Part shown: positions 1 through 64,000 of the stretch, piece by piece
Layout: each line of letters begins with the position of its first letter
How positions within the stretch are numbered: the stretch's first letter is position 1
Assembly: GCA_040755415.1 (NCBI GenBank)
Contig: JBFMAZ010000082.1
Location: 148-64,147 of the forward strand
Reading direction: 5' to 3'
Source: Thermodesulfobacteriota bacterium
GTDB lineage: Bacteria; Desulfobacterota; QYQD01
Length of the DNA: 64,000 nt
Notes under the pieces: model-generated
Databases searched by the model: none
Seen by the model: the letters and a program-made list of their open reading frames with translations, nothing else
Told to the model about the DNA's origin: nothing
Program-made: the position numbers and the translations under genes

Positions 1-318
1 TGGGGATTTTTACAACCATTAAAGGAACTCTGGCCTCAGCAGTTGCCCGAATTTCTGGACAAGATTGACTGGGAGGCGCTGTTCCATAATCCTTATTTTA
101 TCGGCCTGGCGGTCATTGTCTTGGTATTTGCACTGTACAAACGGATGTATAAATTTCTGGCCTTGGTTTTTTGCAGCGGCGCCTTCTATTATGCCTCGCG
201 CTATGTTGCGACCGGCGGCGAAGATGCCGTCCCTCTTAAAAATATCATTTCCTTTATCGGCCTATCTATTGTTATAATAGCCGTCGCCGTCTATTTTTTC
301 TTTATCCGCTCCGAGTAA
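1..318 (+). CDS. small integral membrane protein (hypothetical); 5' end may lie outside the window
   Basis: ORF track 43..318. The frame stays open back to base 1. There are three hydrophobic stretches. The TAA stop overlaps the next ATG (TAAATG). Confidence 0.4.
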   Translation, partial: WGFLQPLKELWPQQLPEFLDKIDWEALFHNPYFIGLAVIVLVFALYKRMYKFLALVFCSGAFYYASRYVATGGEDAVPLKNIISFIGLSIVIIAVAVYFFFIRSE

Positions 319-2252
<1,934 letters not shown>

Positions 2253-2283
2253 CTAAAGAGTGCTTAAAGTAGCCAGGTTTAGG

Positions 2284-2312
2284 ACTGTAATTTACAGAAA
2301 GGAAAATGTCAA
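2284..2312 (-). promoter_or_regulatory. candidate sigma-70 promoter for purA
   Basis: The minus strand reads TTGACA-17 nt-TACAGT, about 50 nt upstream of the purA ATG. Confidence 0.4.
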
Positions 2313-2578
2313 TTTGTAATTGTGGCCTCGATTCACCATCAAAAAAAGTTAAAAAACCTCGTTGACCTTGATAAATCAAGGTGATAGAAGGATTTTGAAC
2401 AATCAAATCTATCATCAACGGGGTGAACGGATTATGCCGTAAGGAGTTCTTCCACATAAGTATGAAAAAGAGAAAACCGATACCGGGATGACGGCACTGG
2501 TCCGCCGGAGACGGATATACATGGATTTGGCCTATGTGATGGGTCTGGGGGATAGTATTGGCCGGTACCTCCACTCTG

Positions 2579-3118
2579 TCATTTAATCTTTATAAAGAGA
2601 AATTTTTCTTTCATTTCTTTAGTGATTAACCCCACACCGCACTGATTCTGGACCATTTCTATTACCACGATCTTATCCGGGGCCTCAAAATCGATCCTGG
2701 CCTGCTTCCCGGCTATTTCTAGCTGACTTAGGAGCCATTCATCAAGTTCTTTTTCCGACTCCAGGCTGGAAATCTTGCCCTTATAGCCTCTTCTCTTCAC
2801 CCGGACATAGATCTTGTCATCGCCGATTGTTTCGAGATAAGGGACGATAGCCTCCTTTGCCCCTTCTATAAAGTTAACCGCACTGAAAGAGAAGGTACGG
2901 TCGATAGGGACCACCTGGCCCAGCGCCTGAAGGCTTTGCGGATCGGCCTCGCCCATCTCTTTCAAACTTTCCAAAAAGGCCTGTAGATCAGTTACACGCC
3001 CGATCAATGTCCCGCGAAAGCCGGATTCCTTAAAGACACCGAACGGAAATAGGAGTCTTCTTAAGGCCCTTTCCTGCCTTTCCGAGGCCGTAACCAATAC
3101 ATTCCAATTCTTCAGCAT
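2579..3118 (-). CDS. THUMP-like domain protein (hypothetical)
   Basis: C-terminal half YVRVKRRGYKGKISSLESEKELDEWL...IDFEAPDKIVVIEM resembles the THUMP fold pattern. Similarity is by eye only. Confidence 0.45.
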   Translation of the reverse strand: MLKNWNVLVTASERQERALRRLLFPFGVFKESGFRGTLIGRVTDLQAFLESLKEMGEADPQSLQALGQVVPIDRTFSFSAVNFIEGAKEAIVPYLETIGDDKIYVRVKRRGYKGKISSLESEKELDEWLLSQLEIAGKQARIDFEAPDKIVVIEMVQNQCGVGLITKEMKEKFLFIKIK

Positions 3119-3126
3119 GGTAAATC

Positions 3127-3546
3127 TTATTTCTTTTTTTCTATCTTTTCCCGCCTAGCCTGACACCGGGCACAGCGGGGCGTCTCCGGCATTATCTCCA
3201 GCCGCTTTATACCTATCGGGCCGCTGCAGTCAACACAGAGGCCATATTCACCCCGTTCTACCCGCGTAAGGGCCTCTTCAATCTCTTCCAGCTCCCTTTT
3301 CTTTGGCTCAATCAATGACAAGGCAGTTTCTTCCTTCAAATCAACTACCGACTTATCTTCTTCATCCAGTGGTATTTTTAGCAGGTCTTGATACTCTTCA
3401 TCGATTTCTAACCTTAGATGCCCGCGGACTTCCTGCCACAGGTCTCTTTTCCTTTTCAGCAGCCTTTCCTTAAATACTTCAATTTCCCTGGCCGTTAGAT
3501 CTTTTTCCATCCTTTGCACCTCCATCCAGGGTTGAGCTGTACTCAA
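3127..3546 (-). CDS. DksA/TraR family C4-type zinc-finger protein
   Basis: Coiled-coil N-terminus plus CVDCSGPI...RCARCQ four-Cys finger at the C-terminus. Confidence 0.8.
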   Translation of the reverse strand: MSTAQPWMEVQRMEKDLTAREIEVFKERLLKRKRDLWQEVRGHLRLEIDEEYQDLLKIPLDEEDKSVVDLKEETALSLIEPKKRELEEIEEALTRVERGEYGLCVDCSGPIGIKRLEIMPETPRCARCQARREKIEKKK

Positions 3547-3771
3547 ATTAATATCCTATGAAGTTAGTCTATCAGATAAATATTAATAAAGGAATATCCT
3601 ATTTGGCTTCCCTCCTCGGCCGACGCGCCCGCGGCAGGCCATAGGCCTGGTGGCGAACAGATGGGCAGGAGTAACCTGCCCGGCAGCCATCCCGTTTTTT
3701 GCTTTTGAAATAGGGTACAAGATAAGACCAGCGCTAAAGAAGATAAAGGGCTCTACAGAATCGCCTATTAA

Positions 3772-3808
3772 GTCATTGCGAGTCCACCGAGGGTGGACTC
3801 GCAATGAC
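3772..3808. repeat. perfect 17-bp-stem palindrome of the GTCATTGCGAG family
   Basis: gtcattgcgagtccacc-gag-ggtggactcgcaatgac. The same GTCATTGCGAG/CTCGCAATGAC arms recur at 52.7, 61.1 and 62.7 kb. Confidence 0.85.
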
Positions 3809-3854
3809 GGTGAGTATGCAAGGGTTTCAAAAAAAGAGGGGATAATCTATCCGT

Positions 3855-4373
3855 CTAATGCAGATACCGGGGTCTTGGTTCCTGATCCGGAATTTTACTT
3901 ATGCCTCCCCATAAATCCTTAAGTTCAAGCAACCGTTCAAAATTTTTAATAAATGTCCCTAAGTGCATGTTGATGGTCTTACGGGCCTCCAGGAGCACAT
4001 TTTCTCGTTTTAAATAATCTACGTAAGCCTCGAGTATTTGCCTGTCCATTTCGGACAGAGAAAGAAATTTAAGCCCGGCATGCCAGGCCCTTTCCTTTCT
4101 CTGCCAGACTACCTCGCCCGTAATAGAAAGAGTATGCATACCTTCCGGTAATTGAAGACAAAACTGTAAGGCTCCATCCCAATTAGGCTCTTCCAGGCTG
4201 GCTATCTCTGCCCCATGAACAGAGAGACCTATCAAGTAAATATTTTTGGCCTTTTCTACATCTAACTCCTGCGGCACGGAGAGAAGGACCCTTTCGCTGC
4301 AGCGCCTTTCGCTCACATCGTTTCTATGCATAACCGACCCCCCCTCGACAACTTTTTGGGCAAGCAATTTCAA
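3855..4373 (-). CDS. PilZ domain protein (putative c-di-GMP receptor)
   Basis: RCSER (RxxxR) followed by IGLSVHGA (variant of D/NxSxxG), then VVWQRK...GLKF beta-barrel pattern. Confidence 0.55.
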   Translation of the reverse strand: MKLLAQKVVEGGSVMHRNDVSERRCSERVLLSVPQELDVEKAKNIYLIGLSVHGAEIASLEEPNWDGALQFCLQLPEGMHTLSITGEVVWQRKERAWHAGLKFLSLSEMDRQILEAYVDYLKRENVLLEARKTINMHLGTFIKNFERLLELKDLWGGISKIPDQEPRPRYLH

Positions 4374-4549
4374 TGCCAGATATGATTGAAATTTTTACTG
4401 CAATAATTCCTTTGAGATTACGAATATTTTTCGAATAGATAAGAAAAAATGGGGTTAGAATTCGCAAAGTGTGAATTTCATTTCCACCCAAAGTGGAAAA
4501 GTGGTTCCACCTTAAGCACAGATTCAGAAAAACTTTTCCCCTTACCCTA

Positions 4550-5536
4550 TCACAGGCCGGTGTCTCTACTTGTGCCGGCCTTGCATTGCTTCAGATAGCC
4601 TGCGAACTTCTGATAAATGCGCCAGGCCTTTTCTTCAAAATCCTCCTCCCAGATATTCAGCGCAAGATAACTTGCGTCTTTTTTCTCTAAAGGTATCACC
4701 AGACCCTCATTTATGATCTCCTCGCGGAAGGTCGTCCTGGTGAGGATCTCCGAGAAATATCTCTGGAAATCCTCTTCAAAATTGTAATCATAGTACCAGG
4801 TCTCCTCGGCAAAAACATCCTGGAAGTAGCGGGTAGAGGCTTCCCCCCAAAGGCCTGCGGCATGGAATTTTTCCGTTGCAGTGGACTGGTAATAGGACAT
4901 GGTCTGGGCAAGATAACTCTTTAATTCCCTTATATTCCCGTCCCAACGGTTGTAGAATAATTTTAAAAGGGCGATATAGCGCATATAGCGTATGGATGAA
5001 TCCCGTAAAAGCCCTTTTAATAAATAAGGTATATCCTCTTTTCGCTCGGACAGGGGCTGGATGCTCACCCGATAGGTAAAACGATACGTAAGCATGGGCA
5101 TCAGCGCCTTTTTGTCTGTAACCATAGCCGTTATGCGTGTATCAACAAAACGTGATTCTCCGGTACGTCGATCCATTACCTTCCGGTCTTCCAAAAATCT
5201 GCCCAGGGTGGTCTGCGTGGACACAGGCAGACGTTGGGCCTCATCCAGTACCAGGGTGCCTCCCTGCGCCTGGCTAAGCAGACTCTCAGCGGTATCCGCA
5301 AATATCTCCCGCGTGGTATCGGATTCGGCCAGTTCGGCGCAGTTAACCTTTATGATGGCCTGCTGACTCCGCTTACTATTGGCAATCACGTAATCAAGCC
5401 AGACCTCCTTGCCACAACCAAATGGCCCCGTAAGCAGCAATGACCCGTCACTGGCCCCAATAACCTCAAAAAATCTCATAAGACGGGAAACATAGGTTGG
5501 ATGGCCGAGAATCTCTACCTTCATCTGTCTTCCCAT
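4550..5536 (-). CDS. AAA+ ATPase related to sigma-54 enhancer-binding proteins, lacking the GAFTGA loop and HTH
   Basis: Walker A GPFGCGKE, Walker B GGTLVLDEAQ, sensor region WDGNIRELK. No GAFTGA between Walker A and B, and no receiver or Fis-type HTH. Confidence 0.6.
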   Translation of the reverse strand: MGRQMKVEILGHPTYVSRLMRFFEVIGASDGSLLLTGPFGCGKEVWLDYVIANSKRSQQAIIKVNCAELAESDTTREIFADTAESLLSQAQGGTLVLDEAQRLPVSTQTTLGRFLEDRKVMDRRTGESRFVDTRITAMVTDKKALMPMLTYRFTYRVSIQPLSERKEDIPYLLKGLLRDSSIRYMRYIALLKLFYNRWDGNIRELKSYLAQTMSYYQSTATEKFHAAGLWGEASTRYFQDVFAEETWYYDYNFEEDFQRYFSEILTRTTFREEIINEGLVIPLEKKDASYLALNIWEEDFEEKAWRIYQKFAGYLKQCKAGTSRDTGL

Positions 5537-5623
5537 ATCTTTTATTTTTATCTTCTATATGGCCTGGATTATACCACAGATGACCACTGATAAATCAAGC
5601 CAAAATATATGATATGAAAAATG

Positions 5624-5785
5624 GTATCAGTTTAGCTGTTTGAAAAAGTATTCTTAAATCCCTCCCAACCTCCCTTTTCCAAAGGGAGGAGAAACACTTC
5701 CCCCTTTGGAAAAGGGGGATTGAGGGGGATTTTGGCCCTTATAGCGCCTTGCTTAGGTATATTTTTCAAAAACCTAAAATGTTAC
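5624..5785 (+). mobile_element. 162-bp MITE (family A), diverged copy, with 8-bp TSD GAAAAATG
   Basis: Termini are GTATCAGTTTAGCTGTTTGAAAAAG ... TTTTTCAAAAACCTAAAATGTTAC. It is flanked by GAAAAATG at 5616..5623 and 5786..5793. Confidence 0.85.
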
Positions 5786-5867
5786 GAAAAATGAAATATC
5801 CGACTGCTCAGACAGATAAACGGCCATGGGAACATCGTAAGTATGTTCAGGTGATTAAACGGAAAAT

Positions 5868-6075
5868 GACAAATCCCAAAACTTAAAGTTCAAATCAATG
5901 ACCAATGCCCAAGCTCAAATAGTGAAATTTTTGGTTCTCCTAAGGCGAATTTACTGGCATTTGGTTATTTGGATTTCGTTTGGCCTTAGGGCTTTGAACT
6001 TTGACATTTAGATTTCCGATTTGTCCAGACTTAGGATTTCGATACTAGGATTTTTGGGATGGGAGACTTCTTACA
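5868..6075. repeat. AT-rich palindromic intergenic element (family C-like)
   Basis: Long imperfect inverted repeat (caaatcaatgaccaatgcccaa ... ttggatttcgtttgg), similar in style to 17.4 and 24.9 kb. Confidence 0.5.
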
Positions 6076-6106
6076 AGGCCATCAAGTTTGTGGAGGGGAA
6101 ATGCCG

Positions 6107-6634
6107 TCACCTCCTGTGGCCTCTCGAACGCATATAGTCCCTCTTTTGCATACCATGCGAAAGGCCTCTTCTCTCGCCCGGGGGTGAACCTTGCCACTTG
6201 GATGGGCCCCTGAACTGTCTCTTATCCGGCCTTTCCCGGTCTTCGGAAGACGAAGGGCCTTCCTGCCATCCCTGATGCCGGCGTAAAAAACGCCTTCCCT
6301 CCGGCGGCAGGGATTGCCAGAAACGGTAGCGCTCCCTCAGACGCTCCTTCTCTTCTGGCGGAAGGCTGCGAAACCGCTCAAAATTCCGCCGCAATCTTTC
6401 TCTCTCCTCTGGTGCAAGTTTTTGATACTCCCCGTATCTTTCTTTCAAACGGGCACGCTCCTCTGGAGAAAGCCTTTGCCATCTCTGCCAATTTGCCTCC
6501 TCTTCCGTCCGCTCCACAGTCTCTGCCATATTACCGGCCAAAACAAGCCCGTCTTCCGCCTGCGTCCTCAGGGCAAAAGCGGCAAAGAACATAATAAATA
6601 TACTCAAGGAAAATATAATCCTAGGCATGGACAT
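6107..6634 (-). CDS. secreted DUF3106-like Arg/Glu-rich repeat protein
   Basis: Signal peptide MSMPRIIFSLSIFIMFFAAFALRTQA, repeated SPEERARLKERY / PPEEKERLRERY motifs, and position at the end of the ECF sigma operon. Confidence 0.6.
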   Translation of the reverse strand: MSMPRIIFSLSIFIMFFAAFALRTQAEDGLVLAGNMAETVERTEEEANWQRWQRLSPEERARLKERYGEYQKLAPEERERLRRNFERFRSLPPEEKERLRERYRFWQSLPPEGRRFLRRHQGWQEGPSSSEDRERPDKRQFRGPSKWQGSPPGERRGLSHGMQKRDYMRSRGHRR

Positions 6635-7118
6635 AAACCCGTGGTACCGGCCGTTGTGAGGTGTTCTCTATCTGTTCAATAACATCCAGGTCTTTTATCA
6701 GATCATACTCCTGGAGCATATCCAGATGCTTGACCAGATGCGCTTCTTCCGCACTCACGGGTAGATCGTACATCTTAGGCTTTTCCGCCCTCTCTCCTGG
6801 ATACAAAAACCAGATTCCCAAAAACAGAAGGACTGAAAAGACAGTGGCCAGGGCCGGAACCTTCCACCAGCAAACCCTTCTCTGTTTATCTATCCTCCCT
6901 CTAATCCCGGCCTGGTAAGACTGCCAGAACACCGGTGAAGGCGCGGTCATATCTCTTCCCCTGGTTGTAAGGGCCAGCATCTTTTCCATATCCCGGACAT
7001 AAGCCGAACAAGTCTCACAACGGGCTAGGTGATCGGTGAGCTTCGCCCCCTCACCCGCGGGAAGCTCACCATAGTGCCTTAAAATGGCGTCATTCTGGAA
7101 ATGGCGGCAGCTCTTCAT
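6621..7118 (-). CDS. anti-sigma factor (zf-HC2 type), single-pass membrane
   Basis: N-terminus CRHF...HLARCETC zinc-finger pattern, a central TM helix, and start abutting the sigma-factor stop. Confidence 0.7.
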   Translation of the reverse strand: MKSCRHFQNDAILRHYGELPAGEGAKLTDHLARCETCSAYVRDMEKMLALTTRGRDMTAPSPVFWQSYQAGIRGRIDKQRRVCWWKVPALATVFSVLLFLGIWFLYPGERAEKPKMYDLPVSAEEAHLVKHLDMLQEYDLIKDLDVIEQIENTSQRPVPRVYVHA

Positions 7119-7760
7119 TTAACCCTCTTCTCCATAGTTATAGCCGTAATCGTCTTTTAACCTTGCCTGCAACTCCCTCACGGCCCGAAAGAGATGGCTT
7201 TTAACTGTCCCTTCGGCTATTTTAAGGATAGTTGCGATCTCCTTGATCGGCATCCCATGGTAGTTTTTTAGTATAAATACCGCCTTTTGCTTGGCAGGAA
7301 GGACATCTAAGGCCTCCCTCACTTTTTGCGACAATTCCTTCTGATCGTATCTTTCCGCCGGGCCAGGGGTAAGGGCCGGTTTCTCGGCTAACGAGTCGCG
7401 TGGGTCCTCCCTAGTATCTCCTTCTGGCTGAAATATCTTCCACCAGCGCCTTTTCCGACGTCTAAAGTCCATACACAGGTTGACCAGGATACGATAAAAC
7501 CAGGTGTATAAAGAGGATTCATCGCGAAATTGCCCCAGGCGCTCATAGGCGCGGGCGAACGCCTCTTGTGAAAGATCCCGGGCATCCTCTACATCATTGA
7601 CCAGGTCGAAGGCGATGAAAAAAGCCCTTTTCTGATACTTGGCCACAAACTCGTCAAAGTTCTTATAAGTATTCTTCCGGGCGACCACCGATGGGCAGGA
7701 GGGATTATCAGTCATAAAGTCCATGTATGAGAACTGCGGTTGTGTGCAAAGCCCATCCAT
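7119..7760 (-). CDS. RNA polymerase ECF-type sigma-70 factor
   Basis: Region 2 (DLSQEAFARAYERLGQFRDESSLYTWFYRILVN) and region 4 (MPIKEIATILKIAEGTVKSHLFRA). Confidence 0.85.
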   Translation of the reverse strand: MDGLCTQPQFSYMDFMTDNPSCPSVVARKNTYKNFDEFVAKYQKRAFFIAFDLVNDVEDARDLSQEAFARAYERLGQFRDESSLYTWFYRILVNLCMDFRRRKRRWWKIFQPEGDTREDPRDSLAEKPALTPGPAERYDQKELSQKVREALDVLPAKQKAVFILKNYHGMPIKEIATILKIAEGTVKSHLFRAVRELQARLKDDYGYNYGEEG

Positions 7761-7792
7761 GTACCATTCGACTCCGGTGCGGTTTACTGCAG

Positions 7793-7821
7793 TTAGACGA
7801 AAAAGGCCCCGGATGGTTTAC
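7793..7821 (-). promoter_or_regulatory. candidate ECF-type autoregulated promoter
   Basis: The minus strand reads GTAAACC-15/16 nt-CGTCTAA about 30 nt upstream of the sigma ORF (AAC / CGTC pattern). Confidence 0.3.
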
Positions 7822-7871
7822 AGCAGTTTTAATAACTTGTGCCCCGACCTTATAAAAACATGCATTCATGG

Positions 7872-8528
7872 TCAGAGATTACCTTTTATTATCTCAGAAA
7901 CGGCCTTACTCTTGACCGTCTTTTCCACTAAATCCGCCATAACCAGGTTGAGAATGTGTTCTATCTCGGCCTCAGTTATAAATAAGAACTCCTCTGATTG
8001 AAATCTAGCCTCAAAGACCTCCTCTTTTATGAGCCGGCCCTGTTTATCCCCCCAATAAAGTCTTAACCGGGCCTTTCCCACCAGGGCGGGTAAAAGCGGA
8101 CTGGCGCCAACCTCTCTTTTACAACTAAACTCCTCGATAGTTCCGGTTAATAGGCCGTTAACTGTCATGGCCGTAAAACCATCTGCGCTCCGGTCCCATG
8201 ACGGAATATCAATAACCTTGATACCGGCCTCTTCCAGCCCCCTCTTTAGGGACGCAGCAAACTCCGTATCCAGGCGTTCGTCCCTCAGGTAATAAAAGTC
8301 CTCGCCTCCCAGATTATTATATCTTTTAAAGAGGAGCCTCCTTTCGGTACGGTTATCCGTAAAAGGTGCCAGAGCTATGGAGGGTGGCTCCTTAAAGGTA
8401 TAATAGGAACGCAGCGCAGTAGGAGGCCAATAAGTCAACCCCACCTGAAACTCACGATCTGCTGCGCACCCAGGAAGAAACAACACAGCCAGGGACAATA
8501 CTATAAATAACTTTGCTATCCATTTCAT
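7872..8528 (-). CDS. lipoprotein (hypothetical)
   Basis: Signal peptide with lipobox LFLPGCAA; no recognisable domain. Confidence 0.55.
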   Translation of the reverse strand: MKWIAKLFIVLSLAVLFLPGCAADREFQVGLTYWPPTALRSYYTFKEPPSIALAPFTDNRTERRLLFKRYNNLGGEDFYYLRDERLDTEFAASLKRGLEEAGIKVIDIPSWDRSADGFTAMTVNGLLTGTIEEFSCKREVGASPLLPALVGKARLRLYWGDKQGRLIKEEVFEARFQSEEFLFITEAEIEHILNLVMADLVEKTVKSKAVSEIIKGNL

Positions 8529-8545
8529 GGCTTCCTCCAGATAAG

Positions 8546-8701
8546 TTAGTGTTCATCCGGAAACTGCCGTTTTCGGATTCACGCTTTCAGCGATTAGCTA
8601 TCAGCAAAAATCTAAAATAAACAACACATTAAGCTGAACGCTGAAAGCTGAGTGCTGAGAGCACATCCAAATTTTTGGGGTTTCGGGATGGGAACGCGTT
8701 A
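8546..8701. mobile_element. MITE-like element, family B termini with AGCTGA(A/T)AGC core
   Basis: TTAGTGTTCATCCGGAAAC ... GTTTCGGGATGGGAACGCGTTAA. The core is about 85% similar to 48856..49042. Confidence 0.65.
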
Positions 8702-8816
8702 ATTGATCTTTGAAAATATAACAAAATATAATCATAAATGAAACCCTAATGCCAGAGTAGGCAGGGCAAAAATAACCTTGAAATTTCTCCAGGTATTAGG
8801 TAGAAGTAGAACAACC

Positions 8817-8892
8817 GGGCGGTTAACTCAGTGGTTAGAGTGCCATCCTCACACGGTGGAAGTCGCAGGTTCGAATCCCGCACCGCCCACCA
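8817..8892 (+). tRNA. tRNA-Val (anticodon CAC)
   Basis: 76 nt. Acceptor GGGCGGT/ACCGCCC, D loop AGTGGTTAG, anticodon stem CCATC/GGTGG with loop CTCACAC, T arm GCAGG-TTCGAAT-CCCGC, encoded CCA. Confidence 0.9.
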
Positions 8893-8906
8893 TGATCAAA
8901 ACAAAA

Positions 8907-8932
8907 GGCCAGTCTTTGGACTGGCCTTTTTT
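8907..8932 (+). terminator. rho-independent terminator after tRNA-Val
   Basis: GGCCAGTC-TTTG-GACTGGCC followed by TTTTTT. Confidence 0.8.
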
Positions 8933-9036
8933 GTCAGAAATACCTTGACAGCACCGGCAACCAGGGCATAGATTTGCAAGTAAGGGATGCAACCTACGTT
9001 CGAACGTGCTAACGTGTAAACGGATAAACGGTTGAT

Positions 9037-9786
9037 ATGGATATAGATAAATTAAAAGATCTGCTCTTGTCAGTGCAGGAAGGCCGGACAGAGGTTGAAG
9101 AGGCCCTCCAGGCCCTGAAAAACCTGCCTTTTGAGGATATGACCTATGCCAAAATCGACCATCACCGGCCCCTGCGTCAAGGGTTTGCAGAGGTAGTCTT
9201 CGGTGAAGGGAAGACCGTCGAACAACTGCTTAAGATCGTTACTTCCATTTACGAACACAGCGACCGGGTTCTGGTCACCAGGATCAGCGAAGACAAGGCC
9301 GCATACATCCGTTCCTCCCTCCCGGCCGCCGATTACTATCCATTGTCCCGGTTATTGATCCTTAAGAAAAAAGAGCCGGAAATTGTCGGTAAAGGGACCA
9401 TCCTGGTCATTTCCGCCGGCACTTCGGATATCTCCGTAGCCGAAGAGGCTTACCTTACGGCGCAGATAATGGGCAACCGGGTGGAGTATCTCTATGATGT
9501 AGGTGTAGCCGGTATCCATCGGCTTCTCAGTCATAAAGAAAAAATTGCCTCTGCTTCTGTATTCATTGTGGTGGCCGGGATGGAAGGCGCCCTACCCAGC
9601 GTAGTGGGCGGGTTGGTAGATAAACCGGTGATTGCTGTACCCACCAGCGTGGGATACGGCACGAGCTTCGGAGGGATTGCGGCCCTTCTGGCCATGCTTA
9701 ATTCTTGCGCGGCAGGTGTAGCCGTAGTCAATATAGACAACGGGTTCGGCGCCGGTTATATCGCCAGTCTTATCAATAGGCTATAG
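9037..9786 (+). CDS. larB: nickel-pincer cofactor biosynthesis protein LarB (PurE-like carboxylase/hydrolase)
   Basis: N-terminus KNLPFEDMTYAKIDHHRPLRQGFAEVVFGEGKT plus PurE-like ISAGTSD...VVAGMEGALPSVVGG. Confidence 0.8.
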   Translation: MDIDKLKDLLLSVQEGRTEVEEALQALKNLPFEDMTYAKIDHHRPLRQGFAEVVFGEGKTVEQLLKIVTSIYEHSDRVLVTRISEDKAAYIRSSLPAADYYPLSRLLILKKKEPEIVGKGTILVISAGTSDISVAEEAYLTAQIMGNRVEYLYDVGVAGIHRLLSHKEKIASASVFIVVAGMEGALPSVVGGLVDKPVIAVPTSVGYGTSFGGIAALLAMLNSCAAGVAVVNIDNGFGAGYIASLINRL

Positions 9787-9797
9787 ATACCAAAACC

Positions 9798-10676
9798 ATG
9801 AAGCAGGATAGATTCCGCCAGATCAGAAGGGTCTTATGGATCGTTTTAGTCCTGAACTTTGCCGTCGCCGCCTCCAAGCTCTTTTACGGCTGGGTTATAA
9901 ACAGTGCCAGCATCATGGCGGATGGGTATCATTCCTTTTCTGACGGGTCGTCTAATATTATCGGCCTCTTCGGTATATGGCTGGCCTCCAGACCTAAAGA
10001 TGATACACATCCCTACGGCTATGCCAAGTACGAAACCATCGCTTCCGCTGGCATCGCAATTTTACTCTTTCTGGCCTGTGTCGAGATCCTTGGCAAGTCC
10101 ATAAAACGCTTTTACCATCCTGTCCACCCTGAAGTGGATGCGACAAGCTTTGCCGTCATGGGTGTCACCCTGGTTGTCAATATCTTCGTCATGCTTTACG
10201 AACGCAAGCAGGGCAGGATGTTCGAGAGTGAGATATTGATCTCTGACTCCTTTCACACCGGGGCCGACATATTAACTACAGGCGCGGTAATCATCGGGCT
10301 TTTGGCCATCCGGGCCGGCTACCCTATCGTTGACCCTATCATAGCCCTCTTTATCAGTATCTTCATCGGTTATGCCGGTATTGAGATCATCAGAAGCAGT
10401 TCCCAAATTTTACTTGATGCGGTAGCCATAGATAAAGAACAGATACGGGCCATCGCCATGGGCGTGAACGGCATTGAATATTGTCATAAGATCAGGAGCC
10501 GGGGAAGGAGGGGGGATATCCACGTGGATATGCATTGTCACATGAAGCGGGATATCTCTTTAGAAAAGGCACATGAAATAGCGCATACGGTAGAAGATAC
10601 GATCAAGGGAAACCTCCCCGGCGTCAAGGACGTGACCATCCATATCGAGCCCGCACCAGATAATACCTCATCCTAG
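9798..10676 (+). CDS. cation diffusion facilitator family transporter
   Basis: Six TM segments, HSFSDG and HTGADILT motifs, and a C-terminal cytoplasmic domain with HVDMHCHM. Confidence 0.85.
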   Translation: MKQDRFRQIRRVLWIVLVLNFAVAASKLFYGWVINSASIMADGYHSFSDGSSNIIGLFGIWLASRPKDDTHPYGYAKYETIASAGIAILLFLACVEILGKSIKRFYHPVHPEVDATSFAVMGVTLVVNIFVMLYERKQGRMFESEILISDSFHTGADILTTGAVIIGLLAIRAGYPIVDPIIALFISIFIGYAGIEIIRSSSQILLDAVAIDKEQIRAIAMGVNGIEYCHKIRSRGRRGDIHVDMHCHMKRDISLEKAHEIAHTVEDTIKGNLPGVKDVTIHIEPAPDNTSS

Positions 10677-12037
10677 CAGTTTTTGCCCCGGGCCGCGCGC
10701 ACCTGCATCTTTATCCTTTGCACGGTCTCCCAGGAAAAGTCCGCGGCGCAGGGGAAAATGGAGTTGTTTTGATAAATAGGGTCGGCTGCGATAGGAAACC
10801 GGGCGGTCTCTACGGCCTTTAGCCAGAGAGGGGAACCTGGTATGGGGGAGTACTCGGCCAGATAAGGCACCCCGCCCGCCGCCTTGACATACTCAATGGA
10901 ATAGGCTACCTCCTGCCATTCCTGGCCGGGTAGGCCGGACAGGATATAGACTCCAATCTCTTTCGTCTCAAATCCAGCCTGCCGGAGACACTTAATAGCC
11001 TGTATCAAATCGCCCTCGCAGATCTTTCCGTCCATGTCCTTGTGCCGTGCCATGTTGGCCGTTTCAAAACCAAATCGGATCGTCTTGAAACCGGCCTGGA
11101 AAAGGAGACGGGCGGTATAATCATCGATCTCCCGGATATGAAGGGCGTTTGGAGTATGAAACCTTACAGGCAATTTCTCTCTGATTACCCCTTCAAGTAT
11201 AGGCCAGATATGCCTCTTCTTGTTAATAAGAAGGGCATCATCATAAAAAGTAAGGTCCTGTATGTTGTATTTTTGATACCAGTAATAAATCTCTCCAAGC
11301 ACCGCCTCCGGGGCACGCTGCGTAAAACAGGGAAACAGCTTATGCGAGGCGCAATAGGCACACCGGAAGGGGCAACCCCGCGAGGTAAGGAGGCAGACGT
11401 AGTCTCGGTTGCCGGGCAGGTCAAAGGCCGGGTAGGGATGGCCATCCAGTGTCTGCGTCTCGGGGATAAAGGCTGGCGCACAACCGGTAATGTTCGTCAG
11501 GAGGGGCCATACTGTTTCTTCACCCGGTCCGGGCAGGACATAATCGGCCCCGGAATACCCTCGCGCGTGATCTGCACAAAGGGTGGCATATATCCCGCCC
11601 AGGATAACCGGGACTCCGGGGAAAATCTTTTTCGTCAGGCGAATAGCCTCAAATACCCCCGGATACCAGTAAGTCATGAGGGAGGTAACCAGAACGGCAT
11701 CGGGTCTTTCTATCGCCTTAAGTCTGGCCCTGAACTCTTCCGGGGTTATGCCGTAACGGCTGTATGTCTTGGGGACATCTTTTAATCCGGCCGGTTTTGG
11801 CACCGGCGTTCTCAAAAAGTTGCCGGTCCCAAATTTTTGGCTTTTACTGCGCTTACTCTTCAGTCCCCCTGAAGTCTCTGAGTGACGGGTAGCGAGGCAA
11901 TCGACAAAATCCACCACAAATCCGTTGCGGCGCAGTATGGACGCCAGATAGAGCAGACCTAAAGGCCTCGCCCATAGATCATAAGCGGCAAAGTCGTAAA
12001 TCCAGGGATTGATAAGTAATAGACGGGGTTCAGGCAT
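10673..12037 (-). CDS. B12-binding-domain radical SAM protein
   Basis: N-terminal Rossmann-like B12 domain, CPFRCAYC (CxxxCxxC) cluster motif, 454 aa. Confidence 0.8.
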   Translation of the reverse strand: MPEPRLLLINPWIYDFAAYDLWARPLGLLYLASILRRNGFVVDFVDCLATRHSETSGGLKSKRSKSQKFGTGNFLRTPVPKPAGLKDVPKTYSRYGITPEEFRARLKAIERPDAVLVTSLMTYWYPGVFEAIRLTKKIFPGVPVILGGIYATLCADHARGYSGADYVLPGPGEETVWPLLTNITGCAPAFIPETQTLDGHPYPAFDLPGNRDYVCLLTSRGCPFRCAYCASHKLFPCFTQRAPEAVLGEIYYWYQKYNIQDLTFYDDALLINKKRHIWPILEGVIREKLPVRFHTPNALHIREIDDYTARLLFQAGFKTIRFGFETANMARHKDMDGKICEGDLIQAIKCLRQAGFETKEIGVYILSGLPGQEWQEVAYSIEYVKAAGGVPYLAEYSPIPGSPLWLKAVETARFPIAADPIYQNNSIFPCAADFSWETVQRIKMQVRAARGKNC

Positions 12038-12986
12038 GGTTTTTTAATTGGAGTTCCAGGGGGTGAGGATACAGATAGTACTGTTCTCTCAGATAAGGAA
12101 GATCACATCTACGTACATAGTGATTCAAAAGCGTAATAGGGACAATCAGAGGAACACGCCCACGGCGGTAAGAATCGATGGCCTCCAGCAGCTCCTGTCT
12201 TTCATCCGGGGAAAGCTGATTTTTAAAACAACCCATAATATATTGCAGGACGCTGGCATTTTTGTTCGGTGTCACTTTCAAGCGCAGGGCCTCCAATAAA
12301 AAACCCTGGTATTGCGCATACAATCCCTTGAGTGAATTCTTTTGCGCCCCGGCTACCAATTTTTTCATCATACCGGAGCGCTTTGGACTGTGGGCAAGGA
12401 TGAGCAGTTCGTGCCTGTTATGGAAATCTGCCAGATTATCCCAGCTCATCTTTTGTGTCCGCATCTCGCGCCACCTTTTAGAAACAAAGATACGCTCTAT
12501 GAAGTTTTCCCGAATGGCAGGATCATGGAGCCGGTCTTCGTCTTGCACCGGACAGAGCGGGAAATGGTCCATAAACGCCCGGGCAAATATTCCCATCCCG
12601 TTTTTTGCGCACCCCCCTTTTTCATTAAAGACCTTGATTCCCCTCACGCCGCAACTGGGAGACCTGGCCTTAAAGATAAAACCCCACAGGTCTTCCTTCG
12701 CCAGTTCAACCACACACTTATGCGCCCAGCGGGCCATACGTTTTGTATGATCCTGACCGGTATGCATCGCCATCAGATGGGGGGAATCCGGATTTCCCAC
12801 CAGGCGCAAGGGCTCCCGGGGGATACCCAGGCCGCTTTCAGCCTCCGGGCATACCGGCCTATATTCCACGTACTGCCCCAGGGTATCGGTGATAAACCAA
12901 TCCCGTTTGTGTCCACCGTCAAAACGGACTTTACTTCCCAGCAAACAGGCGCTGATGCCCAATTTTATGGTTTTCTCCATAACCAT
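12030..12986 (-). CDS. DUF523 / DUF1722 (YbgA-like) fusion protein
   Basis: N-terminus KLGISACLLGSKVRFDGGHK (DUF523) and a C-terminal helical YbgA-like half. Confidence 0.7.
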   Translation of the reverse strand: MVMEKTIKLGISACLLGSKVRFDGGHKRDWFITDTLGQYVEYRPVCPEAESGLGIPREPLRLVGNPDSPHLMAMHTGQDHTKRMARWAHKCVVELAKEDLWGFIFKARSPSCGVRGIKVFNEKGGCAKNGMGIFARAFMDHFPLCPVQDEDRLHDPAIRENFIERIFVSKRWREMRTQKMSWDNLADFHNRHELLILAHSPKRSGMMKKLVAGAQKNSLKGLYAQYQGFLLEALRLKVTPNKNASVLQYIMGCFKNQLSPDERQELLEAIDSYRRGRVPLIVPITLLNHYVRRCDLPYLREQYYLYPHPLELQLKNHA

Positions 12987-13291
12987 CTCTAAATTGCGAT
13001 ATAAGAAATACGCATGGTTATCTGACTATATCAAGCGTGAGGCCCCCCGGCAAGGGGAAATTCCTATACATATCTAGTTGAGATGTTTGTATAACCAGAG
13101 AATAATGTGATATGATTATAAATCAGGGAAGGAAAGAAAAAATTGTTCCCTATAAACTCATTTTTTGATGTAATAAAAAGAAGCCGGTTCTACTGACGGT
13201 GGACTCAGTCACCCGATGCTATTTTCATATTTTACCCATTAACGTGTACATTGGCGCTTGCGAAGTTTGAAGGTATGGGAGGTAGCTGTTT

Positions 13292-14395
13292 ATGGAGAAG
13301 ATCAGGATAGCCATTTCGGGGCTTGGTAACTGTGCGAGTTCATTGATCCAGGGTATTACCTATTATAAAAACAAGGAGAGTAAAAAAACTATCGGATTGA
13401 TGCACCGGGACATCGGAGGATACAAGGCCTCCGATATTGAGGTGGTAGCAGCCTTTGACATTGATAAAAGGAAGGTCGGAAAGGATGTATCCGACGCTAT
13501 CTTTGAACTTCCAAACTGCACGACTGCATTTTGTAGAAATATACCAGGAACAAACGTCCGGGTAAGAATGGGGCAGATACTCGATGGGTTTTCAGAGCAC
13601 ATGAAGAATTATGATGACAAATATACATTCGTCCTTAGCGACGAAAAGGAGGCGTCGAAAGAAGATATAATCAGGGTATTGAAAGAATCAGGGGCAGAGA
13701 TGCTGTTAAATTACCTCCCGGTAGGTTCTGAAGAGGCGGTAAGGTTCTATGCTGAATGCGCCCTTGAGGCAGGGGTAGCCCTTATTAACTGTATGCCGGC
13801 TTTCATAGCCAGCGATCCGGAATGGGCGGATAGATTTAAAGAGAAAGGCATACCGCTGATAGGTGATGATATAAAATCCCAGATCGGCGCCACCATCATC
13901 CATAGAACACTGGCCGATTTATTCAGGAAAAGGGGAGTAAGGCTCGAAAGGACCTATCAGTTGAATACCGGCGGCAACACCGATTTCCTCAACATGCTCA
14001 ACAGAAGCAGGCTTATCTCTAAAAGGGTATCGAAGACAGAGGCCGTCCAGTCAGTCCTGGCCGAAAGGCTTGCGCCCGAAGATATACACATCGGCCCCAG
14101 TGATTATGTGGCCTGGCAGAAAGACAATAAGGTCTGCTTTATCCGAATGGAGGGCAGACTTTTCGGCGACGTCCCCCTGGACCTCGAACTGCGGCTCTCG
14201 GTTGAGGATTCCCCGAACTCCGCAGGGGTGACCATTGATGCCATCCGGTGCTGCAAGCTGGCTCTGGATAGAGGCCAGGGGGGTGTTCTGTATTCTCCTT
14301 CTGCATACTTTATGAAACATCCTCCCAGACAGTTCACTGATGACGAGGCATACCGGATGACCGAAGAATTCATCGCCGGGACGAGAGAGGTTTAA
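13292..14395 (+). CDS. ino1: inositol-3-phosphate synthase
   Basis: N-terminus IRIAISGLGNCASSLIQGI, LPVGSEEA, NTGGNTDF and SKxxSKT-like motifs of the bacterial/archaeal MIPS family. Confidence 0.8.
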   Translation: MEKIRIAISGLGNCASSLIQGITYYKNKESKKTIGLMHRDIGGYKASDIEVVAAFDIDKRKVGKDVSDAIFELPNCTTAFCRNIPGTNVRVRMGQILDGFSEHMKNYDDKYTFVLSDEKEASKEDIIRVLKESGAEMLLNYLPVGSEEAVRFYAECALEAGVALINCMPAFIASDPEWADRFKEKGIPLIGDDIKSQIGATIIHRTLADLFRKRGVRLERTYQLNTGGNTDFLNMLNRSRLISKRVSKTEAVQSVLAERLAPEDIHIGPSDYVAWQKDNKVCFIRMEGRLFGDVPLDLELRLSVEDSPNSAGVTIDAIRCCKLALDRGQGGVLYSPSAYFMKHPPRQFTDDEAYRMTEEFIAGTREV

Positions 14396-14513
14396 CCATA
14401 AGGGGTTCGACTTACTGCACGGCTATGTTATAATAAACAAAAAACACCGGATAAATCCTGCAGGATACCATGTAGAAAAAAACGGTAAGGACACGAAAAA
14501 CGGAGGGATTGGC

Positions 14514-14996
14514 ATGGACAAAGGTCAGTACGGCAGAAGAGACAGGTTGGTCCAGGAAAAAAGGCACGACACTTACAAAGAATGGGGAAAGTGGCCGGAA
14601 CCGACTGTATGTACTGAATGTGGTTCCCTTTTCGAAGACGGGCGTTGGTCCTGGAAGAAGCCGCCTAAGAAGGCCAATAAGGTGGTCTGCCCCGCCTGTC
14701 AGCGTATCGCTGATGACTATCCGGCAGGCTATCTGGAGATCAAGGGCGATTTCTTCAAACAACACCGGGAAGAGCTGCTGAACCTCATCCATAATGAAGA
14801 GGAGTTGGAGAAGGGAGAACACCCCATGGAAAGGATCATGTCCATTGTGGATGAAGACGACCGCACCCTGATTAAGACAACCGGGGTGCATATAGCCCGC
14901 CGCATCGGGGAGGCCCTATCCCGGGCCTATCAGGGTGATTTTTCCTTACAGTACGGCGATGCCGAAAAGACTATAAGGGTTTATTGGAGCCGGTAA
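14514..14996 (+). CDS. conserved zinc-ribbon protein (NMD3-like / BCAM0308-type)
   Basis: CTECG...GRWSW...CPACQRI pattern; GGAGGG RBS 7 nt upstream of the ATG. Confidence 0.5.
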   Translation: MDKGQYGRRDRLVQEKRHDTYKEWGKWPEPTVCTECGSLFEDGRWSWKKPPKKANKVVCPACQRIADDYPAGYLEIKGDFFKQHREELLNLIHNEEELEKGEHPMERIMSIVDEDDRTLIKTTGVHIARRIGEALSRAYQGDFSLQYGDAEKTIRVYWSR

Positions 14997-14998
14997 TT

Positions 14999-15406
14999 GT
15001 GCGCATTATGGGTCTGGACATAGGTACAAAGACCATAGGCATCGCCGTAAGCGATGAACTAGGCATTACCGCTCAACCGCTAAAAACCTTATCCCGGAAG
15101 ACTGAAGAGGAAGATATAGATGCCCTGAAAAGGCTTATCAGCGAGTTAAAAGTCACAGAAGTAGTCGTAGGGCTCCCCAAAAGAACGGACGGTAGCCTTG
15201 GACAGGCGGCGGTTTTGGTTCTGGAATTTGCAGAAAAGCTGAAATTGGCTATTCCGCAGCCTATCCACACCTGGGATGAGCGTTTTTCCACAGTGGCGGT
15301 TACAAGGACATTGCTTGCGGGTGACGTCAGCCGCGCCAAACGCAAAAAAGTGGTCAATCACCTGGCCGCGGCCTATATCCTCCAGGGTTTCTTAGACAGC
15401 AGATGA
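14999..15406 (+). CDS. ruvX: Holliday junction resolvase-like RuvX (YqgF)
   Basis: IMGLDIGTKTIGIAVSD...VVVGLPK motifs. The ORF track starts at TTG 14984; GTG 14999 or ATG 15008 are more likely starts. Confidence 0.85.
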   Translation: MRIMGLDIGTKTIGIAVSDELGITAQPLKTLSRKTEEEDIDALKRLISELKVTEVVVGLPKRTDGSLGQAAVLVLEFAEKLKLAIPQPIHTWDERFSTVAVTRTLLAGDVSRAKRKKVVNHLAAAYILQGFLDSR

Positions 15407-16452
15407 TAAGGATACCTGACCGCATTAGGAAATGTCTTAGGTGGCAGGTGCTGGTGGGTGTATATGTTGTACTTTTTCTCGCCTATCAGGTTTTCACCTT
15501 TCTCTATATCCCGCCGGAAAGGCATGCAAAGCCAAAGGTTATCTATATCCGGCCAAAGACCAAATTTCTGACTATTTCCCGTCAATTGCAAGACGAAGGC
15601 ATTATTAGAAGCAGTTTTAAATTTGCTATATTGGCAAAACTCACCGGGTCAGTCAACCGGATAAGAGCCGGAGAATATGAACTAAGCCCCTCTATGCTCC
15701 CCCGGGAAGTGCTCAATAAATTGGTCAGTGGCTGGGTTATTCAGCACATGGTCACTATCCCCGAAGGCTACAACATCTATCAGATTGCCGACACACTCGA
15801 TAAGGAAGGGTTAGTAAAAAAACAGGAATTTCTGGCTAGGGCCTTTGACCAGGATCTTATATTATCCCTTGGACTTGAGGGGAAAAGCCTGGAGGGTTAT
15901 CTCTTCCCGGATACCTATGAATTTTGGCGGGATATGCAGACGGAAGACGTCCTTCGTAAGATGACAGGCCGGTTTAAGAAGATATACTCACAGAAGTATG
16001 CAGAAGAGGCTAAAGGACAAGGCCTGTCCATGCGTGAGGTTGTAACGCTGGCCTCCATTATTGAGAAGGAAACCGGTGTCCCGGGCGAGAGGAGACTTAT
16101 TTCGGCTGTCTTCCATAACCGGTTGCGTCGCAGTATGCCCTTGCAGGCAGATCCGACGGTTATTTATGGGATACGCGATTTTAACGGCAACCTCACCAGA
16201 AAGGATCTGCAGACACTAACCCCTTATAATACATACATAATCAAAGGATTACCGCCAGGCCCCATAGCCTGCCCGGGGGAGGAGGCAATCAAAGCGGCCC
16301 TTAATCCTGCAAAAAAAAGGTATTTGTATTTTGTCTCCAAGAATGACGGTTCACATCATTTCTCAAGCACCCTTGAAGCCCACCAACGGGCCGTCGCCAT
16401 ATACCAAAAAAAGCCTGTCTCAGACGTCCCGGCCTCTGACACTACTGATTAA
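15403..16452 (+). CDS. mltG: endolytic murein transglycosylase MltG (YceG)
   Basis: N-terminal TM segment, TIPEGY, ASIIEKET and LQADPTVIYG motifs. Confidence 0.85.
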   Translation: MIRIPDRIRKCLRWQVLVGVYVVLFLAYQVFTFLYIPPERHAKPKVIYIRPKTKFLTISRQLQDEGIIRSSFKFAILAKLTGSVNRIRAGEYELSPSMLPREVLNKLVSGWVIQHMVTIPEGYNIYQIADTLDKEGLVKKQEFLARAFDQDLILSLGLEGKSLEGYLFPDTYEFWRDMQTEDVLRKMTGRFKKIYSQKYAEEAKGQGLSMREVVTLASIIEKETGVPGERRLISAVFHNRLRRSMPLQADPTVIYGIRDFNGNLTRKDLQTLTPYNTYIIKGLPPGPIACPGEEAIKAALNPAKKRYLYFVSKNDGSHHFSSTLEAHQRAVAIYQKKPVSDVPASDTTD

Positions 16453-16570
16453 TTGGTTTCCATCCGAAAATCCCCCTGTATCCCCCTTTTCCAAAGGGGG
16501 ATTTCAATATTTCCCCCCTTTAGCAAAAGGGGGGGGTGGGGGGATTTGGTAGTTTTCGGATGGGAACTAA
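16453..16570. mobile_element. MITE-like element, family B (two CCCCCTTT..AAAGGGGG hairpin modules)
   Basis: TTGGTTTCCATCCGAAAA ... TTTTCGGATGGGAACTAA. It starts directly after the mltG stop and is about 95% identical to 27061..27180. Confidence 0.8.
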
Positions 16571-16629
16571 TTAGTTTTTATTAAGGAACATCGGGTCCCA
16601 CAAAAAGAGTGGGTTCGGAATCTTTTAGC

Positions 16630-16657
16630 TTGACAAGCTCGAGCCATTTTATATAGA
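16630..16657 (+). promoter_or_regulatory. candidate sigma-70 promoter upstream of the cytochrome c3 gene
   Basis: TTGACA-16 nt-TATAGA, about 200 nt upstream of the CDS. Confidence 0.35.
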
Positions 16658-16864
16658 ATTTGCGAAGCGTATGACTCCGTGACCATCTGACCCGGATAGG
16701 TAAAACTCCTGTCTAATCATTTTTTGAAGTGATGACATCTGGGTAAGCCGGCCGGGTAAATCAGGCGTCTAATTAAATAAAAAAACTTTCAACAGGATTG
16801 GCATAATTAGACAGTCTTTTTGTTTCGTCAGTTGTTGAATTTAACATGAAAGGAGGTGAAAAAG

Positions 16865-17278
16865 ATGAAAAAACTAGCAATTATTATGGCTGTAATCGCC
16901 TCTTTTTGCCTGGTAGCGGTGGCCTTTGCGGCAGAGCCGGATACGGTCACTATCAGCAGTAAGGCCTATGCCAAGCATACCAAGGGCCTGGTAAAATTCA
17001 CCCATAAGAAACATGCTGTTGATTTGAAGATCGGTTGTACCGACTGCCATCATGTCTATAAGGATGGCAAGAATGTCTGGAAGAAGGGTGACGCGGTAAA
17101 AAAATGTGATAGCTGCCACAGTGTGGCCAAACCCATGGCCCAACTCTCCCCACAGGAGAAGAAGCAATTGGCCTCACCGGAACTGGCATTTCATAAGAAT
17201 TGTAAGGAGTGCCACATGCAGGCCAAAAAAGAAGGCAAAAAAGCACCGGTGGCCTGTACAGAGTGTCACGGCAAGTAA
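16865..17278 (+). CDS. tetraheme cytochrome c3 family protein
   Basis: Signal peptide plus four CxxCH motifs (CTDCH, CDSCH, CKECH, CTECH). AGGAGG RBS lies 8 nt before ATG 16865; the ORF track GTG 16856 lies inside the RBS. Confidence 0.85.
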   Translation: MKKLAIIMAVIASFCLVAVAFAAEPDTVTISSKAYAKHTKGLVKFTHKKHAVDLKIGCTDCHHVYKDGKNVWKKGDAVKKCDSCHSVAKPMAQLSPQEKKQLASPELAFHKNCKECHMQAKKEGKKAPVACTECHGK

Positions 17279-17304
17279 ATAAGCCGGTCTTAATGGCATA
17301 AGAG

Positions 17305-17343
17305 CGGGGATTGAGAGGTATTGCCTCCAATCCCCGTTTTATT
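17305..17343 (+). terminator. rho-independent terminator
   Basis: CGGGGATTGAGAGG-TATT-GCCTCCAATCCCCG followed by TTTTATTT. Confidence 0.75.
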
Positions 17344-17384
17344 TGACAGTTTCATAAAAAGTCACCTTTTCACGCAAAGGCGCA

Positions 17385-17527
17385 AACCTATAAATCCGAA
17401 ATCCTAATATCGAAACCCGAAACAAATCCTAAATCAAAATGCTCAAATGACCGAAACATAATTGTTTGGAATTTTGGTCATTTGAATTTGTTTCGTGTTT
17501 CGAATTTCGTGCTCCGGATTTCTTGCA
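17385..17527. repeat. AT-rich palindromic element, family C
   Basis: AAATCCGAAATC...GAAACAAATC // GATTTGTTTCG...CCGGATTT. The reverse complement of its right arm closely matches the left arm of 24862..25017. Confidence 0.7.
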
Positions 17528-17718
17528 TTTCTGCATCCTTGGCGGCCTTGCGTGATATTTGAGACCTTACACTCTCTCGCAGACAAAAAAGTAGTGTTTT
17601 TCTGGCCCCCTTCTGCTATAAAATCCAGACAGAAAGAGCTGAAGGCTGAAAGCTGAAAGCCAGGGTTTATATCCTGACTTCTGAATTCTGACTCCTGTAT
17701 TCTGTATTCTTTACAAAT

Positions 17719-19098
17719 ATGATTTCACCTCCAACTTTATCCAAGATCGAAAACATCATCGGCAAAAAAAACCTCCTTACCTCTCAGGAGGACTGCATCT
17801 GTTATGCCTATGACGCCACCAATCTATTCTACTTGCCGGATGCTGTGGCCATCCCTGGAACAGCAGGAGAAATAGATGCTATTATGCAACTCGCTAATCG
17901 GGAAAAATTTCCGGTCACACCCCGCGGTGCCGGTACCGGTATGACCGGAGGCGCTCTGGCGATAAATGGAGGATTGGTCCTGGTGCTCACCCGGCTTAAC
18001 CGTATCCTGGAAATTGATACGGAAAACCTGATAGCGGTAGTAGAACCAGGGGTAATAACCGGCGACTTACAAAGAGAGGTAGAAAAGGTCGGCCTTTTTT
18101 ACCCCCCTGATCCATCCAGCCTTAAGTTTTCCACTATAGGCGGAAATGTTGCCGAATGTGCCGGCGGCGCCCGGGCTGTTAAGTACGGTGTCACCAAAGA
18201 TTATGTAATCGGCCTGGAAGTGGTGCTGCCCACCGGCGGGATTATCAGGACGGGTGTGCGCACCAGAAAAGGTGTGGTAGGGTATGATTTAACCAAGCTC
18301 TTGGTAGGCTCTGAGGGGACACTGGGAATCATTACCAGGATCATCCTTAAATTACTTCCCCTGCCGGAGGCCCGGAAGACCCTGTTAGCTATATTTGACA
18401 GACTGGATACGGCCATGCAGACTGTATCCGGTATTATCAGCGCCCGAATTATACCGGCGGCCCTGGAATTCATGGACCAGACCGTTATCTCCTGTGTTGA
18501 AGACTACCTGCATCTGGGGTTACCCAGAGAAGCCGGGGCCTTGCTTTTAATAGAAGTGGACGGTCATAAAGAGGCAGTAGAATCAGAGGCGAATAAGGTT
18601 TCCCAGCTATGCCAGAAATTTGGGGCCATAGACATCCGGACAGCCGGAGACGAAGGCGAAGCAGCCCTCCTGTGGCAGGCCCGCCGGGCTGTCTCCCCGG
18701 CCCTGTTTAAACTTAAACCCCATAAAATAAGCGAGGATATTGTCGTCCCACGCAGCCGCATAGCGGAGATGGTTTCCCGGGCCAGGGCCATAGGTACGGA
18801 AAACGACTTAATCGTCCTCTGTTTTGGCCATGCCGGAGACGGCAATATCCATATAAATATTATGATCGACCGGGAAGACAAGGCTGAGGCGCAAAAAGCC
18901 CAAAAAGCCAAAGAACAGATATTCCGCACCGCCGTGGAACTGGGGGGGACATTATCGGGTGAGCACGGCATAGGCATAACGAAATCACCCTTTCTGGGGC
19001 TTGAACTAGACCCCCTGGCCATTGAAACCATGAAGAAGATAAAGGCAGCGTTCGATCCTAATAATATCCTGAATCCTGGAAAGGTATTCCCATATTGA
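17719..19098 (+). CDS. FAD-linked oxidase (GlcD/D-lactate dehydrogenase-like)
   Basis: FAD-binding PCMH domain (PRGAGTGMTGGA) and C-terminal GTLSGEHGIG motif. Confidence 0.8.
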   Translation: MISPPTLSKIENIIGKKNLLTSQEDCICYAYDATNLFYLPDAVAIPGTAGEIDAIMQLANREKFPVTPRGAGTGMTGGALAINGGLVLVLTRLNRILEIDTENLIAVVEPGVITGDLQREVEKVGLFYPPDPSSLKFSTIGGNVAECAGGARAVKYGVTKDYVIGLEVVLPTGGIIRTGVRTRKGVVGYDLTKLLVGSEGTLGIITRIILKLLPLPEARKTLLAIFDRLDTAMQTVSGIISARIIPAALEFMDQTVISCVEDYLHLGLPREAGALLLIEVDGHKEAVESEANKVSQLCQKFGAIDIRTAGDEGEAALLWQARRAVSPALFKLKPHKISEDIVVPRSRIAEMVSRARAIGTENDLIVLCFGHAGDGNIHINIMIDREDKAEAQKAQKAKEQIFRTAVELGGTLSGEHGIGITKSPFLGLELDPLAIETMKKIKAAFDPNNILNPGKVFPY

Positions 19099-21140
19099 AC
19101 CGGGAAAGTCATAGAGCCGCCGGGGCAGGCTTGTCGGCAACAAGGCCTTCAAATCATCTGGAGCGGACTATACTTACTATAGCCATAGCCGCCTTTTTCC
19201 CTACTGTCCTCTTCCTCCGGTATTTACATGGTATAGGGATTACGCTGTTAATAACAAAGGCATTCCCGCCCCTGCATCTCGTTTCTGAATATTTAGGTAT
19301 ATTTGTCTCCGTATCCCTCTTTTTGCTGGCCTGGCATACCTATCCTGACCGGCGCGACACGTTTATATTATCTCTGGGAAACGCCTTCCTGCTGGTCGGC
19401 CTTTTGAGCCTGCTCCATATCATGCATTACCAGGAAAGTTTTGTCCCTATCAAGAGTAACGTATCACCAAACAACCCCGTTTGTTTTCATGCCATAAGCC
19501 AACTTTTGCTGCCGTTAGGCATTCTGTTCAGTATATTTGCGGCGGGCAGGACATTTTCGGCGCATAGACGTCTTCACTACTTATTAGGGGTGCTCGCTCT
19601 CTTCACTCTGATATTGGGCGCCGGCTCGTACCTGGAATCTCTCCAATCTGCCCTCTCGCCAATAAATGCGTCCCGCCTTATCAACCGGGATCTCTTGACT
19701 GTTCCCCTCTACGCCGTGGCTATATACCTCTACTACAAGAAAAAATTGTTTGCCGAAGCTAAGTCCAATGCCTTATTCCTGGGCGCCCTGGCCCTGCTGG
19801 CGTATAGTGAGGCCTTGAACAACGGATCATGCTTCCAGTGTAAAGACTGCCCGCTAAGAAATCACAACCCCTTTTCTCATCTCTTCACCATTGCGGCTTA
19901 TGGCGTTATCTATTGGGTAGTCTTTGTCTCATCTATTCGCTATCCTTATAAGGCACTTTATGCGGTTAAAGAAGACCTCTCCGAAAAATATCAGGAACTT
20001 TCTGCCGCCCTGGAGATGTTAAAACAATCGGAAGAAAGGTACCGCCTGTTGGTTGAAAACTCGAACGATCTGATATACACTCTCGACTCACACAGTCGCA
20101 TCACCTTTGTAAACCGAAACATAAGCGCCTTGACCGGTTACACGCCTGCCGAGTTACATGGTAAAAGTGTTTTTGACATCCTTACCCCGGAGTCGCAAAA
20201 AAAGGCCATAGCACAGATCAGGACGCTGGTGAAGACCAGACGTATCCTGGTTGAAGACCTGGAAATAATGGCTAAGGATGGAAAGAAAAGAACTCTCATG
20301 GTCAATATCCAGCCTATACAAGACGCCGGAGGCAGGATAACAGGATTTCAGGGCATAGCCAGGGATATCTCCGAACGCAGGCAACAACGGGAACAGATGA
20401 TCCACTCCGAAAAACTGGCTACGGTGGGACTTATTGCCTCAGGTATTGCCCATGAAATTGGTACGCCCTTGAATATTATTTCTGGTAACGCTGAGTTTCT
20501 CTTGGCTGACCTTCCTGAGCAACACCCCATGCGTGAAGAGTTAGAGACCATAATCGATCAGTGCCAGAGGATATCCGACCAGGTTAAGAGTCTCCTGGAT
20601 TTTGCCCGTCCTTCGTCCTTAGAGTTTGCCCCGTTAAATATAAACGAGATCATTCATGACACCCTCCGCCTTTTAAAACATATGATTAAACCGGATCATA
20701 ACCTACAACTGAATTTAACCCCGGACCTGCCGCCCTTAATGGGTGATAAATACAGGCTGCGACAATTATTCATCAATCTCCTCCTGAATGCCTTTCAAGC
20801 CATGCCCACGGGTGGTTCACTAAAGATAAGCACCGGCCTGATACCGGCATCACGTGCCTCTAAAATAGAAGGGCCGTATGTGGAGATAAAAATACAGGAT
20901 TCCGGTCAGGGCATTGAAAAAGAAAATCTAAAGTCCATATTTGACCCCTTTTTTACTACCAAGGCCATCGGCCAGGGAACCGGCCTGGGGCTGGCCGTAT
21001 GCCTGAGGATAGTCAAAGATCACGGGGGGAGCATCGAGGTCGAAAGCGTAGTCAACAAAGGCACTACATTTATAATCCGTCTTCCATTGCGTGCATTTCT
21101 AAAAGATGGCGTAACAGAGGAAACTATTAGCCATGTCTGA
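19095..21140 (+). CDS. multi-TM PAS-domain sensor histidine kinase
   Basis: About 280-aa polytopic N-terminus, PAS domain, H-box SGIAHEIGTPLN, N/G boxes (NLLLNAFQA, DSGQGI, GTGLGL). Confidence 0.85.
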   Translation: MNRESHRAAGAGLSATRPSNHLERTILTIAIAAFFPTVLFLRYLHGIGITLLITKAFPPLHLVSEYLGIFVSVSLFLLAWHTYPDRRDTFILSLGNAFLLVGLLSLLHIMHYQESFVPIKSNVSPNNPVCFHAISQLLLPLGILFSIFAAGRTFSAHRRLHYLLGVLALFTLILGAGSYLESLQSALSPINASRLINRDLLTVPLYAVAIYLYYKKKLFAEAKSNALFLGALALLAYSEALNNGSCFQCKDCPLRNHNPFSHLFTIAAYGVIYWVVFVSSIRYPYKALYAVKEDLSEKYQELSAALEMLKQSEERYRLLVENSNDLIYTLDSHSRITFVNRNISALTGYTPAELHGKSVFDILTPESQKKAIAQIRTLVKTRRILVEDLEIMAKDGKKRTLMVNIQPIQDAGGRITGFQGIARDISERRQQREQMIHSEKLATVGLIASGIAHEIGTPLNIISGNAEFLLADLPEQHPMREELETIIDQCQRISDQVKSLLDFARPSSLEFAPLNINEIIHDTLRLLKHMIKPDHNLQLNLTPDLPPLMGDKYRLRQLFINLLLNAFQAMPTGGSLKISTGLIPASRASKIEGPYVEIKIQDSGQGIEKENLKSIFDPFFTTKAIGQGTGLGLAVCLRIVKDHGGSIEVESVVNKGTTFIIRLPLRAFLKDGVTEETISHV

Positions 21141-22494
21141 TATACCTTATTCCATACTCATCGTTGATGATGACGTGCAAATGACCATTATGCTCAGGAA
21201 AGTATTAGAGAAAGAGGGTTATGACGTGGACACCGCCCTTAACGGGCAGGATGCCCTGGCTAAATCCGCTGAGGGAGATATCGACCTGGTAATCTCTGAT
21301 ATCCGCATGCCAGGCATGGATGGTCTGGAATTCCTGAAAAGGATAAAGGAAAATCATCAGGATGTCCCGGTCATACTTATGACCGCCTTTGGCTCTATCG
21401 AGGCTGCAGTGGAGTCCATGAAAAAGGGGGCCTACCACTACATAGCCAAGCCATTTAAAACAGAGCAGTTCCGGTCGGTGGTAGAAGCTGCCCTCCGGGA
21501 GCGAAGGCTTCAGCTTGAAGTAGCCGGCTTGCGCCAAGAGATAACGAAGGAGTTTTGTTTCTCAAACATTATCGGCAAAAACCCGGCCATGCAAGAAATA
21601 TTCTCCCTGATCCGGCGTGTGGCCAGGGCCAAAAGCACTGTCATAATCTATGGGAAGAGCGGCACCGGCAAGGAACTCGTGGCCAGGGCCCTGCATTATA
21701 ACAGCCCCCGTGCGGATAAACCATTTGTCGCCTTCAATTGCGCGGCCATACCCGAGACCCTTCTGGAAACAGAGCTTTTCGGTCATGCCAGGGGGGCCTT
21801 TACGGATGCCAGGCATGCCAAAAGGGGCCTTTTTGTCGAAGCGGATGGTGGTACCTTGTTCCTGGATGAAATTGGCGATATGCCTGTTTCCATTCAGGGC
21901 AAGCTACTCAGGGCTATCCAGGAAAGGGAAATCCGGCCAGTGGGCGCAACGAAGGATATCAAGGTTGACGTGAGGCTCGTTGCAGCTACACATCATGATC
22001 TGCAACAACTGCTTAAAGAAGGAAAGATAAGGGAAGACCTCTACTTCCGGTTAAACGTAGTCCCCATAAGCCTCCCGGAATTAAAGGACCGTAAAGAAGA
22101 CATCCCCCTGCTGGCAAGGCACTTCCTTAAAAAATATGCTGTAGAGAACAATCAGAAACCGCTTAATGTCTCAAGAGAAACGATGCACATTCTTATGGAA
22201 TATCCCTGGCCGGGAAATGTTCGGGAGCTGGAAAATGTCCTGGAACGGGCCGCCATCCTCACCGAAGGCCCCGTGATCCAACCTGAGAACCTGCCCGAGG
22301 GTCTTCGCTCAGTCCCCTATGCGTCTGGCGAAGAAATACCTATAACTTCCAGTTTAGAAAATCTGGAGAAAAAACATATCCAGGATATACTCAACTTAAC
22401 CCGCGGAAACCAATCGGAGGCCGCGAAAATCCTGGGAATCGATCGCCGCACCCTTTATCGCAAGATAAAGGCCTACAATCTACAGATAACCTGA
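21133..22494 (+). CDS. sigma-54-dependent response regulator (NtrC family)
   Basis: Receiver (DIRMPGMDG), AAA+ with GKSGTGKE, GAFTDA, GGTLFLDEIG, and C-terminal Fis-type HTH (NQSEAAKILGIDRRTLYRK). Confidence 0.9.
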   Translation: MSDIPYSILIVDDDVQMTIMLRKVLEKEGYDVDTALNGQDALAKSAEGDIDLVISDIRMPGMDGLEFLKRIKENHQDVPVILMTAFGSIEAAVESMKKGAYHYIAKPFKTEQFRSVVEAALRERRLQLEVAGLRQEITKEFCFSNIIGKNPAMQEIFSLIRRVARAKSTVIIYGKSGTGKELVARALHYNSPRADKPFVAFNCAAIPETLLETELFGHARGAFTDARHAKRGLFVEADGGTLFLDEIGDMPVSIQGKLLRAIQEREIRPVGATKDIKVDVRLVAATHHDLQQLLKEGKIREDLYFRLNVVPISLPELKDRKEDIPLLARHFLKKYAVENNQKPLNVSRETMHILMEYPWPGNVRELENVLERAAILTEGPVIQPENLPEGLRSVPYASGEEIPITSSLENLEKKHIQDILNLTRGNQSEAAKILGIDRRTLYRKIKAYNLQIT

Positions 22495-22501
22495 CTTATA
22501 T

Positions 22502-22537
22502 CGGGACAAATTGTCCCGTCCAAGTGGCAATTTGTCC
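22502..22537 (+). promoter_or_regulatory. candidate enhancer (UAS): two related palindromic sites
   Basis: CGGGACAAATTGTCCCG and GGCAATTTGTCC, directly after the NtrC-type gene and about 180 bp upstream of the -24/-12 candidate. Confidence 0.35.
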
Positions 22538-22698
22538 TGTTCCGCCTGTATCATACAATAAGCGCATTACCTGACCGATAAAACCACTTTGCCCTGTGAC
22601 ATTTTTTCCCATCGGTTTTTTCCCTCACCACCCCCCCACCTGCTACTTGAAATTGAAAATACCCAGGCAATTGGCCTCCTTTTGAACGAATACTCATT

Positions 22699-22715
22699 CT
22701 GGCATCAAATTTGAT
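22699..22715 (+). promoter_or_regulatory. candidate sigma-54 (-24/-12) promoter
   Basis: CTGGCAT-N5-TTGAT has correct GG/TTG spacing but -12 reads GA rather than GC. It lies about 70 nt upstream of ORF 22784. Confidence 0.4.
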
Positions 22716-22783
22716 ACTCAATAAACCAGAGCACAGAGAAAAGAGAAGGCTAAGTTTTGACAGTACAATAAGAGGAGGATAAA

Positions 22784-23107
22784 ATGCGCACCCATACCAG
22801 TACTCCAAAAGACAGGATATCTAAAGGCAAAACTCTAATGCTCTGCTTCTACAAAGTTGACCAGTTAGGTGACCAAGCGGATAATATCGGACTATCTGAC
22901 TATATCATAAAGATGAAAAAGGCATACCGCTACCGCGACATCCCCAGACAGATGGAAATGGAAGAAGAAAGACTCAAGAAGACGGAATGGTGTGAAACCT
23001 TCAAGGCCAGGATAGCACCTCAGGTTTGTATGCTGCGGCGGAAATATGACACGGCCGGATATTGTAATAAGTGCAAGGGGCCTAAGAAACTATCAAATGC
23101 CAAATAG
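22784..23107 (+). CDS. hypothetical small Cys-containing protein
   Basis: Strong RBS GAGGAGG 6 nt before the ATG. C-terminal WCE...VCMLRRKYDTAGYCNKCKG. No family recognised. Confidence 0.45.
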   Translation: MRTHTSTPKDRISKGKTLMLCFYKVDQLGDQADNIGLSDYIIKMKKAYRYRDIPRQMEMEEERLKKTEWCETFKARIAPQVCMLRRKYDTAGYCNKCKGPKKLSNAK

Positions 23108-23394
23108 TGCCCTTCCGCAAACCACCGTTTCCGGTCGTGCCATAGGCAGATTCGCCGGGGCGAACTTCGCGCTCTCAGCAATCAGCTTTCAGCCTCCGGG
23201 TTACGAGTTTCGAGTTCCGGATTGCGGGTTTCGGATTAACAAACTCATAACTCGCAATCCGAAACACTCTTCCTGACCCCTGCATTCTATATTCTGTATT
23301 CTTAAAATTTACCCTCCCTTACCCTTTCTTTTTTGCTCTGATTCTGTTAAATTCCGGCAATCTTAAGTATTGAAAAAGGCATCAGGGTAAAAAA

Positions 23395-24789
23395 ATGCGA
23401 TACATAAGCACCAGAGGACAAATAGAACCGGTATCATTCCGGGAGGCAGTCATAATGGGCCTGGCTACGGATGGCGGGCTTTTACTGCCTGAAACTATCC
23501 CTTCAATAAGCGCCGGGGAACTCAAAAATTGGGCTAGGCTATCCTATCCGGAACTGGCCTTTAAGGTCATGTCCCCGTTCATCACGGACATCAAGGCCGA
23601 AGACCTGGAAAGAATGATAAAGCGTTCTTACGCTGCCTTTGACCACCCGGAGATTACGCCTGTGGTCAAAAAGGACGGGATTTACGTGCTTGAACTTTTT
23701 CACGGCCCGACCCTGGCCTTTAAAGACGTGGCCCTACAGTTTCTGGGGAATGTCTTTGAATACCTGCTTCTCGAAGGCGGCCGGAAGATGAACATCCTGG
23801 GGGCTACCTCCGGTGATACCGGAAGTGCAGCTATCTATGGGGTAAGGGGGAAAAAGAATATTAACATCTTTATCCTCCATCCATACAAACGGGTCAGCCC
23901 TATTCAGGAATTGCAGATGACCACAGTGACCGATGCCAATGTCTTCAACGTCGCCATAAGGGGGACATTTGATGACGGCCAGGCCATCGTCAAGACCATA
24001 TTTAATGACCTCCCGTTTAAAGAAAGCCATGCCCTGGGGGCCATAAACTCCATAAACTGGGCGCGCGTCCTGGCGCAGATCGTTTATTATTTCTATGCCT
24101 ATTTCCGGGTCAGGGAAAAGACAGACCGCGAAGAAATCAGTTTTGCCGTCCCTACCGGGAATTTCGGGGACATCTTTGCCGGCTATATAGCCAGGCGGAT
24201 GATGGGAAAGGGATTTCACAGGCTGGTGCTGGCCACCAATGAAAATAATATCCTGACCCGCTTTATTAATGCTGGAGATTATTCTATTGGTAAAGTAGTG
24301 CCGACCGTGAGCCCATCTATGGACATCCAGGTGGCCAGCAACTTTGAACGTTATCTTTACTATTTCTATAATGAAGATGCCGAGCGGGTCAGAGAGGCCA
24401 TGCAATCCTTCAGTAAAAACGGCCACCTGAAATTTACAGAAGAAGAACAGGAACTTGTCAGGAGGGATTTTGTCAGCCGGAGTGTGGATCAGCCAACCAC
24501 ACTTAAAACCATCCGTTCCTTTTATGAAGAAACCGGCTATATTCTTGATCCTCACACGGCGGTCGGGGTAAGGGCAGGACTGGACCTTCGTGAGCCGGAT
24601 GTCCCCATGGTCTGCCTGGCTACCGCTCATCCGGCCAAATTTGGCGAGGCCGTTTCTCAGGCCTTGGGCAGAGAACCGGAACTGCCGCCAGCCCTGCAGG
24701 GCCTTGACAAACGCGAATCGCGATGCGAGGTATTGGAAGCCGATATAGACATCATCAAGGATTACTTGCACAAGAACGCCATATGTTAA
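23395..24789 (+). CDS. thrC: threonine synthase
   Basis: MRYISTRG N-terminus, PLP lysine motif GPTLAFKD, GATSGDTG, 464 aa. Confidence 0.9.
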   Translation: MRYISTRGQIEPVSFREAVIMGLATDGGLLLPETIPSISAGELKNWARLSYPELAFKVMSPFITDIKAEDLERMIKRSYAAFDHPEITPVVKKDGIYVLELFHGPTLAFKDVALQFLGNVFEYLLLEGGRKMNILGATSGDTGSAAIYGVRGKKNINIFILHPYKRVSPIQELQMTTVTDANVFNVAIRGTFDDGQAIVKTIFNDLPFKESHALGAINSINWARVLAQIVYYFYAYFRVREKTDREEISFAVPTGNFGDIFAGYIARRMMGKGFHRLVLATNENNILTRFINAGDYSIGKVVPTVSPSMDIQVASNFERYLYYFYNEDAERVREAMQSFSKNGHLKFTEEEQELVRRDFVSRSVDQPTTLKTIRSFYEETGYILDPHTAVGVRAGLDLREPDVPMVCLATAHPAKFGEAVSQALGREPELPPALQGLDKRESRCEVLEADIDIIKDYLHKNAIC

Positions 24790-24861
24790 GAAGTCCGTAA
24801 CAGTTCAGGTTTTTGAAACGCTATGGGCCACGAAATACGATAGATTTCCGGATATAGCATG

Positions 24862-25017
24862 GTTTCAAATTCGAAATCCGAAGCACGAAACTCGAAACAA
24901 TATCAAATGATCAAAATCCAAATTATCAAAACGAATTGTTCATGCTGCGGTTTTGAACATTGAGACATTAGGAATTTGGATTTGTTTCGAATTTCAATAT
25001 TCGAATTTCGGATTTGG
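24862..25017. repeat. AT-rich palindromic element, family C
   Basis: Arms TTCGAAATCCGAAGCACGAAACTCGAAACA ... TGTTTCGAATTTCAATATTCGAATTTCGGATTT. Confidence 0.7.
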
Positions 25018-25105
25018 CCCTGATCTTGAAGCTGTCGACACTATCGGACTTAATGGCCTTTTCAAAAAGCTGAAATGATACAGAAGTTCAAATTCCAAGG
25101 CTCAA

Positions 25106-25870
25106 ATGGATAAAAAAATCTTCCCAGCAGGTATGTCGCCGATTGGTGAGGGGACATTTCGATTCGCCTGCCATCCGGGTGTGGCCTGTTTCATGCTCTG
25201 CTGCCGCAGAGTTGACCTGCTCCTCTATCCCTACGACATTATCCGCCTGAAAAATCGCCTGGGACTTTCTTCAGACGCCTTCCTGGATAAACATACCATT
25301 ATGGCCTACCGGGACAATCCTTTCTTCCCGACAGTCACGTTAAGAATGGCCGACAACACAGAACGCACCTGTCCCTTTCTAGGTGAGGCCGGCTGTACCA
25401 TATATGAGGACCGCCCTACGGCCTGCCGCATGTATCCCCTGGAGCGCGCTGTGGATAGAAGCCTGCCTGAAAGCGGACCAAAAGATTATTATTTTGTCCA
25501 TCGGGTCGAGCACTGCCTCGGTCATAATGAAAGCCGGGAATGGACGGTGGCGGAATGGATCCGTGATCAGGAAATTGCGACCTTCAATCTTATGAACGAC
25601 CTGTGGGTAGAGTTTGACACCTTGATCCGGAATGCGCCCTGGACGCTGGAAAAGAATGCGGAACAAAAGCGAAAGATGGCCTTTATGGCCTGCTACAACC
25701 TCGATGCCTTCAGAAGTTTCGTTTTTGAAAGCACCTTCCTCAAAAGATTCAAAGTGCCTTCACAAGTCATAAAAAAGCTGAGAGGAGATGACGTCGAGCT
25801 GATGAAATTTGGCCTTGACTGGCTCAAGTTTTTTTTAGGTCACGAAAATACGTTCGTTTCCGCCCGATAA
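25106..25870 (+). CDS. YkgJ-family Cys-cluster (zinc/iron-chelating) protein
   Basis: CHPGVACFMLCC and CPFLGEAGCTIYEDRPTACRMYP motifs. Confidence 0.7.
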   Translation: MDKKIFPAGMSPIGEGTFRFACHPGVACFMLCCRRVDLLLYPYDIIRLKNRLGLSSDAFLDKHTIMAYRDNPFFPTVTLRMADNTERTCPFLGEAGCTIYEDRPTACRMYPLERAVDRSLPESGPKDYYFVHRVEHCLGHNESREWTVAEWIRDQEIATFNLMNDLWVEFDTLIRNAPWTLEKNAEQKRKMAFMACYNLDAFRSFVFESTFLKRFKVPSQVIKKLRGDDVELMKFGLDWLKFFLGHENTFVSAR

Positions 25871-26648
25871 CAAAGTCCTGAATGGTCTGGAAGTAGGCCT
25901 CGCCGCACCTGCTTATAATATCGTTGTGGTCTGCGCCCGGCACCACGATGAGCTGCCTCTTTTTGGCTCCGGCATAAGACATGAGCACCTCTACGTCGGT
26001 TAAAGGAATGAGGGCGTCGCGCTGGCCGTGAATAATAAGCGTGGGCTTAGTGACCTTGGCTATGTTTTTGACGTTGATAAGGCCGTCTTCTTCTGATATC
26101 CCCAGATCGGAACCCGGAACACCGATGCGCCCCAGAAGGGCGACCGTACTGGCAAAGGCGCTGTCCAGAATAAGGGCGGCGATCTCATCGTTATAAGACG
26201 CTGCCAGTTCAATGGCGGATACGCTGCCCAGGGAACGTCCCATCAATACAAGCGGGCCGGGCCGGCTGGTTTCCTTTAGAAACCCTTTAATATCCTTATA
26301 CACAGCATGGGCGTCACGGAGCATGGAGCCGGCCGTAGGCTCACCCGTGCTCTTTCCATATCCACGAAAATCAACGGCAATAAAACTAAAGCCGCAGCGA
26401 TTATATACAGGCCCGATATCATCATAGTCGCCAGCTATCTCGCCATTGCCATGAAAAAAAAGGATATGGGGGGCATCGGGAACGGTGAGGTGCATACGCG
26501 CGCCGATCTGTACGCCTCCATCCACAGAGATGAAATGTTCTATGATACCTTCCGGGACAGAGTCTGAATAATCCTTGCGGGGATGAAATATGTACTGCAA
26601 AATCTCAGGCCGGTCCAGCCTGGAAAATTTCTCATGCAAGGTGTCCAT
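25824..26648 (-). CDS. alpha/beta hydrolase
   Basis: HGNGE oxyanion region, nucleophile elbow GRSLGS, HGQRD and ADHND acid/His regions. Confidence 0.75.
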   Translation of the reverse strand: MDTLHEKFSRLDRPEILQYIFHPRKDYSDSVPEGIIEHFISVDGGVQIGARMHLTVPDAPHILFFHGNGEIAGDYDDIGPVYNRCGFSFIAVDFRGYGKSTGEPTAGSMLRDAHAVYKDIKGFLKETSRPGPLVLMGRSLGSVSAIELAASYNDEIAALILDSAFASTVALLGRIGVPGSDLGISEEDGLINVKNIAKVTKPTLIIHGQRDALIPLTDVEVLMSYAGAKKRQLIVVPGADHNDIISRCGEAYFQTIQDFVIGRKRTYFRDLKKT

Positions 26649-26914
26649 GGTGTATATCTCCCAATATCTTATTTGCTTTTAGTGGGTTGACGATAATGAA
26701 TGTCATTAGTCAATAGTCATTTGTCACTGGTAAAAGGGGGGGTAATTTTCCGCACCTAACCAATGACCGATGACTAATGACCAGTGACGTTGCCTGTAGT
26801 TACTATACCCTAACGGTCATAAATGCAAATACTTTTTCCCGTTGTAAAGGTTCGAACGTCTGAACATGTTTTAAGATTAAGTTTGCCGAATCCCCTGCCG
26901 ATAGTACATATAAC

Positions 26915-27060
26915 TAGTCTCCATCCGAAAACCTCCCCTCCCCTAGCGGGAGGGGACTAAGGGGAGGGGGAACATCTCGAAATTGCATAACCTTTTCACC
27001 CCCACCCTAGCCCTCCCCCGTCAAAGGGGGAGGGATATAGGCTTTCCGGCTGGAACTAAC
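26915..27060. mobile_element. MITE-like element, family B variant
   Basis: TAGTCTCCATCCGAAAAC ... GGCTTTCCGGCTGGAACTAAC with GGGAGGGG-type hairpin modules. Confidence 0.7.
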
Positions 27061-27180
27061 TGGTTTCCATCCGAAAATCCCCCTGTATCCCCCTTTTCCA
27101 AAGGGGGATTTCAATATTTTCCCCCCTTTAGCAAAGGGGGGGGGTGGGGGGATTTGGCAGTTTCCGGATGGACACTAACT
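27061..27180. mobile_element. MITE-like element, family B, tandem to the previous one
   Basis: Near-identical to 16453..16570. It ends 27 nt before the fdhA-like ATG. Confidence 0.8.
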
Positions 27181-27206
27181 AGTAATTCCCCCTGGAGAGA
27201 GCACCC

Positions 27207-29234
27207 ATGCATAGCGTCTTAACCACCTGCCCTTTCTGTGCCTGCGGCTGCGGATTATATCTACACGTAGAAAATGAAAGGATAGTGGGTGTCACTCCCA
27301 GCAAGAAACACCCCATCTCCCGCGGCAACCTGTGCGTGAAGGGGTGGAACAGTATAGAGCACGTCCGGCATGCGGAGCGGCTGCGCGAGCCATTGATCCG
27401 AAAGAACGGGAAACTGTTCAGGACCGGCTGGGACCAGGCCCTCAAACGTGTTTCCCTTGAACTGCTCAAGATTAAGAAAAAATATGGGGGCGAATCCATA
27501 GGCATACTCTCCTCGGCCAAATGCACCAATGAAGAGAATTATCTCTTGATGAAGCTCGGCCGCGCCGTATTGAAAACCAACAACATCGACCATTGCGCCC
27601 GGCTATGCCACTCTCCCAGCGTCCTGGGGTTAACCAATGCCTTTGGTTCCGGGGCCATGACCAACTCCATCTCTGAGCTGGCCGGCGCCGAGGTCATCCT
27701 GGTCACCGGCTCCAACACCACCGAACAACACCCGCAGATTGCCCGCTTCATATTCGAGGCCCTGGACAAAGGCGCCAAACTGATCGTCATAGACCCCAGA
27801 CGCATCGAACTCAGCAGATTCGCCCATATCCATCTGAGGCCCCGCCTGGGTACAGACGTAATATGGCTGAACGGCATGATGAAAATCATCCTGGATGAGG
27901 GGCTGTTAGATGACTCTTTTATCAAGATGCGCACGGAGAATTTCCCGGAATTCAGGAAATTCCTCTCCCGGTTCGACCTGGGCCAGGTAGAGGCGATAAG
28001 CGGCATATCCCTGGAAGACCTGGGACGGGCCGCCAAGATTTATGCCGGCGCCAAAAGGGCCATCATTATATATTCTATGGGGATTACGCAGCATGTCTCC
28101 GGCACGGACAACGTGGAGTCCATCGCCAACCTGGCCATGATGACCGGCCACGTAGAACAGGAAATTACCGGCGTATTTCCCTTGCGCGGACAGAACAACG
28201 TACAGGGGGCCTGTGATATGGGCGCCCTGCCCGGAATGCTGAGCGGCTACCAGAGGGTTGATGATCCGGCCGTTCTGGATAAATTCTCACGGGCCTGGAA
28301 TACCGGCCTGCCTGCCGCCCCGGGGTTAAGCAGTGTGGATATGCTCCATGAGACAGGAAGAATAAAAGGCATGTTTATCATGGGAGAAAACTCCATGTTA
28401 AGCCACCCGGATATGAAAAACGTCAGGGCTTCCATGGAACATCTGGATTTCCTGGCCGTGGCGGATATCTTCCTTACCGAAACCGCGGAAGTCGCAGATG
28501 TAATCCTGCCTGCCGCCGCCTTTGCCGAGAAAGACGGCACGGTAACCAGTACGGAGCGGCGCATCCAGAGGATGCGGAAGGCCATCCCGCCCGTCCACCT
28601 GTCTAAACCGGACTGGCAGATAATTATCGAGTTGGCCCGGCGCATGGGATACCCTATGGACTACGAATCCCCAGCCGAGGTCATGGAGGAAATCGCCTTG
28701 CTCACCCCCATCTACGGGGGCGTTTATTATGACCGGCTGGAGACAATCCAGGGGCTGCAATGGCCGTGCCCTGACCGCAATCATCCCGGAACGACATATC
28801 TGCACAAAAAATCATTCGCGCGGGGTAAGGGGCTGTTTTCCTGTATCGCTTACCGGCCGCCGGACGAAACGCCTGACAAGAAATATCCCTTTGCCTTGAC
28901 GACGGGACGCGTGTATGAACACTGGCATACCGGCACTATGACCAGAAGGATATCCATATTGAAACGGGAATGCCCGGAAGGGTTTATAGAAATAAGCCCC
29001 GCAGATGCGCGGGCATTGGGAATAATAAATGGAGAGCCGGTCAAGGTCATCTCTCCCCGCGGAGAAGTGACTACCAGGGCCAGATTAGTCGAGGGCCTCC
29101 CCGGTAAAACGCTCTTTATGCCCTTTCACTTCCGGGAGGCCCCGGCCAATGCATTGACCAACCATGCCGTCGATCCCCAGGCCCGGATACCGGAGCTGAA
29201 GATATGCGCCGTGCGCCTGGAAAAGGTGACCTGA
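27207..29234 (+). CDS. molybdopterin oxidoreductase, formate dehydrogenase alpha-like (cytoplasmic, Cys-type)
   Basis: N-terminal 4Fe-4S motif CPFCACGCG...C. Active-site region HCARLCHSPSV aligns with the CARVUHGPSV type, with Cys in place of Sec. No Tat signal; 675 aa. Confidence 0.85.
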   Translation: MHSVLTTCPFCACGCGLYLHVENERIVGVTPSKKHPISRGNLCVKGWNSIEHVRHAERLREPLIRKNGKLFRTGWDQALKRVSLELLKIKKKYGGESIGILSSAKCTNEENYLLMKLGRAVLKTNNIDHCARLCHSPSVLGLTNAFGSGAMTNSISELAGAEVILVTGSNTTEQHPQIARFIFEALDKGAKLIVIDPRRIELSRFAHIHLRPRLGTDVIWLNGMMKIILDEGLLDDSFIKMRTENFPEFRKFLSRFDLGQVEAISGISLEDLGRAAKIYAGAKRAIIIYSMGITQHVSGTDNVESIANLAMMTGHVEQEITGVFPLRGQNNVQGACDMGALPGMLSGYQRVDDPAVLDKFSRAWNTGLPAAPGLSSVDMLHETGRIKGMFIMGENSMLSHPDMKNVRASMEHLDFLAVADIFLTETAEVADVILPAAAFAEKDGTVTSTERRIQRMRKAIPPVHLSKPDWQIIIELARRMGYPMDYESPAEVMEEIALLTPIYGGVYYDRLETIQGLQWPCPDRNHPGTTYLHKKSFARGKGLFSCIAYRPPDETPDKKYPFALTTGRVYEHWHTGTMTRRISILKRECPEGFIEISPADARALGIINGEPVKVISPRGEVTTRARLVEGLPGKTLFMPFHFREAPANALTNHAVDPQARIPELKICAVRLEKVT

Positions 29235-30493
29235 TGACCGATAAACTCATTCTGTACAAAGAACACCTGAACAGCTTCCTGCGTAAGATAACCAAGGGAT
29301 TTGAACTCATAGCGCCGGTCCGGAATACCTACGGGGATACGTTATTCGAGGTTATTCCGTCTGTAGATGACGTCGGCATCGATCTGACTAATCGCCCCAT
29401 CCTCTCTCCCAAACGTTTCTTCATGCCGCAAGTGGAGACGCTTTTTGCATACCGTTATGATAAATCCGGTTATACATTTAAAGATACGGCAGACAATACA
29501 CCCCGGGTCATCTTCGGCCTTCGCTCCTGTGACACGCGAGGGATACTCTTTTACGATCTGATCTTTCAGGAAGGCCTGAAGGACAAATATTACCTGGATC
29601 GGCGCAGGGACACCATCCTTATCAATTTAGGCTGCAACCAGCCCGGAGAAAACTGTTTCTGCAAGAGCGCCCAGAGTGGCCCTTTTTTGACTTACGGCTA
29701 TGATATACAGTTGACGGATCTCGGTGATAGATTCTTTGTCGAAATCGGCCGGCCGCGGGGCCGGGAACTCCTGGCCGGATGGTCTTACTTTTTCCGTCCG
29801 GCTACACAAGCGGATATAGACGCGCAATATGAGGCAGTCCTGGAATCGGAGGGCAGATTCCGGCACCGCCTCGATTTCGATGCCGCCATAGAAAAACTCA
29901 TAAACCAGAAGGTTGATCCGGCCATATGGGAAGAACTGGGCAGACGCTGTCAGAACTGCGGGGGATGCGCCTATGTCTGCCCCACCTGCTATTGCTTCAA
30001 TATGTTCGATAGCCCATGTTCTGAAAAAGAAGGGGAACGCCTCAGAACCTGGGATGCCTGCACCTTTGCCGGTTTCAGCAGATTGGCCGGAGGATACAAC
30101 CCGCGCCAGGATAAGGCCCAGCGGATAAAAAGGCGCTTTTATCACAAGTTGTTCTATGACAAACAGAAGTATAACATCCCCAGTTGTGTGGGCTGCGGCC
30201 GCTGCGCGGACATCTGTTTTGGCCGTATAGACATGCTCAGCTTCATCCGCCTGATCTGCGAACAGAAAGAGAAGTCGCCGGCCCCCGCCCACCGGAGGCT
30301 GGGAGAACTGCTTCTTGAGGCCGGAATCATCAGCCAAAAAGATCTGGATTCGGCGATAGAAAAACAGGCCGCGACCGGGAAACCCCTGGGTGTTCAATTG
30401 GTGGAAATGGGCGTGGTGGATAAGGAAGCGATTGCCGGGGCGCTCGGCTGCCAACTAAAGATACCCGGCACAGCAAAAAATGTAGAAGACTAA
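29234..30493 (+). CDS. 4Fe-4S dicluster subunit (AsrA / sulfhydrogenase-beta-like) with C-terminal MshEN-type c-di-GMP-binding motif
   Basis: CQNCGGCAYVCPTC and CVGCGRCADIC ferredoxin motifs. C-terminus RLGELLLEAGIISQKDLDSAIEKQ. ATG 29234 overlaps the fdhA stop (TGATG); the ORF track start 29204 is less likely. Confidence 0.75.
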   Translation: MTDKLILYKEHLNSFLRKITKGFELIAPVRNTYGDTLFEVIPSVDDVGIDLTNRPILSPKRFFMPQVETLFAYRYDKSGYTFKDTADNTPRVIFGLRSCDTRGILFYDLIFQEGLKDKYYLDRRRDTILINLGCNQPGENCFCKSAQSGPFLTYGYDIQLTDLGDRFFVEIGRPRGRELLAGWSYFFRPATQADIDAQYEAVLESEGRFRHRLDFDAAIEKLINQKVDPAIWEELGRRCQNCGGCAYVCPTCYCFNMFDSPCSEKEGERLRTWDACTFAGFSRLAGGYNPRQDKAQRIKRRFYHKLFYDKQKYNIPSCVGCGRCADICFGRIDMLSFIRLICEQKEKSPAPAHRRLGELLLEAGIISQKDLDSAIEKQAATGKPLGVQLVEMGVVDKEAIAGALGCQLKIPGTAKNVED

Positions 30494-30514
30494 GAAGTCC
30501 GCAGGGCAACAGAG

Positions 30515-31345
30515 ATGAACAACAATGTCTATCTCCCCCAAATCGCCGTTATTAAGGATATAAAGGAAGAAACCGGCGACATAAAGACCTTTACCCTGGC
30601 GTTTAAGGACAGGAAATTTAAAAACTCCTTTTCCTTCCGGCCCGGCCAGTTCATGATGGTCTCCGTCTTCCAGGCCGGCGAGGTCCCGATATCCATAAGC
30701 TCTTCCCCCAGTCAACCGGAGAATTTGCAGTTAAGCATAAAAAAGGCCGGTGCTTTAACCGGGAAGATACATGGGCACAAGGTCGGTGATGAGATCGGTC
30801 TGCGGGGGCCTTACGGCCGGAGTTTCCCCGTGGAAAGGCTGATCGGAAAGAACCTCTTGTTTGTGGCCGGAGGCATAGGGCTGGCCCCCTTGCGTAGTCT
30901 GATTAACTATGTGCTGAATAACAGAACGGAATTCGGCCAGATTACTATCCTGCATGGGGCGAGAACCCCGTCGGATATTCCGTTCAAACATGAACTGTCC
31001 CGCTGGCCCAAAGAAAGGGATGTTAAAGTCCTGGTGACCGTGGACCGCCCTGATACCGGATGGAAAGGAAATATAGGCCCGGCTACCGCTTTGTGGGACA
31101 AGACAGGTATTTCCAGCCGGGACACTATAGCCGTTATCTGCGGCCCGCCGGTAATGATCTCCTTTGTGGTTATGGATCTTCTCAAGATGGGATTTTCTGA
31201 AGATGATATTATCTCCACCTTGGAAAGACACATGAAATGCGGAGTGGGCAAGTGCGGGCATTGCAGCATTGGCCACCAACTAACCTGTGTGGACGGCCCG
31301 GTCTTTACCTACCGGGAGATGAAAGAGCTGCCGACAGATTTGTAA
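30515..31345 (+). CDS. FAD/NAD(P)-binding oxidoreductase with 2Fe-2S cluster (AsrB / sulfhydrogenase-gamma-like)
   Basis: RPGQFMMV FAD-binding pattern, GGIGLAPL NAD(P) motif, C-terminal CGVGKCGHC...C cluster. Confidence 0.8.
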   Translation: MNNNVYLPQIAVIKDIKEETGDIKTFTLAFKDRKFKNSFSFRPGQFMMVSVFQAGEVPISISSSPSQPENLQLSIKKAGALTGKIHGHKVGDEIGLRGPYGRSFPVERLIGKNLLFVAGGIGLAPLRSLINYVLNNRTEFGQITILHGARTPSDIPFKHELSRWPKERDVKVLVTVDRPDTGWKGNIGPATALWDKTGISSRDTIAVICGPPVMISFVVMDLLKMGFSEDDIISTLERHMKCGVGKCGHCSIGHQLTCVDGPVFTYREMKELPTDL

Positions 31346-31371
31346 TCAGGCCTTTCGATGCTGATATTTGA

Positions 31372-31698
31372 TCATAATCCAAACATTTTTCTTAGTATAG
31401 ATCTTACAGCCACGAACTCTGACTCCGCCAATGTCCCCAACCTCTTCAAGATATATTTCTTCTCGATTGTCGCCTGCTTGCCGAGCCTGATGTATGATTC
31501 TGCAAGAAGGCCGCTTCCCCTCCACTCCACAATTTTATAGTCCATTCCCGTGCTATATTCTTGAGTGGTTATCCGCGCTACAAGGACATCCAGATCACCT
31601 GCGTCATATAGAACGAGAGCGGGCCTTTTGGAAACGCCCTGCAAATCGGTTTGAGGGAAGCCGACGAGCACAACATCGCCGAAGTTATAAGTTGTCAT
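31372..31698 (-). CDS. type II toxin, PemK/MazF family
   Basis: FGDVVLVGFP...KRPALVL N-terminal pattern; 14-nt overlap with the upstream small ORF. Confidence 0.75.
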   Translation of the reverse strand: MTTYNFGDVVLVGFPQTDLQGVSKRPALVLYDAGDLDVLVARITTQEYSTGMDYKIVEWRGSGLLAESYIRLGKQATIEKKYILKRLGTLAESEFVAVRSILRKMFGL

Positions 31699-31888
31699 AC
31701 ATGGCGTCCTTTTCAGAATAGCCTTTCATAAATTCGGCAACTGTAAAGTTGCGCCAAATTGATTCCTCATCTTCGAGGAGCAGCATAACACGTATTTTTG
31801 ATTCCCCCGTCAATAGCCTCCTTATTTTGTCCGGAATTGACAAGTGTCCATCCGGCAGTATCTCTGCATAGTATTCATAGGCTTTCAT
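31685..31888 (-). CDS. antitoxin (AbrB/MazE-like swapped hairpin)
   Basis: 67 aa with DGHLSIPDKIRRLL motif, located upstream of and overlapping the MazF-like gene. Confidence 0.6.
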   Translation of the reverse strand: MKAYEYYAEILPDGHLSIPDKIRRLLTGESKIRVMLLLEDEESIWRNFTVAEFMKGYSEKDAMYDNL

Positions 31889-32014
31889 ATCTTACCTCCT
31901 TGTTCAATCTATCGTACCGCAGAGGACGCCTTTCCTGACATCCCTTTCGGTTGACCTTCTTCATCCTATCACTATTGTCTGAATAGACTTCACTAGTCAA
32001 TGGGCCCACTCCTT

Positions 32015-35000
32015 CTAATGTGACGTCTCCTCGATTGTATTATAAATTTCGTCAATTTTTTTCTGTACCTCTATGGTCTTTTGAATTGCAGTGACAATTC
32101 TGCAATAAGTCCGTATCTCGTCAAGGGACAGTATTCGCTCTTTTCTGTCCTTAAGCCATTTATCGCAGACCTGATAACCGCCGATTTGATAAGCCCATAC
32201 ATCAGGGGGAATGCCTTCAAAGTATTGTGCCTTGTTGATGAAAAGGAGACCAAATCCCCCCTCACCCCCCTTTACTAAAGGGGAGATATTGTGAGAAGAA
32301 TCCTTGCTTCCCCTCTTTGGCAAAGAGGGGTTAAGGGGAGATTTTTCGAATAATTCATATCTCAACTTTTCTACCCTGTTATCCCCTTTCCCCTGAAATC
32401 TTGCAATCGGTAAATCGAGGTCAGCCGATTTAAGCAGGTGCAGGTCAACAAGCCTGTTGCCATAGTCGGACATTTTCTCGAACAGCTTGTAGTCCTTTGT
32501 AAACGGCACCCTTGGAAAGTCTATCTTCAGGAACGCTGCATATTTTGTCCTGTAAGTCTCTGAATAAAGAACGGCATAAATGTAATAGAAGATTTCCTCA
32601 GGGGAAGGAGTTTTCTTATAGGCTTTTGATAATTCATCAATAACCTTGGCAGATAAGTTAGTCTTTTTTACTCCATAATCTGCCTTCGGTTCAAACAGCA
32701 TCAATACGCCGCCAAAGGACCGCTTCTTTTTATCCTTGACTTGATAGATATAGAGAGGAAAAAGATACGACCGTTCTCGTGTCTCTAACGAGACGGTACA
32801 GTCGTTAATAATGCTGTTCGTACATAACGCGTGTTTAAATTCTGCATTGATCTGGCGATTTGTGATCACCCCTAAGTTCTCTTTCAACATATGCTGCATT
32901 ACTTCTTTCCGGGATCGCTCAATGACTGCGTCGTGGTAGAAAATCCACCGCTCATCGAATGGGCGATACAATATCTTTGTAATGGCTTGATCCCAGTCAG
33001 GATCTTTGACGACGCGCTCCCTCGCATCTCTCAGTGTCCAGTTAGTTTTATCTTTCAGTTTATAAGTCTGTTGTATTATTTCATCAGGTAATTTCTTGTC
33101 CCTGAACTGCAATATTCTTCTCCGCAGTCGATCCCGATCAAAATCAATAACGAATTCATCGCGTGAGGTTACGATCCCCACACTGCTCACCGGAAAGATA
33201 TCGGTAATCTTCATGTGCCTTTCATAAACAGATGACAACTTTTCATCGCGGGGGAAGAACAGATAGAATTCGGATTTAGGGGAAAGCCTCTTCCATTTGG
33301 TTGTTGTAATATCGTGCTTATTAAGCCAATTGTATTTCTTTTCTCTGAGCCCCCATAGTTCGGAATGGAAAACTTTTGACCCGCCTCTTAACCTCCCTTT
33401 GCCAAGAGGGGTTTTCTTGATAAAGACAGCAATAGCAACTCCTTGCTGAATATCAAAGACATTCTCATCTCTTGACCCGTCAGGGCCTTTTTCCTTCTTG
33501 AGGCTGTTGCCGTGCAGGTCAAGGATATACATCACGTCGAAACTCCGCATCAGCGACTGACGCATCCCCCTAAAAGTCGGATTATCGAGATAGCTGTGGT
33601 TTGTAATAAACCCGAGGACCCCTTGGCCGGCCTGATCGATCTTCCACTGGGCAAAACGGATGAACTTTACATAATCGTCCTGAAGCCACTTGGGGTTCTT
33701 TTCATTAAGCGGTCTCCCATCGACTTGATGGTACGCCTTAATCTCGCTTGAGATCCAGTCACCGATATTTGACGAATGTCCCGAATAGGGCGGGTTTCCC
33801 AGAATCACGAGTATTGGTTGTTCTTTCTTCACCAGACCGGCCAGATGAGACTCTTCAGACAATGAGGCCATCCCGGGCAGTTCTGTTTGAGCCACCTCTT
33901 CCATTTCGAGCGTATTGGTAAGATAAAGTTTCACCCGGTCATCCCTCTGTAACCTGTACTCTAATTCCTCCAGAAGGAAAGACATCTTCAGATGCCCGAC
34001 GGCATAGGGGGCCATCATCAATTCAAAGGCATAGAGGTTTTTCAGGATATGTTCTTTTATAAAATTCTCCCTGCCTCCCTCTCCGTATTTGGAAACAAAT
34101 TCATCAATTGCAAGTTTTGCCGCCTCTGCCAAAAAGGCAAGCGTTCCTGCCGCAGGGTCTAAGACAGTCACGTTCTTATCTGCAAATCCATCAGGTTTAT
34201 TGAAATGCCCTTTCAGAATGTTATGTAAGGAGCGGACTATGTAGGAAACCACAGGCTCAGGCGTGTAATACACACCCCTCATCTCCCTTGTCTTCGGGTC
34301 ATACGCGGCAAGGAAGGTTTCGTAGAAATGAACGATAGGGTCTTTCCCTTTGCCCTCATGGAAAAATTGATGAAGTATCTTGCTCACATCCGTGAGGGAA
34401 AGGATTTCCGATATATCATCAACAATCCATTCCATCTGCTGGGGGAGGGCGCCCAATGAAACAAACTGGAAAACGTCTCTCAGTATTCCAATTGTTTGGG
34501 GTATGTTGTGATAGGCAAGTTTCCTATTGAAGCCATTTTCTGAACGAGTCCTGGCTGCAAATAGGCCGTAGGTGATAGTCTGTGCGTAAAGGTCCGAGAA
34601 TTCGTCTTCCGTAAGGCCGCTGATAAGATAATCCTTAAAAGCCTTGTAAAATCCCCTGATAAATCCCTTGCCTGCACTCTGTTCTTCCCTCAGTTCCTGC
34701 GCTATAACCTCATCCTTTAAAAAGCGTGTCCTTTTGGCAAGTTCAACGGCAAGGTTCTTTGCGTCATATACTTTCGGTAACGAAAAGGAAAAGAACTTTC
34801 CCAGCAGTTGCAGGAATTCAGGTTCCTTTTCGACAGGTGGGGTAGTTTTCAGCTTATGAACTACGTATGGCCTTCCGACAATGACTTTATCCGTTCTGAC
34901 ACCGTTATGGTAAAGCCTGAACTCAAAGAAATTGGTAAGAATAACATTCGGAAAAGTATGCAAGTATCTCTTTAGCTGCTCTGTTTCCTCTATCCTGTCA

Positions 35001-35302
35001 AGATTTTCAATGGTAGGGTCTTTAGCCTCAATGTATCCCGTGATATGTTGTTTGCCGTCCCACACTCTGAAGTCCGGATTACCTGCTTCCGTCTTTTTGG
35101 GAAGAATCGTTATATGAAAATTTTTCTTTCCGGTTAAGCCGCAATACCCATCAAGAAGAGATTTCAGGACCGGGTAATAGCTTTCTTCCCTTGCATCCCC
35201 TCGTGTGCCGGCATCGGCTATCTGTTTTAAATAGTCTTTAAGCATGACCAACCTATCGATGATTTCCGGGCCGGCGCTCGTAGCCTCGTTGATTCTCAAC
35301 AT
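32015..35302 (-). CDS. single-chain type IIG/IIL (MmeI-like) restriction-modification enzyme: PD-ExK nuclease + N6-adenine methyltransferase + C-terminal specificity domain
   Basis: PDFRVWDGKQHITGYIEAKD (D-X9-ExK as in the MmeI family), AdoMet motif VLDPAAGTLAF, catalytic NPPY (ILGNPPYSGH). C-terminal IGGYQVCDKWLKDRK is typical of type ISP/IIG specificity domains. Confidence 0.8.
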   Translation of the reverse strand: MLRINEATSAGPEIIDRLVMLKDYLKQIADAGTRGDAREESYYPVLKSLLDGYCGLTGKKNFHITILPKKTEAGNPDFRVWDGKQHITGYIEAKDPTIENLDRIEETEQLKRYLHTFPNVILTNFFEFRLYHNGVRTDKVIVGRPYVVHKLKTTPPVEKEPEFLQLLGKFFSFSLPKVYDAKNLAVELAKRTRFLKDEVIAQELREEQSAGKGFIRGFYKAFKDYLISGLTEDEFSDLYAQTITYGLFAARTRSENGFNRKLAYHNIPQTIGILRDVFQFVSLGALPQQMEWIVDDISEILSLTDVSKILHQFFHEGKGKDPIVHFYETFLAAYDPKTREMRGVYYTPEPVVSYIVRSLHNILKGHFNKPDGFADKNVTVLDPAAGTLAFLAEAAKLAIDEFVSKYGEGGRENFIKEHILKNLYAFELMMAPYAVGHLKMSFLLEELEYRLQRDDRVKLYLTNTLEMEEVAQTELPGMASLSEESHLAGLVKKEQPILVILGNPPYSGHSSNIGDWISSEIKAYHQVDGRPLNEKNPKWLQDDYVKFIRFAQWKIDQAGQGVLGFITNHSYLDNPTFRGMRQSLMRSFDVMYILDLHGNSLKKEKGPDGSRDENVFDIQQGVAIAVFIKKTPLGKGRLRGGSKVFHSELWGLREKKYNWLNKHDITTTKWKRLSPKSEFYLFFPRDEKLSSVYERHMKITDIFPVSSVGIVTSRDEFVIDFDRDRLRRRILQFRDKKLPDEIIQQTYKLKDKTNWTLRDARERVVKDPDWDQAITKILYRPFDERWIFYHDAVIERSRKEVMQHMLKENLGVITNRQINAEFKHALCTNSIINDCTVSLETRERSYLFPLYIYQVKDKKKRSFGGVLMLFEPKADYGVKKTNLSAKVIDELSKAYKKTPSPEEIFYYIYAVLYSETYRTKYAAFLKIDFPRVPFTKDYKLFEKMSDYGNRLVDLHLLKSADLDLPIARFQGKGDNRVEKLRYELFEKSPLNPSLPKRGSKDSSHNISPLVKGGEGGFGLLFINKAQYFEGIPPDVWAYQIGGYQVCDKWLKDRKERILSLDEIRTYCRIVTAIQKTIEVQKKIDEIYNTIEETSH
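32245..32350. mobile_element. family B hairpin element inserted in frame inside the RM gene
   Basis: ACCAAATCCCCCCTCACCCCCCTTTACTAAAGGGG...CCCCTCTTTGGCAAAGAGGGG. It is translated as FEKSPLNPSLPKRGSKDSSHNISPLVKGGEGGFG. Confidence 0.7.
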
Positions 35303-35525
35303 GCTTATTTCGAAGCAATGCTTTTATGGATATGGAAGGATCGGGAATAGCGTAAAATCATAGCCTGCATATCGATAATGCGTTAGAATACAAATAAAGG
35401 CAAGTGGAAAAGTAATCACCGCGTCCTTAAACGATGGGGAGGCCCGCGCTTTGCAAGATTCAGCCCGAATCCTGCGAGAGAACCTTAACTCACTGGGGTG
35501 GTAAAACTGGAGCCATCCATGATTT

Positions 35526-35702
35526 TTATTCCGGAGCGATCAGTTGAAACCCGCAATTTTCGCAGTAGAAAAACCCATCCTGGGTCTTGTCTGCGCTATA
35601 GGTATTCAGATGACCACAGTTAGGACAAACAATGTACATGCCCTCTTCAAGCTCCTGGAGCTCAAAGTTTCCCTGAACATCAATGGACACCCTTCCCTTC
35701 AT
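35526..35702 (-). CDS. small zinc-ribbon protein (58 aa), not in the ORF track
   Basis: My translation is [58 protein letters not shown]. Its ATG overlaps the SOD stop (ATGA). It carries CPNC...CENC. Confidence 0.5.
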
Positions 35703-36313
35703 AATCCCTCCAGTCTCTTGTTCACCTCATCCCAATTAACAATGTTCCAGAAGGCCTCGACAAATTTGGCCCTATCGTTCTTATAATCGAGATAGTACGC
35801 ATGTTCCCAGACATCAATAACCATGAGTATTTTGAACATGGGATAAACGTTTATATTGTGCTTTTCCACCTGCATAATGATGGGCCTGTTGGTCTTCCTG
35901 CAGAAGGTCAGGGCCGCCCACCCGGAACCTTCTACGCTCACGGCCGTCTGGGTAAATTCCCTTTTGAACCGATCAGGGCCGCCGAATTCTTTTGCTATAA
36001 CGTCGCCGATTGTCCCTCCCGGCATTCCACCACCCTTACCAGCCGGAGCCAGGTTGCCCCAGAATAACGAGTGCAACAAATGTCCGCCTATGTGGAATGA
36101 CAGTTCCTTTAGGGTCGATTTCATATCTAGATCAGCCCCGTCTTTTCTGGCCTTATCCAGCCTCTCCAGTATGGCGTTGGCGCCATTAACGTAGGCCAGA
36201 TGGTGTTTGTCGTGGTGTATCCTTAGTTGTTCTTCTGATATGTGCGGTTCCAAGTCCTTGTATCCGTAAGGCAGCTCCGGCAGGGTATATAATCTCGATG
36301 TTTCCATTGACAC
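35699..36313 (-). CDS. Fe/Mn superoxide dismutase
   Basis: [28 protein letters not shown] and [11 protein letters not shown] motifs. Confidence 0.9.
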
Positions 36314-36327
36314 CCCTCCTTTATCTC

Positions 36328-36621
36328 TTATTTTGCCAGTTCTTCCTCCACTTCCTTTCTGCCCTCTTCCAGTTCCTCTACCTGCTCCTTATCTTCTTTT
36401 AACAGCAGGGCCTGAAACTCTCCCACGTGCGTCTTTTCCTCTCTGGCTACGTCTAACAGTATCTTTTTAAGGTTTTTGTTCTGGGTCAGCGCCGCCATCT
36501 GTTCATACAGATTTATGGCGTCTAATTCCGCTATTATCGCCGCGCGCAGTATCTCCTTATCTAGATCCTTTGCCTTTACCTTATCCAGATCGATGGGTAT
36601 CCTTGATAACATGGGTTTCAC
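36328..36621 (-). CDS. ferritin-like (EncFtn / rubrerythrin-type) small protein
   Basis: [10 protein letters not shown] and [11 protein letters not shown] (ExxH) motifs; 97 aa; no encapsulin gene nearby. Confidence 0.55.
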
Positions 36622-36672
36622 CTCCCTTCCCCAAAAAGCCAGATATCTTGTGATCTCGGTTACGTGTTTGCC

Positions 36673-37266
36673 CTAAAAACGGGCGATGGCTGGTTCATTT
36701 TCAGTCGGATGGCGACTCCCCTCCGGGCCGGCTATGGTGGAGGCCCCGTAAGGGCTGCCGCCGGAGACCTCATCAACAATCAGTAATCCTTTTTCAGAGT
36801 AAGGCACGCCCGCTATAATCATCCCATGATGCAAAAGTGTGGTATGGAAGCTAAGGATGGTGGACTCCTGGCCCCCGTGCTGGGTGGCCGTGGAAGTAAA
36901 TACACTTCCTACCTTCCCAATCAAGGCCCCTTTCCTCCATAACCCGCCGGTCGCATCCAGAAAGGCCCGCATCTGGGCGCTCATCATGCCAAAATGCGTA
37001 GGCGTACCGAAAATAACGGCGTCTGCTTCGGCCAGATTCTCCAGCGTAGCTACCGGGATATGGGCAAACTCCTTCTTTGTTTCGACAGCCCCCGTCTTGG
37101 CCAAAATCTCGTCAGAAAGCGTCTCCGAAACCTGAAAGAGGTTGACCTGTGCGCCCGGCACTTCCCTGGCGCCTTCGGCGACTGCCTCTGCCAGACAATA
37201 CACGTGGCCGTACATGCTCCAAAAAATAATATTGATTTTGACGTCTCCGCCTGCCATATTTGTCAC
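36673..37266 (-). CDS. wrbA: NAD(P)H:quinone oxidoreductase WrbA (flavodoxin-like)
   Basis: [23 protein letters not shown] and GGSPYGAST motifs. Confidence 0.8.
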
Positions 37267-37480
37267 CTCCCTTAGTTACTATTCTCTAACTTCAACTTGT
37301 CATTAGTCAAGGTGAATTGTAAGGCCGCTCTCTGATCCCAGAAAACTCAACCCGGGGAAAGAGTTCCGGAGTTTCCCGAGTTTTTTGGAGGGCCTTTTTC
37401 TCTGAGCGTAACTTGCCGGAGCAGTCCGCCTGAGGCGGATCGAGGGCAAGCAGGAAGGGGAAGGCCAGCCCTTTAGTCCC

Positions 37481-37533
37481 GTAGGGTGGGCTTTGCCCAC
37501 CAAAGGAATGATGGTGGGTAAAACCCACCCTAC
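37481..37533. repeat. GTAGGGTGGG...CCCACCCTAC hairpin element
   Basis: 10-bp outer stem and an inner GCCCACC/GGTGGGT stem. Confidence 0.6.
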
Positions 37534-37564
37534 ATTGCTGGTTTAAGGTTTTTTTAAAATTAGG

Positions 37565-37609
37565 TTGACTTTTTGGTCCAGGATTTCTAATATGACCACC
37601 TGGTCATAT
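37565..37609 (+). promoter_or_regulatory. sigma-70 promoter with overlapping TetR-type operator palindrome
   Basis: TTGACT-17 nt-TAATAT. The perfect inverted repeat ATATGACCA-CC-TGGTCATAT (37590..37609) ends 1 nt before the tetR-family ATG. Confidence 0.55.
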
Positions 37610-37610
37610 T

Positions 37611-38270
37611 ATGGATGCCGAGCTTACCCCAAGACAGACCTTCTTTAACCTCCCACCGGACAAGCAGCAGCGCGTCCTGGAGGCGGCCGTTCAGGAGTTT
37701 TCCGAGCGAGGCTACCAGCAGGCCAGCATTAACACCATAGTCTCCCGCGTGAATATCGCCAAGGGTTCCATCTACCAGTACTTCGACAGCAAAAAAAGCC
37801 TGTTTCTCTTTATCTTCAATCAGGGCATTGCCTTGGTACGGCAAATGCTGAAGCATGTCAAAAAAGAGAGTCAGGGAGAAGATTTTTTCACGCGGGTAAA
37901 GAAATCCCTTATGGCCGGCGTTGAGTTCATAGATAAGCATCCGGCCCTCTACCGGGTTTATCTCCGCATCCTTTTCGAGCGCGATTCTCCTCTACGGGAA
38001 GATTTTCTGCAAACGATAAGGCTTTTCTCCCGCGAGTACATCCTCTCCCTTTTGGAAGAGGGGCAGGCAAGGGGTGAGGTCAGAAAAGACCTGGACCCCG
38101 TGTTGGCTGTGTTTATTCTAGACGCGGTATTAGATAAATTCCTGCAGAACTATGCCCTGCCCTATCTTGATCCGGCCCTGGAGTTAAACAAGGAGAAAGG
38201 CCTGGAAGGAAAAATCGACAGCATCGTAACCTTGCTGCGGCAAGGATTCGCCGCAGCAGATGGGAGTTAA
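37611..38270 (+). CDS. TetR/AcrR family transcriptional regulator
   Basis: N-terminal HTH FSERGYQQASINTIVSRVNIAKGSIYQYF. Confidence 0.85.
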   Translation: MDAELTPRQTFFNLPPDKQQRVLEAAVQEFSERGYQQASINTIVSRVNIAKGSIYQYFDSKKSLFLFIFNQGIALVRQMLKHVKKESQGEDFFTRVKKSLMAGVEFIDKHPALYRVYLRILFERDSPLREDFLQTIRLFSREYILSLLEEGQARGEVRKDLDPVLAVFILDAVLDKFLQNYALPYLDPALELNKEKGLEGKIDSIVTLLRQGFAAADGS

Positions 38271-39423
38271 CATGGACATGGACCGGTCGAAAGGAGAGCC
38301 GTGGTGGCAAGAGATACGCGGCAAGGTCGAGGCCGGTGAAAGGTTATCCTTTGAAGACGGGCTGAGGCTTTACCAATCCAATGACCTTCTGGCCATCGGC
38401 ACCCTGGCCAATGCGGTACGCCGCCGTCTGAACGGCAATAAGGCATTTTACATATACAATCAACATATCAACTATTCCAATATCTGCGTCAATCGCTGCC
38501 GTTTTTGTGCCTTCGGCAAGGACAAGGGCGATCCGGCCGCGTATGAAATGTCCACTGAGGAGATAGTCGGCAAGATTCAAAAACGCCGCCATGAGCCGAT
38601 AACCGAGGTGCACATCGTAGGCGGGATACATCCTGACCTGCCTTATCGCTATTATGTGGAGATGATCCGGGAGATCAAAAAGGCACGGCCGGAGATCCAT
38701 ATACACGCCTTTACCGCCGTAGAAATCGCCCATCTGGCCAAGATCTCCGGACAAAGTATATCCGATACGCTCTGCGACCTGCGCGAGGCTGGGCTAGGTT
38801 CGCTTCCGGGCGGCGGCGCGGAGGTCTTCAGCCCCCGCATAAGGGAACGCCTCTGTCCCAAAAAACTATCTCCGGAAGGCTGGTTGGAAGTGGCCAAGAC
38901 CGCGCATCGCCTCGGCATCAAGTCCAACGCCACCATGCTTTACGGGCATATCGAGTCTGCGGAAGAAAGGGTCAGCCATCTTCTGTCCTTGCGCCGGACC
39001 CAGGATGAGACCGGCGGCTTCATGGCCTTTATTCCCCTGGCCTTTCATCCGCGAAACACGGAGCTTTCCGACCTCTCTAACACCACCGGTTTTAATGACC
39101 TTAAAAATATCGCCATCGCCCGTCTCCTGCTCGATAATTTTCCGCACATCAAGGCCTACTGGGTAATGATCGGCCCCAAACTGGCCCAGATCGCCCTTAA
39201 TTTTGGCGCAGATGATCTGGATGGAACGATCATCGAGGAAAAGATCACCCACATGGCCGGTGCGGAGACGGCCCAGAGGATGACCCGCGCAGAACTCCAG
39301 CGTTTAATCCATGAGGCGGGATGTACGCCGATAGAACGGGACACCCTGTACAATGCTATCCTAAATGTTACGCAGTCAGCGAATAACGACCAGCCTGGCA
39401 AGAAAGCTTTTGCTGAAAGCTGA
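38260..39423 (+). CDS. mqnE: radical SAM aminofutalosine synthase (MqnE-like)
   Basis: NQHINYSNICVNRCRFCAF cluster motif, 387 aa. The MqnE versus MqnC assignment rests on NxHIN versus NRNIN signatures recalled from the families. Confidence 0.7.
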   Translation: MGVNMDMDRSKGEPWWQEIRGKVEAGERLSFEDGLRLYQSNDLLAIGTLANAVRRRLNGNKAFYIYNQHINYSNICVNRCRFCAFGKDKGDPAAYEMSTEEIVGKIQKRRHEPITEVHIVGGIHPDLPYRYYVEMIREIKKARPEIHIHAFTAVEIAHLAKISGQSISDTLCDLREAGLGSLPGGGAEVFSPRIRERLCPKKLSPEGWLEVAKTAHRLGIKSNATMLYGHIESAEERVSHLLSLRRTQDETGGFMAFIPLAFHPRNTELSDLSNTTGFNDLKNIAIARLLLDNFPHIKAYWVMIGPKLAQIALNFGADDLDGTIIEEKITHMAGAETAQRMTRAELQRLIHEAGCTPIERDTLYNAILNVTQSANNDQPGKKAFAES

Positions 39424-39496
39424 CTGTCGAAGATTCGCCGGTATTGTGGCGAGCTGATAGCTAAATGCTTATGTACATATTCATCGAGGCCCGGCA

Positions 39497-40552
39497 ATGA
39501 ATTACGATTTGTGGCGCAGAAAAATAGAACATAGCGAAAGGTTCTCGAAGGCAGAGGCCCTGGAACTTTACAGCCATCCGGATATCCTTGTCCTTGGAGA
39601 ACTGGCCGACCTGAAACGCCGCCTACTCAACCCCAAAAGGCTGGTCACCTACATCATTGACCGCAACATCAATTATACGAATATATGCATATCGGGATGC
39701 CGGTTCTGCGCTTTCTTTAGAGAAGACGGGGCACAGGGAGGCTATGTCCTGACCAGGGAGGAGCTGGCACGGAAAATAGAGGAGACCCTCTCCCTGGAAG
39801 GCGTACAGATACTCCTTCAGGGCGGCTTGCACCCTACCCTGCCCTTTTCTTTTTATGAAGAGATGCTTGCCTTTATTAAAAGTGAGCATCCCATACATAT
39901 ACATGGCTTTTCGCCTCCGGAGATTGTGCACATGTCCCGGCAGTCCGGGCTGGGTATCGGCGATGTACTGCGACGGCTGCGCGCGGCCGGGCTCGACTCT
40001 ATACCGGGCGGAGGCGCGGAGATATTGGTGGACAGAGTAAGACAAGCCGTATCTCCACGGAAATGTTCAGCAGATGAATGGCTGGCAGTTATGGAAGAGG
40101 CGCATCGGCAAGGAATTAAAACTACGGCCACGATGATGTTCGGCCATGTAGAGACTATCGAAGAGCGCATTGAACACCTTATGCGTCTTCGTGAGCTTCA
40201 GGATAAGACTCAGGGGTTCACGGCCTTTATTCCCTGGCCTTTCCAGCCGCATAATACCCGCATAAACGTTGTTTCCATGGGAGGCGTCGAATACCTCCGC
40301 ATGCTGGCTGTTTCCCGGGTCGTCCTGGACAATATCCCCAATCTACAGGCCTCCTGGGTTACCCAGGGGCCTAAGGTGGCGCAGGTGGCCCTTGCCTTCG
40401 GCGCCAACGACTTCGGCAGTACCATGATCGAAGAAAATGTAGTGGCGGCTACCGGCGTCTCTTATCAGTTGAGCGAAAAGGAAATCAGGCGCATCATTGC
40501 CGACGCCGGTTATGAGCCGGCCCGCAGAAATATGGCCTATGAATTGCTTTAA
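39497..40552 (+). CDS. mqnC: radical SAM cyclic dehypoxanthinyl futalosine synthase (MqnC-like)
   Basis: DRNINYTNICISGCRFCAF motif, 351 aa, paralogous to the preceding gene. Confidence 0.7.
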   Translation: MNYDLWRRKIEHSERFSKAEALELYSHPDILVLGELADLKRRLLNPKRLVTYIIDRNINYTNICISGCRFCAFFREDGAQGGYVLTREELARKIEETLSLEGVQILLQGGLHPTLPFSFYEEMLAFIKSEHPIHIHGFSPPEIVHMSRQSGLGIGDVLRRLRAAGLDSIPGGGAEILVDRVRQAVSPRKCSADEWLAVMEEAHRQGIKTTATMMFGHVETIEERIEHLMRLRELQDKTQGFTAFIPWPFQPHNTRINVVSMGGVEYLRMLAVSRVVLDNIPNLQASWVTQGPKVAQVALAFGANDFGSTMIEENVVAATGVSYQLSEKEIRRIIADAGYEPARRNMAYELL

Positions 40553-41861
40553 GCCATCAGCCATCAGCTATCAGCTATCAGCCCGGGAGGTAGCTGAAGG
40601 CTTTAGCCTGCGTAAGTTATCAGCAAACAGCGATCGTCTGCCAGCAGGCAGTAGGCAAATAAAAATCCACCGTGCCAAATGGGTCTTTCCTGTATCTTCA
40701 CTGCCGGTTAGTGACGGCGCGGTTGTGGTTGCCGATGGCCGCATAGAGGCCGTGGGCCGGTTTAAGGACCTCAGGGAAGCCTATAAAGGCGATGTGGTTG
40801 ATCATGGAGAGGTAGGCATCCTGCCGGCCCTGGTCAACGCCCATACCCATCTTGAACTCGCCGCCCTGCGAGGACGTCTGTCTGGAAAGGATGGTTTTGT
40901 TAATTGGATTAGGGTGCTCATCAAAGTGCGGGAGGACATACCGCCGGCAGAAATAGAAAAGGCAATAACTAATGAACTCGCGGCCATGCACCAGCAGGGC
41001 GTCGGCCTCATTGGCGATGTAGGTAATACCCGGATGGCTTATGAGTTATGCCAAAAACAAAAGATAAAGACTGTTTTTTTTCGCGAGTTCCTGGGCTTTA
41101 ACCGGGCGAAGACGGCAAAGGCCAAGGAAATGCTGGCAGAAGCCGGTAAATCGCATGAGACCGACAATGCATTTCATGTGGCTGCCCATGCCCCATACAC
41201 CGTCTCTGCCGAACTGTTTTCAGCCCTCAAGTCGTGGGCTAATAAGCACGGGAAGATGCTCTCCGTGCACCTGGGTGAATGCTTGGAGGAGCAAGAACTC
41301 CTTGCGCATGGAAACGGATCATTGAGAGACCTGCTCAGTGAGCGTTCAGCCTGGGATGATGATTTTATTCCGCCAGGGAAGAGCACAGTGGCCTATCTTG
41401 ATAAACTCGGCGTCCTGGACAATAACACGGTCTGTGTACATCTCGTGCACCTGTCAGAGGAAGATATGGCAATTCTGGCTACCCGCAGGGTAAAATGCTG
41501 CCTCTGCCCCAGGAGTAATCTCTTTCTCAACGTCGGCTTCCCGAAGGTGGAAAAGATGCTTACCTATGGGCTGTACCCGGCCCTGGGAACAGATAGCCTG
41601 GCCAGCAATGAGAGCCTCAGCATCTTAGAAGAGATGGCGGCCATCAGAAAACACATGCCCGGCCTGGCCCCGGAAAAAATACTGGAGATGGCCACCCTGA
41701 ACGGCGCCCGGGCCCTTGGCCGGGAAGACCGGCTGGGCAGTCTGACGTCGGGAAAGGAAGCCGGGATGATCTCTGTCCCAGCCGGCGGAGAAGGCAGCCG
41801 GGAAGCGCTTGAAGGCATAATGGATCGTGCCGCAACTATACCGGTACGTTGGATACAATGA
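40539..41861 (+). CDS. amidohydrolase family protein (possible aminofutalosine / nucleoside deaminase); start uncertain
   Basis: VNAHTHLEL metal-binding motif, HLGE, VHLVH, GTDSLASN. There is no ATG/GTG/TTG near the conserved N-terminus IKIHRAKWVFPV. Confidence 0.7.
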   Translation: MNCFKPSAISYQLSAREVAEGFSLRKLSANSDRLPAGSRQIKIHRAKWVFPVSSLPVSDGAVVVADGRIEAVGRFKDLREAYKGDVVDHGEVGILPALVNAHTHLELAALRGRLSGKDGFVNWIRVLIKVREDIPPAEIEKAITNELAAMHQQGVGLIGDVGNTRMAYELCQKQKIKTVFFREFLGFNRAKTAKAKEMLAEAGKSHETDNAFHVAAHAPYTVSAELFSALKSWANKHGKMLSVHLGECLEEQELLAHGNGSLRDLLSERSAWDDDFIPPGKSTVAYLDKLGVLDNNTVCVHLVHLSEEDMAILATRRVKCCLCPRSNLFLNVGFPKVEKMLTYGLYPALGTDSLASNESLSILEEMAAIRKHMPGLAPEKILEMATLNGARALGREDRLGSLTSGKEAGMISVPAGGEGSREALEGIMDRAATIPVRWIQ

Positions 41862-41951
41862 ACTACCCCGCAGCAAGCTACGGGGAATTTAACCCAATAA
41901 CTTACGAAAATCTGTGTAATCTGCGTAATCTGTGGATTAAAAGGAACAAAA

Positions 41952-42800
41952 ATGGAACAGATTAGAATTGGCAAATTCAGTTTTATTAACACCAGCCCTA
42001 TATATTACCCACTCGAACACATAGTAGGCCTAAACGGCTTTCAGGTTATAGAGGGATCCCCTTCGGAACTAAACGCCCGCTTTTTCCGAGGGGAATTGGA
42101 CATCAGCGTCATATCCTCACAGGAATACGGTCTCCATGCGGAAAAATACTTCCTCCTCCCTGAACTGGCCATTGTCTCGCAGGGAACGGTCAAAAGCGTG
42201 CTCTTTTTCAGTAAGTATCCGCTTAAGGCCCTCAGCGGACGCCGCATCCTTATAACCGAGAAGTCACAAACCTCGGTAGCCCTCCTGAAGATTATCTTGG
42301 AAGAATTTTATGAGGTATTTCCCATTTATGAGACAGGCGACCTGTCCGCGAAAGACGTCCATTCCCGGGAGGTCGCCGGCTTTCTGGCTATCGGCGACGA
42401 GGCCCTCAGGTTTCGCATCGAGAGTCAGGAGCCTTATATTATTGACCTCGGCGAGACCTGGAAGAAGTTTGCCGGCCTGCCTTTTGTATATGCAGTGTGG
42501 GCAGTGCGGCGGGAATTCTATAATCAGTTTCCGCAGAAGGTATGGGAGGCCTGCCGCCTCCTTAAAGAGTCACGGGATAAGGGCCTTAAGACCCTGGAAA
42601 AGATCGGAGGCCGTTTTGCTTCACATATACCCATGTCCAAGGAGGCCTGTCTGGCCTACTTGCGAACCCTGTGTTTTGACTTAACCCCGGAGGCGCTGGA
42701 GGGAATGAGGCTGTTCTTCCGCTATCTGGTCAAACGCGGGGAATACCCTTCTCCGGTGAACATAGAATTTGTACCGCAACTAGACGGGATGACGGCCTGA
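41952..42800 (+). CDS. mqnA: chorismate dehydratase MqnA-like (VitK2 biosynthesis family)
   Basis: IRIGKFSFINTSPIYYPL...PSELNARFFRGELDISVISSQEY pattern. Confidence 0.7.
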   Translation: MEQIRIGKFSFINTSPIYYPLEHIVGLNGFQVIEGSPSELNARFFRGELDISVISSQEYGLHAEKYFLLPELAIVSQGTVKSVLFFSKYPLKALSGRRILITEKSQTSVALLKIILEEFYEVFPIYETGDLSAKDVHSREVAGFLAIGDEALRFRIESQEPYIIDLGETWKKFAGLPFVYAVWAVRREFYNQFPQKVWEACRLLKESRDKGLKTLEKIGGRFASHIPMSKEACLAYLRTLCFDLTPEALEGMRLFFRYLVKRGEYPSPVNIEFVPQLDGMTA

Positions 42801-43697
42801 ATGTCAGATGAAACACTCGTGTCTCAAAGAGACACAAAGAACAATGGAGAAAATCCCCCCTCACCCCCCTTTAATAAAGGGGGGGATACATTAAGTCCTC
42901 TTTTGAAAAAAGGGGGAGAGCCGTCAAATCCCCCTTTGGGAAAAGATGGAGGCCCATCAATTCCCCCTTTGGAAAAGGGGGATACAGGGGGATTTTCTGG
43001 TGAAAAGAAAGCCTTCGTAGAAAAGAAATTTTCATCCATCACCCCGCGCTACGATTTCCTTAATTCCTTGCTGAGTCTAAATATTGACCGCTACTGGCGA
43101 TGGGTGACCGCCCGTGAGTTAGACAATTATACGGGGGGACCAATTCTCGACCTCTGCGCCGGCACACTGCCCTTAAGCCTTAGCATAGCCGGACGCAGGC
43201 CCGAACGATATGTGTTGGCCCTCGATCTCTGCCGGGATATGCTGGCCTACGGTCGCAACAGACTAAATGGCCGGGTAGCAGGCCGGCAAATTATCCCGAT
43301 TTGTGCAGACGGAGAAGAAATACCCTGTTGCGATAATAGCTTTTCCGGGATTACCGTGGCCTTTGGAGTGCGTAACCTGAGCAATCTGGATAAGGGCCTT
43401 AAGGAGATGTGGCGCGTCCTCCGGCCCGGGGGGAAACTGGTCATCCTTGAGTTTTCTCGCCCTAAAAATCCGGTCATGCGGACGCTTTATTTTTTCTACC
43501 TCATGCGGATCCTGCCATATATCGGCGGCCGGATATCTGGCGACGAAGAGGCTTACCGCTATCTGGCGAATTCTATCCGCCTCTTTTACTCGCCGGAAGA
43601 ATTAGCGCAAAAAATGAAAAATACCGGTTACGTAAAGGTAACCTATCGCCCGCTCACGGCCGGTATAGTGACTTTATATACTGGAGAAAAGCCTTGA
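42801..43697 (+). CDS. menG: demethylmenaquinone methyltransferase (UbiE/MenG) with repeat-derived N-terminal extension
   Basis: Conserved core starts at KKFSSITPRYDFLNSLLSLNIDRYWR. SAM motif ILDLCAGT. About 65 aa upstream of the core are encoded by a family B element. Confidence 0.85.
   Translation: MSDETLVSQRDTKNNGENPPSPPFNKGGDTLSPLLKKGGEPSNPPLGKDGGPSIPPLEKGDTGGFSGEKKAFVEKKFSSITPRYDFLNSLLSLNIDRYWRWVTARELDNYTGGPILDLCAGTLPLSLSIAGRRPERYVLALDLCRDMLAYGRNRLNGRVAGRQIIPICADGEEIPCCDNSFSGITVAFGVRNLSNLDKGLKEMWRVLRPGGKLVILEFSRPKNPVMRTLYFFYLMRILPYIGGRISGDEEAYRYLANSIRLFYSPEELAQKMKNTGYVKVTYRPLTAGIVTLYTGEKP
42819..43009. mobile_element. family B element (three hairpin modules) inside the menG reading frame
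   Basis: GTGTCTCAAAGA...GGGGGATACAGGGGGATTTTCTGGTGAAAAG. Its right end matches the left end of 16453..16570 in inverted orientation. Confidence 0.75.
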
Positions 43698-43759
43698 TAT
43701 TCACCGCGGAGAACATAAAGAAAACATCTCAAATCTGAAATTTGAGATTTGAAATTCTT

Positions 43760-43921
43760 GTAACACTTTAGCTGTTTGAAAAGAGCTAGTCGTCCAGAAA
43801 ACGGCGCCTCGAAAATCCCCCTTAATCCCCCTTTTTCAAAGGGGGAAATGTTTCTCCTCCCTTTGGAAAAGGGAGGTTGGGAGGGATTTTAAAATACTTT
43901 TTCAAACAGCTAAACTGATAC
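43760..43921 (-). mobile_element. 162-bp MITE (family A) with 8-bp TSD AAATTCTT
   Basis: By base-by-base comparison it is identical to the reverse complement of 57167..57328. It is flanked by AAATTCTT at 43752..43759 and 43922..43929. Confidence 0.9.
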
Positions 43922-43986
43922 AAATTCTTCTCTTTGCGTGCTCTGCGCTAAATATTACATTCCGAGCGCTAAAAGGGAGGTTCGCT

Positions 43987-45429
43987 TTGGGCTATAAGAA
44001 TCTGCAGGAATTTATACGCCTTCTGGAAAAAGAAGGAGAACTAAAAAAAATTACCGAGCCGGTCAGCCCCTATCTGGAGATTACTGAGATCACCGACCGC
44101 GTCTGTAAAAAAGGCGGGCCTGCCCTCCTCTTCACCAATGTCGTCGGTCATGACATGCCGGTCCTGATGAACGCCTTTGGATCATACCGACGCATGTGCC
44201 TGGCCCTCCAGGTAGGCGACTTTAATGAGATCGGAAAAGATATCCTGAACTTCCTGGAGGCCGAAGCGCCGGATACCCTAATCAAAAAGCTCAAGATGAT
44301 ACCAAAGCTTAAACGGCTGGCCGATATGTTTCCGAAGATGGTGAGCAAGGCCCCCTGCCAGGAAGTGATAATAAAAGATAATATTGACCTTAGGCTTCTT
44401 CCGGCGCTACACTGCTGGCCTAAGGATGGCGGACGTTTTATCACCCTCCCTCTGGTCTTTACCAAACACCCGGAGACCGGCGTGCGTAACTGCGGGATGT
44501 ACCGCATACAGGTCTTTGACGCCGGCACCACGGGTATGCACTGGCATACCCACAAGGGCGGGGCCCAGCATTACCGCATAGCCGAAAAACGCGGCGAGCG
44601 GCTGGAAGCGGCGGTAGCCATCGGCGCAGACCCGGCTACAACTTATGCCGCCACGGCCCCTCTGCCGGAAGACATCGACGAGATGGTCTTCTCCGGCTTT
44701 CTCCGCTCCGAACCGGTCGAGATGGTGCAGTGCCTTACCGTCGATCAGCAGGTGCCGGCCGAGGCGCAGATTATCCTCGAGGGCCATGTAGAACCGGGCG
44801 AAAGACGCGTGGAAGGCCCCTTCGGTGACCATACCGGCTATTATTCACTGGCGGATAAGTATCCGGTCTTTCATGTCACCTGTATCACCCATCGTAAAGA
44901 GGCCGTCTATCCGGCCACCATCGTGGGCCGCCCGCCCATGGAAGATTGTTATATGGCCAAGGCCACAGAGCGCATATTCCTGCCGCTGATAAAAAAACAG
45001 CTCTCGGAGATTGTGGATATGAACCTACCCCTGGAAGGGGTTTTCCATAATCTGGCCTTTATCTCTATCGATAAGCGCTATCCCGGACACGCCCGGAAGG
45101 TGATGCACGCCCTGTGGGGGATGGGCCAGATGATGTTCACCAAGATCATCGCCGTCTTTGACCGGGAAGTCGATGTCCAGGACCTGTCACAGGTCCTCTG
45201 GCGTATCGGCAACAACGTCGATCCGCGGCGGGATACGGTTATTACCGATGGGCCGGTCGATGCCCTGGATCATGCCTCACCCCTGCCCCACTATGGCGGG
45301 AAGATGGGCATCGATGCCACGCGCAAGTGGCCGGAGGAGGGATTTGAGCGTGACTGGCCGGAGGTCATCGAGATGGATGAGGCCGTGAAAAAGAAAATCG
45401 ATGCCATCTGGGGAAAGCTGGGTCTATAG
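43987..45429 (+). CDS. UbiD-family (prenyl-FMN-dependent) decarboxylase, menaquinone biosynthesis
   Basis: GGPALLFTNV, NCGMYR, HWHTHKGG, GPFGDHTGYY motifs. TTG start with GGGAGG RBS. Confidence 0.9.
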   Translation: MGYKNLQEFIRLLEKEGELKKITEPVSPYLEITEITDRVCKKGGPALLFTNVVGHDMPVLMNAFGSYRRMCLALQVGDFNEIGKDILNFLEAEAPDTLIKKLKMIPKLKRLADMFPKMVSKAPCQEVIIKDNIDLRLLPALHCWPKDGGRFITLPLVFTKHPETGVRNCGMYRIQVFDAGTTGMHWHTHKGGAQHYRIAEKRGERLEAAVAIGADPATTYAATAPLPEDIDEMVFSGFLRSEPVEMVQCLTVDQQVPAEAQIILEGHVEPGERRVEGPFGDHTGYYSLADKYPVFHVTCITHRKEAVYPATIVGRPPMEDCYMAKATERIFLPLIKKQLSEIVDMNLPLEGVFHNLAFISIDKRYPGHARKVMHALWGMGQMMFTKIIAVFDREVDVQDLSQVLWRIGNNVDPRRDTVITDGPVDALDHASPLPHYGGKMGIDATRKWPEEGFERDWPEVIEMDEAVKKKIDAIWGKLGL

Positions 45430-45472
45430 TGAATTTATCTGCATCGGGCAGACAAAGGGCGATAAAACACCC

Positions 45473-45662
45473 ATGTCTCAAAGAAATATAAAGAACAAAG
45501 AAAACAATCCCCCCTTACCCCCCTTTAGTAAAGGGGGGGATATTTTAAGCCCCCCCTTGAAAAAAGACGGGGGTCTGTCGATTCCCCTTTTGGGAAAGAA
45601 TGGGCACCCATCAATTCCCCCTTTGGAAAAGGGGGATACAGGGGGATTTTCTGGTGAAAAAA
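45473..45662. mobile_element. family B element (three hairpin modules) inside the ubiX reading frame
   Basis: ATGTCTCAAAGA...GGGGGATACAGGGGGATTTTCTGGTGAAAAAA, colinear with 42819..43009. Confidence 0.75.
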
Positions 45663-46228
45663 TACAGAAACGTTACATCGTGGCCTTGACCGGGGCGAGC
45701 GGCATGCCCTATGCCGTATCCCTCTTACAGAAATTAGCGGCAAAAAATGTGGAGATACACGGCCTCGTGTCTGCGGCCGGGGCCCAGGTATTGAAGCTGG
45801 AAACCGGCCTTTCTACCTCAGAGGTGGGCCGGTATATGACCAGGCACTACGACGAAAAAGACTTTGCCGCGCCGGTAGCCAGCGGGTCTTTCCCCCACGA
45901 CGGCATGATTATTATCCCTTGCACCATGGGCACCCTGGGCGCCATAGCCAACGGTATATCAAATAACCTTATCCATCGGGCGGCGGATGTGACCTTAAAG
46001 GAAGGCCGAAGGCTCTTATTGATCTTGCGGGAGACCCCGCTGAACCGGATACACATAAGCAATATGCTGCGCCTGGCGGAGGCCGGAGCGACCATCATGC
46101 CGGCCATGCCCGGATTTTATCATCAACCCGCGAGCGTTGATGATTTGGTCGTTACCTTCGTGGACAGAATCCTGGATGTCCTCGGCCTGCCCGATCCAAA
46201 GGCCAAAAGGTGGGGTATCGACTCATGA
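45473..46228 (+). CDS. ubiX: UbiX-family flavin prenyltransferase with repeat-derived N-terminal extension
   Basis: Core RYIVALTGASGMPYAV...IIPCTMGTL. The first ~60 codons are a family B element. Alternative starts are 45401 (ORF track) or an internal GTG. Confidence 0.8.
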   Translation: MSQRNIKNKENNPPLPPFSKGGDILSPPLKKDGGLSIPLLGKNGHPSIPPLEKGDTGGFSGEKIQKRYIVALTGASGMPYAVSLLQKLAAKNVEIHGLVSAAGAQVLKLETGLSTSEVGRYMTRHYDEKDFAAPVASGSFPHDGMIIIPCTMGTLGAIANGISNNLIHRAADVTLKEGRRLLLILRETPLNRIHISNMLRLAEAGATIMPAMPGFYHQPASVDDLVVTFVDRILDVLGLPDPKAKRWGIDS

Positions 46229-47073
46229 TACGAAAGACCCATACCTTCCTGGAGATGATTAAATTCGAGCACACCATCTTTGCCCTGCCCTTTGCCTTCA
46301 TAGGGGCCTTTCTGGCGGCGGGCGGCGTGCCGGCTCCGGCAAAATGTCTCTGGATACTTTTGGCCATGGTCGGGGCGCGCACGGCCGCTATGGGCTTTAA
46401 CCGTATAGTCGATCTCCCTTATGACCGCAAAAATCCCCGCACCGCAGGCCGGGCCTTGCCGCAAGGCATGATAAAGGTCAAAGAGGCCCGGCTCTTTGTG
46501 ATCCTGGCCTCCCTGCTCTTCTTCTTCGCGGCCTATAAGCTGAACCGGCTGACCTTTATGCTGTCCCCCCTGGCCCTGGCCACAGTCCTTGCTTACTCTT
46601 ACACCAAACGATTTACCTGGTTGTCGCATATATTCCTGGGTCTGGCCCTGGGCATTGCCCCTGCCGCCGGATGGATAGCTGTGAAAGGCAGTTTCGATGC
46701 CGCGCCTCTTATCCTGAGCGCCGGGGTCATATTTTGGGTGGCAGGTTTTGACACCATTTATGCCTGTATGGATTTTGAGTTTGATCGCCGCGAAGGGCTG
46801 CACTCGATACCCTGCAAATTCGGCAAAGAAAGGGCACTTGCCTTTGCCGTCGGGTTCCATATCCTGGCTTTTATGTTTTTTCTCTATACCGGCATTATGG
46901 CCGGATTAAGGTGGGTCTATTATGCGGGCATCGCCCTGACGGCGATGGCTATGGTGCTGCAACATATATTCGTCACGCCCAAGGACCTTTCTAAAATAAA
47001 CCTCTCCTTCTTCACCATGAACGGCATAATCAGCATCACCCTCTTTCTGGCTACCTGGGCCGCACTTTCCTGA
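46210..47073 (+). CDS. UbiA-family prenyltransferase (MqnP / 4-hydroxybenzoate polyprenyltransferase-like)
   Basis: NRIVDLPYDRKNPRT and DFEFDRREGLHS Asp-rich motifs; polytopic membrane protein. Confidence 0.85.
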   Translation: MGYRLMIRKTHTFLEMIKFEHTIFALPFAFIGAFLAAGGVPAPAKCLWILLAMVGARTAAMGFNRIVDLPYDRKNPRTAGRALPQGMIKVKEARLFVILASLLFFFAAYKLNRLTFMLSPLALATVLAYSYTKRFTWLSHIFLGLALGIAPAAGWIAVKGSFDAAPLILSAGVIFWVAGFDTIYACMDFEFDRREGLHSIPCKFGKERALAFAVGFHILAFMFFLYTGIMAGLRWVYYAGIALTAMAMVLQHIFVTPKDLSKINLSFFTMNGIISITLFLATWAALS

Positions 47074-47103
47074 TATAACAGGACGTAGATTTCCGCAAAA
47101 AGT

Positions 47104-47580
47104 CTATCCCGTCTTTTCCACCTTCGCGGCCAGATAATAGGCAAAAACCAGGAGTAAAATTACCAGGGCGCTAAGCCCGATCTCCCAGAGCCGTTCCACC
47201 TGAACGTGCTCCACATGTGATATCTCGATCTCGACCAGCAGTATCCGCCGGACCGAGGCTATGATCCCGATGGAAAGAAAAGGTTCCAGGGTAAATCTCT
47301 GTTTCTTAAGGAAACGGATAATGGTCCAGAAAAGCTCCAGGATAATCAGGGCCAGGAGCACATCATTCACCAGGCTGATTATGGCGGTACGGGATGGATG
47401 AGCAAGATTGGTAATCCCGTAATACATGATGAATCCACAAGCGATGAGCAGTAAAAGTCCCGCCAGCACGTGAAAGGCAATGTCTGCCTGAACAAGTGCC
47501 CGTCTGATCTTCTCTCTCAGGTCCAGCTTTGATTCTTCCATATCAGCACCGCTCATTGGGGTCACACCTTCATATGTCAC
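47104..47580 (-). CDS. PsiE-like membrane protein
   Basis: Four TM helices and the ILELFWTIIRFLK...ASVRRILL pattern. Confidence 0.55.
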   Translation of the reverse strand: MTYEGVTPMSGADMEESKLDLREKIRRALVQADIAFHVLAGLLLLIACGFIMYYGITNLAHPSRTAIISLVNDVLLALIILELFWTIIRFLKKQRFTLEPFLSIGIIASVRRILLVEIEISHVEHVQVERLWEIGLSALVILLLVFAYYLAAKVEKTG

Positions 47581-47631
47581 TAGGCCAATTTGGATTTGTT
47601 GAGTTTGGGAATGCTTACAGTTGGCTGCTAA

Positions 47632-48813
47632 TCATCCCCGTATCTTGGCAGCGAGTTGCTTTCCTATCTCAACTATCTTTCCGTGGTCCTCAGCCCCCGG
47701 GGGGCCATTTATCTCCAGGGTATCCACTACTTCTATCCCCGCAGGCTTCAGAACCTCAAGCGCCTGCCGGCGGGCTCCGCCGCCCCAGCCGTAAGAGCTA
47801 AGGATAATACTGTATTTCAATGGCGGGCGCAATGCCTTTACCAGATTAACGGCGTGCGCGGCCACTGGATGCATTCCTCCCAGCACGGTCGGTGTCCCGA
47901 GGACTATCCCGCGTGCATCGACCAAGTCCCTGGCTATATCCCCGATATCCGAATTGGAGACGTTATATAAGCTCACCTCAATGCCCTCAACTAAGAGCGT
48001 CTCCACTATAGTTTTTATCATCGCCTCGGTAGATTTCCACATACTGACATAAACTACAATCGCCTTTTTCCTCGTCTCTCCGGCCGTCCATTTTCGATAG
48101 ACATCCAGGATCTTTTCCGGGTTTTTATAAACAGGGCCGTGGCTGGGAGCGATGACTTTGATCTCCAGGTCCTTTATCTTTTCCAGGGCCTTTTGCCCCA
48201 TCTTTCTGAAGGGCATCATGATCTCTCCGAAATATCTCTTGGCCAATGGCAGTATATCTTCCACTTCATCATCATACAGCCCAAAGGCCGTATGCGCCCC
48301 AAAAAAGTCACAGGGAAAAAGGATCTTATCTTCGACAAGGTATGTAAACATGGTTTCCGGCCAGTGTAGAAAAGGTGCTTCGATAAATTTCAGGGTCCTG
48401 CCGCTGAGTTCAATCGTATCCCCGTCTTTAACCGCCTTTATCCTTTCTATCGGCACCTTATAGTAGATCTGCGCCATTTTTGCGCCCTTCTCCGTGGTAA
48501 TAAGCCGCGCCTCTTTATACAACTCCATCATAATCGGGATCGCCCCGGCATGATCCGGTTCGGCATGATTCATCACAATATAATCTATCGGGGCTTCACC
48601 TATTACCTGCGCCATCTTTTCTTCCAGCTCACTCTCAAATCCGGGATTTACCGTGTCGATGAGCGCTGTCTTTTCTTTCCCCCGCACCAGATAGGCGTTG
48701 TACGTTGTCCCCTGGGGAAGCGGGATCAGGGCGTCAAAGATTCTGCGGTTCCAGTCCTTTATTCCCACCCAGTATATACCTTCAGAGATTTCAGGTATGT
48801 TGTATATTTTCAT
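47632..48813 (-). CDS. flavodiiron protein (FprA family, metallo-beta-lactamase + flavodoxin domains)
   Basis: NAYLV...HAEPDHAG di-iron motif and a C-terminal flavodoxin-like domain (IVVYVSMWKST). Confidence 0.85.
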   Translation of the reverse strand: MKIYNIPEISEGIYWVGIKDWNRRIFDALIPLPQGTTYNAYLVRGKEKTALIDTVNPGFESELEEKMAQVIGEAPIDYIVMNHAEPDHAGAIPIMMELYKEARLITTEKGAKMAQIYYKVPIERIKAVKDGDTIELSGRTLKFIEAPFLHWPETMFTYLVEDKILFPCDFFGAHTAFGLYDDEVEDILPLAKRYFGEIMMPFRKMGQKALEKIKDLEIKVIAPSHGPVYKNPEKILDVYRKWTAGETRKKAIVVYVSMWKSTEAMIKTIVETLLVEGIEVSLYNVSNSDIGDIARDLVDARGIVLGTPTVLGGMHPVAAHAVNLVKALRPPLKYSIILSSYGWGGGARRQALEVLKPAGIEVVDTLEINGPPGAEDHGKIVEIGKQLAAKIRG

Positions 48814-48855
48814 AGCTATCGCCTCTTCTTCAATTCGTAATCGCCAAAATCTTAA

Positions 48856-49042
48856 TTAGTGTCCATCCGAAAACTACTGTTCCCGGCTTCCTATCTGTGT
48901 GCGACGCACAGGCAGGCACGCTTTCAACGATCAGCGATTAGCTATTAGCAAAAACCTAAGACAAACAACACATTAAGCTGAACGCTGATAGCTGAGTGCT
49001 GACAGTTCATCCGAAATTTTTGGGTTTCCGGGTGAAAACTAA
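48856..49042. mobile_element. MITE-like element, family B termini with AGCTGA(A/T)AGC core
   Basis: TTAGTGTCCATCCGAAAAC ... GGGTTTCCGGGTGAAAACTAA; core homologous to 8546..8701. Confidence 0.65.
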
Positions 49043-49282
49043 TATTATTGTCCCTGTATGCGTCCGCCTTGTCAAATAATTTTGGCAAGCCTGTCGCTTT
49101 TTATGATAAGGTGTCTATAGCAGGCTTTAAGAAAATAAAAACGTCAGGTAAGATCATGCTGCCGGCAAGCGAACTTCCCAGGAACGAGAAAGGCCGGTGG
49201 GAGCTAACGTCTCCAAAATGCAACTATTATTTGCGGCCGCAGGTTGAGCCAGAGGCGGACGGCTGCAAACAGTAAAAGATAT

Positions 49283-49819
49283 ATGGCCGAACACATCTAC
49301 ATCCAGCCAATCTCATCGTCAAGGGGTAGAGAACCCGAGGCGTGGTTATTAGAAAAAATAGCCCATCGGCTTGCCGGGATATTTAATGCAAAGGTCTTCG
49401 TAGAAAAGAATCCTGTTTATGTCCCGGATACAACTTACAATCTCCGCCGGCATCAGTACAGCGCCGAACTGATCGCCCAGTTTCTGGCCAGGGAAAAGAA
49501 AACCGGAAAGGTGCTGGCCGTGGCCGACTTTGATCTCTATGTGCCTTCTCTAAATTTTGTCTTTGGTCTGGCTGGCCTGCTCACGGATATAGCCATAATC
49601 TCACTTGCCCGCCTCAGGCAGGAATTTTATCAACTACCGGCGGATCAGACCCGGCTCACCACACGGGCAATCAAGGAGGCGGTGCATGAGATAGGACATC
49701 TCTACGGATTATCCCATTGTCCAGACACACGCTGCGTCATGCATTTTTCAAACAGCCTCCCGGATACCGACAGAAAAAATGAAGAACCCTGTGCAAAATG
49801 TAGAGAAATGATAAAATAG
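49283..49819 (+). CDS. archaemetzincin-family zinc metalloprotease
   Basis: HEIGHLYGLSHCPDTRCVMHFS plus C-terminal CAKC. The ORF track start 49244 is probably too early. Confidence 0.75.
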   Translation: MAEHIYIQPISSSRGREPEAWLLEKIAHRLAGIFNAKVFVEKNPVYVPDTTYNLRRHQYSAELIAQFLAREKKTGKVLAVADFDLYVPSLNFVFGLAGLLTDIAIISLARLRQEFYQLPADQTRLTTRAIKEAVHEIGHLYGLSHCPDTRCVMHFSNSLPDTDRKNEEPCAKCREMIK

Positions 49820-49834
49820 ATAGAAAAACCTAAA

Positions 49835-49978
49835 TAGTTTTCATCCGGAATCCCTGATTTTCTCCTCTCCCCTGGTGGGAGAGGGTTAGGTGAGGGGGAT
49901 AACCTGCTGATTTTGCCTCAGTTCACCCTCCCCCTGACCCCCCTCCCGTCGAGGGGGGGACTTTTCGGATGAAAACTA
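49835..49978. mobile_element. MITE-like element, family B variant
   Basis: TAGTTTTCATCCGGAA ... CTTTTCGGATGAAAACTA with GGGAGAGGG / CCCTCCC hairpin modules. Confidence 0.7.
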
Positions 49979-50000
49979 AATATGGCAGAAGCGAGATGAT

Positions 50001-51356
50001 ATGAATAAATATGCAGTAATCGTTATCGGCGCCGGACCGTCCGGTCTTTTTAGCTGTCTGGAACTCACTAAAGCCGGGATCGGGCCCATACTACTTATTG
50101 AACAAGGCAAAGACATTTACCACAGGACAAATCGTTCCGGTAAAGACCTCCTCTGCGGATGGGGAGGCGCCGGGGCCTTCAGTGACGGCAAGCTCACCCT
50201 TTCCCCGGATGTAGGAGGATTCCTAGGTGAGATTATACCCCGGAAAGAAGTAAAAAACCTCCTGCAGCAGGCCGATGATATATTCCTTTACTTCGGTGCC
50301 CCTGCCAAAACCTACAGCCCGCCCCGGGAGGTCCTGGATAGTCTGGAAATACAGGCCAAGCTGGCCCAGATGGAGTTTATCTATTCACCGATAAGACATC
50401 TGGGTACGGAGAACTGCGTCAAAGTCCTGACCAACATCCGGGAATATCTGCAGGATAAGATAGATATCCGGACAGAGACAAAAGTGGATCAAATTGTGGT
50501 GGAATCAGGCCAGGCAAAAGGGGTGCGATTGCCTTCCGGAGAAGTCCTGCCCGGAGAATATGTGATCTCTGCCCCCGGTAGGGTGGGAGCTAGCTGGATG
50601 AAAAAAGAAGCGGCCCGCCTGGGCCTTGCGGCCACGCCCAATCCGGTGGACCTCGGCGTCCGGGTAGAAGTGCCCGCAGTAGTGATGCAAAAGCTGACGG
50701 ATGTGGTTTATGAGGCCAAGCTTATCTACTATTCACAGACCTTTGACGACCGGATTCGAACGTTTTGCATGAATCCCTATGGCGAGGTGGTTAGTGAAGC
50801 CGTCGATGGCCTCATCTCTGTAAACGGCCATAGTTATGCGGAAAAACGCTCGGAAAACACAAATTTTGCGCTTTTGGTGAGCAGCCGTTTTACCGAACCT
50901 TTCGATGATCCTATAGGCTATGGCCGGGCTATTGTTTCGCTGGCCAATCTGTTGGGCAGCGGGGTAATAGTCCAACGCCTAGGCGACTTGCTGGCCGGGC
51001 GGCGCACCACCGAAAAAAGACTTTCCCGATGCATCACCCGTCCGACACTACCCGAGGCCACACCCGGCGACCTCAGCTTTGTTTTCCCTTATCGCCACCT
51101 TAAAAATATCATGGAAATGCTGGAGGCCCTGGAAAGGATTGTACCCGGTGTATATTCCCGGCACACTCTTCTCTATGGAGTGGAGGTCAAGTTTTACTCA
51201 CATCGCATTCGTTTAAATAATGAACTGGAATCAGAGGCCAAAAATCTCTTCATCACAGGAGATGGGTCAGGCATTACCCGCGGGCTTATACAGGCCTCGG
51301 TGAGCGGTCTAGTGGCCGCCCGGGCCATTATCAAACGTCACAAGGGTCAGCCTTAG
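50001..51356 (+). CDS. FAD-dependent oxidoreductase (COG2509-like)
   Basis: N-terminal dinucleotide motif VIVIGAGPSGLF and C-terminal GDGSGITRG. Confidence 0.7.
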   Translation: MNKYAVIVIGAGPSGLFSCLELTKAGIGPILLIEQGKDIYHRTNRSGKDLLCGWGGAGAFSDGKLTLSPDVGGFLGEIIPRKEVKNLLQQADDIFLYFGAPAKTYSPPREVLDSLEIQAKLAQMEFIYSPIRHLGTENCVKVLTNIREYLQDKIDIRTETKVDQIVVESGQAKGVRLPSGEVLPGEYVISAPGRVGASWMKKEAARLGLAATPNPVDLGVRVEVPAVVMQKLTDVVYEAKLIYYSQTFDDRIRTFCMNPYGEVVSEAVDGLISVNGHSYAEKRSENTNFALLVSSRFTEPFDDPIGYGRAIVSLANLLGSGVIVQRLGDLLAGRRTTEKRLSRCITRPTLPEATPGDLSFVFPYRHLKNIMEMLEALERIVPGVYSRHTLLYGVEVKFYSHRIRLNNELESEAKNLFITGDGSGITRGLIQASVSGLVAARAIIKRHKGQP

Positions 51357-52567
51357 AAAAAATTCAAACCTAATATCTTAGAGATGCGCCACAGCTTACC
51401 GGCGGGCTCTGTCTCTTCCTCCGGTCCGGCTGATGGGTCAAGCAAGACCTTGGCCAGGGATTCAATAGAACGGGAAAAGCCCGAGTGAGAAAATTCGGTA
51501 AAAAGCGGCCTTTTCTTTAGCTCGGCCTTGTTAATAACCTCAGCCTCATAAGGCAAGGAGCCCATATAGTTCGGCTTTAAAACAAACTCTGTCTCGTGGG
51601 CATTTATGTTCTCGTCCGCGGTTTTTACGATATTTTCAAAAACCATCTTGCCCTGCTGAGGATTCCTCACCTGATTGACGACTATGTGGGGCGCAAAATA
51701 ATCTTTAACCTCATACTTCTTATTGCGTCTGAGTCTATTCTCGATTTCCTTAAAACGCTGGAAAGAGGCCTTTATACACGCATATCCACTGATTATATCC
51801 TGGGGCGTAGTTACAATGATTATCTCGTCCATGGCCAGGGCAAAGTCGAGCACCGCATAGCTAATACCCGCCCCAAGATCAAATATGGTCATATCATAAT
51901 ATTTACCTGTGGCCAAAAAATGTTTAATAAACTTATGCCTCTGGACATAATTGAGATTGGCCAGTTTGTATTCTCCGGCGACCCCTCCTATTAGTTCAAA
52001 ACCGTAAGCAGTCTGGTAAATAATTTCCTCTATCTTTTTCGCATGGCTGAAAAAATGTTGGAGGGTGCATAAAGGAAATATCCCCAGCTTGTTGGAAACA
52101 TCGGCATTGGCCAGATCACCGTCGATAAGGAGGATGTGTTTACCCAGTTTAGACAGGGCACAGCTCAGGTTGATGGAGACGTGCGTCTTGCCCACCCCTC
52201 CCTTGTTCGAGATAACCGCAAAGGTCTTATGGGTGGGCCGAATATCCTCCAGGCATGATACTTCGGCATCATTATATTCCAGGTCGCCGTAATATGTATC
52301 AATCGCCGTTAATATATCGCCGACCGGCATGGTTACCGGTATCACGTCCTTACCGGTATAAGATTTAACGGCGTCCAGGGTTTCATAATCGTCGGAGTCA
52401 GCCACGGCCACCTGAAGTTTTTCATCTATGACCTTTAACGGCATGCATCTAAAATTCCGGGCAAAGACGCCGTTAAGCTGTCTCACTGCCTCATTTTCAA
52501 TGTCCATCGCCGGGTTTGTAGTTAATGGCCCGGCCCCGGCAGACGCATAAGCCTCTCCAGTCTCCAT
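51353..52567 (-). CDS. MinD/ParA-family P-loop ATPase with N-terminal GspE-N (T2SSE_N)-like domain
   Basis: ARNFRCMPLKVIDEKLQVAVADSDDYETLDAVKSYTGKDVIPV...AIDTYY followed by deviant Walker A SNKGGVGKT and LIDGD. Confidence 0.7.
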   Translation of the reverse strand: METGEAYASAGAGPLTTNPAMDIENEAVRQLNGVFARNFRCMPLKVIDEKLQVAVADSDDYETLDAVKSYTGKDVIPVTMPVGDILTAIDTYYGDLEYNDAEVSCLEDIRPTHKTFAVISNKGGVGKTHVSINLSCALSKLGKHILLIDGDLANADVSNKLGIFPLCTLQHFFSHAKKIEEIIYQTAYGFELIGGVAGEYKLANLNYVQRHKFIKHFLATGKYYDMTIFDLGAGISYAVLDFALAMDEIIIVTTPQDIISGYACIKASFQRFKEIENRLRRNKKYEVKDYFAPHIVVNQVRNPQQGKMVFENIVKTADENINAHETEFVLKPNYMGSLPYEAEVINKAELKKRPLFTEFSHSGFSRSIESLAKVLLDPSAGPEEETEPAGKLWRISKILGLNFF

Positions 52568-52711
52568 TGGATCCCCCTCGTTTTGAGCTATAAGTCAGCA
52601 GTCAGCAGGAAAAGGCCGATGGCTTATAGCTGATAGCTGAACGCTTATTTATAAGAATCGGCAGGAAAAACAATTAACTTTAAGGTTGATGAACTCGTAA
52701 AAAGTCAGATT

Positions 52712-52872
52712 TCCCCTCCCCTGGGAGGCTGTGTCATAATCGTTATTTGTCATTGCGAGCGACCGAAGGGAGCGCGGCAATCTCTATAATTTCAATACGT
52801 TGTGAGATTGCTTCGGTCGTTTCACTCCCTCGCAATGACATTACGACACAGTCTCTTGGTGGGAGGGGACTA
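52712..52872. repeat. composite palindromic element containing GTCATTGCGAG arms
   Basis: Outer arms TCCCCTCCCCTGGGAGG / CTTGGTGGGAGGGGA. Inner arms GTCATTGCGAGCGACCGAAGG...GCAATCTC // GAGATTGC...CTCGCAATGAC. Confidence 0.75.
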
Positions 52873-53448
52873 AGGGGGAACACGTTAAAAGCTGTCACTT
52901 ATTTGGTCAGCCCGATTTTGAGATAGCGTTGGCAATAGCCGAAGTACAAACTCCCAAGTGTCTGGCTATCTCCACCCTTAGTGACTCCCGGCTCATGAGT
53001 TAGTGGTGGAGGGGGGCCTGGAGCGTATAATCTGGCTCGACGAGGCATAGAGGGTTTTTAGCACAAACCTATTTACTCGTAAGGTGAATAGGTTTTAAGC
53101 ACGTTTCTGGGCCTTGAAGCCGCCTGGAACGCATTCGGGGTCGGCAACCCCGGGAAACCTTCCAGACATTTTGCAAGAGGCTCATACTATACGCATATTT
53201 TTAAAAGGGAGATAATTATGTTACGATCGCAAAATCAGGAAGGTGATTGACACATAATTTAGCCAATGATACTTAACCAAGGAGGCGGAGTATGTCAACG
53301 GACTACTTGGTGCGGATAATGGACTGAACCTAACGAGGCAAGAGAATATTATAAAATAATAGACGCCCCCGAAGTACACAAGAGGTACTGTTAAAGGTGG
53401 AATGAATTCCAATAATTATACGTTAATCTGCGTAAGGAGCGTGTATTG

Positions 53449-54665
53449 ATGGCAAATGAAGACCTGTCGAAGCTGAAGATAGACAAGACTGCAGAAGTCT
53501 ATAGGCCGCAGAAGAGGCATAAGGTATTCTATTGGATAGGCGGGGTAATTGTCCTTGCGCTTGCAACGATCCTTTTTGCAAAAGGGGTTTTTACGCCGCG
53601 GTTGAGGTAGCGCCGGCAAATGTAACACAGATATATCCGTCACAGACATTTACACTTCTCAATGCCAGCGGGTATGTTGTAGCCCAGCGGAAGGCTGCCG
53701 TTGCTTCAAAGGTAACCGGACGTCTCATATCGCTGACAGTAGAAGAAGGCAGCAGAGTAAAAAAGGGAGAGGTGATCGCCCGTCTTGAAAACGATGACGT
53801 TATCGCAGCGCGCAGCCAGGCGGAGGCAAATCTGAATGCGGCACGACATAACCTTGAACAGGCAAAGGCGGAACTGAATGACGCCACGGTCTCTTTCGAA
53901 CGATACAGGAATCTGATAGGGGAGGGGTTTGTTTCAAAAGCAGACTATGACGCCTCAGATGCGCGGTATAGAAAGGCAGCCGCTGCGGTTGCGGCTGCTG
54001 GGGCAGCGGTCAAGGCGGGCAATGCGGCCCTTCAGAGCACAAATGTCGCGGTCGAATATACTTTTATACGCGCCCCGTTTGATGCGGTGGTATTGACCAA
54101 AAATGCAGATGTGGGTGATATCGTCACTCCCATAGGCGCCGCCGCCGATGCCAAGGCGGCCGTAGTAACCATTGCCGATATGGAGTCGCTCCTTGTGGAA
54201 GTCGATGTATCGGAATCGAACCTTCAGATGGTGAGGACGGGGCAGCCATGCGAAATACAGCTTGATGCCTTGCCTGATTCACGATTCCGCGGGGTCGTTC
54301 ATATGATCGTACCCACAGCCGATCGCACGAAAGCAACGATATTGGTGAAAGTCCGTTTTGTTGATAAAGACAACAGAGTATTACCGGAGATGAGCGCCAA
54401 GGCGGCATTTCTTTCACGGGAGATAAGAGACGATGAACAAAAGCCGCGCACCGCTCTTAATCCCGCTGCCGTAACCGACCGTAAAGGCAGGGCCTCGGTT
54501 TTTCTTATCAAAGAGGATAGGGCGATTGAGACGCCGGTGACCTTGGGTGAAAAGCTCGGCGATATGGTGGAGGTTCTGGGTGGTGTGAAGGCAGGGGACA
54601 GGGTTGTGCTGAGGCCGCTGGACAAGGTTAAAAACGGCTCGAGGATAAAAATCGCAGAAAAGTAA
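53449..54665 (+). pseudogene. HlyD/MacA-type periplasmic adaptor, frameshifted after the N-terminal TM helix
   Basis: ATG 53449 (AAGGAG RBS) encodes MANEDLSKL...VFYWIGGVIVLALATILFAKGVF, then stops at 53608. The rest of the protein (VEVAPANV...barrel and coiled-coil) continues in another frame across GCAAAAGGGGTTTTT (53578..53592). Confidence 0.65.
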
Positions 54666-55366
54666 TGGACAACGGATCTCCGATTGTAGAAATAAGGAAG
54701 CTTTCCAAGTCATATCGCCGCGGCAACCAGATTATCTCCGTTTTAAATGAGATATCTCTGGATATCAGCCGGGGAGAATTCATGGCCCTGATGGGGCCGT
54801 CAGGCTCCGGAAAGACAACTCTGTTGAACCTGATAGCCGGGATAGACCGGCCGGACAGCGGAACGATAACCGTAGGCGGCATCGACATCACCGCCCTTTC
54901 CGAAACCGAACTTGCCCGCTGGCGCGCCTCAAGTGTCGGCTTTATATTCCAGTTTTACAACCTGATCCCTGTTCTTACCGCTTTTGAGAATGTTGAACTG
55001 CCCCTGCTTCTGACCGGGCTTTCGAGAAGGGATCGGAGAACACATGTTGATATGGCCCTGCGAGCGGTGAACCTTGCGGACAGGATGGACCATTATCCGG
55101 GGCAGCTCTCAGGCGGACAACAACAGCGCGTTGCCATCGCACGCGCTGTTGTCACCGATCCGATGATTCTGGTTGCAGATGAGCCGACCGGCGACCTGGA
55201 TCGCGTTTCAGCAGAAGAGATACTGGAATTGATGGAACGTCTCGTTCATGAGCTCGGCAAGACCATTATCATGGTTACACATGATCCCAGGGCAGCCAGG
55301 AAGGCCCATGTTATCCAGTACCTGGATAAAGGTATTTTGAATGCGCATCCTCAAGCCGATTTTTAA
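54665..55366 (+). CDS. ABC transporter ATP-binding protein (MacB/LolD-like)
   Basis: Walker [10 protein letters not shown], signature [14 protein letters not shown], Walker [13 protein letters not shown]. Confidence 0.9.
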
Positions 55367-56500
55367 AAATGCATTCCGGCATAAACTCCGCACCTTTCTG
55401 ACCGTGCTCGGCGTCACCATTGCCATCCTCGCCTTCGGCCTCTTGCGTACCGTGATAAGCGCCTGGTACACAGGTGTTGAGGCCTCTTCCGCCAGCCGCC
55501 TTGTGACGAGAAATTCCGTATCGCTTATTTTTCCCCTTCCTGTTTCGTACAAAGAGAAGATTCGCCAGATCGAAGGGGGTGAAGGTGGTCTCTTTCGGTA
55601 GCTGGTTCGGCGGTATCTACATTGACGAAAAAAACTTCTTTGCAAATTACGCCGTAGAACCCCGGACCTATCTTCAACTGTATCCTGAATTTGTTATTCC
55701 TGAGGGACAGAGGGGCGCTTTTTTCCGTGACAGGAAATCCGCCGTTGCCGGCCACAAGCTGGCCGCTAAATATGGCTGGAAGATCGGCGATATGATAACC
55801 CTTAAAGGGACCATCTTCCCCGGCGACTGGGATTTTGTCTTACGAAGTATCTACAAGGGGAGAGACGAGACGGTGGATGAGACTGCTTTTTTCTTCCACT
55901 GGGAATATCTCAACGAGACGTTGAAGCAAAAGGCCCCCGGCCGGGCGGATCAGGTAGGTTTCTATATGATCGGGGGTAACCGACCCGAACCTGGCTGCCG
56001 ATGTGGCTGCAGAAATCGATAAGGCATTCAAGAACTCCATTGCGGAGACATTGACTGAAACGGGAAAATCATTCCAACTCGGCTTTATCTCGATGTCCGA
56101 GGCGATAGTCGTCGCCGTTCAGTTGGTATCCTTCGTGATAATCATCATTATTATGGCGGTGGTCGCCAATACTATGGCAATGACCGCACGGGAGAGAATC
56201 GGTGAATACGCCGTCTTCAAGACGCTCGGATTCGGTAGTCTCTACATTTCAGCCTTGATATTCGGTGAATCCCTGTTTGTCACAATGATAGGGTCTGCCA
56301 TAGGTATTGTACTCACCTTCCCGGCGGCAGAGATTTTCAGTAAGCAATTGAGCACATACTTCCCTGTATTCAATGTTGCCACGGAAACCATTTATATGGA
56401 TATCCTGGCGTCTTTCCTGGTGGCATCAGTCGCGGCAATCTTTCCGGCCTGGCGTGCCGTCAATATCCGCATAGCTGACGGGCTGAGGAGGATAGGGTAA
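55341..56500 (+). pseudogene. FtsX/MacB-type ABC permease split into three frames by two +1 shifts in G5 runs
   Basis: ORFs 55341..55601, 55579..56022 and 56003..56500 are colinear pieces. Removing one G at 55575..55579 and one at 55972..55976 restores ...IEGVKVVSF... and ...MIGVTDPNLAADVAAEIDK.... Confidence 0.65.
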
Positions 56501-57837
56501 GTGAAGATACCCTTTTCATACAGTCTCCGCAATCTTTGGACACGCCGCCTTACCACCGTTCTTACCATAGCGGGCATGGCCCTTGTTGTTTTTGTATTCT
56601 CAGCGATTCTCATGCTTGCCGAGGGGCTGCAAAAGACCTTGGTGGATACCGGCTCATATGATAACGCGGTGATAATCCGCAAGGCGGCGGGATCAGAGGT
56701 GCAGAGCGGGGTGGAGCGTCCGCAGGCTTCCATAATCGAAACCCAGCCGGAAGTGGCTATAGGCGCAGACGGCAAACGCCTGCTGGTAAAGGAATTGGTC
56801 GTCCTTATCGTTCTACCTAAACGCGGAACTGATAAACCGGCCAATGTCGTCATAAGGGGAATCTCCGGGAGTTCAATGCTTCTTCGGCCGCAGGTAAGAT
56901 TGACGGAGGGGCGCATGCCGAGACCGGGCTCTTCAGAGATAATCGCCGGACAGAGCGTGGCCAAGAGGTTTAAGGGAGGAGGCATCGGGGAGACGCTCCG
57001 CTTCGGCATGAGGGACTGGACCGTGGGAGGGATATTTGACGCAGGGAATACCGGCTATGCCTCAGAGATATGGGGCGATGTGGATCAACTCATGCAGGCC
57101 TTCCGGCGTCCTGTCTATTCTTCGATCTTGTTCAGGCTGCGTGATTCTTCGGAATTTGAAAGATTCGTATCAGTTTAGCTGTTTGAAAAAGTATTTTAAA
57201 ATCCCTCCCAACCTCCCTTTTCCAAAGGGAGGAGAAACATTTCCCCCTTTGAAAAAGGGGGATTAAGGGGGATTTTCGAGGCGCCGTTTTCTGGACGACT
57301 AGCTCTTTTCAAACAGCTAAAGTGTTACAAAGATTCAAGGCGCGCATCGAAAGCGACCCCCGGCTCACGCTTGAGGCATTGCGTGAGACACGGTACTATG
57401 AAAAACAGTCGGAGATGATGGCAAAATTCCTCCGCATCCTCGGCATTACTCTGACGTTGATATTTTCTCTCGGCGCCGTTATCGGCGCAATGATTACCAT
57501 GTACGCCGCGGTTGCCAACAGAACCGATGAAATCGGCACCATGCGCGCACTCGGTTTCCAGCGACGGAGTATTCTGGCAACCTTTGTCATGGAGTCACTG
57601 CTCCTTGGATTTATCGGGGGTTTTATCGGACTGTTTTTCGCCTCTTTCTTGCAGCTTTTCACCATTTCCACCATGAACTTCCAGACTTTTTCCGAGCTTG
57701 CCTTTTCATTTTCGCTGACCTTCGGGATCATTTACAAGGCTATGGCCTTTGCGCTGATAATGGGCTTTGTAGGCGGTGTTCTTCCCGCAGTCAGGGCGGC
57801 GAGGATGAGTATTGTGGAGTCATTGAGGGCAAGTTGA
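56501..57837 (+). pseudogene. second FtsX/MacB-type ABC permease, interrupted by a 162-bp MITE
   Basis: ORFs 56501..57178 and 57322..57837. Removing the element and one TSD copy restores ...SSEFERFKARIESDP... in frame. Confidence 0.8.
57167..57328 (+). mobile_element. 162-bp MITE (family A) inserted in the permease gene, TSD AAAGATTC
   Basis: Termini GTATCAGTTTAGCTGTTTGAAAAAG / CTTTTCAAACAGCTAAAGTGTTAC. Duplicated AAAGATTC at 57159..57166 and 57329..57336. Confidence 0.9.
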
Positions 57838-58519
57838 TTGTCGCGATTTTATAGGTAGATATGAGTTTATATGTGGGATCTTGGGGACGCTCCTAAGATT
57901 ATAGGTTACTATAGATTTCTTCCATGTAAATAATGGCCCGGGATAATTCGAATTCGTTGCTCAAAGAGTAGAAACTTATAAACTAATAAGCCCAAGATAC
58001 ACCTTGGTTCCAAAAGTCCATGTGGTCACAATTCCCAGCACTGCAATCAATATAATAGGCTATAGGAAAGTCATCACCTACTACCCAAATATCAAAGCGA
58101 ATCACGCCGACCTTTTCTCCTTTGGCTTTGTCTGTAAAAAGAATCGGCAACTCTTCCGGGGTAGGTTCTTTAAATGTAATATTATTTAAATGTCATTTTA
58201 TTGTACTATACAGAATATGTCAGCGGTCCCGTGAAAACGTAAGAAAACGGGCAATTTGAAAATGCAGCACTTTTGTGGCATAGAGTATGCTTGCATGGTG
58301 CATGTGAACCCTGTGAACTCAAATACTTACAAGAATACGAAGAAGAGAAGAACAGTATTGATTGAGCATTTTGGGAAGAAGACCGGCATTTTCATGTTGC
58401 CAGATCTGATGCATATTCAGATTACCGCTGACAGAATATGGTGTTATTGTGGAGACTAAAGGACGAATTGATGTTCGATACCTTGTAATCGGTATGCCCG
58501 GGCGGTCGTACCGGGAGAG

Positions 58520-59071
58520 ATGATTATGCCTACGATGATTTCACATACGGTTGTTGCGGTTGCTGCTGGAAAGGCATTCGCACCAACAGATGTCCCCGAT
58601 CATTTCTGGTTACTTTCCATAGCCTGTTCAGTTATTCCTGATGCCGACGTTATCGGATTTCCCTTTGGCGTCCCCTATGACCATTTTTTCGGGCACAGAG
58701 GTTTTTTCCATTCACCGTTTTTTAGTCTATTATTGAGCATCTTCATTGTTAGTGTTTTCTTCCCCGGCGTAGGGATATTTTCCAGACAGTGGTTCTTCTA
58801 TTTTATTTTCTTTTTCCTCGTATCAGCCAGTCACGGCGTCCTGGACGCCTTCACCAATGGTGGTCTGGGGGTTGCCCTATTATCGCCTTTCGATAATACG
58901 AGATATTTCTTCCCATGGACACCGATCATGGTCTCCCCGATTGGTATAAAAGCCTTCTTCAGCAAATGGGGTCTGGCGGTCATTAAAAGTGAGCTGATAT
59001 GGATTTGGCTGCCTTCGTTGTTAACCGTTATTATTTCAATGCTGATTCGTGCCGGGATCGTAAGGTATTAG
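58520..59071 (+). CDS. membrane-bound metal-dependent hydrolase (YdjM/DUF457-like)
   Basis: N-terminus SHTVVAVAAG, HRGFFHS motif, four to five TM segments. Confidence 0.65.
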   Translation: MIMPTMISHTVVAVAAGKAFAPTDVPDHFWLLSIACSVIPDADVIGFPFGVPYDHFFGHRGFFHSPFFSLLLSIFIVSVFFPGVGIFSRQWFFYFIFFFLVSASHGVLDAFTNGGLGVALLSPFDNTRYFFPWTPIMVSPIGIKAFFSKWGLAVIKSELIWIWLPSLLTVIISMLIRAGIVRY

Positions 59072-59188
59072 ACAATTGAAATAACCAAAAAATTAGGATA
59101 TAGAAAGCATACCTATAACCTATAACACATCTCGAAAACCGGAATTAACCTCAAGATGCTTTGATTTTTCTAGAAGGAATCTACGGAT

Positions 59189-60877
59189 ATGATCACTATT
59201 GAATCCAGGCCTACACCCAACTTCATCCGTAATATCATCGAGGAAGACCTAAAAACAGGCAAATACGGCAGGCGCGTGCACACCCGATTCCCACCGGAGC
59301 CAAACGGCTACTTGCACATCGGACACGCCAAGTCTATCTGCCTCAATTTCGGTCTGGCCGCCGAATATGGGGGCCTTTGCAACTTGCGATTCGATGACAC
59401 CAATCCCGCCAAGGAGGAAGTTGAATACGTAGAGTCTATTAAGGAAGACGTCCGGTGGCTGAGGTTTGATTGGGGAGACCGGCTGTTCTACGCCTCGGAC
59501 TATTTTGAACAGCTCTACGAATACGCCGTCCAGTTGATTAAAGCCGGTAAGGCATACGTCTGCGACCTGAGTCCAGAGGAGATCCGGGAGTACCGTGGTA
59601 CTTTGACCGAGCCCGGCAAGGACAGCCCGTATCGAACACGTTCGTTAGAAGAGAACCTGGATTTATTTGAGCGCATGCGGGCTGGAGAGTTCGAGGATGG
59701 CTCCCGGGTTCTTCGGGCCAAAATCGATATGGCCTCCGGCAACTTAAATATGCGGGACCCGGTCATGTACCGCATTCTCCGGGCCACACACCACCGGACC
59801 GGCGATAAGTGGTGCATTTATCCGATGTACGACTTTGCCCACTGTTTTTCGGATTCCATCGAGGGCATCACCCATTCCATCTGTACGCTGGAATTTGAAG
59901 ACCATCGGCCGCTATATGACTGGTTCCTCGATCAATTAGGCGTCCATCATCCGCAGCAGATCGAGTTTGCCCGCCTCAATCTCAGCTACACCGTACTCAG
60001 TAAGCGAAAGCTCGTGCAATTGGTGGAAGGAGGGCATGTCACCGGCTGGGATGATCCGCGCATGCCTACCCTGGCCGGTGTGCGGCGACGGGGCTATACG
60101 CCCGAGTCCATCCGAAACTTTTGTGAACGCATCGGGGTAGCCAAGAGGGACAGCATGGTTGATATGGCCCTACTCGAACACTGCCTCCGTGAAGATTTGA
60201 ACAAACGTGCCCCGCGGGTCATGGGGGTGCTCCGTCCACTCCGGCTGGTCATTGAAAACTATCCGGAAGGTCAGACAGAAGAGTTGGACGCCCTGAACAA
60301 TCCCGAGGATGCCGGCATGGGGTCACGCAAGGTCCCTTTTTCCCGTGTGCTGTATATTGAACAAGAAGACTTTCGTGAAGACCCACCGAAAAAATTCTAC
60401 CGTCTGGCCCCGGGCCGGGAGGTGCGGCTGCGCTACGCGTATTTCATAACCTGTGTAGGGGTAATTAAGGATGAGCAGACCGGCGAAGTGGTGGAGCTGC
60501 GCTGCACCTATGACCCGGAGACGCGCGGCGGGGACTCTCCGGACGGACGCAAGGTCAAGGCCACCCTGCACTGGGTATCAGCTCCCCACGCGCTGGAGGC
60601 CGAGGTACGCTTATACGATCACCTTTTCCTAAAGCCGGAGCCAGGCGAGGCTGGCCAGGATTTCAGGACTTATTTAAATCCAAAATCATTAGAGATATTG
60701 ACCTCGTGCCGGGTGGAACCAGGCTTGGCCAATGCGCTACCCGGAAGCCGGTACCAGTTTGAGCGGCAGGGCTATTTCTGCCTTGATTCCGTGGATTCGT
60801 CCGATCAAAGACTGGTATTCAATCGAACCGTGCCCTTACGTGACACCTGGGCCAAGGTAGAAAAGGCACAGAAGTAG
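59189..60877 (+). CDS. glnS: glutamine--tRNA ligase
   Basis: [16 protein letters not shown] (HIGH), VLSKRK (KMSKS), 562 aa, with GlnRS-type C-terminal anticodon-binding domain. Confidence 0.95.
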
Positions 60878-61164
60878 CGACATCGAGAAAAAAACTTTCC
60901 CGGCCTTGCTTATGTTGTCCACTTCAAAGACCAGATTCTTTCAAATCTTCTCAGCCTTGATTTTGCCTTGTTTGATCCATCGCCTCATGGAAAGGGCAAA
61001 TGGCAATATATCGCTAGTATCATTAGTGTCCAAAATAGCATATGAATATATTGATTTCGTTGAATTTTCCAAATGAGATGGCCACGTCGTCCGCCTAGGC
61101 GGACTCCTCGCAATGACTTATGGCGCAACCCTGCAAGGCTCTCTGGTTATTACCTTATACCTTA

Positions 61165-61500
61165 TAGGATGTGAGAGGGACGTCTATTGTTTTATAACAT
61201 TCTCTTGTCTCCTCCTACTACTATAGCTTTGTACTCCGGGTTACCGTTCCTTGCGGTCGTTCTCGCCGTTGGCTCGTGGTCTTCGCTACGCTCCGGACCT
61301 TTCAAACGGTCTCTCACGATTCTGCCCTTGCTTTCGGCTAGCACTCCTGCTAACGTATCCCTACCACTCTGTTAAATTTCCCGCAGAGGCCCCTATTTAA
61401 CAGGGTGAACGTACAGGGGACTTCCACCCCATAAGTTCACCCCATACCGAGGCAAGACGACGGGCTGCGGGGATGTCCTTTATGGGCAAGTCTCACCTTG
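61165..61500 (-). ncRNA. candidate structured noncoding RNA with GGA-containing hairpin loops (function unknown)
   Basis: Region is GC-rich with stop codons in all frames. Minus-strand hairpins are GGGG-UGGAAGU-CCCC inside GGGUGAAC/GUUCACCC, CUGUUAAAU/AUUUAACAG, GUUAGC-AGGAGU-GCUAGC and ACCG-CAAGGAA-CGGU. Confidence 0.3.
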
Positions 61501-61534
61501 ATATAGCCCCCTCCTTTAATGGGTGACCCCGTTA

Positions 61535-62461
61535 TTATTCAAACTTTAATAAGGCTTCCGGCCTGGTGACAGTAATTACCGGACAATGAGATTCTAATCC
61601 CAACCTTTCCACCACACTTCCCACGTACCACCTCTCCGCCTGCTCTCTGACATGGGAACCGACGATGGCAAGGTCGATCTGGTTTGAAGTAGCGTATTTT
61701 AGAATCTCTGCAGAGGGTTCTCCCTCTAAGACATCACAGGCATAATCAATCCCTTTTATCTGTTGGGCATACACCTTCTGCACTTTTTCTTTTACCCGGG
61801 CAATTTCACTTTCTATCTGCTCCTGGGTGTATGCCACCCGTTCTCCGCGCGGAATCCTCAAGACATGCAAGAGGTGCAGCCTGGAATTATAGTTTTGCGC
61901 TGCCTTCAAAGATAACTCAAAGGCATATTGACATGTCTCCGAAAAATCCGTGCCGAACAGAATCCTTTTAAAGGCCAATCTTTCCTTAGGCACATCACGG
62001 CTCACGATCATCACCGGGCAGCGGGCCCGCATAATAACTGCCTCTACGGTACTGCCTAGCCCCTCCACCGTCCGCATGCGCACCACGCCCTTCTCCTCAG
62101 CCTTACCTCTGTGGGGGCCAAGCACCATAAGGTCGGCCCTGGCGGTCCTGGCCATTCTTAATATTTCCAGCCATGGGAACCCGGGCCTTACATCAATAAT
62201 ATAGTCCTTACAGCCGATCAGCGCCTCAGCGCACTTCTTCTTTATCATCCCCTTTACCAGGTCTATATACTCTGCGCTGGCCGCCACATCCTCACCGGTT
62301 CTGAAATCCTTTACCCATTGCCTGCGTATCAGATCAGAAGATTCGAGCACGTGCATAAGATAAAGGCTGGCCCCTTCCTGCTTCGCCAGGTGAGCCGCCA
62401 CTGCTGAAGGGGCGTCACAAACATCTACTGAATCTGAAGCTGTTAATATTTTCTTAAACAT
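61535..62461 (-). CDS. tandem universal stress protein (two UspA domains)
   Basis: Two repeats of the ...LHV...DLIVxGxHxxG...GSVxExVxxxxxCPVxxV pattern (LMVLGPHRG...ARCPVMIV and LAIVGSHV...SHCPVITV). Confidence 0.8.
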   Translation of the reverse strand: MFKKILTASDSVDVCDAPSAVAAHLAKQEGASLYLMHVLESSDLIRRQWVKDFRTGEDVAASAEYIDLVKGMIKKKCAEALIGCKDYIIDVRPGFPWLEILRMARTARADLMVLGPHRGKAEEKGVVRMRTVEGLGSTVEAVIMRARCPVMIVSRDVPKERLAFKRILFGTDFSETCQYAFELSLKAAQNYNSRLHLLHVLRIPRGERVAYTQEQIESEIARVKEKVQKVYAQQIKGIDYACDVLEGEPSAEILKYATSNQIDLAIVGSHVREQAERWYVGSVVERLGLESHCPVITVTRPEALLKFE

Positions 62462-62694
62462 AGATATTCCTCCTTTCTCAATCTTATTGATAACTAATCT
62501 AAACCATCATCGGGCTGTTGCCCGAATGGCAGTCCCATAGCGGGATCGCCTTTGTCTCTAATGCATACTATCTAGTATAGGGCAATAGATAATAAAATTA
62601 CAACTCTCTTTTGCATGGTATCATTTTAGCTGCCTGAAAGACGTATAACACCCTACGCCTTGTGGCGTAACTCTTCGCATAGGATCCCTTATCA

Positions 62695-62789
62695 GTCATT
62701 GCGAGCAAAGCGAAGTCGTGCCCGCGGCAGATCCGCCTTTAGTGGACAATCCCAGGAGATTGCCACGGCACTTCGTGCCTCACAATGAC
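62695..62789. repeat. palindromic element with GTCATTGCGAG arms
   Basis: GTCATTGCGAGCAAAGCGAAGTCGTGCC ... GGCACTTCGTGCCTCACAATGAC. Confidence 0.7.
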
Positions 62790-62829
62790 ACCAACGAAGT
62801 AACCTTTAAAGCTAACATTTTTCAAAGGG

Positions 62830-63834
62830 TTAACGTGTTTTTTGCTCATACTTATAGGACTCCAGCGTACCATCGGGGAAAAACGAGGCCCAAGACCCGG
62901 TCTTAAGAAATACCCCCTGAAAAAGCGTATCTTTCGCCAGATAACATCGCTTTAAGTGGCCGTTATCGTGAAATCCTACCCAGGCCCGGCTCTTACAAGG
63001 AATCCCCTGGAACTCCGTATCCAAGGCCAATTCACAGGCTGAAAGGCGCCCGTTCTTGTGGAAAAGTACAAACGTGGCCGCCCGGGCCGGAACGCCCTGA
63101 ATTACCTGATCACCGGATAGATAACACCTGAGTAGATTTCCATTGTCATGTAAATTTACCCTGGTATCCATTCGGCATGAAACACTGTGGATAGCGGCAT
63201 CACCGGCTAAGACACAAGCGGAAAGTCTGCCATTGTCATGAAACCATACCCAGTTATCCGCACGGCAGGGAACATCCTGGATAATTTTATCCCGTGGCAT
63301 GTAACAACCCGCGAGGCGCCCATTATCATGGAATAATATCCGTGTTCCCGCCTCAAAGGGAATGTCCTGGATCAGCGCCGGCTCTGAAAGTTCGCCATAA
63401 ACCAGCGCACCATCTTCTCTCATCTCCACTTCAGTCCCGGCCCGGCAGAAAATGCCCTGGATCAGTGTATCGCACGCCAGAACACATCTTCTCAGGCGTC
63501 CGCTCACCCAGAATTCTATATCACTGCCGCCCCGGCACAAAATATCCTGCACGCTTGCCTCCTGAGCCAGTCTGCCCCGCCACAGCCGGCCCTGTTCGTA
63601 GAGCTCGGCCCTTGCACCGCCCCTGATGGGCACTCCGTCAAGGCTGATATCTTCACCTGGTTCGCACCGCCACAACCAGCCGTTTTTATGAAATTCGATC
63701 CTTGTGCCAACACGGCAGAAAATGCCCTGCACTGCCGTGTCCTGCGAGATATCACAACAGGCGATCCCGTTCCCATTTATAAAATTAACCCGTGATCGGG
63801 TATTACAGGGGATATGGGCAGACATATCGTTCAT
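62830..63834 (-). CDS. tandem-repeat protein (about eleven 30-residue repeats), unknown function
   Basis: Repeat unit is approximately QGIPCRxGTxVxFHxNGxLxxCxLAxDxxI. No signal peptide is evident. Confidence 0.6.
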   Translation of the reverse strand: MNDMSAHIPCNTRSRVNFINGNGIACCDISQDTAVQGIFCRVGTRIEFHKNGWLWRCEPGEDISLDGVPIRGGARAELYEQGRLWRGRLAQEASVQDILCRGGSDIEFWVSGRLRRCVLACDTLIQGIFCRAGTEVEMREDGALVYGELSEPALIQDIPFEAGTRILFHDNGRLAGCYMPRDKIIQDVPCRADNWVWFHDNGRLSACVLAGDAAIHSVSCRMDTRVNLHDNGNLLRCYLSGDQVIQGVPARAATFVLFHKNGRLSACELALDTEFQGIPCKSRAWVGFHDNGHLKRCYLAKDTLFQGVFLKTGSWASFFPDGTLESYKYEQKTR

Positions 63835-63846
63835 CGTCCGGTAATC

Positions 63847-64000
63847 TCAGGGAATTAAAATGCCGTTCTCATCAAATTTGACCGGTGTCCCGACAGATAA
63901 TGGAACACCCTGGACACTTACCTCCCGGAATAGAATGCCGCCCGCCAATTTACCATTACCATGGAACCAGATGAGTGAGCCACTCTGGCACGGAATACCC
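63847..64000 (-). CDS. paralogous 30-residue-repeat protein, C-terminal fragment (5' end outside the window)
   Basis: My translation is ...GIPCQSGSLIWFHGNGKLAGGILFREVSVQGVPLSVGTPVKFDENGILIP, with stop at 63847..63849. Confidence 0.5.
   Translation of the reverse strand, partial: GIPCQSGSLIWFHGNGKLAGGILFREVSVQGVPLSVGTPVKFDENGILIP

Follow-up and report, generated by a model that had tools for sequence, protein, structure and literature searches.

A putative MshEN_N c-di-GMP receptor domain at the C-terminus of a formate dehydrogenase Fe-S subunit from Thermodesulfobacteriota

The Fe-S electron-transfer subunit (beta) encoded in a formate dehydrogenase (FDH) operon of a Thermodesulfobacteriota bacterium ends with a tail that domain profiles, fold, conservation and operon context mark as MshEN_N, a putative c-di-GMP receptor domain. 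Beta subunits with an MshEN_N tail are so far known only from uncultured Thermodesulfobacteriota, and, judged from the sequence, the fusion would represent a known receptor domain in a new architecture. Our preferred reading, to which we assign a rough probability of 0.55, is that the tail binds c-di-GMP and ties the activity, the assembly or the location of the FDH to the c-di-GMP level. The operon is part of a stretch of 64,000 nucleotides, which is called the window here, and its features are compiled in Table 1.

Table 1. Features of the fdh operon and of the beta C-terminus (positions in the window).
Feature	Position	Strand	Basis
fdhA, molybdo/tungstopterin FDH catalytic subunit, cytoplasmic, Cys type (ARLCHS)	27207..29234	+	TIGR01591, Pfam domains
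beta core (residues 11-352 in the numbering of the longest ORF), a HydB/AsrA-like Fe-S electron-transfer protein	29234..30259	+	PF17179, Foldseek
linker EQKEKSPAPAHR, residues 353-364, variable, Pro/charge-rich	30260..30295	+	alignments, pLDDT
MshEN motif 1 RLGELLLEAGIISQKDLDSAIEKQ, residues 365-388, predicted alpha1 and alpha2	30296..30367	+	motif, alignment, model
spacer AATGK, five residues, 389-393	30368..30382	+	motif scan, alignment
MshEN motif 2 PLGVQLVEMGVVDKEAIAGALGCQ, residues 394-417, predicted alpha3 and alpha4	30383..30454	+	motif, alignment, model
C-terminal peptide LKIPGTAKNVED and stop codon	30455..30493	+	alignment; pLDDT <50 for residues 421-429
gamma subunit, HydG/AsrB-like FAD, NAD(P), [2Fe-2S] protein	30515..31345	+	Pfam, NCBIfam

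The genes from 27207 to 31345 are best explained as encoding a soluble formate dehydrogenase / CO2 reductase of three subunits, namely FdhA, a HydB/AsrA-like beta subunit and a HydG/AsrB-like gamma subunit. FdhA scores 795.7 bits with the equivalog profile TIGR01591 (cut-off 666.25) and matches the Pfam domains Molybdop_Fe4S4, Molybdopterin and Molydop_binding. Its ARLCHS motif contains the required Cys/Sec-His active-site pair, the Cys aligns with an in-frame TGA (Sec) in four homologues, and the protein has no signal peptide, the Fe4S4 domain beginning right at the N-terminus. The gamma subunit matches NAD_binding_1, DHODB_Fe-S_bind and FAD_binding_6, and it scores 249 bits with NF006220 and 217 bits with TIGR02911, each under the respective cut-off. 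An earlier reading of the sequence alone had placed the Fe-S subunit in an FDH-like complex, and this context holds, with the TIGR01591 match upstream and the HydG/AsrB-like subunit downstream. A scan for promoters and terminators around the operon gave a result no better than that with shuffled sequence.

The beta ORF (29204..30493, plus strand) has a length of 429 aa, and its probable start is the ATG at 29234 (M11), which overlaps the fdhA stop codon (TGATG) and is the start in most homologues. Domain, Cys clusters and fold are those of a Fer4_22 / SHI-beta-type protein: beta scores 103.6 bits with PF17179 (Fer4_22, cut-off 27), 14 Cys are invariant and one is nearly invariant in the homologue alignment, and Foldseek matches the AlphaFold model with the beta subunit of Pyrococcus furiosus SHI (HydB; 9NF0/9NEZ) with E = 4e-28 and a TM score of 0.88 (chain 9nf0_B) at 31% identity. 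AsrA shares this Fe-S fold and Cys pattern, and both HydB and AsrA also have a gamma subunit of the HydG/AsrB type (FAD/NAD(P)) as a partner. However, their catalytic partner is a [NiFe] hydrogenase or a sulfite reductase instead of FdhA, and they lack the C-terminal tail. An identification of beta as HydB or AsrA proper was rejected, because its scores are far below the cut-offs of the HydB, ShyB and AsrA equivalog models (NF040833, 189 versus 750; NF040829, 181 versus 690; TIGR02910, 166 versus 323). The beta core is a paralogous family that shares the HydB/AsrA fold. The same three genes form the FdhA-HydB-HydG cluster of Desulfurivibrio dismutans, for whose enzyme a function as NAD(P)H-linked CO2 reductase / FDH has been proposed (PMC12142623), as well as tailless operons in Desulfobulbia. 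The beta subunits encoded there have about 345 aa and stop where the Fe-S core ends, whereas the window clade adds 65-75 aa.

The C-terminus of beta reads ICEQKEKSPAPAHR-RLGELLLEAGIISQKDLDSAIEKQ-AATGK-PLGVQLVEMGVVDKEAIAGALGCQ-LKIPGTAKNVED, followed by the stop codon. The tandem pattern that was applied consists of (R/K/L)LGxx(L/V/I)(L/V/I)xxG(L/V/I)(L/V/I)xxxxLxxxLxxQ twice, separated by a spacer of five residues, and the last 65 residues hold two such 24-residue motifs with an offset of exactly 29 (24 + 5). Compared to the strict published motif, motif 1 has the sole deviation L29 to I, and motif 2 has the deviations R to P and L to I. The sequence-only reading had located the motifs correctly (R365 starts at nucleotide 30296, the stop codon ends at 30493) and was also right about the single conservative exchange in motif 1 and the five-residue spacer; its description of the second motif as a half-motif has to be corrected, because that motif has all 24 residues, the last being Q. 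A TG(K/R) spacer is also found in MshE and PilF, and LKIP in the C-terminal peptide is the counterpart of LSLP in MshE, which leads into the MshEN_C subdomain; beta has no such subdomain. In a six-frame translation of the 64-kb window the relaxed motif of Wang et al. (2016; PMC5013675) matches only at residues 365 and 394. Every contact position defined in the same study was compared, and in motif 1 (L366, G367, G374, L381, I385, Q388) as well as in motif 2 (L395, G396, G403, I410, L414, Q417) all of them show the consensus or a conservative change; disabling changes of the XpsE type are not present at these positions.

The model NF053729 ('c-di-GMP_motif, MshE-related') matches the whole beta subunit with 57.0 bits (cut-off 38, E = 1.2e-15), and the tail alone scores 60.8 bits with NF053729.1 over positions 1-51 of the 53 in the model. 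In the NfrB model, the tail aligns with the region that binds c-di-GMP (positions 481-538). Its sequence matches in the PDB are exclusively N-domains of T4P/T2SS ATPases; the single sequence matches Vibrio cholerae MshE (5htl_A) at 3.8e-7 and a profile of 36 homologous tails reaches E = 1.7e-14 with 5HTL, both in register with MshE residues 6-65. The sequence-only reading had proposed a search with PF05157/MshEN models, and the outcome was divided: NF053729 was positive, but PF05157 matched neither the whole beta subunit nor the tail, even at E <= 1, and the Pfam scan of the tail yielded nothing apart from a weak sub-threshold match to DUF4388. PF05157 chiefly models the C-terminal MshEN_C subdomain, while the tail has MshEN_N alone, and therefore its failure to match does not refute the MshEN identity. 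The alpha/beta subdomain of a full MshEN domain is absent, beta ending 12 residues past motif 2, and the tail is classed as MshEN_N only, like EpsG, Bd2402 and cce_1044.

AlphaFold predicts four helices in the tail (366-372, 378-391, 395-401 and 407-418; pLDDT about 80), and the modelled four-helix bundle can be superposed on ligand-bound MshE and PilF. The root mean square deviation from c-di-GMP-bound 5HTL is 1.9 Å over 61 columns for the tail in the full-length model (Foldseek) and 0.7 Å over 54 columns for the tail-only model; for PilF GSPII-B it is 0.8-1.5 Å over 52-55 columns. The Foldseek probability is 1.00 for 5htl_B and for PilF GSPII-B, and the best 17 structural matches of the tail-only model are GSPII/MshEN domains without exception. 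The linker is not conserved among the homologues and has a pLDDT below 50 over residues 356-364.

The most closely related systems with an MshEN domain are MshE, PilF, NfrB and AM1_1657. The MshEN_N domain of V. cholerae MshE (5HTL; PMC5013675) has the same tandem 24-residue motifs, five-residue spacer, length of 53 aa and four helices, and the tail shares 36-38% identity with it, the ligand-contact positions being conserved or conservatively replaced. However, the MshE domain is N-terminal on a T2SS/T4P ATPase and is followed by MshEN_C (T2SSE_N1), whereas the tail is C-terminal on a redox subunit, lacks MshEN_C, and its motif 2 begins with Pro instead of Arg. The closest solved match is GSPII-B of Thermus thermophilus PilF (8PDK, 8PKZ; PMC11731258) with 42-46% identity; PilF is a traffic ATPase in which three GSPII domains stand in tandem, and each of them includes a C-subdomain, in contrast to the lone MshEN_N of beta. 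Escherichia coli NfrB is, like beta, an enzyme with a C-terminal MshEN module, and c-di-GMP bound to this module allosterically activates the glycosyltransferase catalytic domain (PMC8669469). NfrB, however, is a membrane protein that synthesises exopolysaccharide, and its MshEN domain is complete, whereas beta belongs to a multi-subunit redox enzyme, in which it serves as a soluble electron-transfer subunit. The sole earlier listed architecture of MshEN_N with a redox enzyme that we found is Acaryochloris marina AM1_1657 (UNK-TrxB-MshEN_N; Supplementary Table 4, PMC5013675), which also has a C-terminal MshEN_N domain. It differs from beta in being a cyanobacterial flavoprotein disulfide reductase, likewise uncharacterised, that has neither Fe-S clusters nor an FDH context.

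The tail was followed in 41 proteins, i.e., 40 homologue clusters plus the window protein, and in 17 GTDB species representatives. Its core of 53 residues is ungapped in 38 of the 41 proteins, at identities as low as 45%, and it has diverged about as much as the Fe-S core. The gene order fdhA-beta-gamma was found at all 23 tail-bearing loci, so that the conservation of the fusion in orthologous operons, which had been suggested as a check, could be established; together with NF053729, the PDB profile matches and the fold superposition it bears out the claim that an MshEN-type module is fused to the FDH Fe-S subunit. Tailless loci (n = 66) have fdhA upstream in 64 and gamma downstream in 65 cases. 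Because tailless orthologues are common and tailless sister operons exist, the tail appears to be dispensable for catalysis and to be an optional regulatory add-on. That the motif matches by chance, or that the tail is a read-through product of the beta gene without function, has a negligible probability and is effectively refuted: the lack of a PF05157 match and the fact that the same operon type works with tailless orthologues would fit it, but the tail is conserved over all these clusters and species, two motif copies stand in exact register although the relaxed motif occurs by chance at about 2.4e-6 per residue of shuffled ORF sequence, the HMM E-value is in the range of 1e-15, and a helix bundle is predicted with good confidence.

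The binding of c-di-GMP by the tail is inferred from isolated MshEN_N domains, which bind this nucleotide at about 0.35 µM and do not need the C-subdomain (Wang et al., 2016; PMC5013675). Arg is not required as the first motif residue, as exemplified by PilF GSPII-B (PMC11731258). In the proposed mechanism, the 53-residue bundle would hang on a flexible linker of about 12 residues and would take up one c-di-GMP molecule, one guanine per 24-residue motif, each guanine being held by Leu/Ile clusters, by the backbone amides of the two LG glycines and by Gln388/Gln417. With the ligand bound, the bundle might change the way in which it contacts the enzyme or a partner protein, and the altered docking could couple FDH activity, assembly or location to the cellular c-di-GMP level. 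That the activity or assembly of an FDH / CO2 reductase is switched by c-di-GMP acting directly on its electron-transfer subunit is a tentative proposal, with odds somewhat short of even; any regulatory effect on the FDH and its direction follow from the data more weakly than binding does.

The most serious alternative, which we regard as unlikely, is that the tail is a ligand-independent MshEN_N/GSPII bundle that serves protein-protein interaction or oligomerisation without any nucleotide, for example by docking the FDH to a partner or by stabilising the complex. GSPII N-domains without c-di-GMP binding are known, namely XpsE and PilF GSPII-A. The latter has a near-consensus motif (PMC11731258), and therefore a motif match alone is insufficient for ligand binding. 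In addition, PilB N-domains bind PilZ proteins, and 7lkm entries are among the structural matches of the tail. The homologues give evidence in both directions. In a distant subclade (P0028-P0043) the contact Gln residues (Gln32 and Gln61) are often replaced by R/K/N/E, and G11 is Ala in five sequences; the bundle is nevertheless kept, which suggests a scaffold use beyond ligand binding. In contrast, the window subclade of 25 sequences has retained both Gln, the four Gly and all hydrophobic contact positions, a full contact set that would be needless for a purely structural role. The models differ in alpha1, which begins at L366 in the full-length model and reaches through HRRLG in the tail-only model; the latter resembles the apo state, in which ligand binding needs the first turn to be unwound. 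Ahead of RLG (SPAPAHR-RLG) the tail has no Ser/Thr/Asp-xx-Glu/Gln/Asp capping box, and beta has no C-subdomain that could lock alpha1 as in PilF GSPII-A, which may argue against a ligand-independent bundle, as does the margin of 19 bits over the cut-off of the curated c-di-GMP-motif model. The gene neighbourhoods are more in line with it, because most of them are without linked c-di-GMP turnover genes. Crude regex scans, whose negative outcome carries little weight, picked up no gene for GGDEF, EAL, HD-GYP or PilZ, neither in the window nor in the ±6 kb around 15 tail-bearing loci. An Rfam search of the window found no c-di-GMP riboswitch, a single tRNA being the only match. At two loci with larger flanks, REC-HD-GYP genes are located 6-7 kb upstream.

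It is improbable that the tail binds another cyclic dinucleotide, such as 3',3'-cGAMP. Desulfobacterota of the Geobacter type control electron-transfer genes via 3',3'-cGAMP, and Hypr-GGDEF/cGAMP signalling is present in related deltaproteobacterial lineages, where it regulates exoelectrogenesis, which gives this possibility some appeal. Binding of cGAMP by MshEN_N is measurable (Kd 3.3e-4 M), but the affinity is about 660-fold below that for c-di-GMP, and the domain excludes c-di-AMP (Wang et al., 2016; PMC5013675). Furthermore, the two motifs of the tail are near-symmetrical, each with an LG backbone-amide site that would read guanine O6/N7.

In the literature we found no description of an MshEN domain fused to an FDH or to a ferredoxin-type protein, nor of a c-di-GMP-binding FDH. 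To our knowledge, nearly all known c-di-GMP effectors act in motility, secretion, exopolysaccharide synthesis, transcription or the cell cycle. If c-di-GMP indeed acts via the tail, a second messenger would exert direct post-translational control over the central carbon and energy metabolism of an anaerobe. As far as we know and could find in the literature searched, no other nucleotide second messenger acts directly on a core C1/energy redox enzyme, which would make this the first example. Signals of the biofilm or aggregate lifestyle would be coupled to the formate/CO2 flux in sulfate-reducing or syntrophic Thermodesulfobacteriota, with an effect on either CO2 reduction for the Wood-Ljungdahl pathway or the oxidation of formate and its transfer between species. 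The list of MshEN_N architectures gains a metabolic enzyme, and since PF05157 misses MshEN_N-only fusions, similar fusions may be under-annotated elsewhere. A search of a set of 5.8 billion proteins with the tail profile returned 25 short stand-alone MshEN_N fragments, which are uninformative on other redox fusions. A phmmer search of 1.8 billion representatives with the tail yielded 3728 matches; the best 150 of these lack ferredoxin motifs and are multi-repeat MshEN_N proteins, the high scores of which are summed over the repeats.

The beta protein is encoded by an ORF of 429 codons at its longest, and its translated C-terminus reads FIRLIC-EQKEKSPAPAHR-RLGELLLEAGIISQKDLDSAIEKQ-AATGK-PLGVQLVEMGVVDKEAIAGALGCQ-LKIPGTAKNVED*. 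The sequence-only reading had placed an MshEN-type motif at 30296-30493, and these coordinates hold: nt 30296 is the first base of the R365 codon, and 30493 the last base of the stop codon. The first stretch (residues 365-388) follows the strict published motif, as claimed, its one departure being Ile for Leu at position 21. What had been taken for a half-motif (394-417) is a full 24-residue motif with the terminal Gln, in which Pro replaces Arg at position 1 and Ile replaces Leu at position 17. Residues 365 and 394, spaced by 24 + 5 residues, are the only sites at which the relaxed search motif of Wang et al. (2016; PMC5013675) matches when the window is translated in all six frames. Because the rate of this motif in shuffled ORF sequence is about 2.4e-6 per residue and the two copies are exactly in register, chance is excluded. 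Most homologues start at M11 (ATG at 29234), and the TGATG overlap of this codon with the fdhA stop codon suggests that translation of fdhA and beta is coupled.

The fusion of an MshEN-type motif to the Fe-S subunit was confirmed by profiles and predicted structures. Residues 365-415 score 57 bits (cut-off 38; E = 1.2e-15) on the 53-position NCBIfam model NF053729 (cyclic di-GMP-binding domain-containing protein, MshE-related), and the tail also aligns with the NfrB model where this covers c-di-GMP binding at the C-terminus. The N-domains of T4P/T2SS ATPases are its sole matches in a sequence search of the PDB, and a profile built from 36 homologous tails finds c-di-GMP-bound Vibrio cholerae MshE (5HTL; E = 1.7e-14, in the register of residues 6-65) and Thermus thermophilus PilF (E = 2.3e-35). 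AlphaFold predicts alternating short and long helices (366-372, 378-391, 395-401, 407-418) after a low-confidence linker (356-364); the predicted tail superimposes on c-di-GMP-bound MshE with 0.7-1.9 Å and on PilF GSPII-B with 0.8-1.5 Å, its identity to the two being 36-46%, and GSPII/MshEN domains are all of the top 17 matches in a structure search with the tail alone. Domain identity and fold are thereby established. The proposed search with PF05157 gave no match to the tail, which is expected because, according to Wang et al. (PMC5013675), the first three helices are missing from the Pfam model. Elsewhere in the window, PF05157 ('MshEN') matches the N-terminal residues 19-94 of an unrelated ParA/MinD-type ATPase (AAA_31), in a T2SSE_N1-like alpha/beta subdomain, and the 24-residue c-di-GMP motif was not found in this protein, which shows that PF05157 and the motif mark separate subdomains. 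Since the beta protein ends 12 residues past motif 2, MshEN_N is the sole MshEN subdomain in the tail. On its own, MshEN_N (MshE residues 1-62) has a Kd of 0.35 uM for c-di-GMP (PMC5013675).

The tail is present in 40 of the best 120 homologue clusters, with proteins of 409-432 aa, while the remaining clusters (about 345 aa) end directly after the Fe-S core. A 53-residue core is free of gaps in 38 of the 41 tailed sequences, window protein included. Tail and Fe-S core diverge at about the same pace (for example 83% versus 94%, 59% versus 63%, and 50% versus 51% identity). Among GTDB species representatives there are 17 tail-bearing loci, all from MAGs of Thermodesulfobacteriota, 'Desulfobacterales' or Thermodesulfobacteriaceae; tailless operons occur mainly in Desulfobulbia. 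Conservation of the fusion in fdh-like operons had been named as a check, and fdhA directly upstream and gamma directly downstream were found in 23/23 tail-bearing loci, so that conservation and synteny are likewise established. The tailed proteins form two adjoining groups in a crude NJ tree, and the few tailless sequences scattered among them (P0024-26, P0112, P0044, P0104) suggest that the tail was gained long ago and later lost in some lines. After motif 2, many tails of the window's subclade (P0004-P0023) carry a conserved Gly-rich LKIPExAGTGGxxGR, in place of which the window clade ends with LKIPGTAKNVED.

The ligand contacts of 5HTL (L10, G11, G18, L25, L29, Q32 and L39, G40, G47, L54, L58, Q61; PMC5013675) correspond to L366, G367, G374, L381, I385, Q388 and L395, G396, G403, I410, L414, Q417, and none of the disabling XpsE substitutions listed by Wang et al. 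was found in the tail. Arg is not required as the first motif residue, because PilF GSPII-B, the tighter binder, has Lys and Leu there (PMC11731258) and the relaxed motif permits Pro (Wang et al., PMC5013675). PilF GSPII-A binds no c-di-GMP although its motifs are close to consensus (PMC11731258). Unlike GSPII-A, the tail has no S/T/D-xx-E/Q/D capping box ahead of RLG and no C-subdomain, but two AlphaFold models differ over alpha1 reaching through HRRLG. The tail is therefore likely, rather than certain, to be able to bind c-di-GMP. In the reading that we consider most likely (probability roughly 0.55), one c-di-GMP molecule is bound by the bundle in the manner of MshE. In the tail alignment G18, G40 and G47 never vary, positions 10 and 39 are L or I throughout, G11 is G in 33 and A in 5 sequences, and all members of the window's subclade (n=25) keep Gln at both contact positions. 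In the distant, Thermodesulfobacteria-like subclade (P0028-P0043), Q32/Q61 are frequently R/K/N/E and position 1 is hydrophobic; this drift, together with the GSPII-A precedent, argues for a ligand-independent interaction module, which we regard as less likely. Binding of another cyclic dinucleotide, e.g. cGAMP, is improbable. A chance match or non-functional extension is excluded by the conservation of the tail.

The AsrA/HydB-like Fe-S subunit had been recognized correctly beside a formate dehydrogenase: the beta protein has a Fer4_22 domain (103.6 bits), and the upstream gene exceeds the TIGR01591 cut-off. The protein resembles sulfhydrogenase HydB/ShyB and AsrA, yet lies far under their equivalog cut-offs; its AlphaFold model (pLDDT 83.7) has a TM of 0.88 to the beta subunit of the Pyrococcus furiosus SHI complex. 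FdhA lacks a signal peptide. From the identities of FdhA, the HydB/AsrA-like beta and the HydG/AsrB-like gamma, the unit is predicted to be a soluble FdhA-beta-gamma enzyme, most plausibly coupled to NAD(P)(H). The active-site residue of FdhA is Cys (ARLCHS), where several homologues have an in-frame TGA (selenocysteine). This TGA accounts for the split annotation of fdhA, into genes of 133 and about 540 aa, at four relatives' loci (L001, L003, L008, L009), which encode selenocysteine enzymes, the window enzyme being of the Cys type; this difference does not correspond to tail presence. A RACo gene comes after the operon in some relatives and hints at a connection to the Wood-Ljungdahl pathway. 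The window neighbours are unrelated, with an alpha/beta hydrolase upstream on the opposite strand. To our knowledge, the FdhA-beta-gamma cluster has not been characterized biochemically. Desulfurivibrio dismutans has the same cluster, but without the tail, and a role as CO2 reductase has been proposed for it (PMC12142623).

If the bundle binds c-di-GMP, the loaded bundle, tethered by the flexible linker, could shift its docking on the enzyme or a partner and thereby modulate activity, assembly or location of the FDH. Such binding and the regulatory effect, its direction included, are inferred. A precedent for an enzyme governed by a C-terminal MshEN domain is NfrB, whose glycosyltransferase domain is allosterically activated by c-di-GMP binding (PMC8669469). 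Crude motif scans of the window and of ±6 kb around 15 tail-bearing loci revealed no linked GGDEF, HD-GYP or PilZ genes, and Rfam no c-di-GMP riboswitch in the window. At the loci of two distant relatives taken with larger flanks, the tailed operons are preceded, at a distance of 6-7 kb, by REC-(GAF)-HD-GYP genes (L001, 1-1277; L003, 95-1132) for putative c-di-GMP phosphodiesterases, an arrangement that may reflect local signalling or coincidence.

The receptor domain itself is already known. The MshEN fusions of Wang et al. comprise ATPases, REC, HD-GYP, CheA, CheX, cyclases, kinases, glycosyltransferases, a peptidase and one TrxB-like flavoprotein, and Fe-S, hydrogenase or FDH proteins are absent from that list (PMC5013675). 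Full-text literature searches found nothing relevant on MshEN with formate dehydrogenase or ferredoxin, or on c-di-GMP with FDH receptors, and NCBI names close homologues just '4Fe-4S dicluster domain-containing protein'. The domain thus appears to be undescribed on a redox enzyme of central C1 metabolism. The function of the fusion, which is known solely from uncultured organisms, is a prediction; its confirmation would surprise specialists, and the idea is directly testable.

Features of the window around the formate dehydrogenase operon
Feature	Position	Strand	Remarks
class III (c3/c7-type) multihaem cytochrome	16856-17278	+	
composite repeat array	26911-27183		directly upstream of fdhA start
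fdhA, formate dehydrogenase alpha subunit	27207..29234	+	TIGR01591 795.7 bits (cut-off 666); three expected molybdopterin Pfam domains
beta protein	29204..30493	+	longest ORF
gamma, HydG/AsrB-like FAD/NAD(P)/[2Fe-2S] subunit	30515..31345	+	Pfam domain matches; family profiles below cut-off
MazF/PemK toxin and small upstream ORF (putative antitoxin)	31372-31888	-	directly downstream of FDH operon
type ISP restriction-modification enzyme	32015-35302	-	1095 aa; downstream of FDH operon
Fe/Mn superoxide dismutase	35699-36313	-	
futalosine-type menaquinone biosynthesis cluster	38260-47073	+	two radical-SAM CofH_C/MqnC-E-like, amidohydrolase, VitK2_biosynth, UbiE, UbiD, UbiX-like flavoprotein, UbiA
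ODP-type metallo-beta-lactamase-fold protein	47632-48813	-	
ParA/MinD-type ATPase	51353-52567	-	
palindromic element sites	5700, 16482, 16514, 27089, 27122, 32265, 42864, 42963, 43827, 45518, 45617, 57243		

The repeat array contains two 27-nt direct repeats (TAACTnGTyTCCATCCGAAAAyC...), an inverted partner (27160-27183) and three G/C hairpins, and related copies lie near 16459-16533 and 48862. The window has 4 copies of the array core TCCATCCGAAAAYC, versus 0.14 expected, and a MITE- or REP-like element may have inserted here, in the promoter region of the FDH operon. A palindromic element, CCCCCTTT-N3-AAAGGGGG, is scattered over the window, with 21 matches (0.17 expected) that fall at about 13 sites. 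Some copies lie within long ORFs: the one in the type ISP enzyme gene encodes '...SPLVKGGEGGF...', and others lie in the unaligned N-terminal extensions that the UbiE-like and UbiX-like ORFs have. The multihaem cytochrome and the superoxide dismutase are in keeping with a sulfate-reducer-like anaerobe that has a defence against oxygen.

Follow-up and report, generated by a model that had tools for sequence, protein, structure and literature searches.

The Rickettsia palindromic elements (RPEs) were described by Ogata et al. (2000, Science 290:347, as summarized in PMC10969869), and the original prediction for the locus studied here took in-frame palindromes as established in that genus. They are indeed known in Rickettsia but are not restricted to it: a 2024 review calls in-frame fusions of MITEs or palindromes with genes “not unusual” and lists BOX, ERIC, QMITE1, and the Anabaena MITEs (PMC10969869). 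Because such fusions are already known beyond Rickettsia, the novelty of the case reported here lies in the family and the phylum, both of them new, and not in the phenomenon. QMITE insertions in functional genes have been reported at 3′ ends only (PMC5896051), and the classes of REP sequences are treated in PMC3733652.

The window, a stretch of 64,000 nucleotides from a Thermodesulfobacteriota bacterium (GenBank assembly GCA_040755415.1, contig JBFMAZ010000082.1), contains two copies of a repeat that we call family B, one at the 5′ coding end of menG and one at that of ubiX. Sequence comparison confirms that the menG copy is a real, RPE-like, and apparently mobile element that lies in frame.

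Results

The menG/ubiE open reading frame runs from 42801 to 43697 on the forward strand (298 amino acids) and starts MSDETLVSQRDTKNNGENPPSPPFNKGG...GFSGEKKAFVEKKFSSITPRYDF. Its methyltransferase core (EKKAFVEKKF to the stop codon, 43002 to 43697, forward strand), which is delimited by profile match, ortholog identity, dN/dS, and an AF2 model, matches PF01209 (UbiE/MenG, COQ5 C-methyltransferase) with an E value of 3e-56 and 190.8 bits against a cutoff of 20.1, residues 69 to 297 corresponding to profile positions 5 to 233 of 233. The protein is 88 to 91% identical to MAG proteins named ubiquinone/menaquinone methyltransferase, and its neighbors, MqnA (PF02621), CofH/MqnC-type radical SAM genes, UbiD, UbiX, and UbiA, make up a futalosine-type menaquinone cluster. 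By profile, orthology, and gene context, the product belongs to the UbiE/MenG family and is predicted to methylate demethylmenaquinone; the exact 298-amino-acid protein has no public record.

Alignment with orthologs, the check that the original prediction had proposed, shows the N-terminal extension to be absent from all 120 listed MenG homologs, which cover 73 to 80% of the query. The closest three orthologs among the matches listed (235 amino acids each, 88 to 91% identical) contain no insertion, and the alignment opens a 63-residue gap between MSxE and EKKxFVEKKF. In the nearest relative, the MAG Yes70-07, the site is empty, ATGTCAAACGAA being followed directly by GAAAAGAAAGCC, such that the protein passes from MSNE straight into EKKAF where that of the window has MSDE, 63 further residues, and then EKKAF. 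By locus, the site is empty at L014, L001, L002, L003, and L013, and the menG insertion is known from one assembly, that of the window. Relative to the empty sites, the net insertion is 189 nt, or 63 stop-free codons (e.g., 42813 to 43001), placed after the fourth codon. Five of the six frames of the element contain stops, and the one free of them is that read in menG; this single open frame and the addition of exactly 63 codons mean that menG stayed open. The dN/dS of the menG core is 0.14, compared with 0.135 for the adjacent mqnA, with no excess of lineage-specific changes, although selection after the insertion is not separable in this value because the insertion is recent. [quoted passage not shown]

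The in-frame ATG, GTG, and TTG codons upstream of the core are ATG 42801, GTG 42819, and TTG 42903, 42936, and 42969, all three TTGs lying within the element, and the frame is closed on its 5′ side by the TGA at 42798 that terminates mqnA. As predicted, there are no canonical starts between the element and the core: the next, TTG 43068, is already inside the conserved core. A scan for in-frame starts detected no near-cognate codon with a well-placed Shine-Dalgarno sequence 3′ of the element. Given the lack of a usable in-frame start between element and core, translation of menG would have to read through the element. We also considered a noncanonical downstream start, but the sole well-spaced combination of a Shine-Dalgarno-like sequence and a GTG (GGGGGA, 7 nt, GTG 43000) is out of frame and meets a stop after 6 codons, as it does in the ubiX copy.

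The most likely start is the ancestral ATG (42801 to 42803, forward strand), which abuts the mqnA stop codon (TGAATG); orthologs start with MSNE or MPRE at this position, and their junctions read TAAATG or TGAATG. It is preceded by no clear Shine-Dalgarno sequence (−4.1 kcal/mol), and the orthologs likewise lack one. The original prediction had pointed to GTG 42819, which is in frame, but had left this conserved ATG unmentioned. Initiation at a codon inside the element (GTG 42819 or any of the three TTGs) would bypass the ancestral ATG and leave the element partly translated. All four internal candidates are in frame, G-rich runs (GGGGGA, GGAGG) 5′ of the TTGs pair with the anti-Shine-Dalgarno sequence at −7 to −9 kcal/mol, and the ubiX counterpart of GTG 42819 is an ATG that does act as a start. 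These runs, however, are about 16 nt from the TTGs, too distant for normal initiation, and the three TTGs are buried in the stems of strong hairpins; GTG 42819 has no Shine-Dalgarno sequence (+0.4 kcal/mol) and sits in the first stem strand of a hairpin of −10.7 kcal/mol. Since the conservation of the ancestral ATG and of the stop-start junction also argues against it, we consider an internal start unlikely.

Copy 1 of family B (42808 to 43003, forward strand), defined by ortholog alignment, the empty site, homology to other copies, and frame analysis, consists of a 5′ module, a palindromic core, and a 3′ end (...ATTTTCTGGTGA). The 5′ module folds into the hairpin GTGTCTC-AAA-GAGACAC (42819 to 42835, forward strand), whose first codon is the in-frame GTG and which a copy in an aldehyde:ferredoxin oxidoreductase (AOR) gene keeps through compensatory changes (TGTCGC/GCGACA). 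In the core (42848 to 42998, forward strand), outer arms AGAAAATCCCCCC and GGGGGATTTTCT surround hairpin modules of the CCCCCTTT..AAAGGGGG type, of which there are four and not three as first described, two intact (42865 to 42883 and 42963 to 42981) and two degenerate (42896 to 42917 and 42929 to 42950). The core corresponds to inverted repeat I2 (36-nt arms, 81% complementary), and the element segment has a minimum free energy fold of −100.7 kcal/mol (z = −4.55). Hairpins of the form CCCCYTT..AARGGGG occur 12 times in distinct form in the window, against 0.06 expected by chance, and the G5/C5 core is found at 8 window loci. The family B unit as a whole is asymmetric (5′ TGAAACAC..., 3′ ...CWGRTGA), with inverted arms in the core. 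Nearly all copies have TGA or TGAA at both junctions, which could belong to the element itself or be a 3- to 4-bp duplication of a target that it prefers; at the menG empty site, a duplication-free insertion of 189 nt fits slightly better. At about 190 bp, family B is too short to encode a transposase, and none, Y1 transposase and RAYT included, was detected among the 30 window open reading frames scanned. Searches of Rfam returned no family matching the element, and those of Pfam none matching its peptide.

Two further repeat families of the window are related to family B. Family A is represented by an intergenic element at 16455 to 16567 (TIRs GGTTTCCATCCGAAAA, flanked by TAATT) and a second copy at 27062 to 27175 (flanked by TAACT), and its arm matches that of family B, in inverse orientation, over 36 nt with 100% identity. 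The likeness proposed between the termini of family B and the CCATCCGAAAA ends that mark family A is only partial; the feature common to the families is the inner arm AAAATCCCCC / GGGGGATTTT. Family C occupies the menG-ubiD spacer (43758 to 43923), where the G5/C5 core lies within a different carrier that has TIRs GTAACACTTTAGCTGTTTGAAAA (inverted repeats I4 and I5), and the family recurs at about 5624 to 5786 and 57169 to 57329. The closest relative has a menG-ubiD spacer that lacks the family C element.

Copy 2 of family B, which lies 2.6 kb downstream of the menG copy, forms the 5′ end of ubiX (45462 to 45657, forward strand); it is 84% identical to copy 1, without indels, and is in the same frame. 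It precedes the UbiX flavin prenyltransferase core (KRYIVALTGASG..., 45668 to 46228, forward strand; PF02441, E = 4e-44). All other UbiX proteins begin 3 to 8 amino acids before KRxIV, and in the window the ancestral ATG is gone, the ATG of the element (45473 to 45475) being the sole usable start and the probable origin of translation. Orthologous insertions are present at L013, L004, L014, and L015, and the site is empty at L001. The insertion is common to two other MAG lineages, one of them at a dS of >1, with lengths that differ by exactly 99 nt. Both L013 and Yes70-07 have kept the ATG and the frame; in Yes70-07, an upstream in-frame ATG is followed by TAA, which leaves the element ATG alone. 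The dN/dS of the UbiX core is 0.07 to 0.11, also between insertion-bearing lineages, and, as judged from these ratios, the MenG and UbiX cores are both under purifying selection.

Between the window and L013, the ubiX element shows 93% identity at its ends, compared with about 55 to 60% identity at amino acid-conserved codons of the flanking genes. This identity conflicts with the gene tree. A recombination patch was considered as its source and set aside, synonymous identity in the flanking 30-codon blocks being not clearly raised. We also compared the 5′ hairpins to test the idea that selection removes the hairpin in copies in which its first codon is used for initiation: it is lost in the ubiX copies of the window and L013 (0 and −2 kcal/mol) and kept in the ubiX copy of L015.

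Elsewhere in the window, a core-only copy read in frame (about 33 amino acids; ...SPLNPSLPKRG...SPLVKGGEGGFG...) lies at about 32247 to 32350 on the reverse strand, within the Type_ISP_C domain of a type ISP restriction-modification enzyme gene (32015 to 35302, reverse strand). The Pfam match to this gene spans 378 residues for 338 profile positions, and plasmid-borne homologs from Nostoc and Synechocystis show a gap at the insertion when aligned; a PDB sequence search with the C terminus produced no alignment across it. In other assemblies, in-frame copies occur in lpxK (two), GT9 glycosyltransferases, another glycosyltransferase (two), ferredoxin, and Fur and in C-terminal fragments of AOR and MoeA; of these outside copies, the ones whose taxon is labeled are from Thermodesulfobacteriota MAGs and the others from unlabeled metagenome contigs. 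With the two family B copies of the window, they are dispersed over nonhomologous sites. A single frame (..NPPSPPFxKGG...IPPLEKGDTGGFSGEK) is read in MenG, UbiX, AOR, MoeA, LpxK, GT9, GT, and Fur, a result with an ascertainment bias, as a peptide-based search finds that frame alone.

An exact-pattern scan of a public genome collection recovered one locus, the orthologous ubiX copy at L004, and that of a metagenome collection one relevant locus (L006) and three chance AT-rich matches. No such hairpins occur in the three closest MenG orthologous loci checked (L001 to L003, about 28 kb together), which fits a lineage-specific expansion of a mobile repeat.

AF2 assigns residues 1 to 65 of MenG a pLDDT of <50 and models the core with confidence; the insert is thus predicted to be a disordered tail. 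The first hairpin of the menG copy begins at +19, outside the ribosome footprint of 13 nt measured in Escherichia coli (PMC5435973). A terminator scan flagged the menG copy in the antisense direction only and gave a weak sense-strand site in the ubiX copy. The very stable predicted RNA of the element could draw RNase III or slow ribosomes.

Discussion

The account that we favor, and regard as likely on the whole, is that of a recent family B insertion that is read through from ATG 42801 and tolerated, with the start of ubiX taken over by a second copy. A short, nonautonomous mobile element of about 190 bp, built from a 5′ module that is asymmetric and forms a small hairpin, a nested G5/C5 core, and a short 3′ end (...ATTTTCWGRTGA), would have entered the 5′ coding end of menG after the split from the closest sequenced relative, and the core itself is common to family B and at least two other repeat families of the genome. 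Ribosomes would initiate at ATG 42801, an event that is probably coupled to the end of mqnA translation at the adjoining TGA, and the resulting MenG would have 63 additional residues, rich in Pro, Gly, and Lys and presumably disordered, between residue 4 and the helix that opens the methyltransferase fold. This extension is probably tolerated rather than adaptive, being neutral or mildly costly and most likely without function. At ubiX, the old ATG would have decayed, and the element ATG at 45473 would now start the protein.

Alternatively, the insertions may have been co-opted, either because RNA palindromes at the mqnA/menG, menG/ubiD, and ubiD/ubiX junctions tune mRNA stability or translation or because a shared N-terminal peptide confers a common property, such as localization or interaction, on MenG and UbiX. 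Elements do sit at three consecutive junctions of one menaquinone operon, and the ubiX insertion has persisted over a dS of >1 with highly similar ends and with indels in multiples of three. Survivorship alone predicts a kept frame, however, and the element peptide changes at an approximately neutral rate (7 synonymous and 22 nonsynonymous codon changes between copies 1 and 2; 1:4 between the window and L015), so it is without detectable selection, which fits toleration. The L013 form, moreover, is missing half of the peptide, unrelated genes harbor the same element, and the closest relatives lack the menG and menG-ubiD spacer copies (L001 also lacks the ubiX copy), yet all retain the same intact mqn genes. 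We therefore find co-option doubtful. A broader version appears similarly improbable: that family B is adapted to coding sequences, offering an open frame for a harmless disordered peptide, a preference for TGA(A) sites such as the stop/start junctions of tight operons, and an ATG that can replace that of its host, and that the copies at the three menaquinone-operon junctions have been recruited to set the relative translation of MenG, UbiD, and UbiX or mRNA stability, or to tag MenG and UbiX.

That menG was instead crippled by the insertion, as a young pseudogene or a strongly attenuated gene whose methylation is taken over by another class I methyltransferase elsewhere in the genome, is very unlikely. 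A relative at a dS of about 0.33 lacks the insertion, which is thus recent and which places a very stable RNA structure beside the start, but 298 codons run without a stop or frameshift, lineage-specific amino acid changes number 5 in the window and 6 in L001, the dN/dS equals that of neighboring genes, and the analogous insertion in ubiX is demonstrably compatible with long-term function. Misplacement of a repeat into menG during assembly can be practically dismissed: although related assemblies do break at these repeats (the L004, L014, and L015 contigs end inside the ubiX copy) and L009 and L011 resemble a chimera across a copy, the menG copy is contiguous with both flanks and keeps the frame precisely, its sequence is unique and differs from that of the ubiX copy, and three independent assemblies confirm the ubiX insertion.

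Family B extends the RPE phenomenon, the survival of selfish palindromic DNA in genes for essential proteins, to free-living anaerobic Thermodesulfobacteriota, with a clean pair of filled and empty sites. At ubiX, a mobile repeat appears to have replaced the start codon and N terminus of a conserved enzyme and to have been kept across a dS of >1. Such elements also inflate or break gene calls in MAGs, in the form of contigs that end in the repeat, C-terminal fragments called from the element ATG, and possibly chimeric contigs, and knowledge of family B would improve the annotation of these lineages. The insertions further offer a natural test of the amount of disordered sequence that MenG and UbiX can accept at their N termini.

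Several known systems resemble family B in part. IS200/IS605-derived palindrome-associated elements and REP/RAYT elements have asymmetric ends with a subterminal hairpin. Family B shares these features, as well as the lack of a unit-spanning TIR and a short TGA/TGAA motif at both junctions, but differs in that the window open reading frames scanned include neither a Y1 transposase nor a RAYT. The cyanobacterial small dispersed repeats, reportedly described by Elhai et al. in 2008 (Genome Res) as nested in MITEs, are, like the G5/C5 core, very short palindromic units inside several larger repeat families and genes; they are unrelated in sequence and come from another phylum, and we take the likeness as a lead only. 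The intragenic ERIC/IRU, BOX, Coxiella QMITE1/2, and Anabaena MITEb/MITEe repeats are, like family B, open reading frame-bearing, MITE-type repeats that produce in-frame extensions or internal insertions and form stable RNA hairpins (PMC10969869; PMC5896051; Delihas 2007 cited there). Compared with QMITE, family B has two 5′-end insertions, its others being internal, and differs in sequence family and taxon.

With the RPEs, family B has in common that its copies are short (about 100 to 200 bp), palindromic, multicopy, nonautonomous, and in frame in unrelated housekeeping genes, that one open frame yields a family-specific peptide, and that the insertion sites, at termini and in loops, suit the fold of the host protein. 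The RPE host is an obligate intracellular alphaproteobacterium, whereas that of family B is a free-living, sulfate-reducer-type member of the Thermodesulfobacteriota. Family B further differs in its modular, nested architecture, with one G5/C5 core in three carrier families, in one copy that has displaced the start codon of the host gene, and in the few dozen copies documented here; a sequence relationship is not expected. By analogy, then, family B only behaves like the RPEs and should not be filed among them, the likeness being one of behavior.

An in-frame palindromic element at the 5' end of menG

A futalosine-type menaquinone gene cluster surrounds the element and comprises, in order, two CofH/MqnC-type radical SAM genes (38260-40552), an amidohydrolase gene (ORF 40497-41861), mqnA (41952-42800), menG/ubiE (42801-43697), ubiD (43987-45429), ubiX (ending at 46228) and ubiA (46210-47073). 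Read from TTG 40497, the amidohydrolase ORF (454 aa) overlaps the preceding radical SAM gene and is 35 to 76 aa longer than its orthologs (378 to 419 aa); its true start is probably downstream. The menG ORF encodes 298 aa, and its ATG (42801) abuts the mqnA stop codon (TGAATG).

The open frame, the hairpins and a gap among orthologs confirm the original prediction of a palindromic element in frame at the start of MenG, and the N-terminal peptide proposed for it is correct. The predicted location holds, but both borders (42819-43009) are 6 to 11 nt off, the family B copy spanning 42808-43003, and four hairpin modules are counted, not three. The in-frame GTG 42819 is present as described, but ATG 42801 had been missed. 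Further in-frame candidates are TTG 42903, 42936 and 42969, all within the element; the next, TTG 43068, is already inside the conserved core, so that no ATG, GTG or TTG separates element from core, as had been stated. The hairpin motif CCCCYTT..AARGGGG forms 12 distinct hairpins in the 64-kb window, against 0.06 expected. The region 42771-43040 has a predicted fold of -100.7 kcal/mol (z = -4.55).

Thousands of MenG/UbiE homologs turned up when 5.8 billion proteins were searched. Those listed are 235 to 256 aa long and cover 73 to 80% of the query, and the three closest (235 aa, 88 to 91% identity) are from Thermodesulfobacteriota or "Deltaproteobacteria" MAGs. The ortholog alignment proposed as a check finds the extension absent (a 63-residue gap): the window protein reads MSDE, 63 extra residues, EKKAFVEKKF, and the orthologs read MSNE-EKK(A/V)FVEKKF. 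The nearest relative at the DNA level, MAG Yes70-07 (GCA_030017815.1, contig L014), retains the empty site in intact form, TAA ATG TCA AAC GAA / GAA AAG AAA GCC TTC GTA, corresponding to ATG TCA GAT GAA [189 nt] GAA AAG AAA GCC TTC GTA in the window. The insertion is therefore exactly 63 codons, 3' of codon 4, and kept the ancestral ATG and the stop-start junction. The site is also empty in related loci L001 (GCA_030693185.1), L002, L003 and L013 (GCA_964435205.1). The genes menG and ubiD are neighbors in the window and in L013, unlike in L001, where about 6.5 kb of defense-type genes (3468-9329; bacterial gasdermin, PhdYeFM/ParE, DUF433/DUF5615) intervene.

A second copy at the 5' end of ubiX

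The copy at 45462-45657 is 84% identical to that at 42808-43003, without indels. Only one of the six frames of family B is stop-free, and in both copies it is continuous with the downstream enzyme. UbiX orthologs (186 to 211 aa) start 3 to 8 residues ahead of the KRxIVAxTGASG strand, and in L001 the ubiX ATG overlaps the ubiD stop codon (ATGA). In the window this ancestral ATG is lost (CTATAGTGAA), leaving ATG 45473 in the element and ATG 45401 in ubiD as the sole in-frame starts; judged from the sequence, the element's own ATG 45473 is the only usable one. The orthologous insertion, with the same upstream spacer, occurs in Yes70-07 (it lies at the end of contigs L014 and L015 and at the beginning of L004) and in the more distant MAG GCA_964435205.1, whose 218-aa UbiX (P0124) has the N-terminus MSQRNIKSKENNPPSPPFGKGGKGGFSGEKIQKRYIV and whose insertion is exactly 99 nt (33 codons) shorter. 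In Yes70-07 an in-frame TAA comes after the upstream ATG, so only the element ATG can start UbiX there. In each of the two family B copies, the 3' end (43000-43020; 45654-45689) carries an SD-like GGGGGA and, 7 nt further on, an out-of-frame GTG. This GTG opens a mini-ORF of 6 to 11 codons overlapping the beginning of the enzyme core and may act as a decoy for initiation.

The distribution of the ubiX insertion (window, Yes70-07 and L013, not L001) conflicts with the gene trees, ((window,(Yes70-07, L001)), L013), as do derived changes common to the window and L013 copies (GAAATAT, CAAAGAAAAC), which are 93% identical over 118 compared bases; the copy of the Yes70-07 type resembles the consensus. 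To account for the conflict, one must assume either lateral exchange or a combination of loss in L001 and gene conversion in Yes70-07. Synonymous sites flanking the element reveal no clear recombination patch between the window and L013.

Modular architecture of the repeat families

Families A, B and C have the arm AAAATCCCCC..CCCCCTTTnnnAAAGGGGG..GGGGGATTTT in common. Family A (16455-16567 and 27062-27175) has the TIR GGTTTCCATCCGAAAA and flanking 5-bp direct repeats (TAATT, TAACT); its inner arm matches the family B arm over 36 nt at 100% identity, which suggests recent activity or homogenization. Family C (about 5624-5786, 43758-43923 and about 57169-57329) places the same core in a different carrier with the TIR GTAACACTTTAGCTGTTTGAAAA. 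Its second copy occupies the menG-ubiD spacer, which in the closest relative is without a palindromic repeat; palindromic repeats thus stand at three successive operon junctions. A core-only copy (32247-32350, about 33 aa in frame) lies in the minus-strand gene 32015-35302, which encodes a type ISP restriction-modification enzyme (1095 aa), and falls in a loop of its Type_ISP_C domain; Nostoc and Synechocystis homologs are without the ~33 residues there.

The 5' module of family B, which has two genic copies in the window, is asymmetric (TGAAACACnnRTGTCTCAAAGAGACACAAAGAACAATG), and its hairpin has compensatory changes in another copy. In L006 (4170-4345) and in lpxK of L018 (1300-1480), this module and the family B 3' end surround unrelated palindromes, of the GTCATTGCGAGG...CGGAATGAC type in L006 and of another type in L018; the unit thus seems to act as a carrier whose core can be exchanged. 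The frame that is open into the downstream ORF in L006 is a different one. In nine copies the 5' junction reads ...TGAAACAC and the 3' junction ...ATTTTCWGRTGA, then variable sequence; the TGA may belong to the element or be a duplicated target. No transposase was found among the 30 largest and the other scanned ORFs of the window.

Copies in other genes and genomes

When the element peptide was used as a profile query, in-frame copies came up in the C-terminal parts of an aldehyde:ferredoxin oxidoreductase (AOR) and of MoeA, at the C-terminus of a Fur protein, in LpxK (two insertions) and its adjoining GT9 glycosyltransferase, in a ferredoxin, and in two glycosyltransferases encoded six genes apart on the same NCBI MAG contig, one of these enzymes having two copies. 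Matches with a taxon label come from Thermodesulfobacteriota MAGs and the remainder from unlabeled metagenome contigs; 6 of the 26 hits are eukaryotic low-complexity false positives. Because such a search detects only the open frame, the apparent frame fidelity carries ascertainment bias. Two metagenome contigs (L009, 1230-1830; L011, 260-850) share identical sequence up to a family B copy, in a decayed AOR gene interrupted by a stop codon. Past the copy they diverge, one into the C-terminus of AOR and the other into that of MoeA, which probably reflects chimeric assembly at the repeat, or else real recombination.

Origin of the insertion and fate of the host genes

We consider it likely that a mobile, RPE-like palindromic element inserted into the 5' coding end of menG, where ribosomes would start at the ancestral ATG and read through it, leaving MenG with an N-terminal insertion that is disordered and tolerated. 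At ubiX this family would have gone one step further and donated the start codon. Because the tight junctions of this operon (TGAATG, ATGA) have no intergenic space, a junction-seeking repeat would survive there only if in frame, which explains the pattern without invoking function. In an AlphaFold2 model based on the ortholog alignment, residues 1 to 65 have pLDDT below 50, and a confident methyltransferase fold follows.

Initiation of menG inside the element, where GTG 42819 occupies the position equivalent to ATG 45473 of ubiX, appears improbable. Equally improbable is co-option of the RNA or the peptide. Family B preserves an open frame and indels in multiples of three (189 and 99 nt). Codon differences are mostly nonsynonymous, both between the menG and ubiX copies of the window (7 synonymous, 22 nonsynonymous) and between the window and L015 ubiX copies in their shared 5' part (1 and 4), so the amino acid sequence is without visible constraint.

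That the 63-codon insertion inactivated menG is very unlikely. The dN/dS of the menG core between the window and Yes70-07 is 0.14 (mqnA, 0.135), lineage-specific amino acid changes in MenG are not in excess in the window (5, against 6 in L001), and the UbiX core gives 0.07 to 0.11 in all pairs, including window versus L013 (dS about 1.2). The first hairpin starts 19 nt into the menG ORF, which places it beyond the 13 nt of the ribosome footprint where RNA structure interferes with initiation in Escherichia coli (PMC5435973). An assembly artefact can practically be dismissed, the same family recurring at ubiX in separate MAGs.

Comparison with known systems

As the original prediction noted, Rickettsia palindromic elements (RPEs) are an established case of palindromic, MITE-like repeats inserted in frame. 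Such insertions are not limited to that genus: a 2024 review (PMC10969869) calls in-frame fusions "not unusual" for BOX, ERIC, QMITE1 and Anabaena MITEs. Coxiella insertions into functional genes sit at 3' ends (PMC5896051). Our literature search found no paper joining MITEs, Deltaproteobacteria and in-frame insertion. Given the precedents of RPEs and other MITEs, we rate the element as a new family of an already known phenomenon, noteworthy for its phylum, its nested modular build and the long-lived donation of a start codon in ubiX.

Follow-up and report, generated by a model that had tools for sequence, protein, structure and literature searches.

In-frame copies of a MITE-like palindromic repeat in menG and ubiX of a menaquinone operon, probably selfish read-through insertions

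The window analysed here is a stretch of 64,000 nucleotides from a Thermodesulfobacteriota bacterium (contig JBFMAZ010000082.1). Two genes of its menaquinone operon, menG and ubiX, each contain a copy of the same palindromic repeat element, and these copies are probably selfish insertions that are read through in frame, translated and tolerated. The N-terminal stretches that they would encode are most likely floppy and tolerated rather than purpose-built as tags. The peptide shared by the two predicted enzymes appears to be a by-product of selfish spread and not a tag, because it is absent from the nearest MenG sequences, occurs in unrelated proteins, varies in length and is predicted to be disordered. 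Of the two readings offered in a preliminary description of this DNA, namely a portable cassette providing a start codon and an N-terminal tag, or tolerated junk, the second is essentially supported by the presence of the peptide in unrelated proteins and by the empty menG site in relatives.

Results

The menaquinone operon and its two element copies

Based on ORF calls and Pfam matches, the plus strand of the window contains a futalosine-type menaquinone operon. The genes and the parts of the elements are the following.

37611, + strand: TetR regulator
38260 and 39497, + strand: two CofH/MqnC-type radical-SAM genes
40497, + strand: amidohydrolase
41952-42800, + strand: VitK2_biosynth (MqnA/D) gene
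42801-43697, + strand: menG/ubiE-type methyltransferase ORF (Pfam Ubie_methyltran, residues 69-297)
42808-43005, + strand: element copy in menG, with the left ATGAAA at 42808-42813 and the left-unit hairpin GTGTCTCAAAGAGACAC at 42819-42835
42819-42821, + strand: GTG in the menG frame, located in the left-unit hairpin stem, 6 codons after the native ATG
42987-42992, + strand: right-end GGGGGA of the menG copy, followed by a 7-nt spacer and a GTG at 43000-43002
43747-43930, no strand assigned: intergenic repeat of a different shell family, with the termini GTAACACTTTAGCTGTTTGAAAA and TTTTCAAACAGCTAAACTGATAC
43987-45429, + strand: ubiD-family decarboxylase, stop TAG at 45427-45429
45430-45659, + strand: composite element between ubiD and the ubiX core, with left unit 1 (TGAAT...GATAAAA) at 45430-45467
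45468-45514, + strand: left unit 2, that of the ubiX element, in tandem with left unit 1 and containing ATG 45473
45518-45539 and 45617-45635, + strand: two of the four hairpin modules of the ubiX element, the right end of which is TGAAA at 45655-45659
45641-45646, + strand: right-end GGGGGA of the ubiX copy, followed by a 7-nt spacer and a GTG at 45654-45656
45473-46228, + strand: ubiX ORF of 251 aa from the element-borne ATG (Pfam Flavoprotein, residues 66-236)
45680-45682, + strand: internal GTG (V of IVALTG), with no other canonical start in the ubiX frame from the element to the core
46210-47073, + strand: ubiA ORF, with an ATG at about 46225

The closest public genome is that of Thermodesulfobacteriota MAG273 (JBFMFO01), with 92-93% nucleotide identity across ubiD-ubiX-ubiA. 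The intergenic repeat at 43747-43930 exhibits the same kind of CCCCC/GGGGG hairpin modules as the elements and lies outside the putatively translated inserts; it is part of the same repeat ecosystem in the operon.

With regard to the two genes, the preliminary description correctly reported a repeat at both places, read in the same frame and with start codons at an equivalent position. We found a 200-nt direct repeat (42807-43006 and 45461-45660) with 84% identity, the left-end 20-mer of which matched both places, with two matches in 0 of 100 shuffles. The long ORFs of menG and ubiX read the repeat in identical frames, and ATG 45473 is homologous to GTG 42819 within the element. However, the two peptides, which had been called near-identical, share 47 of 63 residues (75% identity), and the ubiX element does not start at 45473, as had been thought, but is a composite that begins at 45430, directly after the ubiD stop.

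A MITE-like family of palindromic repeats

A scan for the right-end motif GGGGGATTTTCNGGTGAAAA, with one genome per species, gave 69 loci, about 50 of which clearly contain the same element. The hosts are MAGs of Thermodesulfobacteriota/Deltaproteobacteria (MAG273, PowLak16_MAG11, Yes70-07, SpSt-1152 and others) together with Nitrospirota/Thermodesulfovibrionia. An nhmmer profile of the left end gave at least 76 matches, further or overlapping, only two of which lie inside the window. The matches obtained in a genome scan with the left-end 17-mer ACAAAGGACAATGAAAA were mostly due to chance and were useful only after filtering with the nhmmer profile. Among the matches listed, 54 copies with both a left and a right end were tabulated; the survey material consists of 8-kb loci fetched by sequence pattern from many MAGs, not of one complete genome. 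These roughly 54 complete MITE-like copies, and the filled and empty sites seen in relatives, support the mobile-repeat origin that had been proposed. At the protein level, the 45-aa consensus of the element peptide gave 3 candidates and 2 matches in 5.8 billion proteins, and phmmer with the menG insert gave 12 matches in 1.84 billion representatives. A protein-level survey of the family is unfeasible, as the peptide queries are too short and too low in complexity.

The consensus runs from (A)TGAAA to CAYNCATG and a short hairpin (GTCGCATAGCGAC or CCGCCTGCGGCGG), then to ACAAAGGACAATGAAAAT, one to five GC hairpin modules, GGGGGATTTTCAG and a terminal (G/A)TGAAA. The hairpin module is CCCCCCTTTnnnAAAGGGGGG in the subfamily of the window, and other subfamilies exhibit other palindromes. 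The conserved left unit comprises about 45 nt, and the right end reads GGGGGA-N7-(G/A)TGAAA. A canonical copy is about 126 nt long, within a size span of 90-250 nt, and the copies of the window have two additional modules of about 33 nt.

ATGAAA forms the left junction in almost every copy, and (A/G)TGAAA the right one. Since the left junction is nearly invariant, the target specificity appears to be real. TGAAA is present at both flanks in nearly all copies, which fits a 5-nt duplication and an insertion 3' of TGAAA equally well. The empty menG sites are likewise compatible with a 5-nt duplication or with insertion beside TGAAA if the element carries its own terminal TGAAA. The mode of transposition is itself an inference.

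The subterminal TGAAAAT..CCCCCC and GGGGGATTTTCA pair as an outer stem, and the subterminal AAAATCCCCCC and GGGGGATTTT stretches of the element pair mutually in the fold. The extreme ends (ATGAAACAC... and ...GGTGAAA) are direct, not inverted, repeats. As RNA or single-stranded DNA, the ubiX and menG copies show fold energies of -93 and -99 kcal/mol, with z values of -2.6 and -4.9, respectively.

A search of Rfam gave no family at the gathering thresholds and, at E <= 1, only sub-threshold eukaryotic miRNA/snoRNA noise. No transposase ORF was found within the elements, and no autonomous IS with the same ends was found among left...right pairs separated by at most 3.5 kb in the fetched loci, which total about 1.4 Mb; this absence carries little weight because the sample is small. 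The single candidate pair, L028, encloses a ROK kinase gene, and in L168 only an IS110-like N-terminal fragment lies beside a left unit. A phage vector was also rejected, the sole match on a viral contig being a chance match without the element. The elements share several traits with MITEs: they are small, lack a transposase gene, are dispersed in multiple copies and have filled and empty sites. Judged by their sequences, they are a non-autonomous, MITE-like family of palindromic repeats. The combination of TGAAA and the left hairpin (GTCGCATAGCGAC or CCGCCTGCGGCGG) recalls elements derived from IS200/IS605 (PATE/REPIN-like, Y1 HUH), a likeness that is suggestive and serves as a lead only. Such elements have subterminal hairpins, insert without duplication 3' of a fixed tetra- or pentanucleotide and are associated with a TnpA(Y1)/RAYT.

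Reading frames at the insertion sites

The 54 copies were assigned to three classes according to the ORFs that adjoin them, and the same three classes were obtained with a subset of about 18 copies selected by the left end. Class A comprises 27 copies, 24 of which are independent when orthologues are counted once; in these, an ORF that starts with MK and spans 60 or more codons begins at the right-end (G/A)TG AAA. These ORFs begin with native N-termini, including those of KdsB, ribosomal protein L29, an ABC ATPase, QueC, MurI, FtsY, CheW and many lipoprotein signal peptides, and position 1-2 of their Pfam profiles (CTP_transf_3, Ribosomal_L29, QueC, FMN_red, CheW) is reached within 1-12 residues. 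A G-run precedes the (G/A)TG by 7-9 nt in about 25 of these 27 start-type copies, a proportion to be read with the fact that the right-end pattern pre-selects copies with a G-run and a GTG (GGGGGA...GTG). At control [AG]TGAAA sites of the same loci, long ORFs are opened in 14-24% of cases versus 50% at the right ends of the elements (p = 5e-10 to 3e-5).

A portable start codon, as had been suggested for this element, therefore does exist in the family. It is located at the right end, where the SD-like G-run and the (G/A)TG recreate the MK N-terminus of the invaded gene and start the downstream gene in 27 of the 54 copies. Nevertheless, this is not the codon that had been flagged, and it is out of frame in both copies of the window.

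The native SD and ATGAAA remain visible at the left junction of several class A copies (L041, L042, L047 and L056). In L042/L067, L030/L040, L180 and L140, the upstream gene terminates at the left TGA, which means that the insertion hit an ATGA stop/start overlap and left both signals intact. The ORF that begins at the native left ATG crosses the element in 8 of the class A copies and ends at a TGA which shares bases with the right-end GTG (GTGA), an arrangement that would permit termination-reinitiation but is suggestive only.

Class B comprises 11 copies at 8 independent loci, including both copies of the window; here, the element lies within a long ORF and can be read without a stop in the frame GGT GAA AAx. 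The lengths of all 11 are multiples of 3, whereas those of the other classes are spread over 0, 1 and 2 mod 3. The hosts include SMC, a prepilin leader and several proteins of about 650-1000 residues, and they share the peptide ...NPPSPPFTKGG...PPLEKGDTGGFSGEK, with the consensus ...ETHMSHGDTKDNENNPPSPPFTKGG...PPLEKGDTGGFSGEK. Orthologous pairs that differ in module number remain in frame, with 192 and 93 nt in ubiX and 249 and 189 nt in L021/L066. The remaining 16 copies (class C) have no adjoining long ORF.

The third frame is always closed by the TGA of GTGAAA. Among these copies from many MAGs, the three frames are represented 27, 11 and 0 times, compared with the expectation of one third for each (p = 5e-7), which is the kind of bias that the preliminary description had proposed to look for. 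None of the paired copies inside long ORFs was out of frame or antisense, and no convincing antisense insertion was found in an ORF, the long antisense ORFs being shadows of sense genes. About one fifth of the copies outside ORFs are likewise free of stops in the read-through frame, and the open frame in ubiX is thus only modest evidence of selection.

In the model that we favour, the hexamer (A)TGAAA would be the integration site, and persistence would be limited to copies that spare the host gene. When the element lands on an ATG AAA start, its right end would rebuild a (G/A)TG AAA with an SD-like G-run 7 nt upstream, and the exact N-terminus of the invaded gene would be kept because of this regeneration. 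When it lands in the frame xxT GAA Axx, copies with a length that is a multiple of 3 would be read through as a peptide rich in Pro, Gly and Lys. In the third frame, translation would meet a TGA.

A stronger version, in which the mobile element is frame-proof through the evolution of homing to ATGAAA and of harmlessness in all three frames, is a serious possibility, but we lean against it. On ATGA overlaps, such an element may also preserve the TGA stop of the upstream gene, and the own ORF of some length classes, ending at GTGA, could couple the translation of the downstream gene. The SD-like run and the start may likewise be an adaptation rather than the outcome of a survivorship filter. If the frame-proof version were true, the family would constitute a mobile translation-initiation region spread across at least two phyla, and the element would occasionally be the only start of a gene, as at ubiX.

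The menG copy

At 42801, the native ATG of menG directly follows the stop codon of the mqnA/D-like gene before it (TGAATG), and the same ATG is found, without the element, in the orthologues L001, L188, L189 and L190. In the window, the element is inserted after codon 3 and stops immediately ahead of KKAFVEKKFSSITPRYDF, the start of the Ubie_methyltran profile. This copy exhibits four hairpin modules and the right end ...GGGGGATTTTCTGGTGAAA. It has a length of 192 (mod 3 = 0), contributes 63 codons that are in frame and free of stops, and folds with an energy of -99.4 kcal/mol (z -4.9). No element is present at this site in MAG273, Yes70-07 and SpSt-1152, where menG has 89-93% amino-acid identity, or in L001, which is more distant, and the empty site reads TAA/TGA-ATG TCA AAC GAA GAA AAG AAA GCC, which corresponds to MSNEEKKAF... 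The insertion is probably recent, as the three nearest relatives lack it.

The idea that the element supplies an initiation codon does not apply to menG: GTG 42819 is not needed, since the native ATG 42801 has been retained. At the right end, GTG 43000 is out of the menG frame and opens an ORF of only 6 codons. The next canonical in-frame start is TTG 43068, which lies inside the Pfam match. As no canonical start is present between the element and the domain, the insert must be translated if menG works. The native, translationally coupled ATG 42801 would then drive a 63-residue insert ahead of the methyltransferase domain, and the predicted peptide spanning the insert is SDETLVSQR...GFSGEKKAFVEK. 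The peptides of both genes are presumably made in the cell.

The ubiX copy and its start codon

The ubiX site is filled in the window, in MAG273 (L026, same length) and in L001, the copy of which lacks 99 nt (33 codons) by comparison. L002 and L003 have an empty site with an ATGA overlap of ubiD and ubiX, and their UbiX begins with MTAHPSKRYIVALTG. In the window, the conserved core of UbiX starts at residue 66 (KRYIVALTGASG), and the long ORF is open from 45401 as well as from 45473 (45401/45473-46228). As the ATGA-coupled start has been lost, ATG 45473 is the best candidate start, and with regard to ubiX the claim of an element-borne initiation codon stands to that extent. The three filled genomes all keep this ATG, and neither the 192-nt nor the 93-nt allele puts it out of frame. 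The codon is probably largely unpaired, because the left-unit hairpin is degraded in the ubiX copies (AUGUCUCAAAGAAAUAU, compared with GUGUCUCAAAGAGACAC in menG). Its SD is weak, with an AAAGGG 13 nt upstream, whereas the neighbouring genes exhibit good SDs or ATGA overlaps. On balance, we favour ATG 45473, by no wide measure, as the putative start of ubiX. A downstream or recoded start is unlikely, and the remaining probability is split between initiation at the upstream ATG 45401 and a loss of function.

In the model that we favour, an older composite copy would have replaced the ATGA overlap between ubiD and ubiX, and translation from ATG 45473 in the left unit would add a disordered tail of about 60 residues. 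In an AlphaFold2 model based on an alignment of 15 sequences, residues 1-61 have a pLDDT below 50 and no secondary structure, and they are followed by a confident flavoprotein core. Since removal of the element leaves no in-frame start, we assume that an ATG was changed to ATA at 45662 or that the A-run was changed by 1 nt; either would be a difference from the ubiD-ubiX junction before insertion.

The ubiX element could, alternatively, be an untranslated intercistronic spacer, with translation starting at GTG 45680, at the non-canonical ATA 45662, or at GTG 45654; in the last case, a -1 shift on the A6 run would produce MKKIQKRYIVALTG. An SD-like GGGGGA is ideally placed 7 nt before GTG 45654, whereas the SD of ATG 45473 is poor, and the resulting MKKIQKRY product would resemble the N-termini of relatives (MTKTQKRY and MTAHPSKRY). 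The stop-free frame could also be due to chance, as in about 20% of the copies outside ORFs. However, GTG 45654 is out of the ubiX frame and its ORF ends after 11 codons; the A6 run does follow, at 45657-45662, but a -1 shift on it is hypothetical. A protein initiated at GTG 45680 would lack residues 66-69 of the Pfam match as well as part of strand beta-1 (67-72 in the model), and all UbiX homologues exhibit 2-6 residues and K/R-R ahead of this strand. Furthermore, the open frame and the ATG are kept in alleles of 192 and 93 nt in three genomes, and the spacer reading is inapplicable to menG, which has no downstream start. We therefore consider it unlikely that the ubiX element is a spacer.

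In the tract 45404-45712, which comprises the ubiX element and its immediate flanks, one of about 308 nt is mismatched when the window is aligned with MAG273, compared with about 7 differences per 100 nt in the genes around it. This near-identity is possibly the result of local recombination. A generally higher conservation of the element than of its flanks, and with it strong selection at the nucleotide level, was considered and rejected, as four other orthologous pairs show 88.5-95.5% identity, versus 87.6-98.2% in their flanks.

Other explanations for the shared insert

The elements could have been exapted as a cis-regulatory RNA, either a structured leader or a device for translational coupling, in which case their coding capacity would be incidental. 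The very stable folds (-93 and -99 kcal/mol, z -2.6 and -4.9) are consistent with such a role, as are the pairing of the SD-like run with the left C-run in the outer stem, the termination-reinitiation geometry (GTGA) of 8 start-type copies, a terminator-like hairpin at 45518-45539 and the conservation of orthologous elements to the same degree as their coding flanks. On the other hand, no Rfam match was obtained at the gathering thresholds, the internal modules can replace one another and differ strongly from one subfamily to the next, 16 of the 54 copies are intergenic with no gene after them, and the polymorphism of filled and empty sites indicates selfish spread. An RNA function of this type is doubtful, although it does not exclude the explanation that we favour, as the two are mutually compatible. 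With regard to transcription, no sigma-70-like promoter was found within 42808-43005 or in the body of 45430-45659, and the total number of matches equals the shuffle expectation; the only nearby match, at 45401-45430, lies at the 3' end of ubiD.

A selected N-terminal tag, serving in localisation, scaffolding or regulation and co-ordinating two menaquinone enzymes, would explain why two genes of one operon carry the peptide in the same frame. The retention of the ubiX copy in three genomes, and its 99.5% identity between the window and MAG273 compared with 92-93% in the flanks, would also agree with selection. In contrast, the MenG proteins of the three nearest relatives and of L001 lack the insert, the same peptide is internal in unrelated proteins, and orthologues differ in module number. 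Moreover, disorder is predicted for the peptide, excess conservation is not seen in the four other orthologous element pairs, and most copies of the family are not translated within a host protein. The hosts, the empty sites, the variable module number and the predicted disorder thus speak against a pathway-specific tag, and we consider such a tag highly improbable.

That the insertions inactivated menG and/or ubiX, with frames open by chance, is equally hard to credit: the menG insertion is lineage-specific and could be recent, and a length of 0 mod 3 with an open frame is not rare (roughly one case in five), but both ORFs are otherwise intact with full-length Pfam matches, the ubiX insertion has outlasted about 7-20% nucleotide divergence with an intact ORF, and none of the paired copies in ORFs is out of frame or antisense.

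Discussion

The read-through explanation that we favour has direct consequences for annotation. In these lineages, PPLxKGG-type stretches at the N-terminus or inside proteins would represent repeat insertions. Many genes would start at the right end of a repeat, and gene callers that select the longest ORF will misplace these starts. More generally, a selfish element would have colonised dangerous sites of compact genomes, namely start codons, operon junctions and coding sequences, by bringing a replacement RBS, a start and an open frame. In the case of ubiX, initiation seems to depend on the sequence of the element. The family also offers a natural set of disordered N-terminal and internal insertions in conserved enzymes, which could be used to study tolerance to insertion.

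Several known repeats share some of these features. The closest analogues of the read-through copies are the RPEs of Rickettsia, which are described in the account given in PMC10969869 (Ogata et al. 2000) as palindromic inserts located in frame in protein-coding genes. Both are palindromic, about 100-200 nt long and found in frame in unrelated genes, where they encode a conserved peptide and leave the host ORF intact. The present element occurs in other phyla, whereas RPE families are restricted to Rickettsia, and presumably belongs to another sequence family; set beside RPEs on the basis of their description, it is treated here as an analogue and not as a member of that group. It differs by its defined (A)TGAAA junction, by its variable number of hairpin modules of about 33 nt, and by its location, which is mostly on a start codon without fusion to the protein.

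The start-type copies rather resemble REP2 of Neisseria (Morelle et al. 2003) and the IR sequences of Borrelia plasmids (Dunn et al. 1994), for which PMC3184786 mentions a promoter, an RBS and the downstream ATG within the repeat. In both cases, the repeat lies immediately upstream of an ORF and contains stem-loops, an RBS and the initiation codon of the downstream gene. However, REP2 and the Borrelia repeat carry a promoter, whereas the copies of the window lack a sigma-70-like one. The RBS and start of this type are present in the start-type copies of the family but not, functionally, in the copies of the window, where they are out of frame. In the present family, the start coincides with the TGAAA found at both ends, and a second mode exists, that of read-through. 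Because of this coincidence, the native N-terminus would be regenerated, unlike with REP2 and the IR.

With regard to operon junctions, the mycobacterial interspersed repetitive units (MIRUs; Supply et al. 1997) are presented in PMC3184786 as small repeats in polycistronic operons, the short ORFs of which overlap the flanking stop and start codons and thereby preserve coupling. The GTGA overlap of the present element, and the use of its left TGA as the stop of the upstream gene, are similar. Nevertheless, MIRUs are tandem direct repeats of 40-100 bp without the left and right shell seen here, and in-frame inserts in enzymes are unreported for MIRUs in that account. Among generic bacterial MITEs, ERIC/RU and the pneumococcal BOX/RUP (Delihas 2007; Croucher 2011), as covered in PMC3184786 and PMC10969869, include some repeat ORFs that lengthen genes at the 5' or 3' end. 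Like the present family, they are non-autonomous, structured and multi-copy, with filled and empty sites and some in-frame fusions at gene ends. The present family differs by its strong specificity for a start-codon-like hexamer and by its built-in replacement SD and start.

Start-codon-specific insertion with regeneration of the start is undescribed in the text of PMC10969869 and PMC3184786 on these repeats, and the terms "start codon" and "ribosome" have 0 occurrences in that of PMC10969869. Since in-frame repeats of the RPE type and REP2 repeats with an RBS and an ATG are already known, the behaviour of the present element does not represent a new principle. The family combines traits of RPEs, of REP2 and the Borrelia IR, and of MIRUs, yet it is a member of none of these groups.

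Repeat shells, hairpin modules and left units

In addition to the MITE-like palindromic element carried in frame at the 5' ends of menG and ubiX, repeats with other termini are present in the window:

43747-43930, 5617-5790 and 57154-57337: second repeat family, termini GTAWCASTTTAGCTGTTTGAAAA / TTTTCAAACAGCTAAAVTGWTAC
16450-16575, 26911-27050 and 27057-27185: third shell family, termini TAACTGGTTTCCATCCGAAAA...TTTTCGGATGGRAACTAAYTAG

The second family exhibits GC hairpin modules of the same kind as those of the menG/ubiX element, and its copy between menG and ubiD (43747-43930) is 97% complementary to 57158-57335. Repeat comparison within the window showed that the core of the third family matches the right part of the menG/ubiX element as its inverted complement. 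Two copies of this third family form a tandem pair (26911-27050 and 27057-27185) upstream of the ORF at 27207. Different shells, i.e. the termini surrounding the modules, appear to have hairpin modules in common.

The conserved left unit of approximately 45 nt is also found alone, or ahead of quite different internal palindromes, such as GTCATTCCTGCGCAAGCGGGAATCC... Tandem left units are common, being observed in the ubiX element of the window and in L027, L052 and L123, three of the 8-kb MAG loci retrieved with element sequence patterns. Among these loci, other contexts of the left unit are:

L097, L099, L112 and L118: left units alone or ahead of other palindromes
L168, about 3960-4230, minus-strand orientation: left unit directly followed by a 43-codon fragment, MEIIIEKGCGLDVHKGTVV...

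The L168 fragment, which we take to resemble the N-terminus of an IS110-family transposase, is truncated and may represent an IS targeting the repeat. Shell and payload seem to evolve separately, as modules.

In-frame insert in a restriction-modification enzyme

32252-32345, within the minus-strand ORF 32015-35302: third repeat-derived in-frame insert, consisting of repeat hairpin modules

This ORF encodes a 1095-aa Type ISP restriction-modification enzyme (Pfam N6_Mtase, Eco57I, Type_ISP_C), whose domain match exceeds the profile length by about 40 residues. The coding sequence of the insert is made up of CCCCCC/GGGGGG hairpin modules, with the opposite strand being the one read. It reads ...EKSPLNPSLPKRGSKDSSHNISPLVKGGEGGFG... 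and lies inside the C-terminal specificity domain.

Leader ORFs in start-type copies

L023, L025, L030, L040, L047, L057, L063 and L065: copies whose right end provides the native start of the downstream gene, with an element ORF ending in GTGA

The ORF starting at the native left ATG crosses the whole element and ends where its TGA stop shares bases with the right-end GTG (GTGA), so that the element constitutes a leader ORF, of 41-53 codons in these eight copies. This leader could be translationally coupled to the downstream gene.

The ubiX element

Between the window (45404-45712) and L026 (MAG273, contig JBFMFO010000041.1), the ubiX element and its junctions exhibit one mismatch in about 308 nt, against about 7 differences per 100 nt in the adjoining coding sequence. 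Local recombination or gene conversion could account for this near-identity, as could unusual constraint. No such excess conservation was observed in the four other orthologous element pairs compared.

45518-45539, sense strand: terminator-like hairpin, CCCCCCTTTAGTAAAGGGGGGG then ATATTTTAAG, inside the ubiX element
45654, within 45641-45689: out-of-frame right-end start (GGGGGA, 7 nt, GTG)

The hairpin occupies a mid-operon position. Terminator-like sites number 18 in the region, versus 6.8 expected, and most originate from repeat hairpins. GTG 45654 opens an 11-codon ORF (MKKYRNVTSWP*) overlapping the ubiX N-terminus. After this GTG comes an A6 run, which has the SD-like run about 10 nt upstream. 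A -1 slip at this A6 run would give MKKIQKRYIVALTG. The geometry of 45641-45689 (SD-like run and A6), known here from sequence alone, resembles that of dnaX-type -1 frameshift sites.

Follow-up and report, generated by a model that had tools for sequence, protein, structure and literature searches.

The window analysed here, a 64,000-nt stretch of contig JBFMAZ010000082.1 from a Thermodesulfobacteriota bacterium, contains an operon of four plus-strand genes for an adaptor, an ABC ATPase and two FtsX-family permeases. The second permease gene is split by a short element that is flanked by a target-site duplication (TSD). The features of the operon and of the element are listed below, with the single-base lesion in the adaptor given relative to the related genome "Thermodesulfobacteriota bacterium MAG273."

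53449..54665 (+), adaptor (MacA/HlyD-like); 1 bp shorter than MAG273 at 53596-53597 (CCC to CC), a deletion that leads to a premature TAG at 53608-53610
54665..55366 (+), ABC ATPase (LolD/MacB-NBD-like); sole intact gene of the operon
55341..56500 (+), permease 1; now in three frames, owing to +1 G insertions at 55575-55579 and 55972-55976, each turning G4 to G5
56501..57178 (+), permease 2, 5' fragment, with TM1 and the MacB-like periplasmic core domain; 222 native residues, then VSV and a stop
57159..57166 (no strand), left TSD copy, AAAGATTC; present once in the MAG273 empty site
57167..57328 (+), 162-bp MITE without coding capacity
57167..57189 (+), left 23-bp terminal inverted repeat, GTATCAGTTTAGCTGTTTGAAAA; contains the in-frame TAG at 57176-57178
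57199..57276 (+), inner double-hairpin module, consisting of an A-tract, C/G-rich stems and a T-tract
57306..57328 (−), right 23-bp terminal inverted repeat, GTAACACTTTAGCTGTTTGAAAA
57329..57336 (no strand), right TSD copy, AAAGATTC
57337..57837 (+), permease 2, 3' fragment, carrying the FtsX C-terminal membrane domain; no longer in the frame of the 5' fragment and 96.1% identical to MAG273

The encoded proteins are like those of the MacAB-type and LolCDE-type type VII ABC transporters, with which they share an N-terminal TM helix, a MacB-like core and an FtsX domain, together with a MacA-like adaptor and a LolD/MacB-like ATPase. The separate ATPase polypeptide and the two paralogous permeases are LolC/LolE-like, whereas MacB is a fused protein. 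All NCBIfam equivalog scores for the operon were far below their cut-offs (for the permease, 38.8 bits against 966 for MacB and 35.3 against 362 for lolCE), and no equivalog-level name was assigned.

As it stands, the permease 2 frame runs three codons into the left terminus of the element and ends at TAG 57176-57178. Deletion of 57167..57336 (170 bp, i.e., the element plus one copy of the duplication) restores an open frame of 388 codons reading ...EFERFKARIESD..., so that the two ORFs are rejoined as the initial annotation had proposed, and the reading frame likewise bears out its statement that the net insertion of 170 bp causes a frameshift. The rejoined protein matches Pfam MacB_PCD (PF12704) over residues 19-227 (E = 2.7e-18) and FtsX (PF02687) over residues 260-381 (E = 2.7e-16), and residue 222, where the insertion junction lies, is within the unbroken MacB_PCD match. 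GTDB genomes were scanned and yielded 566 relatives of permease 2, the best 80 of which (70-82% amino acid identity) all aligned over residues 1-389 in a single HSP, with none interrupted (80/80); the junction region, SSEF..FK.RIE.DPRLTLEA, is conserved among these same 80. The two half-ORFs might instead have been independent genes, a case that had been named, together with a lack of empty-site alleles, as what would speak against an insertion, and the unsplit relatives contradict it. Around 30 orthologue loci had apparently longer match spans, which turned out to be weak extra HSPs to the upstream paralogue, and insertions at these loci were rejected. The truncated permease 2 is a null allele that encodes TM1 and the periplasmic domain without the FtsX membrane domain.

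The element itself was found where it had been placed, at 57167..57328, with AAAGATTC duplicated perfectly over 8 bp at its two ends in an AT-rich site. Its terminal inverted repeats are imperfect, as described before, but they measure 23 bp, with 21/23 positions identical, and not the "about 24" bp first given. A terminus pattern allowing ≤3 mismatches had seven matches in the window vs. 0.00 expected from 100 shuffles, and the 162-bp element is predicted to fold into a single long hairpin (−71 kcal/mol, z = −7.8). A search of Rfam yielded no family for the element, just sub-threshold look-alikes of eukaryotic miRNA hairpins.

Three further members of the same family are present in the window:

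43760..43921 (−), identical copy (162/162) between ubiE and ubiD; perfect duplication AAATTCTT at 43752-43759 and 43922-43929
5624..5785 (+), third 162-bp copy, intergenic, 130/162 identical; duplication GAAAAATG at 5616-5623 and 5786-5793
24797..25081 (+), fourth member, 285 bp, termini with 4 and 3 mismatches; duplication AGAAGTCC / AGAAGTTC

The initial annotation had correctly reported the identical copy at 43760..43921, which is in inverted orientation, although not its own duplication AAATTCTT, and had missed the other two, so that the window holds four family members rather than two. Because both of the identical inverted copies retain matching duplications, no inversion has taken place between them since insertion. 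The copy at 5624..5785, located between a sigma-54-activator-like gene and a DUF3106 gene, differs from 57167..57328 in its right subterminal segment. The 285-bp member, an older member of the family with an interior unrelated to that of the 162-bp copies, starts 7 bp past the thrC stop codon (24787-24789), the last base of which is also the first base of the left duplication. Three of the four duplications are perfect over 8 bp and the fourth matches at 7/8 positions; the member at 57167..57328 is the sole intragenic one, the other three being intergenic. Within the interior of the 285-bp member (24880-25015), 66 nt have a 76% inverted match to an intergenic AT-rich stretch near 17392-17457 (region 17392-17520), which may be a remnant of a related element.

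The uninterrupted form of the permease site was recovered from MAG273. A 24-mer made up of the left flank and the duplication had a single match in the genome collection, on MAG273 contig JBFMFO010000040.1, and no match in the JGI metagenomes. The MAG273 site reads ...GAATTTGAAAGATTCAAAACACGCATCGAAAGC..., with one AAAGATTC and the element absent, and this contig thereby supplies the precise empty-site allele that had been called for when the insertion was first suggested. Alignment of the MAG273 contig to the window covers 53430-57166 at 94.4% and 57329-57839 at 96.1% identity, and the two alignments overlap by exactly 8 bp, AAAGATTC. Elsewhere, the MAG273 genome has three or more copies belonging to this MITE subfamily. 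Homology to this genome extends from 19 bp before the adaptor start codon to 2 bp past the permease stop (53430-57839), the genes flanking the operon being unrelated between the window and MAG273 (L117), and close orthologues of the operon are present in Nitrospirota, Brocadia, Geobacter, and Chloroflexota MAGs. This restriction of the homology to the operon, together with the spread of close orthologues over several phyla, suggests a horizontally mobile accessory cassette. Given that the flanks of its operon differ from those in the window, MAG273 may hold a transferred copy rather than the strict ancestor of the locus, which does not weaken the empty-site argument.

Erroneous joining of a dispersed repeat into the permease gene during assembly is conceivable in a genome rich in short dispersed repeats with the same inner module, but a mis-join would give neither an exact 8-bp target duplication nor flanks that are base-exact and colinear with an intact relative. 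Moreover, three other sites in the window and many independently assembled MAGs show this architecture too, and we regard an artefact of this kind as extremely improbable. Because of the empty site, the unsplit orthologues, the further copies with TSDs of their own and the wider family described below, we conclude that 57167..57328 is a genuine, recently active MITE; together with the Pfam match that spans the junction, the empty site and the unsplit orthologues also uphold the original proposal that a recent MITE insertion splits an FtsX/MacB-type permease gene.

The operon carries other damage as well. The adaptor is stopped after 53 codons by its 1-bp deletion, permease 1, which is broken twice here, is unbroken in MAG273 and in L041, and all three frameshifts are absent from MAG273. 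Pairwise comparison of the four genes with those of MAG273 gave a dN/dS of 0.10 at a dS of 0.18, which indicates that purifying selection acted for nearly all of the divergence and that the damage is recent. Around 30 other genes of the window were checked and had full-length Pfam domains with no split, adjacent same-strand ORFs belonging to different families.

All three frameshifts are ±1 changes in runs of three to five identical bases (G4 to G5 twice and C3 to C2 once), a kind of error typical of certain sequencing platforms, and if they were assembly or sequencing errors the MITE would be the sole real lesion and the primary cause of the loss of the pump. Their concentration in one operon argues against general assembly error, given three events in 4.4 kb against none seen over the remaining ∼52 kb of coding DNA; a uniform error rate that high would have broken most genes. 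Assembly error in these short homopolymers thus retains a small share of the probability, and we consider it unlikely. The whole operon is freshly decaying and in early pseudogenisation.

These additional lesions also bear on the idea that the insertion is tolerated or even adaptive, either with the permease made as two polypeptides or with the element serving as a regulatory or terminator cassette. A GTG at 57322, within the right terminus, is in frame with the 3' half of permease 2, which would restart there, but this GTG is preceded by no Shine-Dalgarno-like sequence, and 0/80 of the best 80 of the 566 relatives are split. The element does contain a terminator-like hairpin flanked by an A-tract and a T-tract, but no promoter-like site. 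MITEs elsewhere occupy operons without doing damage, as outlined for Chunjie in PMC10969869, but here permease 1 and the adaptor are frameshifted too and a working pump cannot be assembled. Tolerance or adaptation is in our judgment highly improbable, and we retain the reading of the insertion as one lesion in a decaying operon.

That the identity of the two 162-bp copies argues for very recent mobilisation, as had been suggested from the sequence of the window, is reinforced by comparison of the 162/162 identity with the operon dS of 0.18. With 0 differences in 162 bp vs. a host-gene dS of 0.18, the window and MAG273 had separated long before the last transposition (or conversion). The identity of the two copies could also come from gene conversion instead of recency.

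The family extends beyond the window and MAG273, and is defined by a terminus that forms a 23-bp inverted repeat, GTAWCASTTTAGCTGTTTGAAAA, with an 8-bp TSD. At least 36 stretches from other MAGs contain the exact 23-mer, with hosts that, among the matches listed, were mostly Thermodesulfobacteriota/"Deltaproteobacteria" and also included Nitrospinota and a Sumerlaeota bin; diverged copies were present in a 2.3-Mb Brocadia contig and a Nitrospirota MAG. Paired elements, i.e., those of the fetched loci plus the four of the window in which both termini are present (n = 38), measure 112-285 bp, and their 8-bp duplications are perfect in 18/38 and have one mismatch in 6/38. Over the 76 ends, most of positions 1-23 are more than 90% conserved, with an abrupt loss of conservation at position 24, and the consensus start is GTA(A/T)CA. 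The duplications have an A+T content of 68% vs. 50% for the window, and many resemble RAANNNTC. The interiors are interchangeable, with CCCTTT-loop-AAAGGG hairpins in just 16/38 of the paired elements. A 27-mer specific to the subfamily recovered five loci, namely four MITE copies of 162-165 bp, one of them (L018) with an indel in the second of its termini, and a 69-bp deletion derivative in MAG Yes70-07 (L119, 2548-2616); the same 27-mer had no match in the JGI metagenomes. What the derivative retains is its two termini with the right subterminal segment; the hairpin module is missing altogether and is therefore dispensable cargo or a secondary insertion.

The inner module (57199-57276) also forms part of further repeats in the window, and it is found on unrelated plasmids too. 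An intergenic match of about 91% over two pieces was found on Acinetobacter plasmids (L118, 3001-3095), where the module lies directly 3' of a stop codon, and weaker matches were found on Planktothrix and Nostoc plasmids. The module resembles a bidirectional terminator. Its dispersal on its own, in the window and on the Acinetobacter and cyanobacterial plasmids, and the G/C-rich hairpin interior of the element could be taken to indicate a REP/BIME-like palindrome moved by a RAYT (IS200/IS605-type), or another non-DDE element. To our knowledge, however, REPs have no terminal inverted repeats or target duplications; here terminal repeats are present and 8-bp duplications are the rule. The conserved part is moreover the 23-bp terminus and not the hairpin (present in 16/38), and the 69-bp derivative is entirely without the module. 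A REP-like origin thus has next to no likelihood, and we continue to treat the element as a MITE.

Terminal inverted repeats combined with a fixed 8-bp duplication point, on established transposon biology, to a DDE-type transposase acting in trans. From the anatomy of the element we infer a non-autonomous cut/copy DNA transposon, both termini of which would be bound by a transposase supplied in trans. A staggered 8-bp cut would have been made within the second FtsX-family permease gene, at AAAGATTC (codons 220-222), the element would have been joined in, and gap repair would have duplicated the 8 bp. The net insertion of 170 bp shifts the frame, with the left terminus supplying a TAG three codons in. 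The insertion took place after the split from the MAG273 lineage and very recently, an identical second copy lying 13 kb away. Alongside the three single-base frameshifts, it is one of the steps by which a dispensable accessory operon is freshly becoming pseudogenised, and not a regulatory innovation. Taken as a whole, the best explanation, to which we assign a probability of roughly 0.9, is that a recent, trans-mobilised MITE has knocked out the last gene of a decaying MacB-like export operon.

A parent insertion sequence was sought in several ways. Pfam scans of 46 ORFs and fragments detected no transposase in the window, the neighbourhoods of unpaired termini in 16 loci yielded no autonomous IS, and an all-against-all blast of 121 fetched loci revealed no IS-length repeats common to them. 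A scan of GTDB genomes for the exact terminus gave, among the matches listed, just MITE-sized pairs or degenerate partners. The terminus had no match in IMG/VR viral contigs, and a plasmid search with it returned chance matches alone. The best terminus-like match, on Lactiplantibacillus plasmids, directly outside the inverted repeat of the IS30-like ISLsa1, was rejected as chance with an E-value of 3.

The 8-bp duplication is shared between this family and the IS66 family, and the ISL3, IS256, and IS1595 families likewise make 8-bp duplications, so that any of these three is also a candidate origin of the MITE. IS66-family elements have 8-bp direct repeats and 20-30-bp terminal repeats starting GTAAGCG (PMC11946415); the ends here are GTAACAC / GTATCAG, of which only GTA(A) matches GTAAGCG, and just 3-5 terminal bases fit the family signature. 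For ISDge4, a single-ORF member of the ISBst12 group within the IS66 family, termini of GTAACTGCTCAGCA / GTGACTACTCAGCA and an 8-bp repeat are reported (PMC12898284), and the pattern GTAAC..T.AGC is common to its termini and those of this family. The ends of the MITE would be compatible with the IS66 origin that the initial annotation had offered as a guess. No IS66-type transposase with such ends was found in the searches above.

In its small size, absence of an ORF, terminal inverted repeats and TSD, the family is like the bacterial MITEs Correia, RUP, Nezha, and Chunjie (PMC10969869, PMC3184786), and it also resembles bacterial MITEs generally in its variable-length copies, strongly folding transcript, mostly intergenic copies, occasional gene disruption, and empty sites in relatives. 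It differs from them in spanning several anaerobe phyla rather than one genus and in that no parent IS was found. Chunjie, from Geobacter uraniireducens Rf4 (Chen et al., 2008, as summarised in PMC3184786 and PMC10969869), is described in these summaries as 178-235 bp long, with ∼21-bp terminal repeats and recent activity; its host is likewise an anaerobic "delta-proteobacterium." One of its copies lies within a transport operon, as here, reportedly without disturbing that operon (PMC10969869), whereas here the gene is truncated. According to the account in PMC3184786, Chunjie has 9-bp direct repeats, which, compared with the 8 bp here, set it apart as a different family.

No published description of the 23-bp terminus sequence was found, and the elements apparently constitute an undescribed but conventional MITE family. 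A more far-reaching interpretation would have the terminus define an undescribed cross-phylum MITE superfamily, represented in Thermodesulfobacteriota, Nitrospinota, Nitrospirota, Planctomycetota/Brocadia, and Sumerlaeota MAGs, with interchangeable interiors and no recognisable resident parent IS. Its members would be vehicles for a portable, bidirectional-terminator-like A-tract/T-tract double-hairpin module that would also circulate alone and would have become an in-frame part of ubiE and ubiX at their 5' ends. We consider this doubtful, and speak below of the conventional family.

The filled and empty sites, a donor-like copy of identical sequence, and older copies come together in one data set, which makes the locus a textbook-quality example of an active MITE in an uncultured anaerobe. 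The family still moves at present and is usable as a strain-level marker, and an accessory efflux operon has been caught at the first steps of decay. The terminus motif provides a simple flag for this repeat family in MAGs of several phyla, where insertions appear as unexplained split genes. The event is a well-documented but ordinary loss of a gene to a mobile element that reveals no new mechanism, and as an annotation result it is of modest general interest.

Several other repeats were observed in the window. A 200-bp repeat, 84% identical between 42807-43006 and 45461-45660, occupies the 5' ends of ubiE and ubiX in the same orientation; it is built from the same C5/G5 hairpin modules and is open in frame with both genes. 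The putative N-terminal extensions of ∼68 and ∼89 residues are PPLxKGG-rich and precede the Pfam domains, and the repeat could be either a translated extension or an intercistronic repeat. A 94-nt repeat, 90% identical between 16450-16543 and 27057-27150 and seen also at 32252-32283, contains a C5-TTT-loop-AAA-G5 module without GTA termini. Members of a 109-nt repeat family, 86% identical between 8587-8695 and 48931-49039 and also represented at 17637-17656 and 52628-52647, are built around short motifs of the AGCTGAACGCTGAAAGCTGA type, and one of the copies precedes tRNA-Val (8817-8892) at a short distance. The non-coding stretch of ∼880 bp upstream of the operon contains, at 52748-52840, a 37-nt inverted repeat formed by TGTCATTGCGAGCGACCGAAGGGAGCGCGGCAATCTC and its complement. 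At 32015-35302 (−), the window also encodes a 1095-residue Type ISP restriction-modification enzyme with N6_Mtase, Eco57I, and Type_ISP_C domains, which begins at residue 320 of the usual architecture, the N-terminal nuclease/helicase part not being detected.
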